DNA of 64,000 nt, taken from the NCBI RefSeq assembly GCF_963921235.1, contig NC_086097.1, positions 133,240,001 to 133,304,000 on the forward strand, read 5' to 3'. The DNA comes from Mobula hypostoma. Its lineage: Eukaryota. Of the stretch, positions 1 to 64,000 are shown piece after piece. Every line of letters begins with the position of its first letter. The stretch's first letter is position 1. Made by a program: the position numbers and the translations under genes. The notes beneath the pieces were generated by a model. The model was not told where the DNA came from, made no database searches, and saw nothing but the letters and a program-made list of their open reading frames with translations.

Positions 1-729
1 TGACCTGCTGAGTATTTCCAGAGTTTTCAATCTTTATTCCTCACTGCCCTAGCCAAACTCCGCTGAAATAGCAGAAGTGGAGAATGTGCCTGAACTTAAA
101 AACCCATATAATGATCACTCTTTCACAGATATTTATAAACAAATCCATGATTTGTTAGTCATGTAGTAATGTGCAGAGTGAGTGACAATTGCTCCTGAGT
201 CAGATGGTTATACACAGAACACTTTTTGCTCAACACTGGACCACAAAACCATTTGCTGATACTCAAGGACAGTACCAAGGGAGTGCTACATGGTAGGAGC
301 TATCTTCTAACTCACAATTCAAACTATGGACATTTTTATTCTCAGTCAAATGTAAGAAACTCAATGCCATGAATTCAAAAGGCAGAGGTGATCTTGTTAA
401 TGCCTTGGTCAGCTTGAGTTATCGCTCACTTAACATCAAAAGCATTCGGTTGTTTTTGCTATTTAATGGGATCCTCCTTGCCATTTTCTCCTCCCTGTGA
501 TGACTACACTTCAAAAGTATGGTGCTCTGCTGTGAAAGTGCTTTAGGACATCCTCAAAGGGACATGGGAGTGACTAGGATTGAGGAATAAGTGTCTGCAA
601 GTCACTGTTCCCACTCTTCACTCTTCCAAATCCTATCATGGGATCTTTAATGTCCACCCCAACGGATGTGGTCATGGTTTAATGTCATAGAAAAGTACTG
701 TAGGAAAATGTTACCATAATATCTTTGAG

Positions 730-1965
730 CCGAATCCTGATTGCAAAATGGGCTTGGTATATAGTGAAATGAGTACCGAGTAGATCGTGCTACTCAGGAA
801 AGTTTAAACTAATTTGGCAAGGGGCTGGGAGCCAGAGAACCAGGTCAGAAAGTGGAGGGGTGGAGAGGTAGGTAAATGTCGGAGCCAGTAAAAACAGACA
901 GGAGCAACGTATAGATAATATGGGGTGGTTAGTTTGAATTGTGTGTATTTTAATGCTAGGAGTATTATGGGTAAATATGAAGAACATAAGAATATGGATC
1001 AGTACATGGAACTATGATGTTGTGGCCGTTACAGACACTTGATTGAGAAAGGGTGTTTAATGTCCCAGTGTTTTGATATTTTAGAAAAGATAGTGTGAGG
1101 TGAGGGAGGTTGGGGGGGTGGGAAGAGAAGAGTTGCACTAATTAGAAATATCATAGCTGCACTCGGATGTAACAGAGGCCATTCCACTGAGTCTGTGTGC
1201 ATAGAACCCAAAAATAGATGCAATGACTCTGTCTGCAGTACAATCCAATCACCCTAATAGCCAACGGGACATTGAGGAACAGACATGCAGGCAGATTAAG
1301 GAAAAATGTAACAAGTGTACAAGCAATAGGTTTGTTATCATGGGGGACTTCAACGTCCTTAATATAAACTGGGGCATTCTTAATGCAAGAGGCTGAGATG
1401 AGGCAGAATTTGTTAGCTGCATCCATGAGGGTTTCTTAAATCAATATGTAAATAGTCCAACAAGAGGAGAGGCAGTACCAGATCTGGTGTTGGCCAGGTG
1501 ACCAACTTTTCAGTGGATGAGCAGTTGGAGAACAGTGACCACAACTCATTAAGTTTTAAGATAGGATGAGATGAGTATGGACCCTTGTGGGAGAGTATTA
1601 AATTTGAGTAGGAAAAATTATAAGAGCATTAGGCAGGAACTAGGGAGAACTAATTGGGAACAGCTGTTTTGGGCAAGTCCTCATCCAACAGATTTAAAGG
1701 CCAACTGCACAGACTAGAGGATGGGTGTGTTTCAGTCAGAAGGAAGGACAAAGATGGCAAAGTAAGAGAATCTTAGATGTTGAGAGAGGTGAGGAATTTA
1801 GTCAACAAGACAAAGCAGAATTATGTAAAGCTGAGGAAGGTAGAATCAAACAGTCATTGAGGATTATAAAAAAAAACCCAGAAACAAACTCAAGAAGAGA
1901 ATTTGGAAAGCCAGGAGGGGCTCTGAAAAGTCATTGGGAAATAGGATTGAAGACAATCCCAAAGA
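730..1965 (+). mobile_element. Old CR1 LINE fragment (APE endonuclease region)
   Basis: Decayed coding remnants for NARS, MGDFN and SDH motifs, with stops and frameshifts. Confidence 0.8.
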
Positions 1966-1974
1966 AGCCTCAGC

Positions 1975-4680
1975 ATCACGTCCTTACTCTTATATTCTAG
2001 TCCTCTCAGAATGAATACTAACATTGCATTTGCCTGCCTTACCACTGACTCAACCTGCAAGTTAATCTTCAGGTATTCTGCATAAGGATTCTCAAGTTAC
2101 TTTGCACCTCTGATTTTGAATTTTCTTCCCATTTAGAAAATAGTACACACCTGTATTCCTTCTACCAAAGTGCATGACCTTCCACTTCTGTGCATTATAT
2201 TCCATCTGCCACCTCTTTGCCCATTTTCCCAATCTGCAGACACCTCAACACACTAACTGCCCCTCCACCTATCTCCATATTGTCTGTAAACTTGGCCACA
2301 AAGGCATCAATTCCTTCATCAAAATCATTGACATGTAACCTGAAAAGAAGTGGACCCAACACTAATCCCTATGGAACACCACTAGTTACAGACAGCCAAC
2401 CAGATAAAGCCCCATCTATTTCCACTATTCCATTAAGCCAATCTTCTATCCATGCTAGTATCTTTGCAGTAATACCATGGGATTTGATCTTACTAAGCAG
2501 CCTCATGTGTGGGACCTTATCAAAGGCCTTCTGAAAATCCAAATACACAATATCCGTTGACTCTTGTCTATCATGCTGACTTTAGCCCATTTCGTCATGT
2601 GCCTCCAAATATCCTGAAACCTCATCCTTAAAGATAGACTCTAATGTCTTTCCAATAAGTGAAGTCGGGCTTGCTTACTTGGGTCCCTGCCGCCTAAGTG
2701 GAGCATAAGCCATCAATGGCTCCCATCTCCATCATCTGAAGTCGGTGGTATGATTGGAGTTCATCAACGCTTCTGCAATTCATTGCATTCACTGCATAGG
2801 GGATCAGCCTGTACAACTTCAGCAGAGCCCTGTTGGTCTGTTTCCATCTCTCTCAACAGTGACATAGGGTTGAACTTTGACAAGCGAAGACAGACCATAG
2901 GCTAAATGGACTATAATTTCTTTTCATCTGCCTCATTCTCTTAAACAGTAGAGTGACATTTCCAATTTTCTAGTCCTACAGAATCATTCCAGAATCTAGT
3001 CATTCTTGAAAGATCATTACTAATAACTCAAATCTGTTCAGATACCTTTTTCAAAATCCTGGGATGTAGTCCATCTGGTCCAGGTGACTACCTTCAGATT
3101 TTTAAGTTTCCAAGCGCCTTCTTAGTAACAGCAACGACACTCATTCCTGTCCCTTGACATGCTTGCACTTCTGGCATTCTTCTAGGGTCTTCAATAGTGA
3201 AGACTGACACAAAATCCTTAAGTTATCCACCATTTCTTTCTGCCGCATTACTACCTTGCCAGCATCATTTACCAGCAGTCCAATATCTACTCTCGTGTCT
3301 CTCCTACATTTCATGTATCTGGGGGGAGAAAAACTATATGGGTCCTCTTTTATATTATTGGCTAGTTTACTGTCATATTTCATCTTTTCTCCCTTCATGG
3401 GTTTTTTAGTTGCCTCTTTTTTAAGTTTCCCAGTCCTCTAACTTCCCAGTAATTATTGCTTTTATGCTGTCCTCCTTTTATAATACTACTTCATCTTTGA
3501 AATGTATCTTTCCTGCACCGCCTTGATATCCTCTAGAAGTACCAGCCACTGCTGTTCTGCCATCGTCTCTGCTAGTGTCCCCTTCCAATCAACTTTGGCC
3601 AGTGTCTCTCTCATGCCTCTATAATTTCCTTTACTCCACTATAATACTGATACATGTAATTTTAGCTTCTTCTGAAGCTACAGGATATCATATTATCGCT
3701 GCTTCCTAAGTATTAATTTACCTTAAGTTCCCTAATCAAAACTGGGCCATTACATAACACCTTATCCACCATTGTCATTCTCCTTGTGGGCTCAAGCAGA
3801 AGCTGCTCTTAAAAAGCCATCTCGTAGGCATTCTACAAATTCCCTCTCCGCTGAAAATCAACACCAACCTGATTTTCCCAATCTACCTAGATTGAAATAC
3901 CCTATGATTATCACAACAGTTCCCTTTTTATATGTCTGCTCTATTTCCCATTTTAATTTGTATTTTGCATCCTGGCTACTATTCAGAGGCTTGTATACAA
4001 CTCCCATCAGGGTCTTTTTACCTTTGCACTTTCTTAGTTGTGTCCACAAAGATTCTACATCTTCCAGTTCTATGCCGCCTCTTTCTAAGGATTTGGTTTC
4101 ATTTTTACCAAGAGAGCTACCCCTCCTCTGTCTACCTGTCTGCCCTTTTTTTTAATAGACTATATATCTTTGGATATTTAACTCCCAACAAAGATCTTCT
4201 TTCAGCTACGTCTCAGTGATACATCATTCCTGCCAATCTCTAACTGCGCTATAAGATCATCTACCTAATTCTGTATACTGTATGCATTCAAATATAACAC
4301 CTTCAGTCCTGTATTCATCACCTTTTTCAATTCTGGCCCCCGACTCATCTGACTGATAGCATTTCTGCCCTATCATCTATCTGTCCTTCCTCAGTTTTAC
4401 TACACGCTGCATCTAGTTGTTTACCAACTGCCCCTTCCTCAGCCCTATCACTCCCATTTCCTATTCACCTGACAAATTAGAGTGACCCTCTCTAATAGCT
4501 CTAGCAAACTTGCCTGCAGGGATATTGGTCCCCTTCAGGTTCAGTTGTGACCTGTCCTTTTTGTTTCATTGTACCTTCCCCGAAAGAGATCCCAATGATC
4601 CAGAAATCTCAAATTCTGCCCCCGCTCCAATTTGTCAGCCACATGTTCATCTGCCAAATCATCCTGTGCTTGCCCTCACA
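1975..4680 (-). mobile_element. Old CR1 LINE (endonuclease-RT), interrupted at ~2670-2900
   Basis: Minus-strand ORF remnants LRKCKGKKTLMGVVYKP and KLANNIKED, plus antisense of FQKAFDKV. Confidence 0.8.
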
Positions 4681-5510
4681 TAAATGACCTGGATGAAAGT
4701 GTAAATGGGTGGGTTAGTTAGTTTGCGGATGGTACGGAGATTGGTGGTGTTGTGGATAGCATAGAAATAGGCAAAGGATACAGCAGGCTATAGATCAATT
4801 GCAGATATGGGTGGAGAAATGGCAGAGTTTAACCCAGCCAAATTTGAAGTGTTACAACTTGGCAGGTCAAATATAGAGGAAAGTGCAAGACTTCATAAGT
4901 GTTGATGAGGTGAGGGATCTTGGGGTCTGAGTGCATAGAGCCCCTGAAAGAGGCTACACAGGTTGATAGGCTGGTTAAGAGGCATATGGCATGTTTGCCT
5001 TGATTAGTCAAGGCATTGAATTCAAAAGTCAGGAAGGTATATTGCAGCTTTATAAAACTCTAGTTAGGCCTCATCTGGAGTATTGCATACAGTTCTGATT
5101 GCCCCATTATCAGAAGGATGTCACAGCTTTAGAGAGGGTACAGAAGAGGTTTACCAGGATGCTGGCTGGATTAGACTGTGTGCTTTAATGAGAGGTTGGA
5201 CAAACTTGGGTTGTTTTCTCTGAAGCGGCGGAGGCTGAGGGGAGATCTGAGAACTGATACATAATTATGAGAGGCATATGTAGATAGAGTAGACAGATAA
5301 TATCTTCTTCCTAGGGTTGAAATGTCAATATCAGAGGGCAAGCATTTAAGGTGGGGGGGGGGGTAAACTATTACACTGAGAGAGGTGGGTGAAGGAAATG
5401 GAAGGATAGGCAGAGGTGATTAGTTAGTTGACTATTTGATCACTAATTTAGTTGTTTCAGCATAGTCAGCTGAAGAGCCTGTTCTTGTGTTGTACTGCTC
5501 TATGTTCTTT
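4681..5510 (+). mobile_element. Old CR1 3' fragment
   Basis: Remnants of FAD-T, LVRPHLEYC and RLRGDL; tail gtactgctctatgttct. Confidence 0.8.
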
Positions 5511-5755
5511 TAACCACAGTGAGAGATTATTCTACGATCAGTGAAGAGGGGCCATTCAAGGCAGCCAGCTGTTTCAAATTAAAGGACAATTGCAATAAGT
5601 TCAAATTTCTCCCACTGCCTTTTTACTCTTAAGAGTAGATCTGAAGGGTGAAGAAAACTCCTTTTGCTCCCCTGCAATAACATGTCAGTTTATCAAAGTT
5701 TATTTTAGTACCAACTGGAGTTGGGTCTTCCCTCAGAAGATCTCGCTCCTCGGGT

Positions 5756-6733
5756 ATAGAAACATAGAAAATAGGTGCAGGAGTAGGCCATTCGGCCCTT
5801 CGAGCCTGCACCGCCATTTATTATGATCATGGCTGATCATCCAACTCAGAACCCCGCCCCAGCCTTCCCTCCATACCCCCTGATCCCTGTAGCCACAAGG
5901 GCCATATCTAACTCCCTCTTAAATATAGCCAATGAACTGGCCTCAACTGTTTCCTGTGGCAGAGAATTCCACAGATTCACCACTCTCTGTGTGAAGAAGT
6001 TTTTCCTAATCTCGGTCCTAAAAGGCTTCCCCTCTATCCTCAAACTGTGGCCCCTCGTTCTGGACTTCCCCAACATCGGGAACAATCTTCCTGCATCTAG
6101 CCTGTCCAATCCCTTTAGGATCTTATACGTTTCAATCAGATCCCCCCTCAATCTTCTAAATTCCAACGAGTACAAGCCCAGTTCATCCAGTCTTTCTTCA
6201 TATGAAAGTCCTGCCATCCCAGGAATCAATCTGGTGAACCTTCTTTGTACTCCCTCTAAGGCAAGGATGTCTTTCCTCAGATTAGGGGACCAAAACTGCA
6301 CACAATACTCCAGGTGTGGTCTCACCAAGGCCTTGTACAACTGCAGTAGTACCTCCCTGCTCCTGTACTCGAATCCTCTCGCTATAAATGCCAGCATACC
6401 ATTCGCCTTTTTCACCGCCTGCTGTACCTGCATGCCCACTTTCAATGACTGGTATAATGACACCCAGGTCTCGTTGCACCTCCCCTTTTCCTAATCGGCC
6501 ACCATTCAGATAATAATCTGTTTTCCTATTTTTGCCACCAAAGTGGATAACTTCACATTTATCCACATTAAGTTGCATCTACCATGAATTTGCCCACTCA
6601 CCCAACCTATCCAAGTCACCCTGCATCCTCTTAGCATCCTCCTCACAGCTAACACTGCCACCCAGCTTCGTGTCATCCGCAAACTTGGAGATGCTGCATT
6701 TAATTCCCTCATCCAAGTCATTAATATATATTG
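5756..6733 (-). mobile_element. Young 5'-truncated CR1 LINE (family A)
   Basis: RT C-terminus (FADDTK, LVRPHLEYCVQFWSP) and tail ttctatgtttctat; near-identical by eye to the + strand copies; 2-nt deletion frameshift near 6455. Confidence 0.95.
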
Positions 6734-7214
6734 GTATAATGTACCAAATACCAATCTAATATTTAGCATCAGTCTTGTACTGTTCATGTTGATTTCTAGT
6801 GAAAATTGGCTTCGAGGAATTAGTGTGGGGAATAATTCTGATGCACTTCAGATGAGAAAAGGAAAATAGGCAGACGAGCTTGCATCAACACACCTCATCT
6901 CAAGTTCTCTCACTTGGCTTCTGAGCATTTAAACCGCATAGTGTACTTGCCTAGAAGATGACAGGCTTCCTGCATCCTGACACTATCTGAACCCAATGAA
7001 GTAATTACGGAAGTGCATTCTCTGTGATTGTGTTAGAAACACGACTGCCAATTTTCATGCAGCAAACATGCACAGAAAGCAATGAGATGGTGGCTGCATA
7101 ATCTGTTTGAGAATGAAGTATTGCCCAGGATCCTAGGACAGTCTTTGCTGCATCAAAGTAACACATCTGTAGGAGCTGTTACTTACACCTGTGTAGATCC
7201 CAATGGCTTGACCC

Positions 7215-7670
7215 ATGTTCAAAGTAAATTAATTATCAAAGTATGTACATGCCACCATATTCTGCCCTGAGATTCTTTTTTCTTGAAAGCATCCACAGTA
7301 GAACAAAGAGATACAATAGACTCAATGGGAAAAACTACATACAAAGACTGACAAACAACCAAGGTGCAAAAGGAAACAGCCTGCAATACGAAACATGCAA
7401 GTAAATGAATACTGAGAACATGAGTTGTAGTCCTTGTAAGTCAGTCCCTAGGTTGTGCAATTAGTTCAGTGTTGAGGTGATGTAGGTCCAGGAGCCTGAT
7501 GGTTGTAGGGTAATAATGGTTCTTGAACCTGGTGGTGTGGGATGTGAAAGCACCAGGAAGGTAGCAGTGAGAAGAGGGCATAGCCTGGATGGTGGGGGTT
7601 GTTGACAATGGATACTGCTTTCTTGTGGCAGCCTTCCTTGTGAATATGCTCAATTGGAGTGTCAGGATAT
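7215..7670 (-). mobile_element. Rex1/Babar-like LINE 3' fragment
   Basis: HTTRFKNHYYPTTIRLL remnant and tail tgataataatttactttgaac. Confidence 0.65.
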
Positions 7671-7904
7671 AAGTTGGGGTCAGGATTGGATTTTTTTTAA
7701 AGTCATAAGCCCTCATCCTGAGGTTGAGTTCAGTTTGGCTGTAATCGAGTCAGGTTTTAGTTCATCAGCTGAACAGGTGGTGAGCAGGTTCTCACTTTAC
7801 CATCTCCACTCTAACAGTGTAGCTCTGCTTCAACACTGCATGGGAGAAACTGCCCAGAATCCGTGCTCAAGTCTTTGATGTGCAGAGGTGCCTACGGCCA
7901 TACT

Positions 7905-8110
7905 GAGGAGTGACACAGCAGGTAGAGCTACTGCCTCACAGCGCCACAGATCCCATTCAATCCTGACCTCTGGCAGAGTTTTCATGTTCTTCCTGTGATC
8001 ACATGGTTTCTTTAAGTGTTCCAATCTCTCCCACGTCCCAAAGACGTGTGGATTGGTAATTGGTCACTGGAAATTGCCAATAGTGTACAAGTGAAAGGCC
8101 GTTGATGGAA
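7905..8110 (+). mobile_element. tRNA-derived V-SINE-like element, interrupted by another repeat
   Basis: Similar to the SINE copies at 14277, 48960, 59325 and 63188. Confidence 0.6.
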
Positions 8111-8112
8111 AT

Positions 8113-8480
8113 TTTCATCGTTTTCATTATGTGCCGTATCGTATGATGTGAGTGATCATGGTTGTTGTTGGCAAATTTTTCTGCAGAAGTGGGTTGCTGT
8201 TGCCACCTTCTGGGCAGTGTCTTTACAAGACAGGTGAACCAGGCCTTCATCAATATTCTTTGGAGATTGCCTGCTGGTGTTAATGATCACATAAGCTGGA
8301 CTTGTGATATGCACCAGCTGCTCATACGATCATCCGCCACCCACTCCCATGACTTCGAGTGACCCTGAATGGGGACCTAAGCAGGTGCTACACCTTGCCA
8401 AAAGTTGACCCGCAGGCTAGTGGAGGGAAAAAGTGCTTTACACCTCCTTTGCCAGAGACGCATCTCTACCCTGCCGTCCA
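8113..8480 (-). repeat. Unclassified interspersed repeat (second copy at ~39640-39880)
   Basis: Shared sequence tatgtgcc.tatcgtatgatgt...ttggcaaatttttct.agaagtgg...gtgtctttacaag in both copies; strand inferred. Confidence 0.65.
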
Positions 8481-9984
8481 AAGTTGATGGAAATATTGGG
8501 AGAGCAAAACAAGTTAGGATGAGGTTTGCATGAATATGGGTGCTTCACCCTTATGATTATATACACCTCCATAAGGTCACTCCTCAGTCTGAGTACAGTT
8601 CTCTCACCACAATACAAGGACTGACGAGAGAGTGGAGAAGTTTAAAGCTATTGGGGCACATTGTAGCTTTGAGGAAAAGGTGCTATTGTGTGACCCGCTG
8701 AGACCCCCCAGCTTTCTCCAGCATCTGCATCTTAGTGGTTTAATTATGAGAAGATGGTATTGATAGTGTGCTTTGCTTCAAACTTTTGTTCAGTACAATC
8801 TGTACTTAATGTTAAATAAAATCAAAAAATGCAGGGAACACTCAGCAGGTTGGGCAGCATCTGCAAAGAGAAAAAAATAGGATTAACATCTTTGGCTGAA
8901 GATCTTTCAGCAGATCTCCCTGCTTGGTTGAGGAATTGCACATTTTCTCTTTTTTTCCAGCATCTGTCTTTTTTAAAATGTTCATCTATATTGAAAATTG
9001 CCTACATGAAAGCTGCTGGCTCTTCCTCCTCCCCACAGTCACGTTTAAGGTCTCTTTATAAAAATAATTTGTGCTCATATAGAAGAAATAGAAGAGACTA
9101 TAAATGCTGGAATCTGAGCAACACACAATCTGTTGCATCTGTGTCTGGGGAGGGTGAGAGGAATTAGTACATAGGAAGAATACATGGCAGTCCTAATGCA
9201 GGGTTTCAATCCAAAACTTTGTCGAGTCCTTTCCCCCTAAATATGGTGCTCAACCCACTGAGTTCCTCGGCAGATTGCTGTGTTTATAAAGCAGCTCTCT
9301 GATCTCAGTTCACCTCAAGTCCTTTCCAGCTAGTTAAGTACTTTTCAGGTCCAGCTTCATACAAAATGTTGGATGTATGACTTATGGATTAAAGCTCCCA
9401 CAACAGTGGTGTGACAATGGCCACATTGTCAATGTTTTGAAATGTATTTGCTGGATTATTGTTGACCATAAACACAAAGAAAATCTTCGAAGTAATGGTT
9501 TTGTGATTAAAATGAAGGAGAATGGATGTTTCTTTTCCTTTGAAGCAAATGAGGCTGGGTGGAGGGCAGGCAGTGAGTGACCTAATACAGATATACAAAA
9601 TTATGAGTATAATATGTACTTGGTAGATGGTGAGAAACTTCTCTTTGGCAGAGTTATCCAAACTGAGTCAGGAGTAGGAGATTTAGAGGGATATAAGGAG
9701 ATCTTTTTTCATGGTTGGATCACAGGTGGAGTAGATATTTCACATTTTATAAAATTATCTAGATGAACATTTCTAAGCCTTGGCAATTGAAGGCCAGGTG
9801 CTGTTAAATGGGATAATTATAGATGGGTGTTTAATGGTCAGCATGAACATGGTGGGTCAAATGGCATGCTTCATTGCTGTTTGACACTGATGAGACCTCC
9901 TAGTATCTGTTCTGAATAATAGGTAAAACACAACAACAGCAGGTCCTTCAGTTCTTTGTGAGTATCTCTGATATATGTAGTAGA

Positions 9985-10345
9985 ATTTATTGGTTTGTGA
10001 TGCAGAATGAAAATAGTGAGGTAGTGGTCATGGGCTGATTTATTACCCATTCAGAAATCTAATGAAGTCAAATGGCGGAGTGAAGAATCTATTCCTAAAA
10101 TGTTGAGTGTGTGTCTTCAATCTCCTGTACCTCCTTCCCGATTGTGGCAATGAGAAGAGGGCATGTTCTGGGTGATGGGGATAATCTCCTTAATGGGTGC
10201 CGCCTTTGTGAGGCATTGCCTTTTGAAGATGTTTTTGATGCCCACGATGAGTCTGGCTGAGTTTTCAACTCTCTGCAGCTTTTTCTGATCCTGTGCAGTG
10301 GCCCCTTCATACCAGATGGGATGCAACCAGTTAAGAGAGCTCTTC
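9985..10345 (-). mobile_element. Rex1/Babar-like LINE 3' fragment
   Basis: WYEGATAQDQKKLQRVENSA remnant. Confidence 0.7.
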
Positions 10346-12314
10346 AAATTCACATTTTGGCATGAATTCCTTTGTCAGAACAAGTAGCATACATCAGAAG
10401 AGCTTGAATTCAGAAGTTTACAGTTCTCAGTAAGGGATAACCCCTTAGTTCCTTCCTCTTTCAAAAATGCCTTTGTTTTTTTTTTCAATTTACAGAGCAA
10501 CCCAAACAGGGAACTCAAGGAAACTGATGGGAACATGTGATGTAGAAGAACATTAAATCCCTGGCTGGTCTGGTAAATCCAGCCTTGCTAAGCTTATTGT
10601 CAAATTATAATATCATGCAGAATAGACTTCAGTCCCTGTGATTTTTGGAAGAGAATTAACAGAGGTGTTTAATATTGTTAAAGGATTAAAAGGATAATTA
10701 ATATCATTAAAGGAAAATCTAAGATAGATATTCGCCCTTCAGTGTGGAGACCAGAATAAAGAAGAATAACCATAAAATTAAAACTAAACTATTCAGCTGT
10801 GTTATGGCATTAAATCAGCCATAAACTCTTTGAATTGTAGAATTGGATTGACGGATTAAATGTTCCACATGTTCCTCTGTATCTTTCAGAACTTGCATTT
10901 GTCTTAATCTCTAACGTGGGAGGAGAGGCATTTATTTGGTTTGTTATTGCCACATGTACTGAGATACAGTGAAAAGTCTTTTCATTTGCATGCCAGGCAT
11001 TACTACATCAAGGTAGGAGAGAGATCGGGAGATCCAGAGTTCACCTTTATTTATGAGAGGTTCCAAACATTTACTTTCCTCAATCACTGCAGTCCAACTG
11101 AATGATGGCTATGATATAAGTAAGCAACTTGATGAAACCAGATAATGCCTCTTTTACATATTATCAAGTCTCTGCCTTGACCTTGATTTATAAAGACCAT
11201 CTCTGTAATGTGAGTCTTTTTTGTCCCATACAACTCAGAATGGTACAGCACAGAAACAGAGCTTTTGCCCCACAATGTTTGTGCTGTACACAATACCAAA
11301 TTAAACTAACCCTTTCTGCCTCGACATGACCCGTATTCCTCCGTTGCCCGAATATCCATGTACCTATCCAAAAGTCTCTTGAGCTCCACTATTGTTCTCG
11401 CTTCCGCCACGACTGGCAGCGTGTGATCCAAGCACCTACCACCTTGTCCACACATCCCCTTTAAATTTTTCCCCTCTCAGTTTAAACTATGTCCTCTAGT
11501 ATTCAACAGTTCTACTTTGGTATTCCGCACCTCTCATAATATTGTAAACTTCTATATGGCTGATTGAGAGGTATGTTAACTTCTCAACCAAATGGTTTTG
11601 CCAAGTTACCAATTCTAAGAAATGGGACAGATAACTTGATCTTAGTTACTAATAATAATTTAATTTTTATCTTTGTGGATTGAAGTTCACTAGCTTTTAA
11701 TTTTGTAGAAACACCACATGCTGATAGTTTCAGTAACTAGCCAGGATATTAGGAGTCAATGAAAGATGAGTTGGGGAAAGAGTTCTGCATTGTTGTAATG
11801 TTATTGTTACTCTTTTATTGCAACTCCCTTTCTACTTGGTTCTGTGAATGTTCATGGATCTTAGCAGTAGGAAGAAAGGGACCAGCCGTAGTTTTACAAT
11901 ATGTTCACTTTTATAATTCGTCACAAATATTCTCAGGCAATACCTCTGGGTCAAGTGCAATTTGCTTCCAATCTTGTTGTCTGGGATCTGAGATTGGTGG
12001 GGTCGCACAGTGTCCAACATGTAGCTGGAGGTGAAGAGAGGAAATGCTACTGGATTTATGTGTGCTCCCATTAAAACACTTGAGTGCCAACCCCAGTAAA
12101 CCTTTTTCTATTTTAAATCCATCAGATTTGACTGAATGTGTTCAGAGTCTCTATGCCTGGCCCTGGAGAGGACACAGATATCGGTTTGTTTATCCTGCCA
12201 GGGGATCTGGAGGATTTTGTGGAAACAGCACTGCTGGTACCTCCCAAATGATTCAATGTATCTGGTGTAGGCAGTCCCAGCCTCAAAGACAAGGAGGGAT
12301 CACTGATGCTCATG

Positions 12315-12492
12315 AGACACCTGTCCCCTGCTAGTTCTTGCTTACCACTTCCCTTCACCTTTTTATACTGGGTTCTCCCCTCTTTCTTTGTAGTCCAGAT
12401 GAAGGGTCTCGACCCGAAACGTTGACTGTCCATGTCTCTCCAGAGATGCTGCCTGGCCTGCTGAGTTCCTTCAGGGCTGTGTGTCTTGCTCC
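12315..12492 (+). mobile_element. Penelope-like element terminal-repeat fragment with hammerhead-like motif (12392-12427)
   Basis: agtc-CAGATGA-a-gggtc tc gaccc-GAAACGTT-gact followed by gatgctgcctggcctgctgagttcc, as in the GIY-YIG-linked copies. Confidence 0.7.
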
Positions 12493-13352
12493 ATGAGTTC
12501 CGCACTGTATTTGAGGTCAGAATCTTTCAACAGCTCTTCCTTGGTCAAGAAAGGCTGTGCTGGTATGCTGGAGTCGGTGGTGAACATCATCACCTTTGAG
12601 GGATGGCTGCAGAGATACAGAAATCACAACCATCAGGTAACAATCTGGAGAGTGCTTTCCATGGTTTGTCTGCCAACCTGTGGTGTTTGTTTGTAACTGC
12701 AGCCTATTTCAGTCACAGACACCGCAGTGGCTTTCTGACGGGTGAAGGTAACTCAAATCTTTTACCTCTTTTCACTAATATTACCAAATTAATCCATTTG
12801 TAGAGATCACGTTGGCCCCGATGTTGCTGGAAAGCTGTGCCAGCTTATATTCTCCTCTGCCTCCAGAGTACAAACTCAGCCTCCTGGTCAGAATGTGATG
12901 TTTTTATATTTTATTTAGAGATACAGCACAGTGGCCTTTCCAGCCCAATGAGTCCACACCAATTACATCCATGTGACCAATTACCTACTTACCTGTATGT
13001 CTTTGGGATCACAAAATAAAAGCGCCTTTGAGAAGAAATAAGCTGCAGATGCCAGGAATGTGCAATGGAAGCAAAAACTGTCTGAAATACTCAACAGGTC
13101 AGGCAGCATCTGTGGAGAGAGAAACAGTTAGAATTTCAGTTAAAGAGCAGCCTTGGGGATGAGAAGTTATCAGGGTAGAGTCAAAGTCAAAAGCCAAAGT
13201 TTATTGTCACATGCATAAATGCAATGGGGAAAACTTACTTGCCGCAGCTTCAAGGCACTTAGGATTACATATTCAGCATTCATAAGAAAAACATAAATTT
13301 TCAGAAGAAAGAAAATCAATTGAACAAATAAAACAATGTCTACGGTGGAGAT

Positions 13353-13960
13353 GAGATTAGATTATGAGGACACTCAGTCCTCGTTTATTGTCATTTAGAA
13401 ATGCACGCATTAAAAAATGATACAACATTCCTCCAGAAAGATATCACAGAAACACAGGACAAACCAAGACTAAAACTGACAAAACCACATAATTGTAACA
13501 TATAGTTACAACAGTGCAAAGCAATACTGTAATTTGATAAAGAGCAGACCATGGGCATGGTAAAAAAAAATTCTCATGTCCCGATAGCCCCATCATCTCA
13601 CGCAGATGGAAGCAGCGCAAACTTGCCGATGCAGCACCATTGGAAGCACCCGACGGCAGCCGACTATGAGTCCGTCCGAAAACTTCAAGCCTCCGACGCC
13701 AAGCACCATCTCTGCCGAGCACTTTGACCCCGTCCCAGCTGCTGAGGACTTGGGGTCTTCCCCTCCAGAGATTCTGGATCACACAGTAGCAGCGGCAGCG
13801 AAACAAGCATTTCAGAAGTTTCACCAGATGTTCCTCCGTGCTCTCACATCTGTCTCCATCAAATCAGGATTGTTCACGGCACCGTACTTGACAGATATCA
13901 GATATCGTTCACCGGAGTGGCCGCTGCAAGCTGCGTCACGCTGCCATCTTCTCCTCCTCC
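13353..13960 (-). mobile_element. CpG-rich non-autonomous retroelement with a LINE-like 3' tail
   Basis: Minus strand starts ggaggaggagaagatggcagcg and ends aataaacg...ataatctaatctc; no recognisable coding capacity. Confidence 0.5.
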
Positions 13961-14276
13961 TGTATGAAGTTATAATGAGATTAGATCTGATGTTATTAAA
14001 TAGTCGAGCTATTTATTTGCTCCTTCTCCTGATTCACATGTTCCTATGTTGCCATGCCCTGCGCCCTTGACGTTCTGGTAGAAGTTATGTGTTCGAGAGG
14101 TGCTGTTGAAGTAGCCTTGGTGAACAGCTGCAGTGCATTTTGTACATGATACATCCTGCAGGCACTGCCAGTCAGTAGAGGAAGGTGACAGACAGGATAC
14201 TAGTTACGTGGGCTCCACTGTCCCAGATGGTGTTGGGCTTCTTAAAAGTGGACCTGCACTCAACTAGACAAGACAG

Positions 14277-14605
14277 AATGGCATTGTCGTGCAGCTGGTA
14301 GAGTCACTGCATTACAGTGCCAGAGAACCAGGTTCAGTCCTGCTATTGGCTGCTGTCTGTGTAGAGTTTGCTCATTTTTCTTGTGACTGCACAGGTTGCT
14401 TCCCACATCCCAAAGCCAAGTGAGTTGGTAAGTTAATTGGGTGTTGTAAATTGTCCCTAATGTGTGAAAAAGTGGTAGAATCTGGGGAGAAGTTGATGGG
14501 AATGTGGGGAGGATAAAATACGTGATTAATTTAAGATTGGTATAAATGGGTGGTTGATGGTTTGCATGGATGTAATCGCTGAATGGCCTCTTTCCATGTT
14601 GTGCC
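14277..14605 (+). mobile_element. tRNA-derived V-SINE-like element
   Basis: B-box-like ggttcagtcc, V-domain-like gtctgtgtagagtttgc, CR1-like tail gaatggcctctttccatg. Confidence 0.7.
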
Positions 14606-16569
14606 TTTCTTTATGGTGCTAAAATTCCACCAGACTCTTAGACTGGTCACTGAGTCATTATTAAAAGCTTTTCACTTTTGGACATTGTCTTCCATTTCTT
14701 TACATTACTAGATAAGAAGTTGGAGTTCTGGCAGTGAGTATAAATCTTACCATGGGACAGTAAAACTCTGATAATTCACTATCTAATTGCTTGGACACCC
14801 TGATAGTTTGGCATCTGGCTGATGAGGTGATGTGTCCAATGCTCCCTTTCAGACTCCAGAGATCCTCTTCCCACAATCCTTATTAATTCATTGGGACCCT
14901 GTTCCTATGTCCCCTTTGAACTCACTGGAATCTCTTCACACAATCCTTATAAACTTCCACACTTATAAGCTCACCAGGATCCAGTAAACTTCACACAATC
15001 CAGTTCCTGCACTCCATTTAAACTCACGGGAATTTGCTTCTGGCCTAGTTCAACTCACCCATATTTGAAAATGATGAATTTGAATTGTGTTGGGGCGTTA
15101 CTAGGAATAACATCTAATCTGGAAAATCAGGTCCCAAGATGCTAATTTATCAGGGTTTAACTGCAGTTTTTAAATTTGAAATTGGTTTCAAAAGCAGTAG
15201 ATCTACAGAGATTGCTGTAAAAGACCAGTGGTCTATGTAAGATGCCTTGCATGAAAGGAAACCTATTGACTTTACCATATCTGGTTTATGTAACTTCAAG
15301 CCTTATGATTACAAGAAAATACTTGCTCAATGAGATATTTCTGATGAATCAAAGGTGTTCAGAAAGGTCATTCAAGACCAGCTCTTGGGGGAAACTTGCA
15401 AAGCCACAGCAATAAATGTTGGCCTTGCAAATGACGCCCAAATCAAGTCTCAGGATCTAGTTCGGCCAGGCACACATCACTGTGCTGGGATACCTGATCC
15501 TCTTTGCATTTCTTGAGCACTTTATCTTAATGTAGTGAGCTGCCCCAAGACACCAAATTGTAAGCAAGATGTGTAAGTGAGACATGCAGTAGACCTTAAG
15601 AATTGTCTTGAAGGAGAAAGAGAGAGATGATTTTGGGATGGGAATGCAATATTTAAAAAAAATCCAGTCTTTCAGTTTAATTCAGGATATCAACATCACG
15701 GGCAATGCCGGATTTGTTGTCCATTCCTAACTTCCCCCAAACTGACAAGCTGAGTGGGCAATTAAAAATCTACCTCACTGGTAGGCCAGAGGTACAGAGG
15801 AGGTAAGAATGGCTGGTTTCCACTCAGAGACATTAGAAAGTCAATGGGCTTTTACAGTTATCTGTAATTTCATGGTTCCCTTCAGTGACTCAAGCTTTTG
15901 TTTTTTAAAAAAAAATCCAGATCTACTTAATTCCATGAATGTAAATTTCCCAGCTACAACAATGAGATTTAAACTCCTGAGTCTGGATGGCTTAGTTCTA
16001 ACCTCTGATCATTCTCCAATAACTAAATCACCACACTCACCTACCATGTCCCACTGCACTGTTCAACAGCTGCGAACATCTTTCAATCCTTCAAATTAAA
16101 TTTACAATTAATCTCCTCCTCCCCCGTTAATTCTTTGGTCCAACATTTCCCAGCATCGGGGTTTAATTCAGTTATCCCATGCTTACTTCGATATTTCTGT
16201 GTATGATCATCTACAACAAAAATAAACCCCAGAACAGAGATTTATTTTAGTATCAGAAGCCTAGCAACAGAGAATATTGTCATGACAACATATTGAGATA
16301 ATTTGGTGAACTAAGCTCACAGAGAACTTATCCTTGTTTTGTCCTTTGCAATTGTTGTCTTAACATTCACAAAGGATGTATTTTATGTCTACTGAATCCA
16401 TTCTTCAGAGGCAAAGAACATGTATAAAATTGGTATGTGTTTTCCTGGTATTAGTAAGCCAAAATGATGGTGTCATCTCACAGTAACATTTAAAATGTTT
16501 TTTTTCCAAGATACTTTCCTCACTATTTTCATCCAGCAATATATGTAAAGTTGTAAGTAAATTATAAGT

Positions 16570-16982
16570 TTGTTTTCTCTGGAGCTGTGGAATCTAAGGA
16601 GAGATGTGATAGAAGTCTATAAACCTGAGAGGCATAGAGTAGAAGGCTAGCATCTTTATCCCAAGGGGAACGTCTAATACTAGAGGGTACATATTTAAGG
16701 TGAGAGAGTGAAATTTCGTAGGAGATGGGGCATTTTTTTCCTTTTTTTTTACACAGTGAATGTCTGGAATGCGTTGCCAGGTGTGTTGGGGGCAAATACA
16801 ATAAAGGAGTCTAAGAGAATCTTGGGTGCAGGAAGTGCAGAGAACAAAGGAATATAGACATCATGCAGGCAGAGGGGACTAGTTTGGTTAGGTGTTTAAT
16901 TGCTAGTTTTAATCAATGCAGCAGAATGTGCTGGGTCCAAGGGCCTGTTTCTGTGTTGTGCTGTACTGTTCTATGTTCTATG
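16570..16982 (+). mobile_element. Old CR1 3' fragment
   Basis: Tail gggcctgtttctgtgttgtgctgtactgttctatgttctatg. Confidence 0.7.
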
Positions 16983-19353
16983 CTTTGAGCAGCATCTGAC
17001 TGCCTTTACCCCCTTTCATCCACAGGCTTTCCTTCCCACCCCACCCCGCCTGCACCTCCTTGCACAGGGTTCTTGGTGGTCTAACTGTCCAAATCATTAT
17101 AATGCTGTATGAGATCATTGTTAACCAAAACCACATAATCATAGCAGTTTTATAATAGAGGGAAAAACATTTGATCTACACTAACTGAAAAGGAACAAAC
17201 TACAGAGATAATCCCACCCCTCAATCCATGCACCAACAGGTTGAACCATATGAGGTGATCATCAGGTATCACTTACATCTGGGCTCTCCACCTACCATAA
17301 GACATAGGGGCAGAATAAGGCCATTCAGCCCATCGAGTCTGCTCTGCCATTCCATCATGGCTGATCCTGGATTGCACTCAACCCCCATACACCTGCCTTC
17401 TCACCATTGATGCCCTGATCGGTCAGGAAATAATCATCTTCCACCTTAAATATACCCACTCTGTGGCAGAGCATTCCACAGATTCACCACTCTCCATTTA
17501 AAAAAAAATTCCCCCTCACTTTCAAGCTGTGAATCTCAGTCCACCTTTGAGTTTTAAGGTGAAAATACCCTCTAAATAATATTTCTATAAATCTGTGTTC
17601 TCCTTGTTGTCCTCTGAGCTAAAGGTGTTGTCCTTTCTCTCCAGCTGTCCAGGCCTTGGCATTTTATGCCCTTCATTAAATCTCTTCACAGTCTCGCAGG
17701 CAAGATTGGTTTTAAAAACTTAGGCACTGGAAATGAAATGGTATGTTGGCCTGAATTAGAAGATGGTTTAAGTACAAGGGAAGTCAAACTGCGGTTAAAA
17801 AGCCTTGCTGAGACTACACCTAGAACAAGGATGGATGTACAGCGAGAGAGGGAATGTTTATATTCATGAGCAAGTATTTTCCACAGAAAGTGGTCAGTGT
17901 CTCGAAGCAGATACCCTAGCAATGTTTAAGAGGCATTTAGACAAACACTTGAACAGGAAGGGAATGGACAGATAGAGAATATATGCAGGCAGATATGCAG
18001 TTTAAGTTGAGATTGTGTTTAGCACAGAACAGGAACAGAAACAGCCTCCTCAGCCCATGACATCTATGTTCCACTGTATGTTTGATACCTGTAAGAGATG
18101 GAGCCCAACAAACATTCAATATATTGATTCTTGAGATGCAGTATTCCCCTTTGAATACAGATGAGGCAAACTGTCTCTGTACTCCAGGATTTAGAGGAAT
18201 GAGAAATACCATTATTGAAATGTGTAAGTTCCTGCAGGCTGTGATGGACTATATGTGAAGCTAAAGTTTCCTCTGGCTGGGGTGTCTAGAACCAGGAGCC
18301 ACAGGCTCAGAGTAGAGCATCAGCCATCTAGGTCTGAGATGAGAAGAAATTCCTCCAAGAGGAAAACAAGAGGTCAGCCATTCCAAGTAGAAATGAAAAG
18401 ATATTCACTCATCTCTGAAATTCTCTACACAAAAACTGCTTACTGATTGTAGTGAACTTCCATTAAGATGCTCTGAGAATTTCCTGATGCGAGGTGGTGG
18501 AAGTGGACAAATGTTCAATTTAGGCTTAAGCCTACCGGAGTCTGAGAGAGCAACCCAAGAGAGCATCACCACCCAAGAATGGGCAACTCTGCTTAACAAA
18601 ACCATTCACTCATAGTGTAGTCACCTGGTGAGTCACTGTGCGACGAATCAGAATCGAGTTTATAATCATTGTCTTATATGATATGAAAATTTGTTGCTTT
18701 CAACAGTAGTGCAATGTAAAGGCATAAAATTTCTATAAGTTACAAAATAAATATAGAGTGTATAGAAAGGGAATATTGACCGTGGGTCTTTCGCATCCTG
18801 TACCTTCTCCCAGATGGCAGTAATGAGAAGCAGGCATGTCCCAGATGGTGGGGGTCTTCAGTGATAAATGCTGCCACCTTGAGTCTCTGATTCTTCAAGA
18901 TGCCCTTCATGGTGGGGAGGGTTGTGCCCATGTGGAACAGGCTAGGTCCACAACCCTCTGCAGCCTCTTGTGATATGTGCATGTAATTCCAGACATTGTT
19001 AACGAGCTACACATGCATTCCACAAGTTTCTGAGTGAATGAAGGAGTATGGAGTTTGGCCTTGATTGGCAATTAAGCAAAGCAGGCTTTCCTGCATGCGT
19101 CCCACGACCAGAAATTGAAACGTCTCATGTTGCCAGCAGGCTCTTGGTATATTGGTGTTGGTTTATTATTGTCACATGTACTAGGATACAGTGAAAAGCT
19201 TTTGTCTATGTACTATCCAGATAGTTCGTTCCATACATAAGTGCATTGAGGTAGTAAAAAGAAAAACGATGCAGAATTGTCATTCTCATTCAGAGTAACC
19301 CCCTTGCTCCTGAACTCTTTATCCCACTTAGTGTTGCCAGTAAAAGATTTTTT

Positions 19354-20765
19354 TCACAAGATCACAAGACAAAGGAGCAGAAGTAGGCCATTCGACCCAT
19401 CGAGTCTGCTCCACAGCTCCCCCATGAGCTGAACTATTCACCCATCTAGTTCCAATTTCCGGCTTTTTCCCTATATCCCTTGATACCCTGACTAATTAGA
19501 TACCTGTCAATCTCCTCCTTAAACACCCTCAATGATCGGGCCTCCACAGCCATATGTGGCAATGAATTCCACAAATCCACGACCCTCTGGCTAAAAAAAT
19601 TTCTCCTCATCTCTGTTTTAACTGGGTACCCTCTAATTCTAAGACTATGGCCTCTTGTCCTGGACTCACCCACCAAGGGAAACAACCTTTCCACATCTAC
19701 TCTGTCCAACCCTTTCAACATTCAAAATGTTTCTATGAGATCCCCTCTCATTCTTCTATACTCTAGTGAATACAGCCTAAGAGCCGACAAACGCTCCTCA
19801 TATGTTAGCCCCTGCATTCCAGGAATCATCCTCGTAAATCTTCTCTGAACTCTCTCCAACATCAGTACATCCTTTCTAAGATAGGGGGCCCAAAACTGCA
19901 CACAATATTCCAAATGAGGTCTCACTAATGCCTCATAGAGCCTCATCAAAACCTCCTTACTCTTATACACTATTCCTCTTGAAATGAATGCCAACATAGC
20001 ATTCGCTTTCCTTACCGCCAATCCAACTTTAGGGTATCCTGCACGAGGACCCCCAAGTCCCTTTGCACTTCCAATTTTTGAATTTTCTCCCCATCTAAAT
20101 AATAATCTGCCCAATTATTTCTTCTTCCAAAATGTACAACCGTACATTTGTCAACGTTGTATCTCATCTGCCATTTCTTTGCCCACTCTCCTAAACCAAC
20201 TAAGTATCTCTGCAACCTTTCCGTTTCGTCAACATTTCCTGCTCCTCCACCTATCTTGGTGTCATCCGCAAACTTAGCCACAAAACCATTTAATCCAAAA
20301 TCCAAATCATCGATGTACATCGTAAAAAGACGTGGCCCCAACACCAACCCCTGCGGAACACCGGCAACCAATCAGAATAGGATCCCTTTATTCCCACCCT
20401 TTGCTTTCTGCCTATCAGCCAATGCTCCACCCATTTCAATATCTTTCCTGTAATTCCATGGGCTCTCATCTTATTAAGCAGCCTTTTACGCGGCACCTTC
20501 TTGAAGGCCTTTTGAAAATCCAAATACACAACATCCACAGCCTCTCCCTTGTCAATCTTATTCGAGATTACCTCAAAAAATTCCAATAGGTTGGTGAGGC
20601 AGGATCTTCCCTTCATGAAACCATGCAAAGATTCGGCCTAGCTTGTCATGCACCTCGAGGTATTTCATAAACTCGTCCTTGAGGATTGACTCCAATATCT
20701 TTCCAACTACCAATGTCAGACTAATAGGTCTGTAATTTTCTTTTTGCTGCCTCCTTCCTTTCTTC
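19354..20765 (-). mobile_element. CR1 LINE (family B), 5'-truncated, with small internal deletions
   Basis: HGFMKGRSCLTNLLEFFE, DFQKAF, FADDTK and LVRPHLEYC ORFs; distinct tail gtcttgtgatcttgtga. Confidence 0.93.
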
Positions 20766-21057
20766 CTTTTTTAAATGTTTATATTTTCAAACATTATTGA
20801 AATGTCAATCTGGAATGTTAATACTGTTACAATTAGTGCAAAACTGACAGATTCAGTGAGAATTTTTTTTAATTTTTACTACTTGTATCTGCTATACTAA
20901 ATGACTTTTGTTCAAAATTCACATTGGCATTTACACAATTGTAAACATGGTGAGTGATTAACGTAAGATAGAATGGTGATTAGTTACTTGTTTGATTCTT
21001 CAAAATTCCAGTTGCATTTCAGTATCCTTTAACACAAAGAGACTGTATGTGTTTCAG

Positions 21058-21162
21058 GAACCGGCAAGGGGTGTGTTAATGGCCCCCACTATGCACAAGG
21101 CACATCATGGAGCAGGAAGGCAGAGTGACGATAGCGCTGTTGTCCACTTCTTTAAGAACATG
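21058..21162 (+). CDS. MBP: Myelin basic protein coding exon (classic exon 3 equivalent), [35 protein letters not shown]
   Basis: Contains the hallmark MBP motif VVHFFKN; acceptor tgtgtttcag| and donor |gtgaga; 105 nt, phase 0/0. Confidence 0.96.
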
Positions 21163-21891
21163 GTGAGATCTTGTTGGTGTTTTTAGTTGGGCAGGGGATT
21201 GTCTCCTATCTTCAAGCCACAATGTTGATTATCTATCAAGAGAAGTGTTAATAACTTGGACGTGATTTATGTCTCCATTGCAGCCAGTGATTAAGACCAA
21301 ATGAAAGCTGCAGATTACAAGGTGTTAGGAACTAGGAAGGCTGCCCAACCCATCCCAGCCTACCTTTTCACAATTGTTCCCACTATTTACTTTCCAAGCA
21401 ACTGCAGTAATTCAGGGGCACTACTCAGGAAAAAGATTATGCTAAGTGCTATATCCATCCTTTGTGAAATGGACTGTCTTTACCTCAACATCAGAAAAAT
21501 TCATCTATTGCCATAAGCACGTTATACTGTTTACAAATCTGAATCAGAGACAAACCCATGTGTATGACAACTTACAATCAATGGTACATGTGGTCCTTCC
21601 CTAACTACTTCCTCCTCACTGTCCAGCAGTCTGTAAATGTTACCCATCCAGTTCACACCATTGTCGCCCGAAAGGCCCCCACATTCAACTATCCTATTAA
21701 AGGTGTTAGAAGAAATTACCTTTTACTCTTGAAAACTACATCCCCTGTTGCTCTGCTGCAAGCTACTCTGTTTAAGCTTGCTCTTCTAAATGTGAGATCC
21801 CTTTCCAATAAGACTTCTATCTTAAGTGATTTTATTGCTTCTACAGTCCTTGATTTTATGTTCTTATCTGAGACCTGGTTAAAGTCAAATG

Positions 21892-23072
21892 AAGGCTTTT
21901 GACAAGGTCCCACACAGGAGATTAGTGTGCAAACTTAAAGCACACGGTATTGGGGGTAAGGTATTGATGTGGATAGAGAATTGGTTAGCAGACAGGAAGC
22001 AAAGAGTGGGAATAAACGGGACCTTTTCAGAATGGCAGGCGGTGACTAGTGGGGTACCACAAGGCTCAGTGCTGGGACCCCAGTTGTTTACAATATATAT
22101 TAATAACTTGGATGAGAGAATTAAATGCAGCATCTCCAAGTTTGCGGATGACACGAAGCTGGGCGGCAGTGTTAGCTGTGAGGAGGATGCTAAGAGGATG
22201 CAGGGTGACTTGGATAGGTTGGGTGAGTAGGCAAATTCATGGCAGATGCAATTTAATGTGGATAAATGTGAAGTTATCCATTTTGGTGGCAAAAATAGGA
22301 AAACAGATTATTATCTGAATGGTGGCCGATTAGGAAAAGGGGAGGTGCAACGAGACCTGGGTGTCATTATACACCAGTTATTGAAAGTGGGCATGCAGGT
22401 ACAGCAGGCGGTGAAAAAGGCGAATGGTATGCTGGCATTTATAGCGAGAGGATTCGAGTACAGGAGCAGGGAGGTACTACTGCAGTTGTACAAGGCCTTG
22501 GTGAGACCACACCTGGAGTATTGTGTGCAGTTTTGGTCCCCTAATCTGAGGAAAGACATCCTTGCCATAGAGGGAGTACAAAGAAGGTTCCACCAGATTG
22601 ACTCCTGGGATGGCAGGACTTTCATATGAAGAAAGACTGGATGAACTCGGCTTGTACTCGTTGGAATTTAGAAGATTGAGGGGGGATCTGATTGAAACGT
22701 ATAAAATCCTAAAGGGATTGGACAGGCTAGATGCAGGAAGATTGCTCCTGATGTTGGGGAAGTCCAGAACGAGGGGTCACAGTTTAAGGATAGAGGGGAA
22801 GCCTTTTAGGACTGAGATTAGGAAAAACTTCTTCACACAGAGAGTGGTGAATCTGTGGAATTCTCTGCCACAGGAAACAGTTGAGGCCAGTTCATTGGCT
22901 ATATTTAAGAGGGAGTTAGATATGGCCCCTGTGGCTACGGGGATCAGGGGGTATGGAGGGAAGGCTGGTGCAGGGTTCTGAGTTGGATGATCAGCCATGA
23001 TCATAATAAATGGTGGTGCAGGCTCGAAGGGCCGAATGGCCTACTCCTGCACCTATTTTCTATGTTTCTATG
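21892..23072 (+). mobile_element. Young 5'-truncated CR1 (family A) inserted in L2
   Basis: RT from KAFDKV through FADDTK to the tail; premature TAG and a frameshift; atgaa at both junctions. Confidence 0.95.
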
Positions 23073-24020
23073 AATACAGATAGTTATCTGAACTGTGTCT
23101 GCCTTACTATGACAGTTGTTTGCCAATATGTTTAAAAAGCATTTTAGCTGCAATCTATTCTCTGTCAACAAATTTTCAAGTTTTGTGGTACATACTGTAT
23201 GTTTAAAATTTGCAGTACGGATCCTGTCCTCTGCATTAGCATTTATCGTCCTCCTAAATCCAATGCCTTGTTTCTCTTGGAATTCTCAGAATTCTTATCC
23301 TCTGTTAGGTTGAACAATGACAAGATTCTCATCTCTGGTGATTTCAGTATTGAAATTAATGATCTCTCAAATGCGAACTCTATGGCAGCTTGAATTCATG
23401 AGTTTACTAGACAACCTAGATCTCACCTAGCATGTCTCTGAGGTCACCCATTGACTTGGAATAACACATGATTTAGTAATGACAAAAGGGTTAAATATTA
23501 TTATTGGCCCTCTGATGCCAACATCTCTGATCACTTTTGTGTACTTTTTGATGTCCTCCTACCCGGCACCAAGACAAGGAAAGAAACTACAGTTTAAGAA
23601 GAACGGTTTCTTCATACTGCAACACAACTTATGTTTGTTGAGCTGGCTAGTTTATCAGACCCATGTGACCCAAACTGCTCAGTAAATAAAATGACCGATT
23701 CTTTCAACAATAACTTGACAAATATATTAAACGCAGTGGCCCCACTTAGTGTTAAAAAGAAATTACTCAGTAAAATGTCTCCATGGTTAAACAATTCTGT
23801 CCATGGACTCGAGATCATGCAGAGTAGCTGAGGGAAAATGAGGAAAACTGGACTGGAATCCACCATAATATTTTCAAGGAAAATTTTGGCCCCTTTAATG
23901 CTGCTACATGCTCTGTAAGAAGAGCTCATTTTCCCAAGATTATTACAGAGAATAATGGCGATTAAAGAATATTGTTGTCAACTATAAACTGACTGTTGAG
24001 CCCTGCCTCAACCTATAAAC

Positions 24021-24850
24021 AGAATCAGGTTTATTATCACCAGCATGTGACATGAAATTTGTTAACTTAGCAGCAGCAGTTCAATGCAATACATAATACA
24101 GAACAAAAAAAAAAATCAATTACAGTATACGTATATTGAATAGATTAAAATCATGCAAAAAACAGAAATAATATATATTAAAAATATGAGGTAGTGTCCA
24201 TCGGTTCAAGGTCCATTTAGCAATCGGATGGCAGAGAGGAAGAAGCTGTTCCTGAATCATTAAGTGTGTGCCTTCAGGCTTCTGTACCTCCTACCTGATG
24301 GTAATAGTGAGAAAAGGGCATGCCCTGGGTGCCGGAGGCCCTTAATAATGGACGCTGCCTTTCTGAGACACCACTACTTGAAGATGTCCTGGGTACTTTG
24401 TAGGCTAGCACCCAAGATGGTACCAACTAAACTTACAACCCTCTGCAGCTTTTTTTTTTTTTTGCAGTAGCCCCCCCCCCCCCATACCAGACAGTGATGT
24501 ACCCTGTCAGAATGCTCTCCACGGTACAACTATAGAAGTTTTTGAGCATATTTGTTGACATACCAAATCTCATCAAACTCCTAATAAAGTGTAACAAATG
24601 CCTTGCCTTCTTTATAACTGCATCAATATGTGGGACCAGGCTAGATCCTCAGAAATCTTGACACCCAGGAACTTGAAACTGCTCACTCTCTCCACTTCCC
24701 TCTGAGGACTAGTATGTGTTCCTTTGTCTTGCCCTTCTGGAGTCCACAATTACCTCTTTCATCTTACAGACATTGAGTGCCAGGTTGTTGCTGTGACACC
24801 ACTCCACTAGTTGGCATATCTTGCTCCTGTATGCCCTCTCCTCACCACCT
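24021..24850 (-). mobile_element. Rex1/Babar-like LINE 3' portion inserted in L2
   Basis: Reverse complement of the 58080-58885 region; tail aataaacctgattctg. Confidence 0.85.
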
Positions 24851-26005
24851 CATTGTCCTCATTCAAGCGTCTGCCACAAAATATAAGGGATTTGCAATAT
24901 TTTTTTAATCAACAAAATTACTTCCATTAGGGAGAGTATAGCTACAGATACTGATAACATCTACAGCCAACTCTCAGAAAGACAGCAACAATGTCCAAAT
25001 TTACAAGTTTTTTCTGATTCAGAACTCTATATGAATGTAACAAAGAGGAAACCATCTACTTGCTGTCTCAACTCTGTGTCTACCACACTTTTGAAGGACA
25101 CCTTTAATAGTGTTTTCAATTCTGTTAGGAAAATTATTAACACATCCCTTGAAACGGGAGTTTTCCCAGATGCCTTTATAACCGTGGCTGTCAAACCCCT
25201 ACTTAAAAAGCCAAACCTTGATAGTGAGGTATGAGCAGGTCTATATCAAATCTTCCTTTCCTGGGCATGAATCTTGAGAAAGTCATTATCAACTAATTCA
25301 TCAACTTTCTGAATAAGAACAATATTCTAGAATAGTTTCAGTCAGATTTTAGAGCAAACCACAGCATGGAGCCAGCCCTTACCAAAATTGTCAGCAACCT
25401 TAGGCTCAGTACTGATGCCAACATATCTCATATCTTAGGCAAATGCTGCCTTTGACACAATTGACCACAACATCCTCTAGATCACCTGGAGAACTGGGTT
25501 GGCCCCTCTGATAGTGCCCCTAATTTGTTTCATTCATTTATCATGGAGAGAATTATTTTTTGTCTGTCTTGGAGACCATTTTTCTAAGAGATGCCTTTTA
25601 GTGTTGCTCAGGGAAACTGCCTTGGTGCCCTACTTTTCTGCTTATACATGTTGATGTAGATGGGACTTCAGTTTTGATCGTATCTAAACAATTCTTTTTG
25701 TACTATATTTGGCACCGATTCATTTCTAGGCTCTCAATCTGCTCTGTCATTTGATCTTGGCTGATACCCCCACCTCCCCCCCCCCACCCCATTCTCCTAC
25801 CTTTTCCAGAAACCTTTGACTCTCTTGCTAATCAAGAACCTGGTGCAGCTTTGGATATAACAGGGCAAGGATTCCAGTGCCCAAAAAGTATTTTAATAAA
25901 GAGAAACTGCATGATTTGCTAAGTGAACACAAAGAAATTTCACCACTGTGTGGTACAACATGTTTATCTCAAATACAACTCCATTACTCTTCTATTTCTT
26001 TGCAG

Positions 26006-26038
26006 ATGTCACCAAAGAAGGCACCCAAGCAACAGAAG
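26006..26038 (+). CDS. MBP: MBP coding exon (exon 4 equivalent), MSPKKAPKQQK
   Basis: Acceptor tctatttctttgcag| and donor |gtaaat; 33 nt, in frame; resembles elasmobranch MBP as recalled (SPKKAPxQQK). Confidence 0.93.
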
Positions 26039-26758
26039 GTAAATGGTCTCTTTCTCCCTCTGTGTCTAGGGTTGGGTTTATGTAGATTGTGACAGGACCA
26101 GAAACCAAGGCGTCCCTTTCCTCTTAAGGTCGAGAAAGAACTTTGGGTTTAAGCAGCTGTCTTCATTGGCTAAAGGTGTGCAGGAAAGTAAAGCACAGGA
26201 GAATGATGTGCATGAGTGTGCAGCAGCCATTTTGAATATAGCAAGATCCCACCTACAATAATGAAAGAAATAACCAATAAGTTTTTTTTTAAAAAATCAT
26301 CTAGGAAAAGCTTCCTGCAGCTTAGCAAGAATGCCCTTGCTCTTTCTTGAATAGTGTCATTATTTTTAACTCAAGCAAGGAAGGCAGCGAGGCCTTGGTT
26401 TCCCATCTCATATGAAAGCAACTCCCTCAGTGCCCAACCAGGAGCATCAGCCTGAAGTGGCTAGAGGAGGACTTGAACTGAAAGCTATTGTCTCAGAGGC
26501 AAGAGTGCTGTCCACAGAGCAGGAGCTGATCTCCCACAAGGGCAATGTTCTGCAATACTGATATCTGGGTTTGCGATGAACACCAGTGGCCAAATTTATA
26601 GTTGATGGTCACTCAGTACCCTATGTTAAAGTCCCTCATTGGTCTGACAGCTCGGGTAGTTTTGATTGTATTCTGTACCTTTATTGTTATGGGAGTTACA
26701 GTATGTCTCCATTTGTCTTTGGTGATTATCATGGCACCTTTTCTCATCACTACTACAG

Positions 26759-26800
26759 GGAAAGTTCGGAGCAAGTAGAGCTATCACTAAATTTATTTGG
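26759..26800 (+). CDS. MBP: MBP coding exon (exon 5 equivalent), GKFGASRAITKFIW
   Basis: Acceptor tactacag| and donor |gtaagg; 42 nt, phase 0; ends in the conserved MBP Trp (mammalian SRFSW). Confidence 0.93.
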
Positions 26801-27470
26801 GTAAGGTGTAAGATCTGCATTTGCTGCTGCAAGCATAATAGTTACAATGGCTAACAATAATCCATCACCTGAACTGTGCTGCCAGCTTTATAGTTAGACA
26901 TTTCGGATCATTTCATCATCCAGTGACTGATGGAACCTCATGATAAACTTCATTCCCATACGTGGCTAACTCCATCGGCAGGAACTGGGAGCGGTTTGGC
27001 ACAGTGTATAATGGTGCTTTGTAGCACAGTGTTTCCAAGTTCATGTTTCCACAGGGCAATGACGTTGAATGGCATATTTATAAAGGATAACTGCTTGGTT
27101 ATCCGATGGCCCCAAGTAAGACACAAGTATATCATTAACATCTTTATCTTTGTGATGTGATAGTTACTAATAAGGTAATGTGGAGCTTGAAAATGATTAT
27201 TTCACCATAACCCCACTTGGGAGAGCTCTCTGTGGAGATGAGTAACATTTGTTGCTTCAGCCTGTGTCAGAGGATAAATTAATCAAGCATTTCCTACAAT
27301 TATTATGCTTTTGTCCAGATGCAAATTTAGTGCATTTTGTAAGCCAAAATCATTGTCCTGCAGAAGAGTCATGGCCCAAAACATCAGCAGTTCATTTCAC
27401 TCCATAGATGCTGCGTTCCTCCTGATATTTGTGTGTGTGTAGTTCTCTTGTGTCTCAATTAATGAAAATA

Positions 27471-30400
27471 ACAATGACATAGGTAGGAAAAGGGATGAGG
27501 TCCTGAAAGGAGAATATAGGGAGCTAGGAAGGGAGTTGAGAAAAAGGACCGCAAAGGTAGTAATCTCGGGATTACTGCCTGTGCCACGCGACAGTGAGAG
27601 TAGGAATGCGATGAGGTGGAGGATAAATGCGTGGCTGAGGGATTGGAGCAGGGGGCAGGGATTCAAGTTTTTGGATCATTGGGACCTCTTTTGGCGCAGG
27701 CGTGACCTGTACAAAAAGGACGGGTTACACTTGAATCCTAGGGCGACCAATATCCTGGCAGGGAGATTAGCGAGGGCTACTGAGGTGACTTTAAACTAGA
27801 ATGGTTGGTGGGTGGGAATCAAATTAAAGAGGCTAGGCGTGAGGACGTTAGTTCACAACAGGGGGATGGGAACCAGTGCAGAGAGACAGAGGGGTGTAAA
27901 GTGAGGGTAGAAGCAAAAAGTACTAAGGAGAAAAGTAAAAGTGGCAGGCTGACAAATCCAGGGCAAGCATTAAAAAGGGCCACTTTTCAACATAATTGTA
28001 TAAGGGCTAAGAGAGTTGTAAAAGAGCGCCTGAAGGCTTTGTGTGTCAATGCAAGGAGTATTCGTAATAAGGTGGATGAATTGAAAGTGCAGATTGTTAT
28101 TAATGATTATGATATAGTTGGGATCACAGAGACATGGCTCCAGAGTGACCAGGGATGATGGGAGCTCAACGTTCAGGGATATTCAATATTCAGGAGGGAT
28201 AGGCATGAAGGAAAGGAAGGTGGGGTGGCGTTGCTGGTTAAAGAAGAGATTAACGCAATAGAAAGGAAGGACATAAGCCGGGAAGATGTGGAATCGATAT
28301 GGGTAGAGCTGCGTAACACTAAGGGGCAGAAGACGCTGGTGGGAGTTGTGTACAGGCCACCTAACAGTAGTAGTGAGGTCGGAGATGGTATTAAACAGGA
28401 AATTAGAAATGTGTGCAATAAAGGAACAGCAGTTATAATGGGTGACTTCAATCTACATGTAGATTGGGTGAACCAAATTGGTAAAGGTGCTGAGGAAGAG
28501 GATTTCTTGGAATGTATGCGGGATGGTTTTTGAACCAACATGTCGAGGAACCAACTAGAGAGCAGGCTATTCTGGACTGGGTTTTGAGCAATGAGGAAGG
28601 GTTAATTAGCAATCTTGTCGTGAGAGGCCCCTTGGGTAAGAGTGACCATAATATGGTGGAATTCTTCATTAAGATGGAGAGTGACATATTTAATTCAGAA
28701 ACAAAGGTTCTGAACTTAAAGAGGGGTAACTTTGAAGGTATGAGACGTGAATTAGCTAAGATAGACTGGCAAATGACACTTAAAGGATGACGGTGGATAT
28801 GCAATGGCAAGCATTTAAAGGTTGCATGGATGAACTACAACAATTGTTCATCCCAGTTTGGCAAAAGAATAAATCAAGGAAGGTAGTGCACCCGTGGCTG
28901 ACAAGAGAAATTAGGGATAGTATCAATTCCAAAGAAGAAGCATACAAATTAGCCAGAGAAAGTGGCTCACGTGAGGACTGGGAGAAATTCAGAGTTCAGC
29001 AGAGGAGGGCAAAGGGCTTAATTAGGAAGGGGAAAAAAGATTATGAGAGAAAACTGGCAGGGAACATAAAAACTGACTAAAAACTTTTATAGATATGTAA
29101 AAAGGAAAAGACTGGTAAAGACAAATGTAGGTCCCCTACAGACAGAAACAGGTGAATTGATTATGGGGAGCAAGGACATGGCAGACCAATTGAATAATTA
29201 CTTTGGTTCTGTCTTCACTAAGGAGGACATAAATAATCTTCAAGAAATAGTAGGGGACAGAGGGTCCAGTGAGATGGAGGAACTGAGCGAAATACATGTT
29301 AGTAGGGAAGTGGTGTTAGGTAAATTGAAGGGATTGAAGGCAGATAAATCCCCAGGGCCAGATGGTCTGCATCCTAGAGTGCTTAAGGAAGTAGCCCAAG
29401 AAATAGTGGATGCATTAGTGATAATTTTTCAAAACTCGTTAGATTCTGGACTAGTTCCTGAGGATTGGAGGGTGGCTAATGTAACCCCACTTTTTTAAAA
29501 AGGAGGGAGGCAGAAACTGGGGAATTATAGACCGGTTAGCCTAACGTCGGTGGTGGGGAAACTGCTGGAGTCAGTTATCAAAGATGTGATAACAGCACAT
29601 TTGGAAAGCGGTGAAATGATCGGACAAAGTCAGCATGGATTTGTGAAAGGAAAATCATGTCTGACGAATCTCATAGAATTTTTTGAGGATGTAACTAGTA
29701 GAGTGGATAGGGGAGAACCAGTGGATGTGGTATATTTGGATTTTCAAAAGGCTTTTGACAAGGTCCCACACAGGAGTTTAGTGTGCAAACTTAAAGCACA
29801 CGGTATTAGGGGTAGGTTATTGATGTGGATGGAGAATTGGTTAGCAGACAGGAAGCAAAGAGTGGGAATAAACGGGACCTTTTCAGAATGGCAGGCGGTG
29901 ACTAGTGTCATTATACACCAGTCATTGAAAGTGGGCATGCAGGTACAGCAGGTGGTGAAAAAGGTGAATGGTATGCTGGCATTTATAGCGAGAGGATTCG
30001 AGTACAGGAGCAGGGAGGTACTACTGCAGTTGTACAAGGCCTTGGTGAGACCACACCTGGAGTATTGTGTGCAGTTTTGGTCCCCTAATCTGAGGAAAGA
30101 CATCCTTGCCATAGAGGGAGTACAAAGAAGGTTCACCAGATTGATTCCTGGGATGGCAGGACTTTCATATGAAGAAAGACTGGATGAACTGGGCTTGTCC
30201 TCGTTGGAATTTAGAAGATTGAGGGGGGATCTGATTGAAACGTATAAAATCCTAAAGGGATTGGACAGGCTAGATGCAGGAAGGTTGTTCCCGATGTTGG
30301 GGAAGTCCAGAACAAGGGGTCACAGTTTGAGGATAAAGGGGAAGCCTTTTAGGACCGAGATTAGGAAAAACTTCTTCACACAAAGAGTGGTGAATCTGTG

Positions 30401-30616
30401 GAATTCTCTGCCACAGGAAACAGTTGAGGCCAGTTCATTGGCTATATTTAAGAGGGAGTTAGATATGGCCCTTGTGGCTACGGGGATCAGGGGGTATGGA
30501 GGGAAGGCTGGTGCGGGGTTCTGAGTTGGATGATCAGCCATGATCATAATAAATGGCGATGCAGGCTCGAAGGGCCGAATGGCCTACTCCTGCACCTATT
30601 TTCTATGTTTCTATGT
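27471..30616 (+). mobile_element. Young CR1 (family A) with ORF1 esterase C-terminus, APE endonuclease and internally deleted RT
   Basis: ORF1 SGNH-esterase end (VVISGLLP...DGLHLN, 27536-27799); frameshifted ORF2; in-frame deletion at ~29907. Confidence 0.96.
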
Positions 30617-30849
30617 AAAACGATGAGGAGCGGTGGGAGGAGGAAGAAGAGAAGGTTTAACACCACAAGTGTGAGATGAAGGAGGGCTCCTGTGAAACAC
30701 GAACAGAATGGGGCAGTTAGGGAATATGGTCTGCTTCTGTGCTGTAATTCCAGTCTAACTCCATGCGGCTTTGTGTTATTTCAGATTTTATGGACAATAA
30801 TGAATGTGTATTACATTTTCTGCTTGGGTAGCCTAAGAAAACCATAAAA

Positions 30850-31040
30850 CAAACTGCTGAAGGAAGTCAGCAGATCAAACAGCATCTGTGGAGGTGACGT
30901 TCAGGGGCTTCACCAGTCCCGACGTAGGGTCTTGACCTGAAACACTGACTGTCCCTTTTCTTCCCCCAACTGTTGCTTGACCTGTTGAATTCCTCCAGCA
31001 GTTTGTTCTTTGCTTTAAGTTCCAGCATCTGCAGTCTCTT
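30850..31040. mobile_element. Foldback mini-element derived from PLE terminal sequence
   Basis: Inverted arms (aaactgctgaaggaagtcagcag / cctgttgaattcctccagcagttt) enclosing a degenerate hammerhead motif at 30914-30951. Confidence 0.55.
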
Positions 31041-32534
31041 GCACGTCCTCTGTGTGAGGCAGGAAAACCACCAACAAACAAAATTCTGGAGGAACTCAGC
31101 AGGGCAGGCAGCATCTGTGGAGGGAAAAAGACATTACTTTTTGGGATTAAACCCTTTGTTAATTCAGTGAAATATGCAAGGAGACATTAGGACACTTGTT
31201 CAGCAGCATGGGTGACGAGTCGACAGGAGTCAACTGAAATTTATTAGGTATCACAATCTCAGCAGGTTGAGTAGCATCTGAGAGAGGAGAGGGAAGATGG
31301 CCTGTATAAAGAGGAGAAGGGGAGTCATGAGACTATATCCAAGACAATTGGTGGGTTGAGCAGATGACAGCAGGTTGTGCCAGGTAGGGGAGGGGAATGG
31401 TGTGGAGATTGGAGATAAAGGCAGGTGAATTACTGATGGAGGCACAAGAAGTGAGAAAAAAAAATAGAGTCAAATGGAGTGAGGTGAAGGGGGCGAGGAG
31501 GAATGTGGAGGTTGGGGGTGGATACTGGACAGATATGAGGAGGAATACAAGGAACTATAAGCTCTTATCCTGATGGGTCAAGAAGGTAATGATGGAATCC
31601 ATTAAGGAATCAGGACCTGATGGGGGAGAGATTTGGAAGGGAAGTGGGGTAGGGTGTTGAATTGCATATGCAGTGTGCCTTCATCCAAATGTTACTTGCA
31701 GGGCCCAGTATTATGTTCCTTTGTAAACAGGGAAGTACTATGAGGTACTATCTATAATGATCATCAGTGATTTTGGTAATACACTACCTGCTGTTAGTAT
31801 ATAGCACAGAGAGAGATTCTTGGATCTCTGGCTTCACCCAGAAGGCAGTATTAGGCCCTTGATGTCACTGAAGTTTGTGGAGTATGACTGACATTGCCTT
31901 TTGAGTGACGGATGGACAGTACTGGTCAGCTGCCCTTCCTGTGCAAGGATCTCAGCCTTACTATAAACCCAGGCCAGTGGGCTAGGAGCCATAATGAAGC
32001 GCGGGAGTGAGACCCAGGTTAAAACATGACCAGTAAATAGAACATAGAACAGCACTGCACAGAAAAAGGCTCTTTGGGGATAGGAAGGTGGAGCACAGAG
32101 CACAAGAAGGGAAGTGGAAGGGGCAGTGAGGGAGGGAAGCTAGTGGAAGGGGTGTCAGGTAATGGGAAAATGGAGAGGGGAAAGAGCCGGGATGATGGAA
32201 GACACGTAGAATATTTAGAACAGGGGTTGACAGAATTCTGGATATTAAGGGAATCATGAGATGTGGATGGGAACAGTGCAGGTAAATGGAGCTGAGATAG
32301 AAGAGCAGCCATGATTCTGAAGCATGGAGTGGGTGTAAGTGCTGTGTGGCCTATTCATTTGTTAGTCACTCCATACACCCTCCAGTGTCGTGACATAGCT
32401 TGATGCAGCTCACTGAAAAGTTTACAATTCAGTTCACCTTTCCTCATCACTCATTCACCAGCAAGTCCCTCACGTGCTCCAAGTGCAAGGCTCTTAATTG
32501 TAAGCACCTGAAGCCAGGAGTTAAAACAATAAAT

Positions 32535-33150
32535 TGGCTCATTATTGTCACATAAACTGAGGTACAGTGGAAAAACTTTGATTTGCTTGCCATCCATACT
32601 GATCATTTCATTACAACAGTGCCTTATAGAATAAAGTGTTACAGTTACAGAGAAAGTGCAGTTCAGGCAGACAACAAGGTGCGAGGGCCATGTCGCAGTG
32701 TATTGAGAGGTCAAGAGTTCTTATCTTACAAGAGGTCCATTCAATTGTCCCATAATAATGGGTAGAAACTGTCCCAGAGCCTGCTCGCCTGTCTTTTCAA
32801 GCTTTTGTACCTTCCGCCTGTTGGGGAGGGGAGGGGTCTTTGATTATGTTAGCTACTTCAATAATGCAGACAGATTGCAATGAAGGGAGGCTGGTTTCCA
32901 TGGCATGCTGAACTGAGTCAACAACTCTCTGTGGTTACTTGTGGTCACAGGCAGAGCGGTGCATAGAGGAGATACTGTGGCTTATGTAGATTTAGGGGTA
33001 ATAAAAAGCCAGTCTCGAACAAACCAGTTGCCATACCGAGCTGTGATTGTCAGATAAGATGTTTTCTATGTGGCATCAATAAAAATTGATTAGGGTAAAG
33101 GGGACATGCCAAATTTCTTCAGTCTCCTGAGGAAGTAGGAAGTGTTGGTG
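32535..33150 (-). mobile_element. Old Rex1/Babar-like fragment
   Basis: Similar to the other Rex1-like 3' ends (ttattgtcaca...caagcttttgtaccttccgcc). Confidence 0.55.
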
Positions 33151-33989
33151 CAAGTTGTGTGCAGGTGAAGTGGAATCAAGAGAGAAATGCCTGCAAGTGC
33201 CTCACATGCTCCAACTGTAACCAGGGGTAGCTTCTAGTCATAGTGAGGAGAGGTGGGGATGAGAAAGAGATAGATGGGAACAGAGAACAGAGACATTCAG
33301 ACAGAAATGGAAGGAGGGACAGACTTGCATTTCAATATCATCTTTCACAGCACCAGTCATTCCAGGTGTTCATGCAGTGCTTAAACAAAAACAGAAACTG
33401 CAGGAAACACTCAGCACTGCAGGCAACATCTGTGGGAAGGGAAAGAGTTAATATTTTGGAGCTGATGAAGCACCTTTGACTTGAAGCATTGACTCTGTTT
33501 CTTACATGCTGTCTGACCTGCTAAGTGTTTCCAGCATTGTCTATTTTATTTTAGATTTCCAGTAGTTGCAGTTTTTTCTGATTTCCTTACACATACAGCG
33601 TGGTCTTTGCTGTAAAGCAGGAGACGTGGCAACCAATATGCAGACAGCGGGATCTCATTAATAGCTGTCTGATAACAGCTAGGTTGTTCATTACTGTGAG
33701 GTTGAGAGGATCAATATTGACAGACACCTGACTAATATAACACTAACATCCCTTCCCTCTCCAAAATGGTTCGTGGCTTTAGTTTTGTCCTGATTGGAGA
33801 GATGGGTTATAAGGTACAGTGGGGTGATGAGGAGGGGGGGATAGGGGAGACAGTGTGTGGAGGAGGGAGGAGAAGGAGGAGTGGGAGAGAATGTGACAGA
33901 CAGCGAGAAAGAAACCAATAGAGAGGAAATGAATGTCAAGGAAGAAGGCTAGGGTGGTTTGCCAGGACTCAAGTTATAGGGAAAGGTTG

Positions 33990-34490
33990 GGCAGGCTGGG
34001 ACGTTATTCGCTGGAGGGTAGGACTCTGAGGGATCATCATATTGCGATGGAAAATCATGAGGGGCATAAATAGGGTGAATGTGCACAGTTGTATTCCCAG
34101 GGAAAGGGAGCCAAAAACTAGTGGGCATAGGTTTAAAGTGAGAGACAAAATAATTTAAAAAGAACTGGGATGGCAGAGGAGAGGGTGGGGTGCAGGCAAC
34201 TTCTTTACACAGAGGGTGGTGCATATGAGGAACAAGCTACCAGAGGACGTTGTTAAGGCAGGTACCTTAACATTTAATAGGCATCTGGACAGGTACATGA
34301 TAGGAAAGTTTAGAGCAGGGGTTCCCAGCCTGGGGTCCAAGGACCCCTTGGTTAATGGTATTGGTCCACAGCATGGGTTGAGAACCTCTGGTTTGGAGAG
34401 ATATGGGCCAAACTTGGGCAAATGGGACTAACTAAGATGGGAATCTCAGTCAGTGTGGCCCAGTTGGGCCGAAGGGCCGATTTCCATGGG
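33990..34490 (+). mobile_element. Old CR1 3' fragment containing a small hAT-type MITE
   Basis: FFTQRVV/NKLPEDVV remnant and tail ttgggccgaagggcc. Confidence 0.75.
34316..34390. mobile_element. 75-bp hAT(Charlie)-type MITE
   Basis: TIRs caggggttcccagcc / ggttgagaacctctg; 8-bp TSD gtttagag / gtttggag. Confidence 0.8.
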
Positions 34491-35625
34491 GGAGCTCACA
34501 GGAGGATGTTGAGATAATGGTAGTTGATATCATGAAGCTGAAGCCATTACTTAGAATTCCATTGCTCTATTAGAAGCAGAGAAAGTCAGAGACAGTTATG
34601 GGTGGGGATGCAGAGAAATAGCTCGAGAGAGAAAAAGGGAAAGTGTTCTTGATTCAGAACCTGACCGCTATCAATGTCAACATTTGCCAACAAGGTGAGT
34701 CTGCACTGCTGGATCTGAAATCGCAGCAGAGTTTTCGGAGTCTAATCAGTTAACCTCATGATCACAGAGCCAACTAACTGCACCTCAAATGAAATGTGTA
34801 ATCTCAGCCCATACATCATGGTGCATGAATAATGTACATCGCTTTTGCTGATGATTTGTGTGACGTTCAGTACTTTCATTCAGTGTCATAATACATTTTG
34901 TTTTAAATGACATAAATATTTTAGTGATTCTGAAAAATCCAAATACCAGCTCAGACACTCTTTTAAATATTTACTTTAAATTCTCTTGTGCTGTGCCTAT
35001 GACGCCAACCAGCCAAAGTCTTTAGTGTATGTTGCGGGACAGCTAAAAGTTTTTGGTGATTCTTCCAGATGAAGGAGTGAATTTGGTCTCAGAAATAGGT
35101 CCTTCAACTTGTTAGATCCATGGTGATCCTTTCAGCATTTTACCGGTGTTTCCACAGTCTGTACAAATATTTATCTATTTTTTTAATGAAAGGGCAAGTT
35201 CAGATCAAACGGTATCTAGCATGCAGATGGGCAAGTCTGCATAATTGATGCTGTGACAGGTCACATTTATTCAGGCTTTTCAAATTACTCAAAGGTCACA
35301 TTTAATTTGTTACTGAATGTAACCTGTCACATTTTATGATCAATGCCTACTTGTTTATCACTCCATAGTGTTTACCAAGTTTGAGTTCATTGTCATAGGC
35401 ATACATACACCGGGTAGGAATACCACAAAGATTAGCACTGTGGCAGCAGCGCAGTATAGACCTGGAAAAACACAAGTTAACGAGTTTTAATTAAGATAAT
35501 TTACAAAATAAACATAACAATAGTGCAATTAGCGAGAGAAAGAGAAATGAAATATAGTCGAAGATCGTTTTTGAGTATTCCAGGTCGCTTTAAGAACCTA
35601 ATGTGAGTGACATAGAACCGATAGT

Positions 35626-36560
35626 ACACAGAAATGCTGGAAGAACTCAACAAGTCATGCAGAATCTATGGAGAGAAATGGACAGTCAACAATTCGGTCT
35701 GAGACCCTTTATCAGAACTGGGAAGTAAGAGGACAGAATAAGCCAAAGTAAGAAAGGTAGGGGAGGTGGAGTAAAAGCTGACAGCAAGTAGGTGAGTCAG
35801 GGTGAAAGGGGGTAGGTGGTTGGGGAGGGGGATGAAAGAGAATGATGAGAGAAGCTGAGAGGTGATAGGTACAAGAGTCAGAGTTGAAGGAGGAGGAATC
35901 AGATAGGGAAGGACCATGGATGACTGAATAAAGAGAAGGAGATGGGGAACTCAAGGGAGGTGATGAGCAGAATATGAGGGTGGGAGGGTGTAGAGGAGGA
36001 GTGAGCAGCTACAGGAATGAGGGAAAACAAAGGGGGTGGGAGAAAAAGGAAAACATGAAGGGAATGGTTTCTGGAAGTTAGTGAAATCAATGTTGATGCT
36101 GTCAGCTTGGAACTACCCAGACAGAATACCAGGAGCTGCTCCTCCATCCAGCATCAGGCTTCATCACGGCAGAAGAGGAGACCATGGGCTGACATGCAGC
36201 TGGGGGAATGGGATGTACAAATGAAATGGGTGGCCACTGGGAGATCCTGGCTGTTGCTGTGAACATAACGAAGGTGCTCAATGAAGCAGTCTCCAAATCT
36301 GTGTTGGTTCTCACTTATGTAAGGAAGGCTGCACCAGTAGCACCAAATACAATAAATTATACTGAATACTTGCAAGTGAAAGACTGCCTCACTTTAGGGC
36401 CCTGAATGATGGTGAGAGAGGAGGTATAGGAGCAGCTGCAGAGATAAGTGGAGGGAAATTGATGGGAAGGGACAAGCAGACAAGGAAGTCACAGAATGAG
36501 CAAAATGTGGACAGGGGTGGGGATGTGGGAAGATGTGCCTGATGGTGGGAGCCCATTGGT
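35626..36560 (-). mobile_element. Penelope-like retroelement 3' part (GIY-YIG endonuclease remnant plus terminal repeat)
   Basis: IIYCIWC..C.LPYISE...RFGDCFIEHL...DLPVATHF and EEQLLVFCLGS remnants; pyrimidine-rich tail; hammerhead-like motif at 35683-35720. Confidence 0.85.
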
Positions 36561-36569
36561 GATTGAATT

Positions 36570-37045
36570 GATTTCTCTAGCTCTAGTATCCACTCCCCTC
36601 TGTTTTCCTTTTTCTTCCTCCACCTCTTATCCCTCATTCCTGTGATCTCCCCTTCCCCTCCCCTGCCATTATAATCTGCCCACCACTTTCCTCTGGTTTC
36701 CTACCTCCTCCACTTTATTCCATGGTCTACTGTCCTCCATTATCAGATTATTCCTTCTTCAACCCTTTCTCTTCCATTTGTCACCTGTTTGCTTCTCACA
36801 CCATTTCCCCTTAACCCCTCCTTCCCCCACCTACCTTCATCCTCTCAGCTGGCCTCTCATTTCCTGCCAGTTTGTATTCCCTTCACCTCCCCCTACCTTT
36901 TTATTCTGGATTATGCCCTCTTTCTTTCCTGTCCTGGTGAGGGGTCTCAGCTGGAAACATCGTGTTCATTTTCCTCCTTAGATGCTGCCTGACTTGATGA
37001 GTTAGTTGGGCATTTTGTGTCTGTGCTCAAGATTTCCATCATTTG
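36570..37045 (+). mobile_element. PLE terminal-repeat fragment inverted relative to the adjacent PLE
   Basis: Same pyrimidine-rich tail, CTGGTGA...GAAACATC and gatgctgcctgac in the opposite orientation. Confidence 0.75.
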
Positions 37046-37049
37046 CAAA

Positions 37050-37500
37050 AACAGTAGGGAAGAAGTTGTTGGTGAATCTTAAAGTCTGGGTCTTCAGGCT
37101 CCTGTATGTCCTGTGTAATGGCAGCAGATGGTCGGGCCCCCGGGCAATGGTTGTCACCTTCCTGAGCCATTGCCTCTTGTAGATATCCTTAATGATGGCA
37201 CGGAATGGACCCATGATGGTAGTGACCAATTCCACCACTCTCTTTAGCCCCTCGTTTCTATGCATTGGAGTTCCAGTACTAGTAGGCCATGACACAACCA
37301 GTCAGAATGCTTTCCAATGACCATCTGTAGAAATTTGTTAGAGTCTCCGATGGATGACATGCCAAATCCCCTTAAACTTTTAAGAAAGCGGAGACTCTGG
37401 CACACCCTCCTTATGGTTGCATCTATTTGCCAGGCCCAGAACAGGTCTTCCAAGATGTTGACACCCATGAACTTGAAGGTGCTCTCCCTTTTCATGGCCA
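37050..37500 (-). mobile_element. Rex1/Babar-like fragment
   Basis: FKFMGVNILEDL, LRFLKSLRGFGMS and YRSLKTQTLRFTNNFFP. Confidence 0.8.
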
Positions 37501-38715
37501 CTGGTACTCATTCGCACGATCACTCACTCCTCCCACAGCCCTAGAATGAGCCTCACAGCATCTTCCATTGTCTCTTGTTGACCTAAAGGTTGTGATTTCC
37601 ATCTGGAATATCGTTAGACTGAATGTTGACATGGAGTGGTCATTGAAAGCTTTGTCAGTGCACACGTGGCAATATGGTGTTCAGGAGCGGGTACCTTACT
37701 TGATGGAATGAGGTCTTTGTAAAACTCATGTACACTCTATAAGCTTGAGGCATACAGGTCAACACTTTGAGAATTTATTCCTGGAAAATGAAATTTACAA
37801 CTGTACTAAATTGTTGAGTAGTCAAGGGTGAGGTGGTCCTGTCTTTTACCGGAATGATTGGGAATCAGGGCTAGTAAAGGAGAACAACAGTGTGTCCCTC
37901 AGCTGATCAGTCTTAGTTTTGAAAGCACGTCCTTCTCTGTAACACTCAGCATCTCATTCCAACTTCCTCTTGCTGGGAATCCAGACTTTCATCCAGCACA
38001 CCAATTGGGGAGCATTCTAGAGGTCCTCCACACTTGGTAGACTGACCTAGATCGACTTCTTAGCTCTAAAGCACAACAGTTACATTGATAGACATGGTAG
38101 TGTAATGGTTTAAAATCTCTGATCCATTGATCTATAAATAAACACCCATCATGCAGGATAGAAAATTCAAAGCTAAACCATTTGAATTTTCTTCATAAAA
38201 ACTTTGTCAATTCTTGAGAGCAATCTGCCCACCAAAACTATACACAACTCCAGATCAACCATTGCGGTCAGTGTAGCTACTTCAGGCACAATTGGGTATG
38301 GACACTTGGCACTGATATTTAGAAAATAACTGATTAAATGGTGTTCTTTCCCATTTGTTAATCAGAGCCTGGAGCTGTAAAAACTTACTGGTCACGTGAC
38401 TGATCATATAGCCAAATCTCTTAGAACAGCGTGAAATTCATGAAGACTTAGCAACCAATGCTGACTTTTACCTTCAAGTGCTAATGTGGCAAATAATAAC
38501 TTGTACTATTATAGTGGACTTATCTAAGCATTCTAATAACCACCAAAGATTTACACTCACCCAGCCTGTGTACATATATTTACAAACTGGGGTAAGCTCA
38601 CACAGAGCACAGCTATTAACTTTAACTTTATCTACAACAATATCTGAAGACAAACAGTTTCTAGGAATGAGCTGGGTCTTTGCATGATTAACATTCTGGA
38701 TTGCTTTGTTCACAG

Positions 38716-38817
38716 GGTACTGAAGGACAGAGGCCACATTACGCTACAACTGGTTCTAAGTCAAAGGCGGCTTATAAAGGACGAAGAGATGGAACCCTGT
38801 CATCTCTTTTCAAAATG
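38716..38817 (+). CDS. MBP: MBP coding exon (exon 6 equivalent), GTEGQRPHYATTGSKSKAAYKGRRDGTLSSLFKM
   Basis: Acceptor ctttgttcacag| and donor |gtaaca; 102 nt, phase 0; aligns to mammalian GAEGQRP...GTLSKIFKL. Confidence 0.94.
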
Positions 38818-40369
38818 GTAACAAATGAAAATTACCGCTCAGTATCCATCACAAAACAACTAGCATTCATGTAGCAAGGGCAGGTCAGATGCATTTTCCG
38901 TATGTATTTGTGCTCCTCCAAGCTGGTGTGTTGTAGAGACAGCAGTCTGCTTCAGCACCACCAGGTTTGTTACCTGGTTGTCTGTACCTATGATTTTCAC
39001 CATACTACTTGTGCACAAGACAATAAACTCGACTTGATTAGGATGGAGCCGGGATGTTTTTCCGATGTTTTCTGCTGATGAGCCAATATTTAGGGTAAGG
39101 AGTACAAGAGTCAGCTCTGAGGGAGAAAGTTTTCACTCAGTGGAACACACTGCCTAAGAAAGTGGCGGAGGCAGAGACCCTCTCAATACTTAATGAGTAT
39201 CCTTAGTATTAAGGCTACAGATCAAGTCCTAGTAAATAGGTTAGCTTAGATGGGTACTTGATGGACAGAATGGAGATGGTAGGTCAGAGTCTGTTTTAAT
39301 GTTGTGTAATTGTAATATTGTTTTTATTGTAGCTCTGATTTTATTTGTTCATGGGCATCACTGGCAAAGACAGGTGTTTATTGCACATTCCCAAGCGTGC
39401 TTCAACTGGGTGTTTGCTGGATCCATTCAACCACAATGCTACATCGCAGGAGTCAAGTATAGGCTAGGTAACCCCTGTCTGATGGGCAATATTGATTTTG
39501 ATAAATGTTGTAATGATTGCAGTAACCCAGGGGCTAAGTCATTTTGAGTTCATCTGAGAAAGGGCAGAGTAGACTTCGGTTTAATCTCCCATCTAAAAGG
39601 TAGCTGCTTCAAATATCCGGAACTCTCCTCATTTTGCAGTGGAGTCATCAACATCGTTATGTGCCATATCGTATGATGTAGGCGGATCCTGGTCCCATGA
39701 TTGTTCTTGGCAAATTTTTCTAGAGAAGTGGATTGCCATTGATGCCTTTTGGGTAGTGTCTTTACAAGGTGGGTGACTCCAGCCATTATCAACACTCTTC
39801 AGAGATTGTCAGACTGCCTTCAGTAGTTCCATAATCTGGATTTGTGATATGCACCAGCTACTCGTATGACCATCCACCTCCGGCACTTATATCCAATCTC
39901 TCCCTGTAGCAGATGCCCATCTAATCAAAGCAGCATCCCATTAAAACGCTTCTACACTCTTTCAAATGCCTCCACTTTCTAATGGGGCAATACATCTGGT
40001 GAAACTCCTGATGTGGGTTAACCAGGGTTTTACAAAGCTTGTGAAGGAATAAGGAAAACTGGAATACAAAAATCTCCAGAAATTAGAGAAACATAAACCT
40101 ACAGATTACAAAGAGGCACACTACATCTGCTAACTTGGTTTAAAGTGCTTTATTGCAATACAGATAGTTTTCAGAATTAATCTGGTATTTGTTGTTTGTC
40201 AATAGATGTGGCAAAGCACCCTAATTTAGAAAGGAACTGTTTTAAATTTCATATTTACAAATAATTATAATTTGCAAATAACTTTAGAGAGAGGAAGGAG
40301 AAGGCCTCATATAATTTAAGTGCTAATTGCACCTCGAGATAAAAAAATTGTTTTAAAGATAATTTGTTA

Positions 40370-40805
40370 AAATGCAAATGAGTTTATCATATGCATGAGT
40401 ACATGTCTGCACAGATGCAATGAAAAACCTACCTGCAGCAGCATCACAGGCACATAGCATCAGAGACACAACGTTCACTAAAAACATAAATAAAGTTGTA
40501 CATAATTTTTACAAGAAAGAACACAATTATAACAGAAAATATCCATTGTAGTGTAAAGTGGTCAGAGTTGTAGTGTTTTGAGCTGTGCCAGTTGGTTCAG
40601 GTGCAGAATAGTTGAAGGGAAATAGCTGTTCTTGAACAAGTTGCCATAAGCCTCCAGACTTGTGTACATCCCGCTCAATGGTAGTGAAAGATGGAAATGG
40701 CCTGGATAGTGGGGGATATTTGTAATAGATATCTTCTTGAGGCAGCATCTCACGTAGATACTACTGATAAAGGGCAGGGATTTGCCTGTGATATGTTGGA
40801 ATGAG
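40370..40805 (-). mobile_element. Rex1/Babar-like 3' fragment
   Basis: RCCLKK...HYPGH...FKNSYFP remnant. Confidence 0.7.
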
Positions 40806-41204
40806 TAATTCAAGAAAAATGCTATGAAAACAGAGGGATATTTGGGAGTCAGGGGAAAGTAATTTTAACAATGTTATTTATAAAATATGATACACCATGG
40901 GAAGAGAAAAAATTAGGATCAGGAGACCTGTTTAATCTGTTCTTTAGCTGCTTTTGCTCATATTACCCTATACAGTTAACATGATTGCTCTTTTCACTAT
41001 AAGAATAGTATATTTTTTATTCTATCTCTGGAGTAAACAGAGCCAGAGTCTGGTCATTCCCAGTGTCCCTGCTCCAGTCTAAGACCACATTTGTTTTGTG
41101 GGGCATTCGGTCAATGGAGTAAATTTGGTAATCAATTCTCTTGTAATTTCCCCACCCCCCCCCAAAAAATACTGGCCACAAGGAAGAGGTATTTTGAAGA
41201 AATA

Positions 41205-42233
41205 CAATGGCATGCAAAAGTTTGGGCACCCCGGTCAAAATTTCTGTTACTGTGAGTAGCTAAGCGAGTAAAACATGACCTGATTTCCAAAAGGCATAAA
41301 GTTAAAGATGACACATTTCTTTAATATTTTAAGCAAGGAAACTTTTTTATTTCCATCTTTTACAGTTTCAAAATAACAAAAAAGGAAAAGGGCCCGAAAC
41401 AAAAGTTTGGGCACCCTGCATGTCAATACTTAGTAACACCCCTTTTGGCAAGTATCACAGCTTGTAAATGCTTTTTGTAGCCAGCTAAGAGTGTTTCAAT
41501 TCTTGTTTGGGGGATTTCCACCCATTCTTCCTTGCAAAAGGCTTCTAGTTCTGTGAGATTCTAGGGCCATCTTGCATGCACTGCTCTTTTGAGGTCTATC
41601 CACAGATTCTCAATGATGTTTAGGTCGGGGGACAGTGAGGGCCATGGCAAAAGCTTCAGCTTGCGCCTCTTGAGGTAGTCCATTGTGGATTTTGAGATAT
41701 GTTTACGTTCATTATCCTGTTGTAGAAGCCATCCTCTTTTCATCTTTGGCTTTTTTTTTACAGATGGTGTGATGTTTGCTTCTAGAATTTGCTGGTATTT
41801 AATTGAATACACTCTTCCCTCTACCAGTAAATGTTCCCCGTGCCACTGGCTGCAACACAAGCCCAAAGCATGATCAATCCACCCCCGTGCTTAACAGTTA
41901 GAGAGGGGTTCCTTCCATGAAATTCTGCACCCTTTTTCCTCCAAACATACCTTTGCTCACTGCGGCCAAAAAGTTATATTTTAACTTCATCAGTCCACAG
42001 GACTTGTTTCCAAAATTCATCAGGCTTGTTTGGATGTTCCTTTGAAACTTTTGAATAGAACTTTTTGGCCGTAATGAGCAGAGGTATGTTAGGAGAAAAA
42101 AGGGTGCAGAATTTCATGAAAAGAACCCCTCTCCAACTTTATGCCATTTGGAAATCAGTTCATCTTTTACCTGCTTAGCTATTCACAGTAACAGAAATTT
42201 TGACCGGGGTGCCCAAACATTTGCATGCCACTG
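41205..42233 (-). mobile_element. Internally deleted Tc1/mariner DNA transposon
   Basis: ~100-bp TIRs (ca[a/g]tggcatgcaaa.gtttgggcaccccgg), TA on both sides (41203-04, 42234-35); DDE remnant QQDN...WPSLSPDLNIIENLW; inner direct repeat aaaagtttgggcaccc at 41401. Confidence 0.93.
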
Positions 42234-42569
42234 TAATTAAGTGAAGACGGAAACACACTCTAATGTTTTTTTTTAAAATTGCTTGAACATTTTTTTAATA
42301 TATAAATCTACATCCTCCAAAATGACTTGCTTTAGGCAGCGATCTACAGTTAAATGATGGGCTGATGACAGACCAATCTGGCCTGTAGTGGGAAACAGAA
42401 CATCTGCAGCAAACCCCCACAAACAGTACGATCATAACAGGATACTTCTTACTGACATTCAGCAATCAATAGTGCCTCTGATGCTGAAGAAAACTTGTAC
42501 TCTTGTCTGAAACTGTGTTCTGTGAGGATAGCCTTGATTTACAATGCCCTTGAAGGAAAAATCCTATGA

Positions 42570-42957
42570 AAATTAACGGATACAACTCAGTCCATCACGA
42601 GTAAAGCCCTCCCCAGCATTGAGCACATTCTTGCATCCATCACCAGGGACACCCCCAACCCAGGCTTCTCGCAGCTGCCATCAGGAAGGTGGTACAGGAG
42701 CCTCAGGACCCACACCACCAACTTCAGGAACAGCTATTACCCCTCTGTCTCCAGGCTTTTGAACTAGAGGGGATAACTTCACTTGCTCCGTTACTGAACT
42801 ATTCCCACAACCTATGGACCCACTTTCAAGGACTCTTCATCTCATATTCTCCATACTTATTTATTTACTATTATTTTTATCCTCTTTTAGGATTTGCAGT
42901 TTGTGGTCTGTTGCACACTGGTCTGTCCTGCTGGTGTGATCTTTCATTAATTCTACT
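42570..42957 (+). mobile_element. Rex1/Babar-like 3' fragment, continuing at ~46083-46148 after the CR1 insertion
   Basis: ccatcaggaaggtggtacaggagcctc (SGRxYRSL-like); tail aaatctcagggttgtatg...aactttg lies after the CR1. Confidence 0.75.
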
Positions 42958-45900
42958 ATGGTTGGGGGGTGGGAATCAAATTAAAGAGGCTAGGCGTGAG
43001 GACGTTAGTTCACAACAGGGGGATGGGAACCAGTGCAGAGAGACAGAGGGGTGTAAAGTGAGGGTAGAAGCAAAAAGTACTAAGGAGAAAAGTAAAAGTG
43101 GCAGGCCGACAAATCCAGGGCAAGCATTAAAAAGGGCCACTTTTCAACAAAATTGTATAAGGGCTAAGAGAGTTGTAAAAGAGCGCCTGAAGGCTTTGTG
43201 TGTCAATGCAAGGAGTATTCGTAATAAGGTGGATGAATTGAAAGTGCAGATTGTTATTAATGATTATGATATAGTTGGGATCACAGAGACATGGCTCCAG
43301 GGTGACCAGGGATGGGAGCTCAACGTTCAGGGATATTCAATATTCAGGAGGGATAGACATGAAGGAAGGGGAGGTGGGGTGGCGTTGCTGGTTAAAGAAG
43401 AGATTAACGCAATAGAAAGGAAGGACATAAGCCGGGAAGATGTGGAATCGATATGGGTAGAGCTGCGTAACACTAAGGGGCAGAAGACGCTGGTGGGAGT
43501 TGTGTACAGGCCACCTAACAGTAGTAGTGAGGTCAGAGATGGTATTAAACAGGAAATTAGAAATGTGTGCAATAAAGGAACAGCAGTTATAATGGGTGAC
43601 TTCAATCTACATGTAGATTGGGTGAACCAAATTGGTAAAGGTGCTGAGGAAGTGGATTTCTTGGAATGTATGCGGGATGGTTTTTTGAACCAACATGTCG
43701 AGGAACCAACTAGAGAGCAGGCTATTCTGGACTGGGTTTTGAGCAATGAGGAAGGGTTAATTAGCAATCTTGTCGTGAGAGGCCCCTTGGGTAAGAGTGA
43801 CCATAATATGGTGGAATTCTTCATTAAGATGGAGAGTGACATAGTTAATTCAGAAACAAAGGTTCTGAACTTAAAGAGGGGTAACTTTGAAGGTATGAAA
43901 CGTGAATTAGCTAAGATAGACTGGCAAATGACACTTAAAGGATTGACGGTGGATATGCAATGGCAAGCATTTAAAGGTTGCATGGATGAACTACAACAAT
44001 TGTTCATCCCAGTTTGGCAAAAGAATAAATCAAGGAAGGTAGTGCACCCGTGGCTGACAAGAGAAATTAGGGATAGTATCAATTCCAAAGAAGAAGCATA
44101 CAAATTAGCCAGAGAAAGTGGCTCACGTGAGGACTGGGAGAAATTCAGAGTTCAGCAGAGGAGGACAAAGGGCTTAATTAGGAAGGGGAAAAAAGATTAT
44201 GAGAGAAAACTGGCAGGGAACATAAAAATGGACTGGAAAAGCTTTTATAGATATGTAAAAAGGAAAAGACTGGTAAAGACAAATGTAGGTCCCCTGCAGA
44301 CAGAAACAGGTGAATTGATTATGGGGAGCAAGGACATGGCAGACCAATTGAATAATTACTTTGGTTCTGTCTTCACTAAGGAGGACATAAATAATCTTCC
44401 AGAAATAGTAGGGGACAGAGGGTCCAGTGAGATGGAGGAACTGAGCGAAATACATGTTAGTAGGGAAGTGGTGTTAGATAAATTGAAGGAATTGAAGGCA
44501 GATAAATCCCCCGGGCCAGATGGTCTGCATCCTAGAGTGCTTAAGGAAGTAGCCCAAGAAATAGTGGATGCATTAGTGATAATTTTTCAAAACTCGTTAG
44601 ATTCTGGACTAGTTCCTGAGGATTGGAGGGTGGCTAATGTAACTCCACTTTTTAAAAAAGGAGGGAGAGAGAAACCGGGAAATTATAGACCGGTTAGCCT
44701 AACGTCGGTGGTGGGGAAACTGCTGGAGTCAGTTATCAAGGATGTGATAACAGCACATTTGGAAAGCGGTGAAATGATCGGACAAAGTCAGCATGGATTT
44801 GTGAGAGGAAAATCATGTCTGACGAATCTCATAGAATTTTTTGAGGATGTAACTAGTAGAGTGGATAGGGGAGAACCAGTGGATGTGGTATATTTGGATT
44901 TTCAAAAGGCTTTTGACAAGGTCCCACACAGGAGATTAGTGTACAAACTTAAAGCACACGGTATTGGGGGTAAGGTATTGGTGTGGGTGGAGAATTGGTT
45001 GGCAGACAGGAAGCAAAGAGTGAGAATAAACGGGACCTTTTCAGAATGGCAGGCGGTGACTAGCGGGGTACCGCAAGGCTCAGTGCTGGGACCCCAGTTG
45101 TTTACAATATATATTAATGACTTGGATGAGGGAATTAAATGCAGCATCTCCAAGTTTGCGGATGACACGAAGCTGGGTGGCAGTGTTAGCTGTGAGGAGG
45201 ATGCTAAGAGGATGCAGGGTGACTTGGATAGGTTGGGTGAGTGGGCAAATTCATGGCAGATGCAATTTAATGTGGATAAATGTGAAGTTCTCCACTTGGG
45301 TGGCAAAAATAGGAAAACAGATTATCTGAATGGTGGCTGATTAGGAAAAGGGGAGGTGCAACGAGACCTGGGTGTCATTATACACCAGTCATTGAAAGTG
45401 GGCATACAGGTACAGCAGGCGGTGAAAAAGGCGAATGGTATGCTGGCATTCATAGCAAGAGGATTCGAGTACAGGAGCAGGGAGGTACTACTGCAGTTGT
45501 ACAAGGCCTTGGTGAGACCACACCTGGAGTATTGTGTGCAGTTTTGGTCCCCTAATCTGAGGAAAGACATCCTTGCCATAGAGGGAGTACAAAGAAGGTT
45601 CACCAGATTGATTCCTGGGTTGGCAGGACTTTCATATGAAGAAAGACTGGATGAACTGGGCTTGTACTCGTTGGAATTTAGAAGATTGAGGGGGGATCTG
45701 ATTGAAACGTATAAGATCCTAAAGGGATTGGACAGGTTAGATGCAGGAAGATTGTTCCCGATGTTGGGGAAGTCCAGAACGAGGGGCCACAGTTTGAGGA
45801 TAGAGGGGAAGCCTTTTAGGACCGAGATTAGGAAAAACTTCTTCACACAGAGAGTGGTGAATCTGTGGAATTCTCTGCCACAGGAAACAGTTGAGGCCAG

Positions 45901-46082
45901 TTCATTGGCTATATTTAAGAGGGAGTTAGATATGGCCCTTATGGCTACGGGGGTCAGGGGGTATGGAGGGAAGGCTGGGGCGGGGTTCTGAGTTGGATGA
46001 TCAGCCATGATCATAATAAATGACGGTGCAGGCTCGAAGGGCCGAATGGCCTACCCCTGCACCTATTTTCTATGTTTCTATG
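42958..46082 (+). mobile_element. Young CR1 (family A) with near-intact ORF2 (APE endonuclease + RT)
   Basis: One reading frame from ~42960 to 45991 broken only by TGA at 45338-45340; NARS, ETW, GDFN, SDH, QGSVLGP and FADD motifs; ttctatgt tail. Confidence 0.97.
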
Positions 46083-46580
46083 ATTGGATTGATTGAGTAT
46101 GCCCGTAAGAAAATAAATCTCAGGGTTGTATGTGACTTTTAACTTTGTACTCCTGTGCATTGGAACTGGTCTACCAGGCTCTATTGTAATTAGTCAGAAT
46201 ACTCTCTACTTTACACATAAATTGAGATACCAAAAAGCACTGCAGAAATTTGTCTTTCATTTAGCATCAGACCCAAAGGATTGCACCTTTGAGTGTTCAG
46301 CTCTTGTACTACTCCACCAAAATGTCAGGCAAGCTTTGAGTGCTGTAAGAGTCTGGGATAGACCTTTCAAAAGGTAAAAAAGCTGTTCATATATAACACA
46401 TGTACATAATTGTTTTTAACTCTGGCAAATGTACAGCCATCTTGCAGGTGTTAGCCTTCAGAGGTTCTGAACAGTTAAATGTAGCCAGAAGTATCAGTTT
46501 CTTTGATATTACTGACTCTGTACTCATTAATTCTACAAAGCACGTTTATTAAAATACACTGCCTTTAATGTTCCAAACAG

Positions 46581-46616
46581 GGGAAGAAAGGTGAAGGTTC
46601 ACCTGCTAGACGCTGA
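46581..46616 (+). CDS. MBP: MBP terminal coding exon, GKKGEGSPARR*
   Basis: Acceptor ttccaaacag|; C-terminus GSPARR matches MBP (mammalian GSPMARR); TGA stop. Confidence 0.95.
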   Translation, partial: GKKGEGSPARR

Positions 46617-48320
46617 ATCCCCCTCAAGTACAACAGGAAGGAATGCTTCAAAATGGAAAAATATCCTTGCTCTGTGTTGTATATTAACAGTCTTACTATT
46701 CATGCATTAACTAGCATTTACTGAGTCCCTCCAAAGAGAATGATTGCATACAAATATGATCTTTACCAATCAGGTATCTAGCCTGGTGCTCTTAATGCAA
46801 ACTTGCCTAATTCAAATTTATCTGTTAACCAGATTTTTAAAAAAGAACTGTTTATTTAAATTTCTTAATTTGAGCCACAGGATGTTGTGAGCAAAGAGAT
46901 TTTAAATTAACTGGAGTAGACAGTATAATGAATGGAATGTGTTATTGCTTATATATACTAGTCCCACAGTAATTCGAAATATTTTAGAAACGATGTGAAG
47001 GTGCCAATGGTCTTAGAACTCTTTCCACTCTCCTTTTCTGTGGATAAGGAATCTAATGTTTTATAATGAATTTTATTGCGTCTTAACACTATTACTGTAA
47101 AATATCATGACAATTGCTAAGGTTTTACTAAATATATTAGCACTGTGGTAAAGTGACATCTTGTCTGACAGTTGCTGTTCAATTCAATAAACTCCATTTT
47201 GAACAGAAATGTCATTGGTTACTTGTACCCAAAGAAGCATCTCAGTAGTATAATAATCCTGACTGTCTATTCTTCACACACTCTATGGTGCAATGCAGAT
47301 AAGCAGCATTACGTGTTGTAAAGCTGTGAACATTAAGGTGTTACACTAACATGATGTGTGAAAATGTTATCAGTAAGCTATAACCTCAAACTAACATTAA
47401 ATTCCACATCAATGGGCCAAGACCATTGCTATGTGAGTGCTCTTTTGAATTGCACTGTTCTTGAAATTGAAGCAATATTTTTATCACCTTTACATTTACC
47501 TTTTTGTTTGTTATCCAAGTGTAGTGCATTAAAATGGCAAATTTACACAAAGCTTAAGGTGGTTGCCTTCTCAGAGGTAAACACCCTTCATGTTAGCCAC
47601 GAGGGTGAATTGTCTCTGCAGCCATGAAACGTATACATGCACCAAGAATTTAATTTGAAAGAAATACAAGGGGATGATACACACTCACAGACACTGATAG
47701 GACACTCGTAGTCTACTTCTAGCACCTGCTGTTTTTACTGCAGATGTAGGAAGAGTATAGTTTATACCCGCCCTCCCTCGGTAATGCTGCTGCTACTGCT
47801 GCTCTTTGATTAGACGTCTTCCTTTTGCCAGTTGTGGCTTATTCTCCAGTGGGTGACAAAGCATGATACCATCCATTCTCCAACTGGTAATATCTAAAAT
47901 GCACAGGCAGGTGAAAGTAGAGACTTATTAATTAGTTTTCCGATCTATTGCCAGTTTATGTATGGTAACTTGCTTATAGAGAACACATACTAGAAAAAGA
48001 TGAATGATCATGTATGACTGAGTGATATTTCTGAATGTAAATGTAAAAAATAATGCAGCTAAACTGTTTGTCCATGTTAAAATAAAGTTAGTTATAATTC
48101 AACTACAAAGATTGCTGTTTTGCATGTTTGATGTTTGTTGAAAATGCTCCAAATTAACAAAGTTTTATTGCAAAATCTTTACAGTAGACCTCTCCCATGT
48201 TTGATGGTTTGAATGCCAGTCACTAACCACTTTACATTATCAAGAACAAAAAATAAGCTCTAATGGATTCCTTGTATCATTAAACAACTCTTCAAAATGT
48301 ATTATTGAAGCAATAAAGAG
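46617..48320 (+). other. MBP: Probable MBP 3' UTR (end uncertain)
   Basis: AT-rich sequence largely free of recognisable repeats after the stop codon; AATAAA at 47186-47191, 48081-48086 and 48312-48317. Confidence 0.6.
47345..47395 (+). promoter_or_regulatory. Candidate QKI response elements in the MBP 3' UTR
   Basis: ACTAAC cores at 47345-47350 and 47390-47395 with a TAAC half-site at 47381-47384; another ACTAAC at 48222-48227. Confidence 0.55.
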
Positions 48321-48959
48321 CTTAAAGTAACAAATCCTCTAAATCAATAAGGTCTGACTGCAACTATTTCATCCTAGGGAAGTATTAAGTAAAGATGTTT
48401 CTGAAAAGATAAACATTGCATTAAACAGAAAAAAGTATTCAAAGGACAAGCACTTTGTCACAAAGACAATGCCTTAAATAAGCTCACTATTTAAAATTTA
48501 ACATTTAGCAAATGAATGTGCAGAAGTGCCCAATGTGAATGTGGACCACAGGTTCCCAACCTGGGATCCATGGGCCCCTGCACTAGAGGGATATCTGTAC
48601 ACCCTGGGTATAGAGCACAAAGAAAATGGAAACTTATGGCCACTCAGCTCATCCTCTTACTGCCTGCCACAGTCAACGGATTTCCCCTATCCTCTCACAT
48701 GGTGCGGCCTTGAAAGTGATAGGGTACTGCAGGATGCCTCCATTACTCACCAAGACTTCTTCCAAAATCCCACGATCTTTTCCAACTGCAGAGACGGGTA
48801 GCAGGTAGCGTCACCACTTGTGAATTCTCTCCAACTTACTTTATCTGGGACTTGGAAATACATCAATGTTCCTTCACTGACGCTTGGATACAAATCCTGG
48901 AACTCTGTCCAACTGGAATGTGGGAGTACCTTTACCAAATTAATTAAGGCAGATTAAGA

Positions 48960-49230
48960 ATGGGCAGCACAGCAAGCCGAACTCCATTGATGCAGGTTCA
49001 ATCTGACTTAGGGTGCTGTCTGTGTGGAGTTTACACATTCTTCCTGCAACTGGTTTCTTCCTCCTTTCCAAAGACATGCTGACTAGGAAGTTAATTGCAC
49101 TGTAAACTGTCCATCTTCTGTGGGTGAGCAGGGAATGGATTGGTAGGACTATGGGGAGATAGGTTGGTGGGGGTGCAAAGCTGCTCTGGGGCAGCATAGA
49201 CTAAGGGGCTGAAATGGTCTCCATCTATAT
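48960..49230 (+). mobile_element. tRNA-derived V-SINE-like element
   Basis: ggttcaatct B-box-like site and gctgtctgtgtggagttt domain. Confidence 0.65.
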
Positions 49231-50169
49231 CAGTTGGAAAAATGGAAGGCAGCATCTCACTCCACTTCTTTAGGAAAATACAGCAAAAGGTGACTTTGTC
49301 AGAACTGCACATATCCTGAAAGAAATAACAAAAATAAAAATGTTGCAATTTCCTTGCAACTCCAAGGGGGCAGTAATGAGAGATAAACAAAATACGCATC
49401 CACTGGAAATTACGAGGATAGGGGTTGGGGAATTGACTTGATGGAATTTAAGGAGTTTTAAGACTTTGAGTATAGCAGAACTTACTGGTATGTGATGTTG
49501 GGGGTTGGAGTTTGGTCCACTCAGTTGAACATTACCCATCCACTACAGCTTGGTCATTCAGAAAAGTTAAGAGTACGTTTTTGGTGGGTGTCATCTGGAA
49601 AAAAACACCCATGCAAAGCAGGTGTTAGCTTGATATATTGTATTCAAATTGGACACCTTTGTTAACCAAGGCATGGAAACAGAGGAGCACGGCTGAATTT
49701 GAGATCTTTCTCAATGATGCATTTAGAACATTGAAATTGGCCAATAATGTACAGAGCATGTATACACTACCCGCATTGTAGTGTTACTCTTGATCATAGG
49801 GCACTATTACTGAAGTTGGTTGTCTCTGGCCTAGTGCAGTGGGAAGAACTTTAAAAAAATTCTAGTTCTCCAACATTCCAGTCCCTGTATGTGCCTTTCT
49901 GTTAGCTACAAGCTTAACACTCCTCAGCCAGTGAACATCCCCTGACATTCTAAGATATTATCCATCCTCACTTACCTTTCAAGAGGACAGTCACAGCCTC
50001 ACTCACAGGCCTGATCCCTGACCCCACTGCCTCATGACTCTAACTGATATAGAAGTCTGGGAAAATGTTCATTCTGTTGCCACCAAGGCTTTGAGCACGG
50101 CTGAAGTTTGCAGTAGTGAAGAGTAACTGAACCAATGTGGCCCACTGTATTAGAACATAGAAAACCTAC

Positions 50170-51533
50170 AGCACAATACAGTATTGACAGTTAGAATTTG
50201 TTAAAAATATTCCCAGAGTGCAGATAAATATAGCATTAGTTTTTAAAGCCAACGTAACCTTCCAATGACGAACTGGATTGTCCACTTAGTACCCATTTGA
50301 AAAAATAAAAACCTCACAAAGCTGATTATTAAAAACCAATAGTATTATTTGAAATATCTTGATTTAAATACATTACATATACATACAAAGAAGAAAAAAC
50401 ATCCCTTGAGTCACAAATTATACAATCTATATACACATTGTTTAAACAAAAAAATAAGCTCCATTGGAGACAGATGAAAAGCCAATCTTATGATTATCTT
50501 TCGAGATGCTCTTAGTTATATTTACATGCAACCCGATATTACAAATATCACAGGTATTTACAGTGATGTTCCAAAGTCAAATATAAATGTTGCACAATGT
50601 TATTTTGGGGGTGGGGGGGTAGGGTGGAATTAACACTAGTTATATAATACACTACGAAAAAATACATTAACGAAGTGCTCATGTAACAACAGTGCAAACA
50701 AAAAATACCTTAGGCATAGAATGGAGACAATATATACATAAATATCCATGTACAAGTCCCTTATCTAGAGACATTACCAAATGCACAAAATGTTGTGCTG
50801 TGTGTGTAAAGTGGGAACATCTACAAAAATATTCTTTGGAATGCAAACAAAATTCACTTTTATACAATCAGCCATTTATTTTCATTCACAGAATAGCTTT
50901 ATGTTCTGAAGACTAGTCACACTAGTGGCAAGTCATGACACTGCAGGCGAGTTAGAATGCTTGCAATAAAAAGCCAGGCAGATTGTAATTAGAGGTTCTC
51001 TGGAGATATGATAGACAATTGGCTCTGGTGGTGGGAGAGCCCATGAAATGGTCAGCCGGTGGGAGATGTGCAGCCTGGTTCTCCACTGTGCAATACTCTG
51101 AATGAGCAATCAGGCCAATTTAATTCAGCACAACTCCTGACACCACCACAATAAGTGTTCCCTGAATAGCTGAAATGAAGATAAGAAATTCCGTCGTGAT
51201 TAATCTTCAAAATTGTGTAAACGTCACATTATGCCGCATCTTCCAGAACTTGTAGATCATTCTCTCTTGCTTCATAATTAGACTGAGCACTGCATGCTCA
51301 TAATTTTAGCCCTTTAACTCAAGGTTAGAACCTTGCATTAACTCTTTATTCATGGTTTGTTTAACCTGGTGGCACATCCAACTTTTACCAATGACCCAGG
51401 CTGGTGGCTACCAAAGTCACAATGCCTGACCAAGATCAGGAAGAAATACCTCCAAATATATAAACAGTTGCTCCTGAATTTTCAAAACTCTATTTCTTAT
51501 ACTCAAGTTGGGTAGGAGTGCAAATGGTGTAAG
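50170..51533 (-). other. ZNF236: Probable ZNF236 3' UTR (end uncertain)
   Basis: Unique AT-rich sequence after the stop; minus-strand AATAAA at 51345-51350 and 50875-50880. Confidence 0.5.
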
Positions 51534-51664
51534 TTAGCGGAAAACATTTGCTATCCTACAATGCCATTCATTAGAGGATTCTGGTACAACTTCAACGAGA
51601 TCAAGACCACGACTGGCATCTTCTCCCTCTTGCTCTTGGCTGCTTCCAGTGTCTTGACCACTGC
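51534..51664 (-). CDS. ZNF236: ZNF236 terminal coding exon, (G)SGQDTGSSQEQEGEDASRGLDLVEVVPESSNEWHCRIANVFR*
   Basis: Acceptor ttctttttgctcctccag|; phase-compatible with the previous exon; acidic tail resembles the human EQDGEE...EVV...EW..VF end; TAA stop. Confidence 0.88.
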
Positions 51665-52384
51665 CTGGAGGAGCAAAAAGAACTTACTAGATTTTGCAAC
51701 AGATAGAATGGTAGGTGACATGGACATGCTGTAGCAAGCAGGTGGGATTATCAGTCTAAGAACACAATTAGAATCAATAAACTAATAGGCCCCTAGAAAC
51801 TGCTTCATCGCTAACTATGGTTGTTCCTCTCCCCCAACTTCCAGAGATTTGGCCCCACCACATCACCCACTTTGATGCACTGTCAGAGTTTAGAATAGAT
51901 TTTGTATTCAAATCAGTCATCTTACAAGAGATTCACTTCTGAGCAATTTATCTTGTATAGCTTTTCACTTTTATTTAGGTGCACTGCAACATGGTTGAGT
52001 CATGGAGCTAATATCCAAAGGCCTAGCCCACTGATCTAAAAACATGAGTTCAAATTCTATCCCAATCACCGCAAAATTTAAGGAACAAATAATGAAATCA
52101 ATAATTGTGACAGTGAAATGACTGGACCACAATAAAAACTTCTGGTTCACTTCTCAGGAAGGAAATCTGACTCCGTTCCACATTGTAGCTGCTACACTAA
52201 ACCAAACCTCATGTGGTTGGCATTGTACAAGCAGGACAGGCAACAAGTGTGATTTGCGTAATGGCAATAGATCCTCTACAGGAATAAGTAAAATCAATCC
52301 AATGATTCATTCTGCACTACCACACAGGAAGAACATGTACATTATTTTAACCATTAATTCAATCGCAATAAGTGGATCACTAAC

Positions 52385-52561
52385 CAGGAAAGCCGTGTGC
52401 CCTTTTCATATGTATCTTCATATTGCCTTTTTGTGTGAAGGAAATTCCGCAGTATTCACATTTGTACGGTCTCTCCCCAGTATGTTTCTTCATATGAACT
52501 TGTAGTGCATTTTTTTGGTTGAAAGCTTTTTCACAAAGGTTGCACTGAAATGGCCGCTCAC
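52385..52561 (-). CDS. ZNF236: ZNF236 coding exon with two C2H2 fingers, (G)[58 protein letters not shown]
   Basis: Acceptor gttttgcag| and donor |gttagt; 177 nt, phase 1 to 1; canonical TGERP linkers. Confidence 0.94.
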
Positions 52562-53208
52562 CTGCAAAACAGTGCAAATATTTTCAGTCATAATGAATGC
52601 ACTCAAATTTCAGCCAGACATTTGGTTTCTGGTGGATTTAAAGACTGACAGTTCTCCATTTTGAAATTAAACCATGTTGATGGGAAACAAAGTCTTCCAA
52701 ACTTTCCAGACTGAGACATTATATCATGTGACAACTTCCCCTCCTCAATCTCCTCTCCATAATTCTTTTTAAAAAATGTTTAATCTTACTCTGATTACAG
52801 CTGAGTTTTTGTTGTTGCATGAAATTACATTACATTATAATGTAATGGATTCATTGCATCATTAAGTAGTTCTTCAAACTATTATTGAAGCAAGAAGGAT
52901 GGTCCATAAAAGTAATAAATCTCCCAAATCAGTAAGCTCTGGCTGCAACTATTTCATCCTGGGCAAGTATTAAGTAAACACTGGAGGCTTTTCAATAAAA
53001 GATAAACATTGTATGAAACAAAAGAACACTCAAAAGGACAAGCACTTTGTCAAAAAGACAATGCCTCAAATAAACTCTCTATTTAAAATTTAACATTTAA
53101 CAAATGAATGTGCAGAAGTGGCTAATGTGAATCTAGATCAGCGTATGCTACAAGCATACTAAAATTCAAGAATCAATAATATACTTTTAAGCACTATTAA
53201 CTGTAGAT

Positions 53209-54109
53209 CAGGGGTCCCCAACCTTTTTTCACCACAGACCGGTTTAATATTGACAATATTCTTGCAGAGCAGCCGACGGGGGGGTGGGGGAGGGGAGTTG
53301 TTCAAGTAGGGTTAAACTCACCTCAACATGTCTTTTACAGTTAGGGTTGCCAACTTTCTCACTCCCAAATAAGGGACAAGAAAGCAGTCAAATCCTGACG
53401 AAGGGTCCCAGCCTGAAAAGTCAACTGTACCTCTTCCTATAGATGCTGCCTGGCCAGCTGCGTTCACCAGCACCTTTTCTGTGCATTGACGGGACACTTG
53501 TGTTTACCCCAAGAAAGACTACCATGCCATGAAGCCTTGCGCAGGCACCCGTGTGCGCATGCATGATATGCGTTTATGTGACGTGCGCATGCGCGTACGT
53601 GCTGATTTTTTCCCCCCACATATCGGTCTTGGCTTAATCTTCCCAACTACACTGTACATACATTATTTCTACTTTATATAGGCTGTGTATTTATCATATC
53701 ATTCCTGCTTTTACTATATGTTAGAGCTATTTTAGGTTTTATGTGTTATTTGGTATGATTTGGTAGGTTTTTTTTGGGTCTGGGAAAGCTCAAAAATTTT
53801 TCCCATATAAATTCATGGTAATTGCTTCTTCGCTTTATGCCATTTCGGCGTGAAAGGTTTCATAGGCACGCTCTACCTTAGCGGGGGAAATACGGGACAA
53901 GGGTGGTCCCATATGGGACAAACCAATTTAGCCTAATATATGGGATGTCCCAGCAAATACGGGACAGTTGGCAACCCTATGTTCAAGTTCAACAGTGCGT
54001 GACAGGGAATGAGGAGAGGTGCAGCTGACTCACATCGTTTCCTCACAGCCCGGTAGCACATGCTTTGCGGCCCGGTAATAGTCCGCGGCCTGGTAGTTGG
54101 GGACCGCTG
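53209..54109. mobile_element. Composite non-autonomous hAT(Charlie-type) element
   Basis: TIRs caggggtccccaac / gttggggaccgctg; 8-bp TSD ctgtagat (53201-08) / ctgtagag (54110-17). Confidence 0.85.
53307..53979. mobile_element. Nested hAT(Blackjack-like) element
   Basis: TIRs tagggttgccaac (53342) / gttggcaacccta (ending 53979); repeated gggac subterminal motifs; TSD tgttcaag at 53299-306 and 53980-87. Confidence 0.8.
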
Positions 54110-55284
54110 CTGTAGAGCATGTGGAAATATTGCTTATATTGTTAGAATTTGACAGCAGGGTTACAAGGGAAATGGGGAGGAAAATGCACCTTAATTCATC
54201 TGTGCTCTGGCTAATTATTGTACCAAACATAGGCCTTGATATGAGTGGAGAGATTAAAAGATACACCTTTAAACAGAGCAAAGTAACCTAAATAAAGCTG
54301 CAATACAAGTACACTGCATTTTCACTTTACTTAACAATCATGCCAAATTACAACACACCTGTTCAAATTTCTTAATTTTTTACTTCTGATGTTAACAAGC
54401 TCAATATTTACAATGCCTAGACAGCTGCAATTGTTCTCAATCCCACATCTATTAAGCAGCAATTCAGATGGAGCAATTAAGTTATGCACACTAAATTATG
54501 CATATCCATCAGTTATTAAAATTCAGAGTAAAATAGTGAAGTCATAAATAAATCATGTTACCACACATCAGTTCAACTTCCTTTCACTCTCCTTGATCCT
54601 TAAATCATATTGTTTACTTAAAATTATCAACAGCTGCTGTGGTTGGTTTTAAGAACTTTATATAATTATGGACAAATCATATACGAGGCAATTTGATCCA
54701 CTTTCATTTCTGAAAGTGCTACAAATTAGTTCCAGTCCCCTTCTCTTTCATTACTACTCTATGTATTTCTTTCCTGTACTACATTTACTAGTGCTTTTTA
54801 TACATTTACATTTAATTTCTCCTCGAGAGCTGAAACTCAAACCTGTATCCAGTGGCACTAGTGGATTTGGGATCAGACACTTTGAAGAGCATTCAGGGTA
54901 TACCCAACTTTGAAAAAGCTTTCCTCCTCTCTTCACTTGATCCTTCAATACAGATGAAGTTCTCAGGTGCACTTCCCTCCACAGATGCTACATGACTCAC
55001 TGAGTTCATCCAGCATCTTGTTTATTGCTCGGAATAAACATATCCATTAATTAATAAAAAAAAACCTTATTTCCATCCAGGCTTTTTCCTCCCAGTTACC
55101 ATAAAACTGCAATTGGGAACAAGTCCTGCCTCATGTTCTCCATCAAAACCACTCAAATTTTGAACATTGCTAATCAAACTTCTAAGTTTTTTAAAGAAAT
55201 TAGAATGTTCAATATTGGCTTCCAAAATTTCTCACATAGCACCATTTGTATTGTCCAAAGCTCCATGTTGAACTGAATGAATAC

Positions 55285-55414
55285 CTGTGTGGATCCGATT
55301 GTGTCGCTCCAGTTGACTTGGCTTTGCAAAGGCCTTATCACATGATTCACATTTATATAATTTAGGCTTCTGACTGCTGGGCGAAGGTCCTGGCTGGTGT
55401 GTTTGAAGATGGTC
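55285..55414 (-). CDS. ZNF236: ZNF236 coding exon, [43 protein letters not shown](G)
   Basis: Acceptor ttcttttaatccaag| and donor |gtattc; 130 nt, phase 0 to 1; [12 protein letters not shown] motif characteristic of ZNF236. Confidence 0.93.
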
Positions 55415-56639
55415 CTTGGATTAAAAGAAAGCACATTTCCATTCTTTACACACCCAAAACTCACATTGATAAATTGAGACACAAGAAACTGCAGATGCGG
55501 GAATCTGGAGTAACGATCTGCTGTAAGAGCCCAGCAGTCTGAGCAGCATTCGGGGGGGCAAGGAGGAATTGTTAATCATTCAGATCTGATGCAGGATTAC
55601 AACCCAAAACGTTATCAATTCCTCCTCTCCCCCCCCCATAGATTTCCTGCAACATGTTGTTTGTTGCTTCAATAAATAATGTTATAATTTTATTTGCACT
55701 CCAGAAATTTCTGATATAAACCTATAAAAATCATTGGCAGCTCCTCATGAAAATATTTCACCTCACCTTATGTCTAAATCTTGTGATAGTGATTTTAAAT
55801 CTGTGACATTTGCTTGTTGATCTATTTGCCAAAGGGAAATGCTTTTATGCCCTATTATGAAAACCTGTCATCTTGAAAACCTCTACTAGGTTGCAGTTCA
55901 ATCTTCTGTCATAATTATAGAGAAATTTGGCCTAACATGCCCATGTCAACAACCACACACTCACCTCATTGAACCCATTTTCCAATATTCAGGCTCTTGC
56001 CTTTATGCCTTGCTGATCTAAGTGCTTGCTTCGGTACTTTTTAAACACCGTGAGAGTAACTGTTTCCAACGTCACTCAGGCAGTGTATTCCAGATTCCAA
56101 ATATCTCTGGGTGACAATATTCTTCCTCAGATCCCCTTTAAACTCAAGTTCTCTAATCGTTGGCATGACCATTACAGAAAAGCTTTCATTACATCCAAAC
56201 TATAAAAACTTTCTTCTTAAACTATAAGCTCTCCTTGCTCATCCTTAGTAACCTTCTGATGAACCTCTTGTGTATACCTCAGAAGTCCTTTGTGTGCAAC
56301 TGTGGGCACCCTTGAGAAAACAATGCAGAATACTGTTGGGGCCTGACCAGAAATTTAAGATCAGTGAATGAGAATCTCACATCAATAAAATGCAGGCACA
56401 AAATAAGTCTCATTTTCAGGTCATGCATTGAAAGCCTGCATACTCCAGCAGCACTGGCTTAAATAAACCAGCAGCAAGTTCCAAAATTAAATGAAGCTCT
56501 GGCCTAAGTGAACAAAAACACATCAAGACAGCTGCCTCCGCTTTTATTCCACATTGGTTTACATCTTGCACTTGTCACCAGCCAACATTGATGCGGAGAA
56601 AAATACGTTAGGCAATTAGGCAACCGTACCGGTTACAGG

Positions 56640-58885
56640 GAGCTGCCTTAATGACTATCGCCTGGTAATATTCACATCTACAGTGAAGAAATGGTTTGAG
56701 AGTTTGGTCATGACCAGACTGAACTCCTGCCTCAGCAAGGACCTGGACCCATTGCAATTTGTCTATCACCACAATAGGTCAATGGTAGATGCAATCTCAA
56801 TGGCTCTTCACGCAGCTTTAGACCATCTGGACAACACAAACACCAACATCAGGATGCTGTTCATCGACTATAGCATCATTCCCACAATCCTGATTGAGAA
56901 GTTGCAGAACCTGGGCCTGTACCTCCCTCTGCAACTGGATCCTCGACTTCCTAATCAGAAGCCCACAATCTGTGAGGAGGATGCTAAGAGGATGCAGGGT
57001 GACTTGGATAGGTTAGGTGAATGGGCAAATTCATGGCAGATGCAATTTAATGTGGATAAATGTGAGGTTATCCACTTTGGTGGCAAAAACAGGAAACAGG
57101 TTATTATTTGAATGGTGGCTGATTAGGAAAAGGGGAGGTGCAACGAGACCTGGGTGTCATTATACACCAGTCATTGAAAGTGGGCATACAGGTACAGCAG
57201 GCGGTGAAAAAGGCGAATGGTATGCTGGCATTCATAGCAAGAGGATTCGAGTACAGGAGCAGGGAGGTACTACTGCAGTTGTACAAGGCCTTGGTGAGAC
57301 CACACCTGGAGTATTGTGTGCAGTTTTGGTCCCCTAATCTGAGGAAAGACATCCTTGCCATAGAGGGAGTACAAAGAAGGTTCACCAGATTGATTCCTGG
57401 GACGGCAGGACTTTCATAGGATGAAAGACTGGATCGACTAGGCTTATATTCGTTGGAATTTAGAAGATTGATGGGGGATCTTATTGAAACGTATAAAATC
57501 CTAAAGGGATTGGACAGGCTAGATACAAGAAGATTGTTCCCGATGTTGGGGAAGTCCAGGACGAGGGGTCACAGTTTGAGGATAGAGGGGAAGCCTTTTA
57601 GGACCAAGATAAGGAAAAACTTCTTCACACAGAGTGGTGAATCTGTGGAATTCTCTGCCACAGGAAACAGTTGAGGCCAGTTCATTGGCTATATTTAAGA
57701 GGGAGGTAGATATGGCCCTTGTGGCTAAAGGGATCAGGGGGTATGGAGAGAAGGCTGGTACAGGGTTCTGAGTTGGATGATCAGCCATGATCATACTGAA
57801 TGGCGGTGCAGGCTCAAAGGGCCGAATGGCCTACTCCTGCACCTATTTTCTATGTTTTCTATGTTAATCTGTGCGGATTGGTGATAACATCTCCTCCTCA
57901 CTGACGATCAACACTGGTGCACCTCAGGGTGCGTGCTTAGCCCACTGTTCTACTCTCTATATACCCATGACTGTGTGGCTAGGCATAGCTCAAATACCAT
58001 CTATAAGTTTGCTGACGATACAACCATTGTTGGTAGAATCTCATGTGGTGATGACAGGGCGTACAAGAGTGAGATATGCCGACTAGTGGAATGGTGCCAC
58101 AGAAACAACTTGGTACTCAACGTCAGTAAGACGAAAGAGCTGATTGTGGACTTCCGGAAGGGTAAGACAAAGGAACACATAACAATCCTCAGAGGGATCA
58201 GAAGTGGAGAGAGTGAGCAGTTTCAAGTTATTGGGTGTCAAGATCTCTGAGGATCTAACCTGGTTCCAACATATCGATGCAGTTATAAAGAAGGCTAGAC
58301 TGTGGTTATACTTTATTAGGAGTTTGAGGAGATTTGGTATGTCAACAAATACACTCAAAAACTTCTATAGATGTACCATGGAGAGCATTCTGACAGGCCG
58401 CATCACTGTCTGGTATGGGGGGGGGGCAGTGGGGGCTACTGCATAGGACCGAAAGAAGCATAAGAGGGTTGTAAAGCTAGTCAGCTCCATCTTGGGTACT
58501 AGCCTACAAGGTACCCAGGACATCTTCAGGAAGCAGTGTTTCAGAAAGACAGCGTCCATTATCAAGGATCTCCAGCACCCAGGGCATGCCCTTTTCTCAT
58601 TGTTACCATCAGGTAGGAGATAAAGAAGCCTGAAGGTACACACTCAGTGATTCAGGAACAGCTTCTTCCCCTCTGACATCTGATTCCTCAATGGACATTG
58701 AACACCACCTCACTTTTTAAAAAATATATAGTAGTTCTGTTTTTGCATGATTTTTAATCTATTCAATATATGTATACTGTATAAAGTATACCGAATAAGA
58801 TTTATTTATTTATTCATTTCTTCTATATTTATTGCATTGAACTGCTGCTGCTAAGTTAACAAATTTCACATAACATGCCGGTAAT
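56640..58885 (+). mobile_element. Rex1/Babar-like LINE (RT and 3' end) in a ZNF236 intron, split by a CR1
   Basis: [34 protein letters not shown] and FYRCTMESILT motifs; tail aataaacctgattctgatt. Confidence 0.92.
56975..57865 (+). mobile_element. 5'-truncated CR1 (family A variant) inserted in Rex1
   Basis: 8-bp TSD aatctgtg at 56967-74 and 57866-73; RT C-terminus and ttctatgt tail. Confidence 0.95.
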
Positions 58886-59324
58886 AATAAACCTGATTCT
58901 GATTACAGGAAGGCCAAATGCTGAGTCAGGTTCTATGCTGGCTCCAGCTATGTATCAGCCATTGGAAAAGAACAGGGAATAGGCAGAGTATTGAATGTGT
59001 GCAAGCACAAATTGCATGTGCAAATGAAATATAACAATTATCAAACATCTGAGATGTCTACTGGCTCTGCAAAAGATGAATATATTCTTCCAATACAAAC
59101 ATATCGTGCTTTGCTGGTAGACAGTGGTGACAAGGCTCCTGAGTTTGTATGATACCTGTAGTAATGACAACAGTGATGGCTACACAGAACAATATCATTT
59201 ATCTGAGCTCTAATCCAAGACCTCATTACAACCTCATCTACACTTATCCATAGAGCTGTGTAGATCTCACACCTTTTGTTCACTGTGGTGAATCAAAGGG
59301 AGAATGCCTTCAAATACTAAACAG

Positions 59325-59730
59325 TGTGGCATAGCAGACAGCATTGCTGCTTCACAGCTCCAGGGACTCGGGTTCAATCTCAAACCCTAGTGCTGTCTTG
59401 CACCTTCTGCTGTATGGAGTTTGCACCTTCTGTTTGTGACTGTGCAGTCACCTCTAGGTGCTCCAGTTTCCTCCCACATCCCATAATTGCACAGGTTGAT
59501 AGGTTGATTGGCCGCTGTAAATTGCCTCTACTGTGGCAGTAACAGAATCTGGGGAGAGCTGATGGGAACGCTGGGGGGAATAAAATGGGTTAGTACAGGA
59601 GACATGTAAAAATGTGTAAGCTAATGGGCCACTGTAAATTACTTGTGTTGATGGATGGTAGGAGAATCGGGGGGAGTTCTTGAGTTTGTGAAAGAGATTA
59701 GGTTACAGGGAGATGAGCAGGGAAGTAGGA
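59325..59730 (+). mobile_element. tRNA-derived V-SINE-like element
   Basis: gggttcaatct B-box-like site and tgtatggagtttgcac domain. Confidence 0.65.
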
Positions 59731-59754
59731 CTGGTATGAGAACTAGTCTACTGT

Positions 59755-60262
59755 CACGAGGCCACACTCAGATTGGATGAGCCACACCTTGCATTCCGTC
59801 TGGGTAGCCTCCAACCTGATGGCATGAACACCAATTTCTCCAACTTCTGGTAATGCCTCCACCCCCCTTCCCCATTCCCATCCCCTTTTCCCACTCTCAC
59901 TTTAACTCCTTGCCTGCCCATCACCTCCCTCTGTTGCTCTAACCCCCTTTTCTTTCTTCCATGGCCTTCTGTCCGCTCCCATTAGATTCCCCCTTCTCCA
60001 GCCCTGTATCTCTTTCACCAATTAACTTCCCAGCTCTTTACTTCACCCTTCGCCCTCCCAGTTTCACCTATCACCTTGTGTGTTTTTCCCTCCCCTCCCC
60101 CCACCTTTTAAATCTACTCCTCATCTTTCTTTCTCCAGTCCTGCTGAAGGGTCTCGGCCCGAAACATCGACTGTACTCTTTTCCATAGATGCTGCCTGGC
60201 CTGCTGAGTTCCTCCAGCATATTGTGTGTTGCTTAGATTTCCAGCAGCTGCAGACTTTCTCT
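59755..60262 (+). mobile_element. Penelope-like element 3' end and terminal repeat
   Basis: Encodes ATLRLDEPHLAFRLGSLQPDGMN (GIY-YIG domain C-terminus), then a pyrimidine-rich tail and a hammerhead-like motif. Confidence 0.85.
60136..60173 (+). ncRNA. Minimal type I hammerhead ribozyme-like motif (degenerate)
   Basis: Stem I cagtc/gactg, core CTGCTGA (consensus CUGANGA), stem II gggt-ctcg-gccc, GAAACATC (consensus GAAACGUC). Confidence 0.65.
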
Positions 60263-60490
60263 TGTAAGAGACTTAATGAGTTGAATAGTCTTCTTCTTTG
60301 TCATAAGGAAATATGAAAGTATCATTGAACCCTCCAAATGCAACAGCTTAAGGAAATTAAGTTGATATTCTAGTGCTACAATTTTCTAGGAATTGAATCA
60401 AAAACTTGAAGGCCTGGGGCAATGCACAAACAAGGACAATAAAGCAAGAGAAGCAAACTTAATATATTTGTTAATTAGTTCATCCACTAC

Positions 60491-60688
60491 CTTGAGATGT
60501 GCTGCTCGCTTGAAGGCTTTGTTGCAGATGTTGCATATGTGGACTCTTTCCTCCCCATGGGCTTCTCGGCAATGTCGACGCAGCATGGATCCAGAGGAGA
60601 AGCCTTGACTACAATTGGGACAGTGATTTATCTGGCCTTCATCATCTGTCTGACTGTCCTCTGTAAGACTTACTGCTGTCTCATTTAC
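60491..60688 (-). CDS. ZNF236: ZNF236 coding exon, VNETAVSLTEDSQTDDEGQINHCPNCSQGFSSGSMLRRHCREAHGEERVHICNICNKAFKRAAHLK
   Basis: C2H2 fingers; acceptor ttctcgatttag| and donor |gtagtg; 198 nt; KAFKRAxHLK matches the recalled ZNF236 C-terminal region. Confidence 0.9.
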
Positions 60689-60976
60689 CTAAATCGAGAA
60701 GGTACAAAAACATCTGTTGTTGATGGTTACACCAAGCGCAAGGTTCACACTAAAGCACAAATAGCAGCAATTTCCTCAGGTTTCCATGCTTACACAGTTA
60801 CTGATAACCTCAGTTATTTGTTACTGGGGAATAAACCCAAAGGAATGTTTTCAGCAGAACAGAGGGGAGAATCTGGTATTTATCGGTCTAATGCTGCAGA
60901 GACGAACAGCAACAAGCTACTAACTTCCTGAAAGAAATCGATGACTTGAACTCTGCACATACTTTGATGTTTAATG

Positions 60977-61201
60977 AAGAAGAAGAAAGCCCTTAACTCC
61001 GAGTGGAGTCATCAGAATGCCGTCATGACGGCGTTTTCTTTAGCAGACTTTCTTATTTTTACGAGGCCGAGTTGCTAGCTCGACGCTCAACCCAGCACGG
61101 ATGGAAGTGTGCAAGGGAGCCGGCTGGATTCGAACTCGGGAGCCTTTGCTCCGAAGTCCGGCACTGAGGCCACTACGCCACCAGCTGTTAACACTCCAGC
61201 A
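60977..61201 (-). mobile_element. Young tRNA(Arg-like)-derived SINE with (CTT)n tail
   Basis: A box tggcgtagtgg, gacttcgga anticodon-loop-like sequence, B box gttcgaatcc; CpG-rich; 11-bp TSD gatgtttaatg (60966-76 / 61202-12). Confidence 0.85.
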
Positions 61202-61479
61202 GATGTTTAATGGCATTGGTTAATTATTGGCACATGTACTGAGATACAGAGAAAACTTTTGTTTCTGTGCCTTTAAGACATATCATTCCCTGCAAAACTA
61301 CAATTCGGAGGTAAAAAGGAAAATAGAATGCCAAATTTACTGTAGCAGTTTTGCAGTGCAGGTAGACAAATGAAGTGCAAGGAATCAAAAATTTATCTTT
61401 TGCATATGAGAGAGGTCCACTGGAGAGGATAACACAATCACACTCTTGTAGAAATCATTCTTACTAGGATATTACTTGG

Positions 61480-61872
61480 GGGCTCGAGGAGGTCAGGTCT
61501 TTTTTCCCTGGAATGTACGGGATTGGGGGTGATCTGGTAGAGGTATGCAAGATCATGAGGAACATTGACAAGGTGAAGGCGCATAGTATTTTCCCTATGT
61601 AGAGAATGCTAAAAACAAGACGGCATTGGTTTTAGATCAGAGACAGCTTCTTCACATAAATGGTACTACATATTTGGAATGAGCTGCCAGAAACAGTGGT
61701 TGAAGTGGGCACATTGGCAACACTTAAAAACTATCAAGATAAATACATGGATAGGAGAGGTTTAGAGGGTCTATGGGCCAAGCATGGACAAATGGGACTA
61801 GTTCATCAGGCAACACGGTCAGCACGGATGAGTTTTGCTGAAGGGCCTGTTTCCATACTATATATGACTCCA
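61480..61872 (+). mobile_element. Old CR1 3' fragment
   Basis: WNELPETVVE...DKYMDRRGLEG and tail gaagggcctgtttcc. Confidence 0.75.
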
Positions 61873-62524
61873 TAATTCCAAATGCCCCCGAGAATTATGC
61901 TGGAAGACCTTTACAACATATAAAGAAAAAAACAGATATTGCAGTTTCTCAACCCTTCTTAATCTTCAGAGGAAGCACATATTATTTTACAATGATTCAA
62001 AGTGCAGCAGGTAGTCCCATAAACATTAAATCCGATGTTTTAGAGGGTATGACGCAACTCAGCGAACTCACCCTTTTCTACTTTCACTAGCAATACTAGA
62101 CCTAGTATAACCACTTTAATTGGCTGATCTGGCCTTGGCTAAAGATGTGAGGACCAAGTTCAGAAGCAACTTACAGAAACCCATAGTAGATGTTTCTTTA
62201 AGAGCTCACCCACTGGATATGGGTTACATGCCACTTCAAACTATTGCTTCACAGTTTTATGATTGATTCTCCCAGTGGGACCCATATGTACATAAAAATA
62301 TAATGCTACTACTCCACTCTTGGGTGCAACTAAATGATCTGGCCAATGTTGTTTACGTTTATGCTGAACATTTTATTGGCAGTTTTTCTTAAACTTATGA
62401 CTACCTTGATATGTCAATACAAGAATCATTTTTTTCTATCCCAATAATTACATATTTTCCCTCTCTTTATGAACAACTTTTTAAGAAAAAGAGCTCATGT
62501 CCATGATTATATTACTGTCAAACC

Positions 62525-63172
62525 GTATGATAACATAACACTGTAGGAGTATTAGGCCACTCAACCCATTAAGTCTGCTCCGTCATTTTATCATGGCTGA
62601 TCCATTTTCCCTCTCTACCCCTTTTTCCCAAAACCTTTCATGCCCTAACTAATCAAGAACCTATTAATCTCCACCTTAAGTACACCCAATGATTTGGCTT
62701 CCACAACTGCCTATGGCAACAAATTCCACTGATTATTCACCCTCTGGGTAAAGATATTCCTTCTCAGCTCTAGTCTATTCTGAAGCTGTGTCACTATAGA
62801 AGCATCCTCTCCACATCCACTCTATTTATACCTTTCAACATTTGACAGGTTTCAATGAGATCTCCCCCTCATTCTTCTGAATTCCAGCAAGTACAGGCCC
62901 AGAACTATCAAATGCTCCTTGTATGATATCCCTTTCATTTGTGAACTTGTGGACTGCCTCTGAACCACCTCCAATGTCAGCACATCCTTTCTTAGATAGA
63001 GTCCAAAACTGCTCACAATACTCCAAGTATGGCCTCATCAGTACCTTATAAAGCCTTAGCATTACATTCTTGCTTTTATATTCTAGCCCTCTCGAAACAA
63101 ATGCTAATATTGGTTTTGACTTCCTCACCACTGACTGAATCTGCAAGTTAACCTTTAGGGAATCCTGCACGA
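62525..63172 (-). mobile_element. Old CR1 3' fragment
   Basis: LEYKSKNVMLRLYKVLMRPYLEYCEQFW. Confidence 0.8.
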
Positions 63173-63187
63173 GTTTGAAAGATACTG

Positions 63188-63437
63188 CGGGTGGCACTGT
63201 AGTGTAGTGGTTAGCACAACGCTTTGCAGTACAGGTAACCCAGGTTCAATTCCCACTGCTGCTTGTAAGGAGTTTGTACGTTCTAGCTGTGACCACATGG
63301 ATTTCCTCCCACTGTCCAAAGATCAATTGGTCACTGTAAATTGTCCCATCATTAGGCTAGGACTGAACTGGGGGATTGTTGTGCAGCGTGGCTTGAAGAG
63401 CCAGAAGGTCCTATTTTGTATTGTATCTCAATAAATA
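63188..63437 (+). mobile_element. tRNA-derived SINE
   Basis: A box tagtgtagtgg, B box ggttcaattcc; tail gtatctcaataaataa. Confidence 0.75.
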
Positions 63438-63439
63438 AT

Positions 63440-64000
63440 ATTGAAATCCCCTATGACTATTGAAACACTGCCCTTTTGACAGGCCTTTTCTACTTCCCGT
63501 TGTAATTTGTGGCCCACGTCCAGACTACTGTTTGGAGGCCTATATATAACTCCCACCTCAGTGTTTTTACTCATGCAGTTTCTCATCTCTAGCCACAAGG
63601 ATTCAACATCTTCCAGTCCTACATCACCTCTAAGGATTCAATTTCTTCTTTTTTTAAACCAACAAAGACAACACATTCCACCCTACTCGTCTCAATTCGA
63701 AACAACCCATTTCCTTGGATATTAAGCTCCCAACTATGATCTTCTTTCAGCCACAACTCAGTGATGCCCTCAACAACATACCTACCAATCTTTAACTGTG
63801 CTACAAGATCATCTACCTTATTCCATATACTGTGTGCATGCAATATAACACCTTCAGTCCTGCTTTCATCACCTTTTTGATTTTGCCCCCATGTTACACT
63901 GCAACACACCCCACCACTTGCAATTTTGCTCTTCCTGTCAGTCTCACAGCATCCTGTTGTATACTAACTGCCCCATCCTCAGCACCTAACCTTCTACCAA
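63440..64000 (-). mobile_element. Old CR1 endonuclease-region fragment
   Basis: AHSIWNKVDDL...GITELWLKEDHSWELNIQG; similar to 3880-4450. Confidence 0.8.

What the first reader, a model, noticed from the sequence alone, without database searches (positions are those of the whole stretch)
60136..60173. Dispersed family of minimal hammerhead-ribozyme motifs in Penelope-like element termini
Seen: the same motif recurs at 12392-12427(+), 30914-30951(+), 33462-33495(+), 35683-35720(-), ~36930-36962(+), 53395-53427(+) and 60136-60173(+). My by-eye consensus is cagtc-CTGATGA-a-gggtctcg(a/g)ccc-GAAACGTC-gactg: stem I, CUGANGA core, stem II, then GAAA with a loopless palindromic ACGU stem III and a GUC cleavage triplet. 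Two copies lie downstream of GIY-YIG coding remnants. Established: PLE terminal repeats carry minimal type I hammerheads thought to work as dimers. Inference: this abundant elasmobranch repeat end is a ribozyme. Every copy here has at least one core or stem mutation, often at CpG, so all may be inactive.
Basis: partly seen in the sequence, partly recalled or inferred. Interest (0 to 1): 0.7.

Follow-up and report, generated by a model that had tools for sequence, protein, structure and literature searches.

The report
Ray Penelope ends with minimal hammerheads
The repeated motif is real and is the already described tiny hammerhead (self-cutting RNA) motif at the end of a Penelope-type jumping gene, likely from a ray; the copies checked here are decayed and predicted not to cut, and the 60136 copy likely belongs to a large sub-lineage that spread with a core letter changed in a way known to weaken cutting.

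Summary
Observation confirmed. All seven listed copies exist; about six more degraded ones were found. Seven 38-mers (query included) lie within 10 mismatches of the 60136 copy, against 0 in 20 null windows. Two copies follow GIY-YIG endonuclease remnants whose best relatives are stingray, skate and whale-shark proteins. In four DNA runs (115,000-131,000 contigs laid each) the majority letters spell the minimal hammerhead core, matching the published Penelope min-HHR consensus (PMC4209133). So: a new member of a known kind. None of 8 ungapped copies is intact; stem covariation does not exceed shuffles; folding does not favour the active dimer; cleavage is untested. One correction: the C at core position 6 of the 60136 copy is probably inherited, not private decay. 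A holds only 51-69% of depth there versus 91-95% at private sites. A6C cuts poorly in Mg2+ (PMC7151607), and an anole Penelope inserts without cleavage in vitro (PMC11167929), so cutting is likely dispensable for spread. This scan has noted the motif, and the A6C lineage, many times on other DNA. Interest low.

The parts
60136..60173 (+). Minimal type I hammerhead motif: stem I 5' arm 60136-60140, core 60141-60147 (C instead of A at position 6, 60144), extra A 60148, stem II 60149-60152 with 60157-60160, GAAA 60161-60164, 15.2/16.2 at 60165/60166 (A instead of G), predicted cut between 60168 and 60169, stem I 3' arm 60169-60173
59743..59853 (+). C-terminal remnant of a Penelope-like GIY-YIG endonuclease with its stop codon; 5'-truncated
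   Evidence: tblastn of P0002, 63% over 35 aa, E 2e-7; stop codon
59854..60135 (+). Pyrimidine-rich 3' non-coding part of the pseudo-LTR
   Evidence: similar to 35626-36091(-) and 36567-37020(+)
60174..60262 (+). Tail downstream of the motif, shared by all copies; 3' end approximate
35603..36455 (-). 5'-truncated Penelope copy: damaged Zn-finger linker and GIY-YIG remnant, pseudo-LTR, motif 35720-35683, tail; the frame remnant may reach about 36560 (by eye)
36567..37050 (+). Adjacent inverted 5'-truncated copy (end of ORF, pseudo-LTR, motif 36929-36966, tail); 334 of 477 columns identical to the minus arm
12346..12507 (+). Short copy: about 45 bases of pseudo-LTR, motif 12391-12428 (only core change U4 to A), tail
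30841..31037 (+). Fold-back stub: inverted tail, motif 30914-30951, tail
33373..33579 (+). Fold-back stub: inverted tail, degraded motif 33457-33495 with a different stem II, tail
53390..53489 (+). Stub that begins at the motif (core intact, stem I and palindrome broken), tail
9090..9296 (+).
27353..27447 (+).
55484..55669 (+).
8814..8918 (-). Degraded motif with C at position 6 and tail; possible short inverted tail upstream (borderline)
31059..31164 (-). Stub with badly degraded motif and well-kept tail
54951..55029 (+). Stub with the 5' half of the motif only, and tail

Best explanation
The repeats are decayed 3' ends of a very abundant GIY-YIG Penelope-like retrotransposon, likely of a ray, whose family consensus carries the minimal type I hammerhead motif known from such elements; the motif would cut only weakly, in pairs or with help from the element's protein, and cutting is likely not needed for insertion. 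Steps. Shown: the order endonuclease, stop, pyrimidine-rich pseudo-LTR, motif, tail; an intact core in the majority letters; heavy CpG-type decay; 5' truncation and inverted arms. Inferred from studied Penelope elements: a tandem source is transcribed, reverse transcription starts internally about 90 bases downstream of the motif (the tail end) and runs back through the still uncut motif, so insertions long enough carry it; early stops give stubs, and a second inverted arm gives fold-backs. In a transcript with two pseudo-LTRs the two ACGU palindromes would pair to make helix III and allow slow cutting 3' of GUC, trimming or circularising part of the RNA. Inferred here: a multi-copy lineage with C at core position 6, to which the 60136 copy likely belongs, kept spreading, which fits cutting being dispensable. 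The window copies are predicted inert.
For: Motif and spacing match the published consensus (CUGANGAH, G10.1-C11.1, GAAAN, palindrome, NUH; PMC4209133 Fig. S3). Majority letters in runs X1, X5, X8, X10: the only large variant in the core that CpG decay cannot explain, apart from position 6, is at the free position 7 (C in 18-35%); 11.1 C to U (22-37%) and 17 C to U (12-25%) keep the fold or the NUH rule. A second reference gives U at position 4 in 76-94% of depth in four runs, including a distant organism with another tail. The fourth stem II pair is U-G in 6 and U-A in 4 of 11 window copies. The isolated 38-mer folds stems I and II (pair probabilities 0.88-1.0) and no helix III. Endonuclease remnants match elasmobranch proteins; relatives P0055 and P0141 carry an RT upstream. 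Adjacent inverted 5'-truncated copies are typical of Penelope insertions (PMC8557442); 12 of the 15 best-supported joints are opposite-strand joints at the motif. In the anole element hammerhead mutants insert normally in vitro, uncut RNA is the main substrate and cutting needs the protein (PMC11167929).
Against: No cleavage was measured. Covariation in 11 window copies is at shuffle level (270 of 500 shuffles reach the score). With majority letters the active dimer (-19.9 kcal/mol) is above two monomers (-21.0 with stems I+II only, -12.7 each at their minimum) and far above the dimer minimum (-33.7). In six genomic contexts stem I pairing is 0.05 or less; the 156-base context folds no better than shuffles (z -0.05). 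Depth shares are reference-biased and are not copy numbers: at 16.2 G is only 36-62%, under half in X10, and the same bias may inflate the C6 share several-fold. No target-site duplication above null at any of 11 elements. No RT or full-length source element in the window. Rfam does not score the motif. Run X1 may be the window's own sample.
Confidence: 0.85

Rival explanations
1. Cleavage is an obligatory step: the A6 lineage cuts as a dimer and circularises the RNA, and C6 copies are non-autonomous passengers or are rescued in mixed dimers or by Mn2+.
For: Proposed for Penelope hammerheads, with low but detectable dimer cleavage in vitro (PMC4209133). A6C keeps good activity in Mn2+ (PMC7151607). 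A remains the majority letter at position 6 in 4 of 4 runs. The opposite-strand joints end at 60172-60186, just 3' of the cut site.
Against: Anole hammerhead mutants insert normally in vitro and no RNA reads end at the cut site (PMC11167929); Naiad elements amplify without canonical hammerheads (PMC8557442). All 13 copies examined include sequence 5' of the cut site (but they were picked for carrying the motif). The joints rest on 0-8 contigs each and 330 more were not shown.
Confidence: 0.2
2. The short copies are a separate non-autonomous element (SINE-like or retrozyme-like, motif plus tail, often as a fold-back) whose RNA starts just 5' of the motif.
For: Only 4 of 13 motif-bearing copies have pseudo-LTR upstream; 4 have an inverted tail within 100 bases upstream, 1 is borderline, 4 have neither. 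Depth rises about eightfold across 60125-60152. Retrozymes derive from Penelope pseudo-LTRs (10.64898/2026.07.22.740005).
Against: No tandem array of the motif in the window self-comparison. The stubs have different stem II types and junctions. Loose ends before the motif give a pyrimidine-rich, pseudo-LTR-like consensus in runs X1, X13 and X18 (agreement only 0.33-0.44). The depth step can come from sub-family divergence upstream.
Confidence: 0.15
3. The motif is a non-catalytic relic kept as an RNA signal (protein binding, promoter or start-codon context), and never cut in this family.
For: The active fold is not favoured; no covariation shown; only 1 of 9 Xenopus dimers cut in vitro (10.64898/2026.07.22.740005).
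Against: All catalytic letters and the spacing are kept in the majority letters and in a distant organism with a different tail, with variation falling on position 7 and on wobble-compatible sites.
Confidence: 0.1

Closest known systems
Minimal type I hammerheads (min-HHR) in pseudo-LTRs of metazoan Penelope-like elements, Cervera and De la Pena 2014 (PMC4209133; main text parts 1-2 of 4, supplement file 2 part 2 of 3)
   Same: CUGANGAH core with an extra base before stem II, G10.1-C11.1, GAAA, loopless palindromic 15.2/16.2, NUH, 5-bp stem I, place in the pseudo-LTR, mostly solitary copies, opposite-strand pairs close together
   Different: Stem II is 4 bp (7-8 bp in the Schistosoma families); no cartilaginous fish in the part of the Fig. 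S3 list I saw (from Schistosoma onward) or by term search of two supplement files; a probable C6 sub-lineage
Poseidon element PAc of Anolis carolinensis, Frangieh et al. 2024 (PMC11167929; part 1 of 4 and passages)
   Same: GIY-YIG Penelope element with a hammerhead upstream of a tail that marks the internal RT start
   Different: Relatives of this family carry the Cys linker of Neptune/Nematis, not Poseidon; nothing here was assayed
Neptune/Nematis clades of endonuclease-bearing Penelope-like elements (PMC8557442; passages)
   Same: C-terminal GIY-YIG; C-x(2-5)-C-x-x-C linker in the best hit P0002 and in 42 of the 119 hits with a recognisable endonuclease motif; inverted 5'-truncated neighbours
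   Different: No RT in the window, so the clade was not placed on a tree; the linker is partly deleted in the window copy
Non-LTR retrozymes, Li et al. 2026 (10.64898/2026.07.22.740005; parts 1-3 of 5, supplements closed)
   Same: Type I hammerhead from Penelope pseudo-LTRs; reported in one Chondrichthyes genome
   Different: Retrozymes are defined as tandem arrays; the window copies are solitary or inverted, and two are still joined to endonuclease remnants
Natural A6C hammerhead of phage Bcep176 (PMC3088659 passages; PMC7151607 part 1 of 4)
   Same: C at core position 6
   Different: A single phage ribozyme, versus a probably multi-thousand-copy retrotransposon lineage whose activity is untested

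Membership tests
Penelope min-HHR | Core CUGANGA, GAAA, U16.1-H17 in the family consensus | tested here: met
   Majority letters in 4 of 4 DNA runs; U4 in 4 of 4 runs. Depth-weighted and reference-biased.
Penelope min-HHR | Core intact in the individual window copies | tested here: not met
   7 of 8 ungapped copies have a core change; the eighth has stem I and the palindrome broken
Penelope min-HHR | Stems I and II, extra base after A9, G10.1-C11.1 | tested here: met
   Pair probabilities 0.88-1.0 for the isolated 38-mer; 73% of cells paired versus 18-49% when slid
Penelope min-HHR | Palindromic 15.2/16.2 without helix III loop | tested here: met
   G at 16.2 in 59, 62, 51 and 36% of depth; loose-end consensus at 60174 has G in 4 of 4 runs, though some other loose-end rows show the decayed A
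Penelope min-HHR | Compensatory changes in the stems | tested here: inconclusive
   Covariation score 0.285, reached by 270 of 500 shuffles; stem II varies on one side only
Penelope min-HHR | Self-cleavage as dimer | not testable with these tools
   Folding energies do not favour the active dimer; no assay
Endonuclease-bearing Penelope-like element | C-terminal GIY-YIG followed by pseudo-LTR with hammerhead and tail | tested here: met
   the window remnant itself has no Pfam hit, its relatives hit GIY-YIG just under the curated cut-off
Endonuclease-bearing Penelope-like element | Telomerase-like RT upstream of the endonuclease | tested here: inconclusive
   Absent from the truncated window copies; RVT_1 present in relatives P0055 and P0141
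Neptune clade | C-x(2-5)-C-x-x-C linker | tested here: met
   In P0002, P0003, P0055, P0141; partly deleted at 36455-36369; shared with Nematis
Neptune clade | Placement on an RT tree | not tested
   No RT in the window and no reference set on hand
Non-LTR retrozyme | Tandem repeats with a hammerhead in each unit | tested here: not met
   No head-to-tail array of the motif in the window; genome not available
Rfam hammerhead families | Score at the gathering threshold | tested here: not met
   expected for a motif without helix III (inference)

The most novel reading that the evidence does not exclude
A lineage of this Penelope family with C at hammerhead core position 6 retrotransposed to many thousands of copies in several related fish genomes beside the A6 lineage, although A6C nearly abolishes Mg2+-dependent cutting: a natural experiment showing in vivo that the Penelope hammerhead need not cut for the element to spread (or that it became Mn2+- or protein-dependent).
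Probability: 0.45. Interest if true: 0.5.

Novelty: new member of a known kind. Interest (0 to 1): 0.27.

Why it matters
The class is known, so the motif alone adds a host lineage and a very large copy set. What Penelope hammerheads are for is still open (PMC8557442 calls it unclear). A family with co-existing A6 and C6 lineages in several genomes gives a direct test: measure cutting of both and compare their ages and copy numbers. If the weak variant spread as well as the intact one, cutting is not a required step of Penelope retrotransposition in vivo.

Tried and rejected
No whole genome is held, so no genome-wide tree, copy count or true covariation test. Pattern scans for the motif or the tail found 0 loci in metagenome contigs, viral contigs (28, 32) and prokaryote genomes (39). 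Word-indexed protein searches with the endonuclease remnant and with the translated motif region (meant to count A6 versus C6 copies in gene models) found nothing; phmmer did. Rfam: nothing. Target-site duplications: best repeats at 11 of 11 elements matched by 66-200 of 200 random pairs. Idea that inverted arms start exactly at the cut site: the joints allow it, one window stub (9188) looks so by eye, but three others run further into the motif and one search listed no joints; not supported. Transcription: run X18 holds the motif (346 contigs laid) but is RNA only by guess; no claim made. One search listed no variant beyond 12397, probably because only exact-seed contigs were laid; not used for core conservation there. 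In one search the anchors of three degraded copies (31164, 54951, 55574) were set by eye and 55574 was 12 bases off. The first script timed out. Lunse et al. (RNA Biol 14:1499) is not held; known only through the review PMC6765202; it may list cartilaginous fish.

Full report
Observation. Four more whole but degraded motifs and two partial ones were found. Seven places lie within 10 mismatches of the 60136 copy, itself included, against 0 in each of 20 Markov-resampled windows. Read in hammerhead numbering, the 60136 copy has stem I (60136-60140 with 60169-60173), core 60141-60147, one extra A, a 4-bp stem II with a 4-base loop, GAAA, and the predicted cut between 60168 and 60169. It departs from the canonical form at position 6 (C for A) and at 16.2 (A for G). 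Of 8 ungapped copies 7 have a core change and the eighth (53390) has stem I and the palindrome broken. Rfam scores none.

What it sits in. Upstream of the 60136 and 35720(-) copies lie C-terminal GIY-YIG remnants (tblastn E 2e-7 and 1e-28), a stop codon and about 280 pyrimidine-rich bases. phmmer of the 79-residue remnant over 1.84 billion proteins gave 290 hits at E<=0.001. Of ten looked up, eight are named from Hypanus sabinus (best, 58% identity), Leucoraja erinacea or Rhincodon typus, one from a crinoid, and one has no name, so the host is likely a ray. Relatives carry an RT upstream (P0055, P0141) and the C-x(2-5)-C-x-x-C linker (42 of 119 hits with an endonuclease motif, of 150 listed) that marks Neptune and Nematis elements (PMC8557442, passages); the clade was not placed on a tree. 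35603-37050 is a 5'-truncated copy with an adjacent inverted copy (334 of 477 columns identical), the usual Penelope arrangement. Of 13 motif-bearing copies 4 have pseudo-LTR upstream, 4 have an inverted tail upstream, 1 is borderline and 4 have neither. No target-site duplication beat the null at 11 of 11 elements.

Family consensus. No genome is held, so I laid public contigs on two copies. On 60090-60290, runs X1, X5, X8, X10 (four organism codes) gave 129,652, 114,936, 131,491 and 121,267 contigs, mostly on the tail. No other letter reaches 5% of depth at C3, U4, G5, G8, A9, A13, A14, A15.1 or U16.1. Position 7, free in hammerheads, has C in 18-35%. G12 to A (15-30%), 15.2, 17 and 1.1 changes are CpG-type. 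11.1 is U in 22-37%, which keeps a wobble pair. 16.2 is G in 59, 62, 51 and 36%; the loose-end consensus at 60174 has G in all four runs, while some other loose-end rows show the decayed A. On 12346-12436 (4,445, 346, 3,040 and 21 contigs) position 4 is U in 94, 92, 94 and 76%, and the distant organism J has the motif with a different tail. These are summed depths, biased toward the reference letters, with some differences uncounted; they are no copy numbers, and X1 may be the window's own sample. The majority motif fits the published consensus of Penelope minimal hammerheads (PMC4209133). Covariation in 11 window copies is not above shuffles (270 of 500).

Position 6. A holds 68, 69, 65 and 51% of depth at 60144, whereas letters private to the window copy are replaced in 91-95% (60129, 60221); G and T are each under 5%. 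After subtracting these the C share is at least 13-31% of depth at that place, or 7-25% relative to depth at 60153. Reference bias may inflate this several-fold, as it does for A at 16.2, but a private change would give the depth of one copy (about 15 in X1, record 1) against more than 130,000 depth units. Three of 11 aligned window copies have C there. I infer a multi-copy C6 lineage; I could not show that it is one clade. A6C is a known natural variant with low activity (PMC3088659), poor in Mg2+ and good in Mn2+ (PMC7151607).

How it likely works. Isolated, the 38-mer forms stems I and II but no helix III. Two copies could pair their ACGU palindromes; that dimer scores -19.9 kcal/mol with majority letters and -13.0 for the 60136 copy as it is, above two monomers (-21.0) and the dimer minimum (-33.7 and -29.3). 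In six genomic contexts stem I pairing is 0.05 or less. This fits the low in-vitro activity of such motifs (PMC4209133) and the anole Penelope, whose hammerhead cuts only with the protein, whose mutants still insert, and whose RT starts internally at the tail on uncut RNA (PMC11167929). Most likely the source is a tandem element whose RNA is copied from the tail back through the uncut motif; truncation gives stubs, a second inverted arm gives fold-backs (12 of the 15 best-supported joints are opposite-strand joints between 60136-60140 and 60172-60186, 0-8 contigs each). Cutting would be a slow, assisted side step. All of this mechanism is inferred; the anatomy, majority letters and decay are shown. 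The window copies are predicted inert.

Known and new. The class was described in 2014, and type I hammerhead tandems were reported in one Chondrichthyes genome in 2026 (10.64898/2026.07.22.740005; its supplements are closed and may describe this family). Nine searches showed no paper on this ray family or on an A6C Penelope lineage; Lunse et al. could not be read and supplement file 1 of PMC4209133 was not searched. This scan has noted the same motif in at least six other genomes and repeatedly in this one, and the A6C lineage three times; I reached the A6C lead before seeing those notes, and they are not independent evidence.

Verdict. Real, correctly interpreted, a new member of a known kind; interest 0.27. 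The one point worth a specialist's time is the A6/C6 pair as a test of whether Penelope hammerheads must cut (probability 0.45, interest 0.5 if true).

Noticed in passing
window 42623-46082(+), with copies at 27801-30635, 21892-23073, 56970-57883, 5756-6733(-): A young LINE-type family, copies 94-98% alike, with a 905-codon open endonuclease-RT-like frame at 42623-45340; looks CR1/L2-like by eye, not scanned.
   Followed up: no
window 9090-9296, 30841-31037, 33373-33579, 55484-55669: Four 185-210-base fold-back stubs in which the plus arm begins within a few bases of the hammerhead motif's 5' edge and the inverted arm ends in or just 3' of the motif.
   Followed up: partly
window 9188-9225 and 55581-55619: Two fold-back stubs have C at position 9 of the core followed by A; 9188 checked, both aligned. 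Possibly another variant sub-family.
   Followed up: no
window 31258-31500(-): A pseudo-LTR-like pyrimidine-rich stretch joined directly to a tail fragment, with the hammerhead motif apparently missing in between (by eye).
   Followed up: no
window 53208-53560: The 53390 stub appears to be inserted into another repeat that looks like a DNA-transposon end (by eye and recall).
   Followed up: no
window 60145-60191 frame from 60144: With A at position 6 the core letters 6-8 read AUG and open a 14-codon frame through stem II; the C6 variant removes this start codon. In the anole element the ORF starts inside the hammerhead (PMC11167929). Read by eye.
   Followed up: no
window 24012-24848 and 58045-58909; 48261-48548 and 52843-53140; 41200-41303 and 42135-42238: Other two-copy repeats (81-91% alike), the last pair inverted about 0.8 kb apart.
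   Followed up: no
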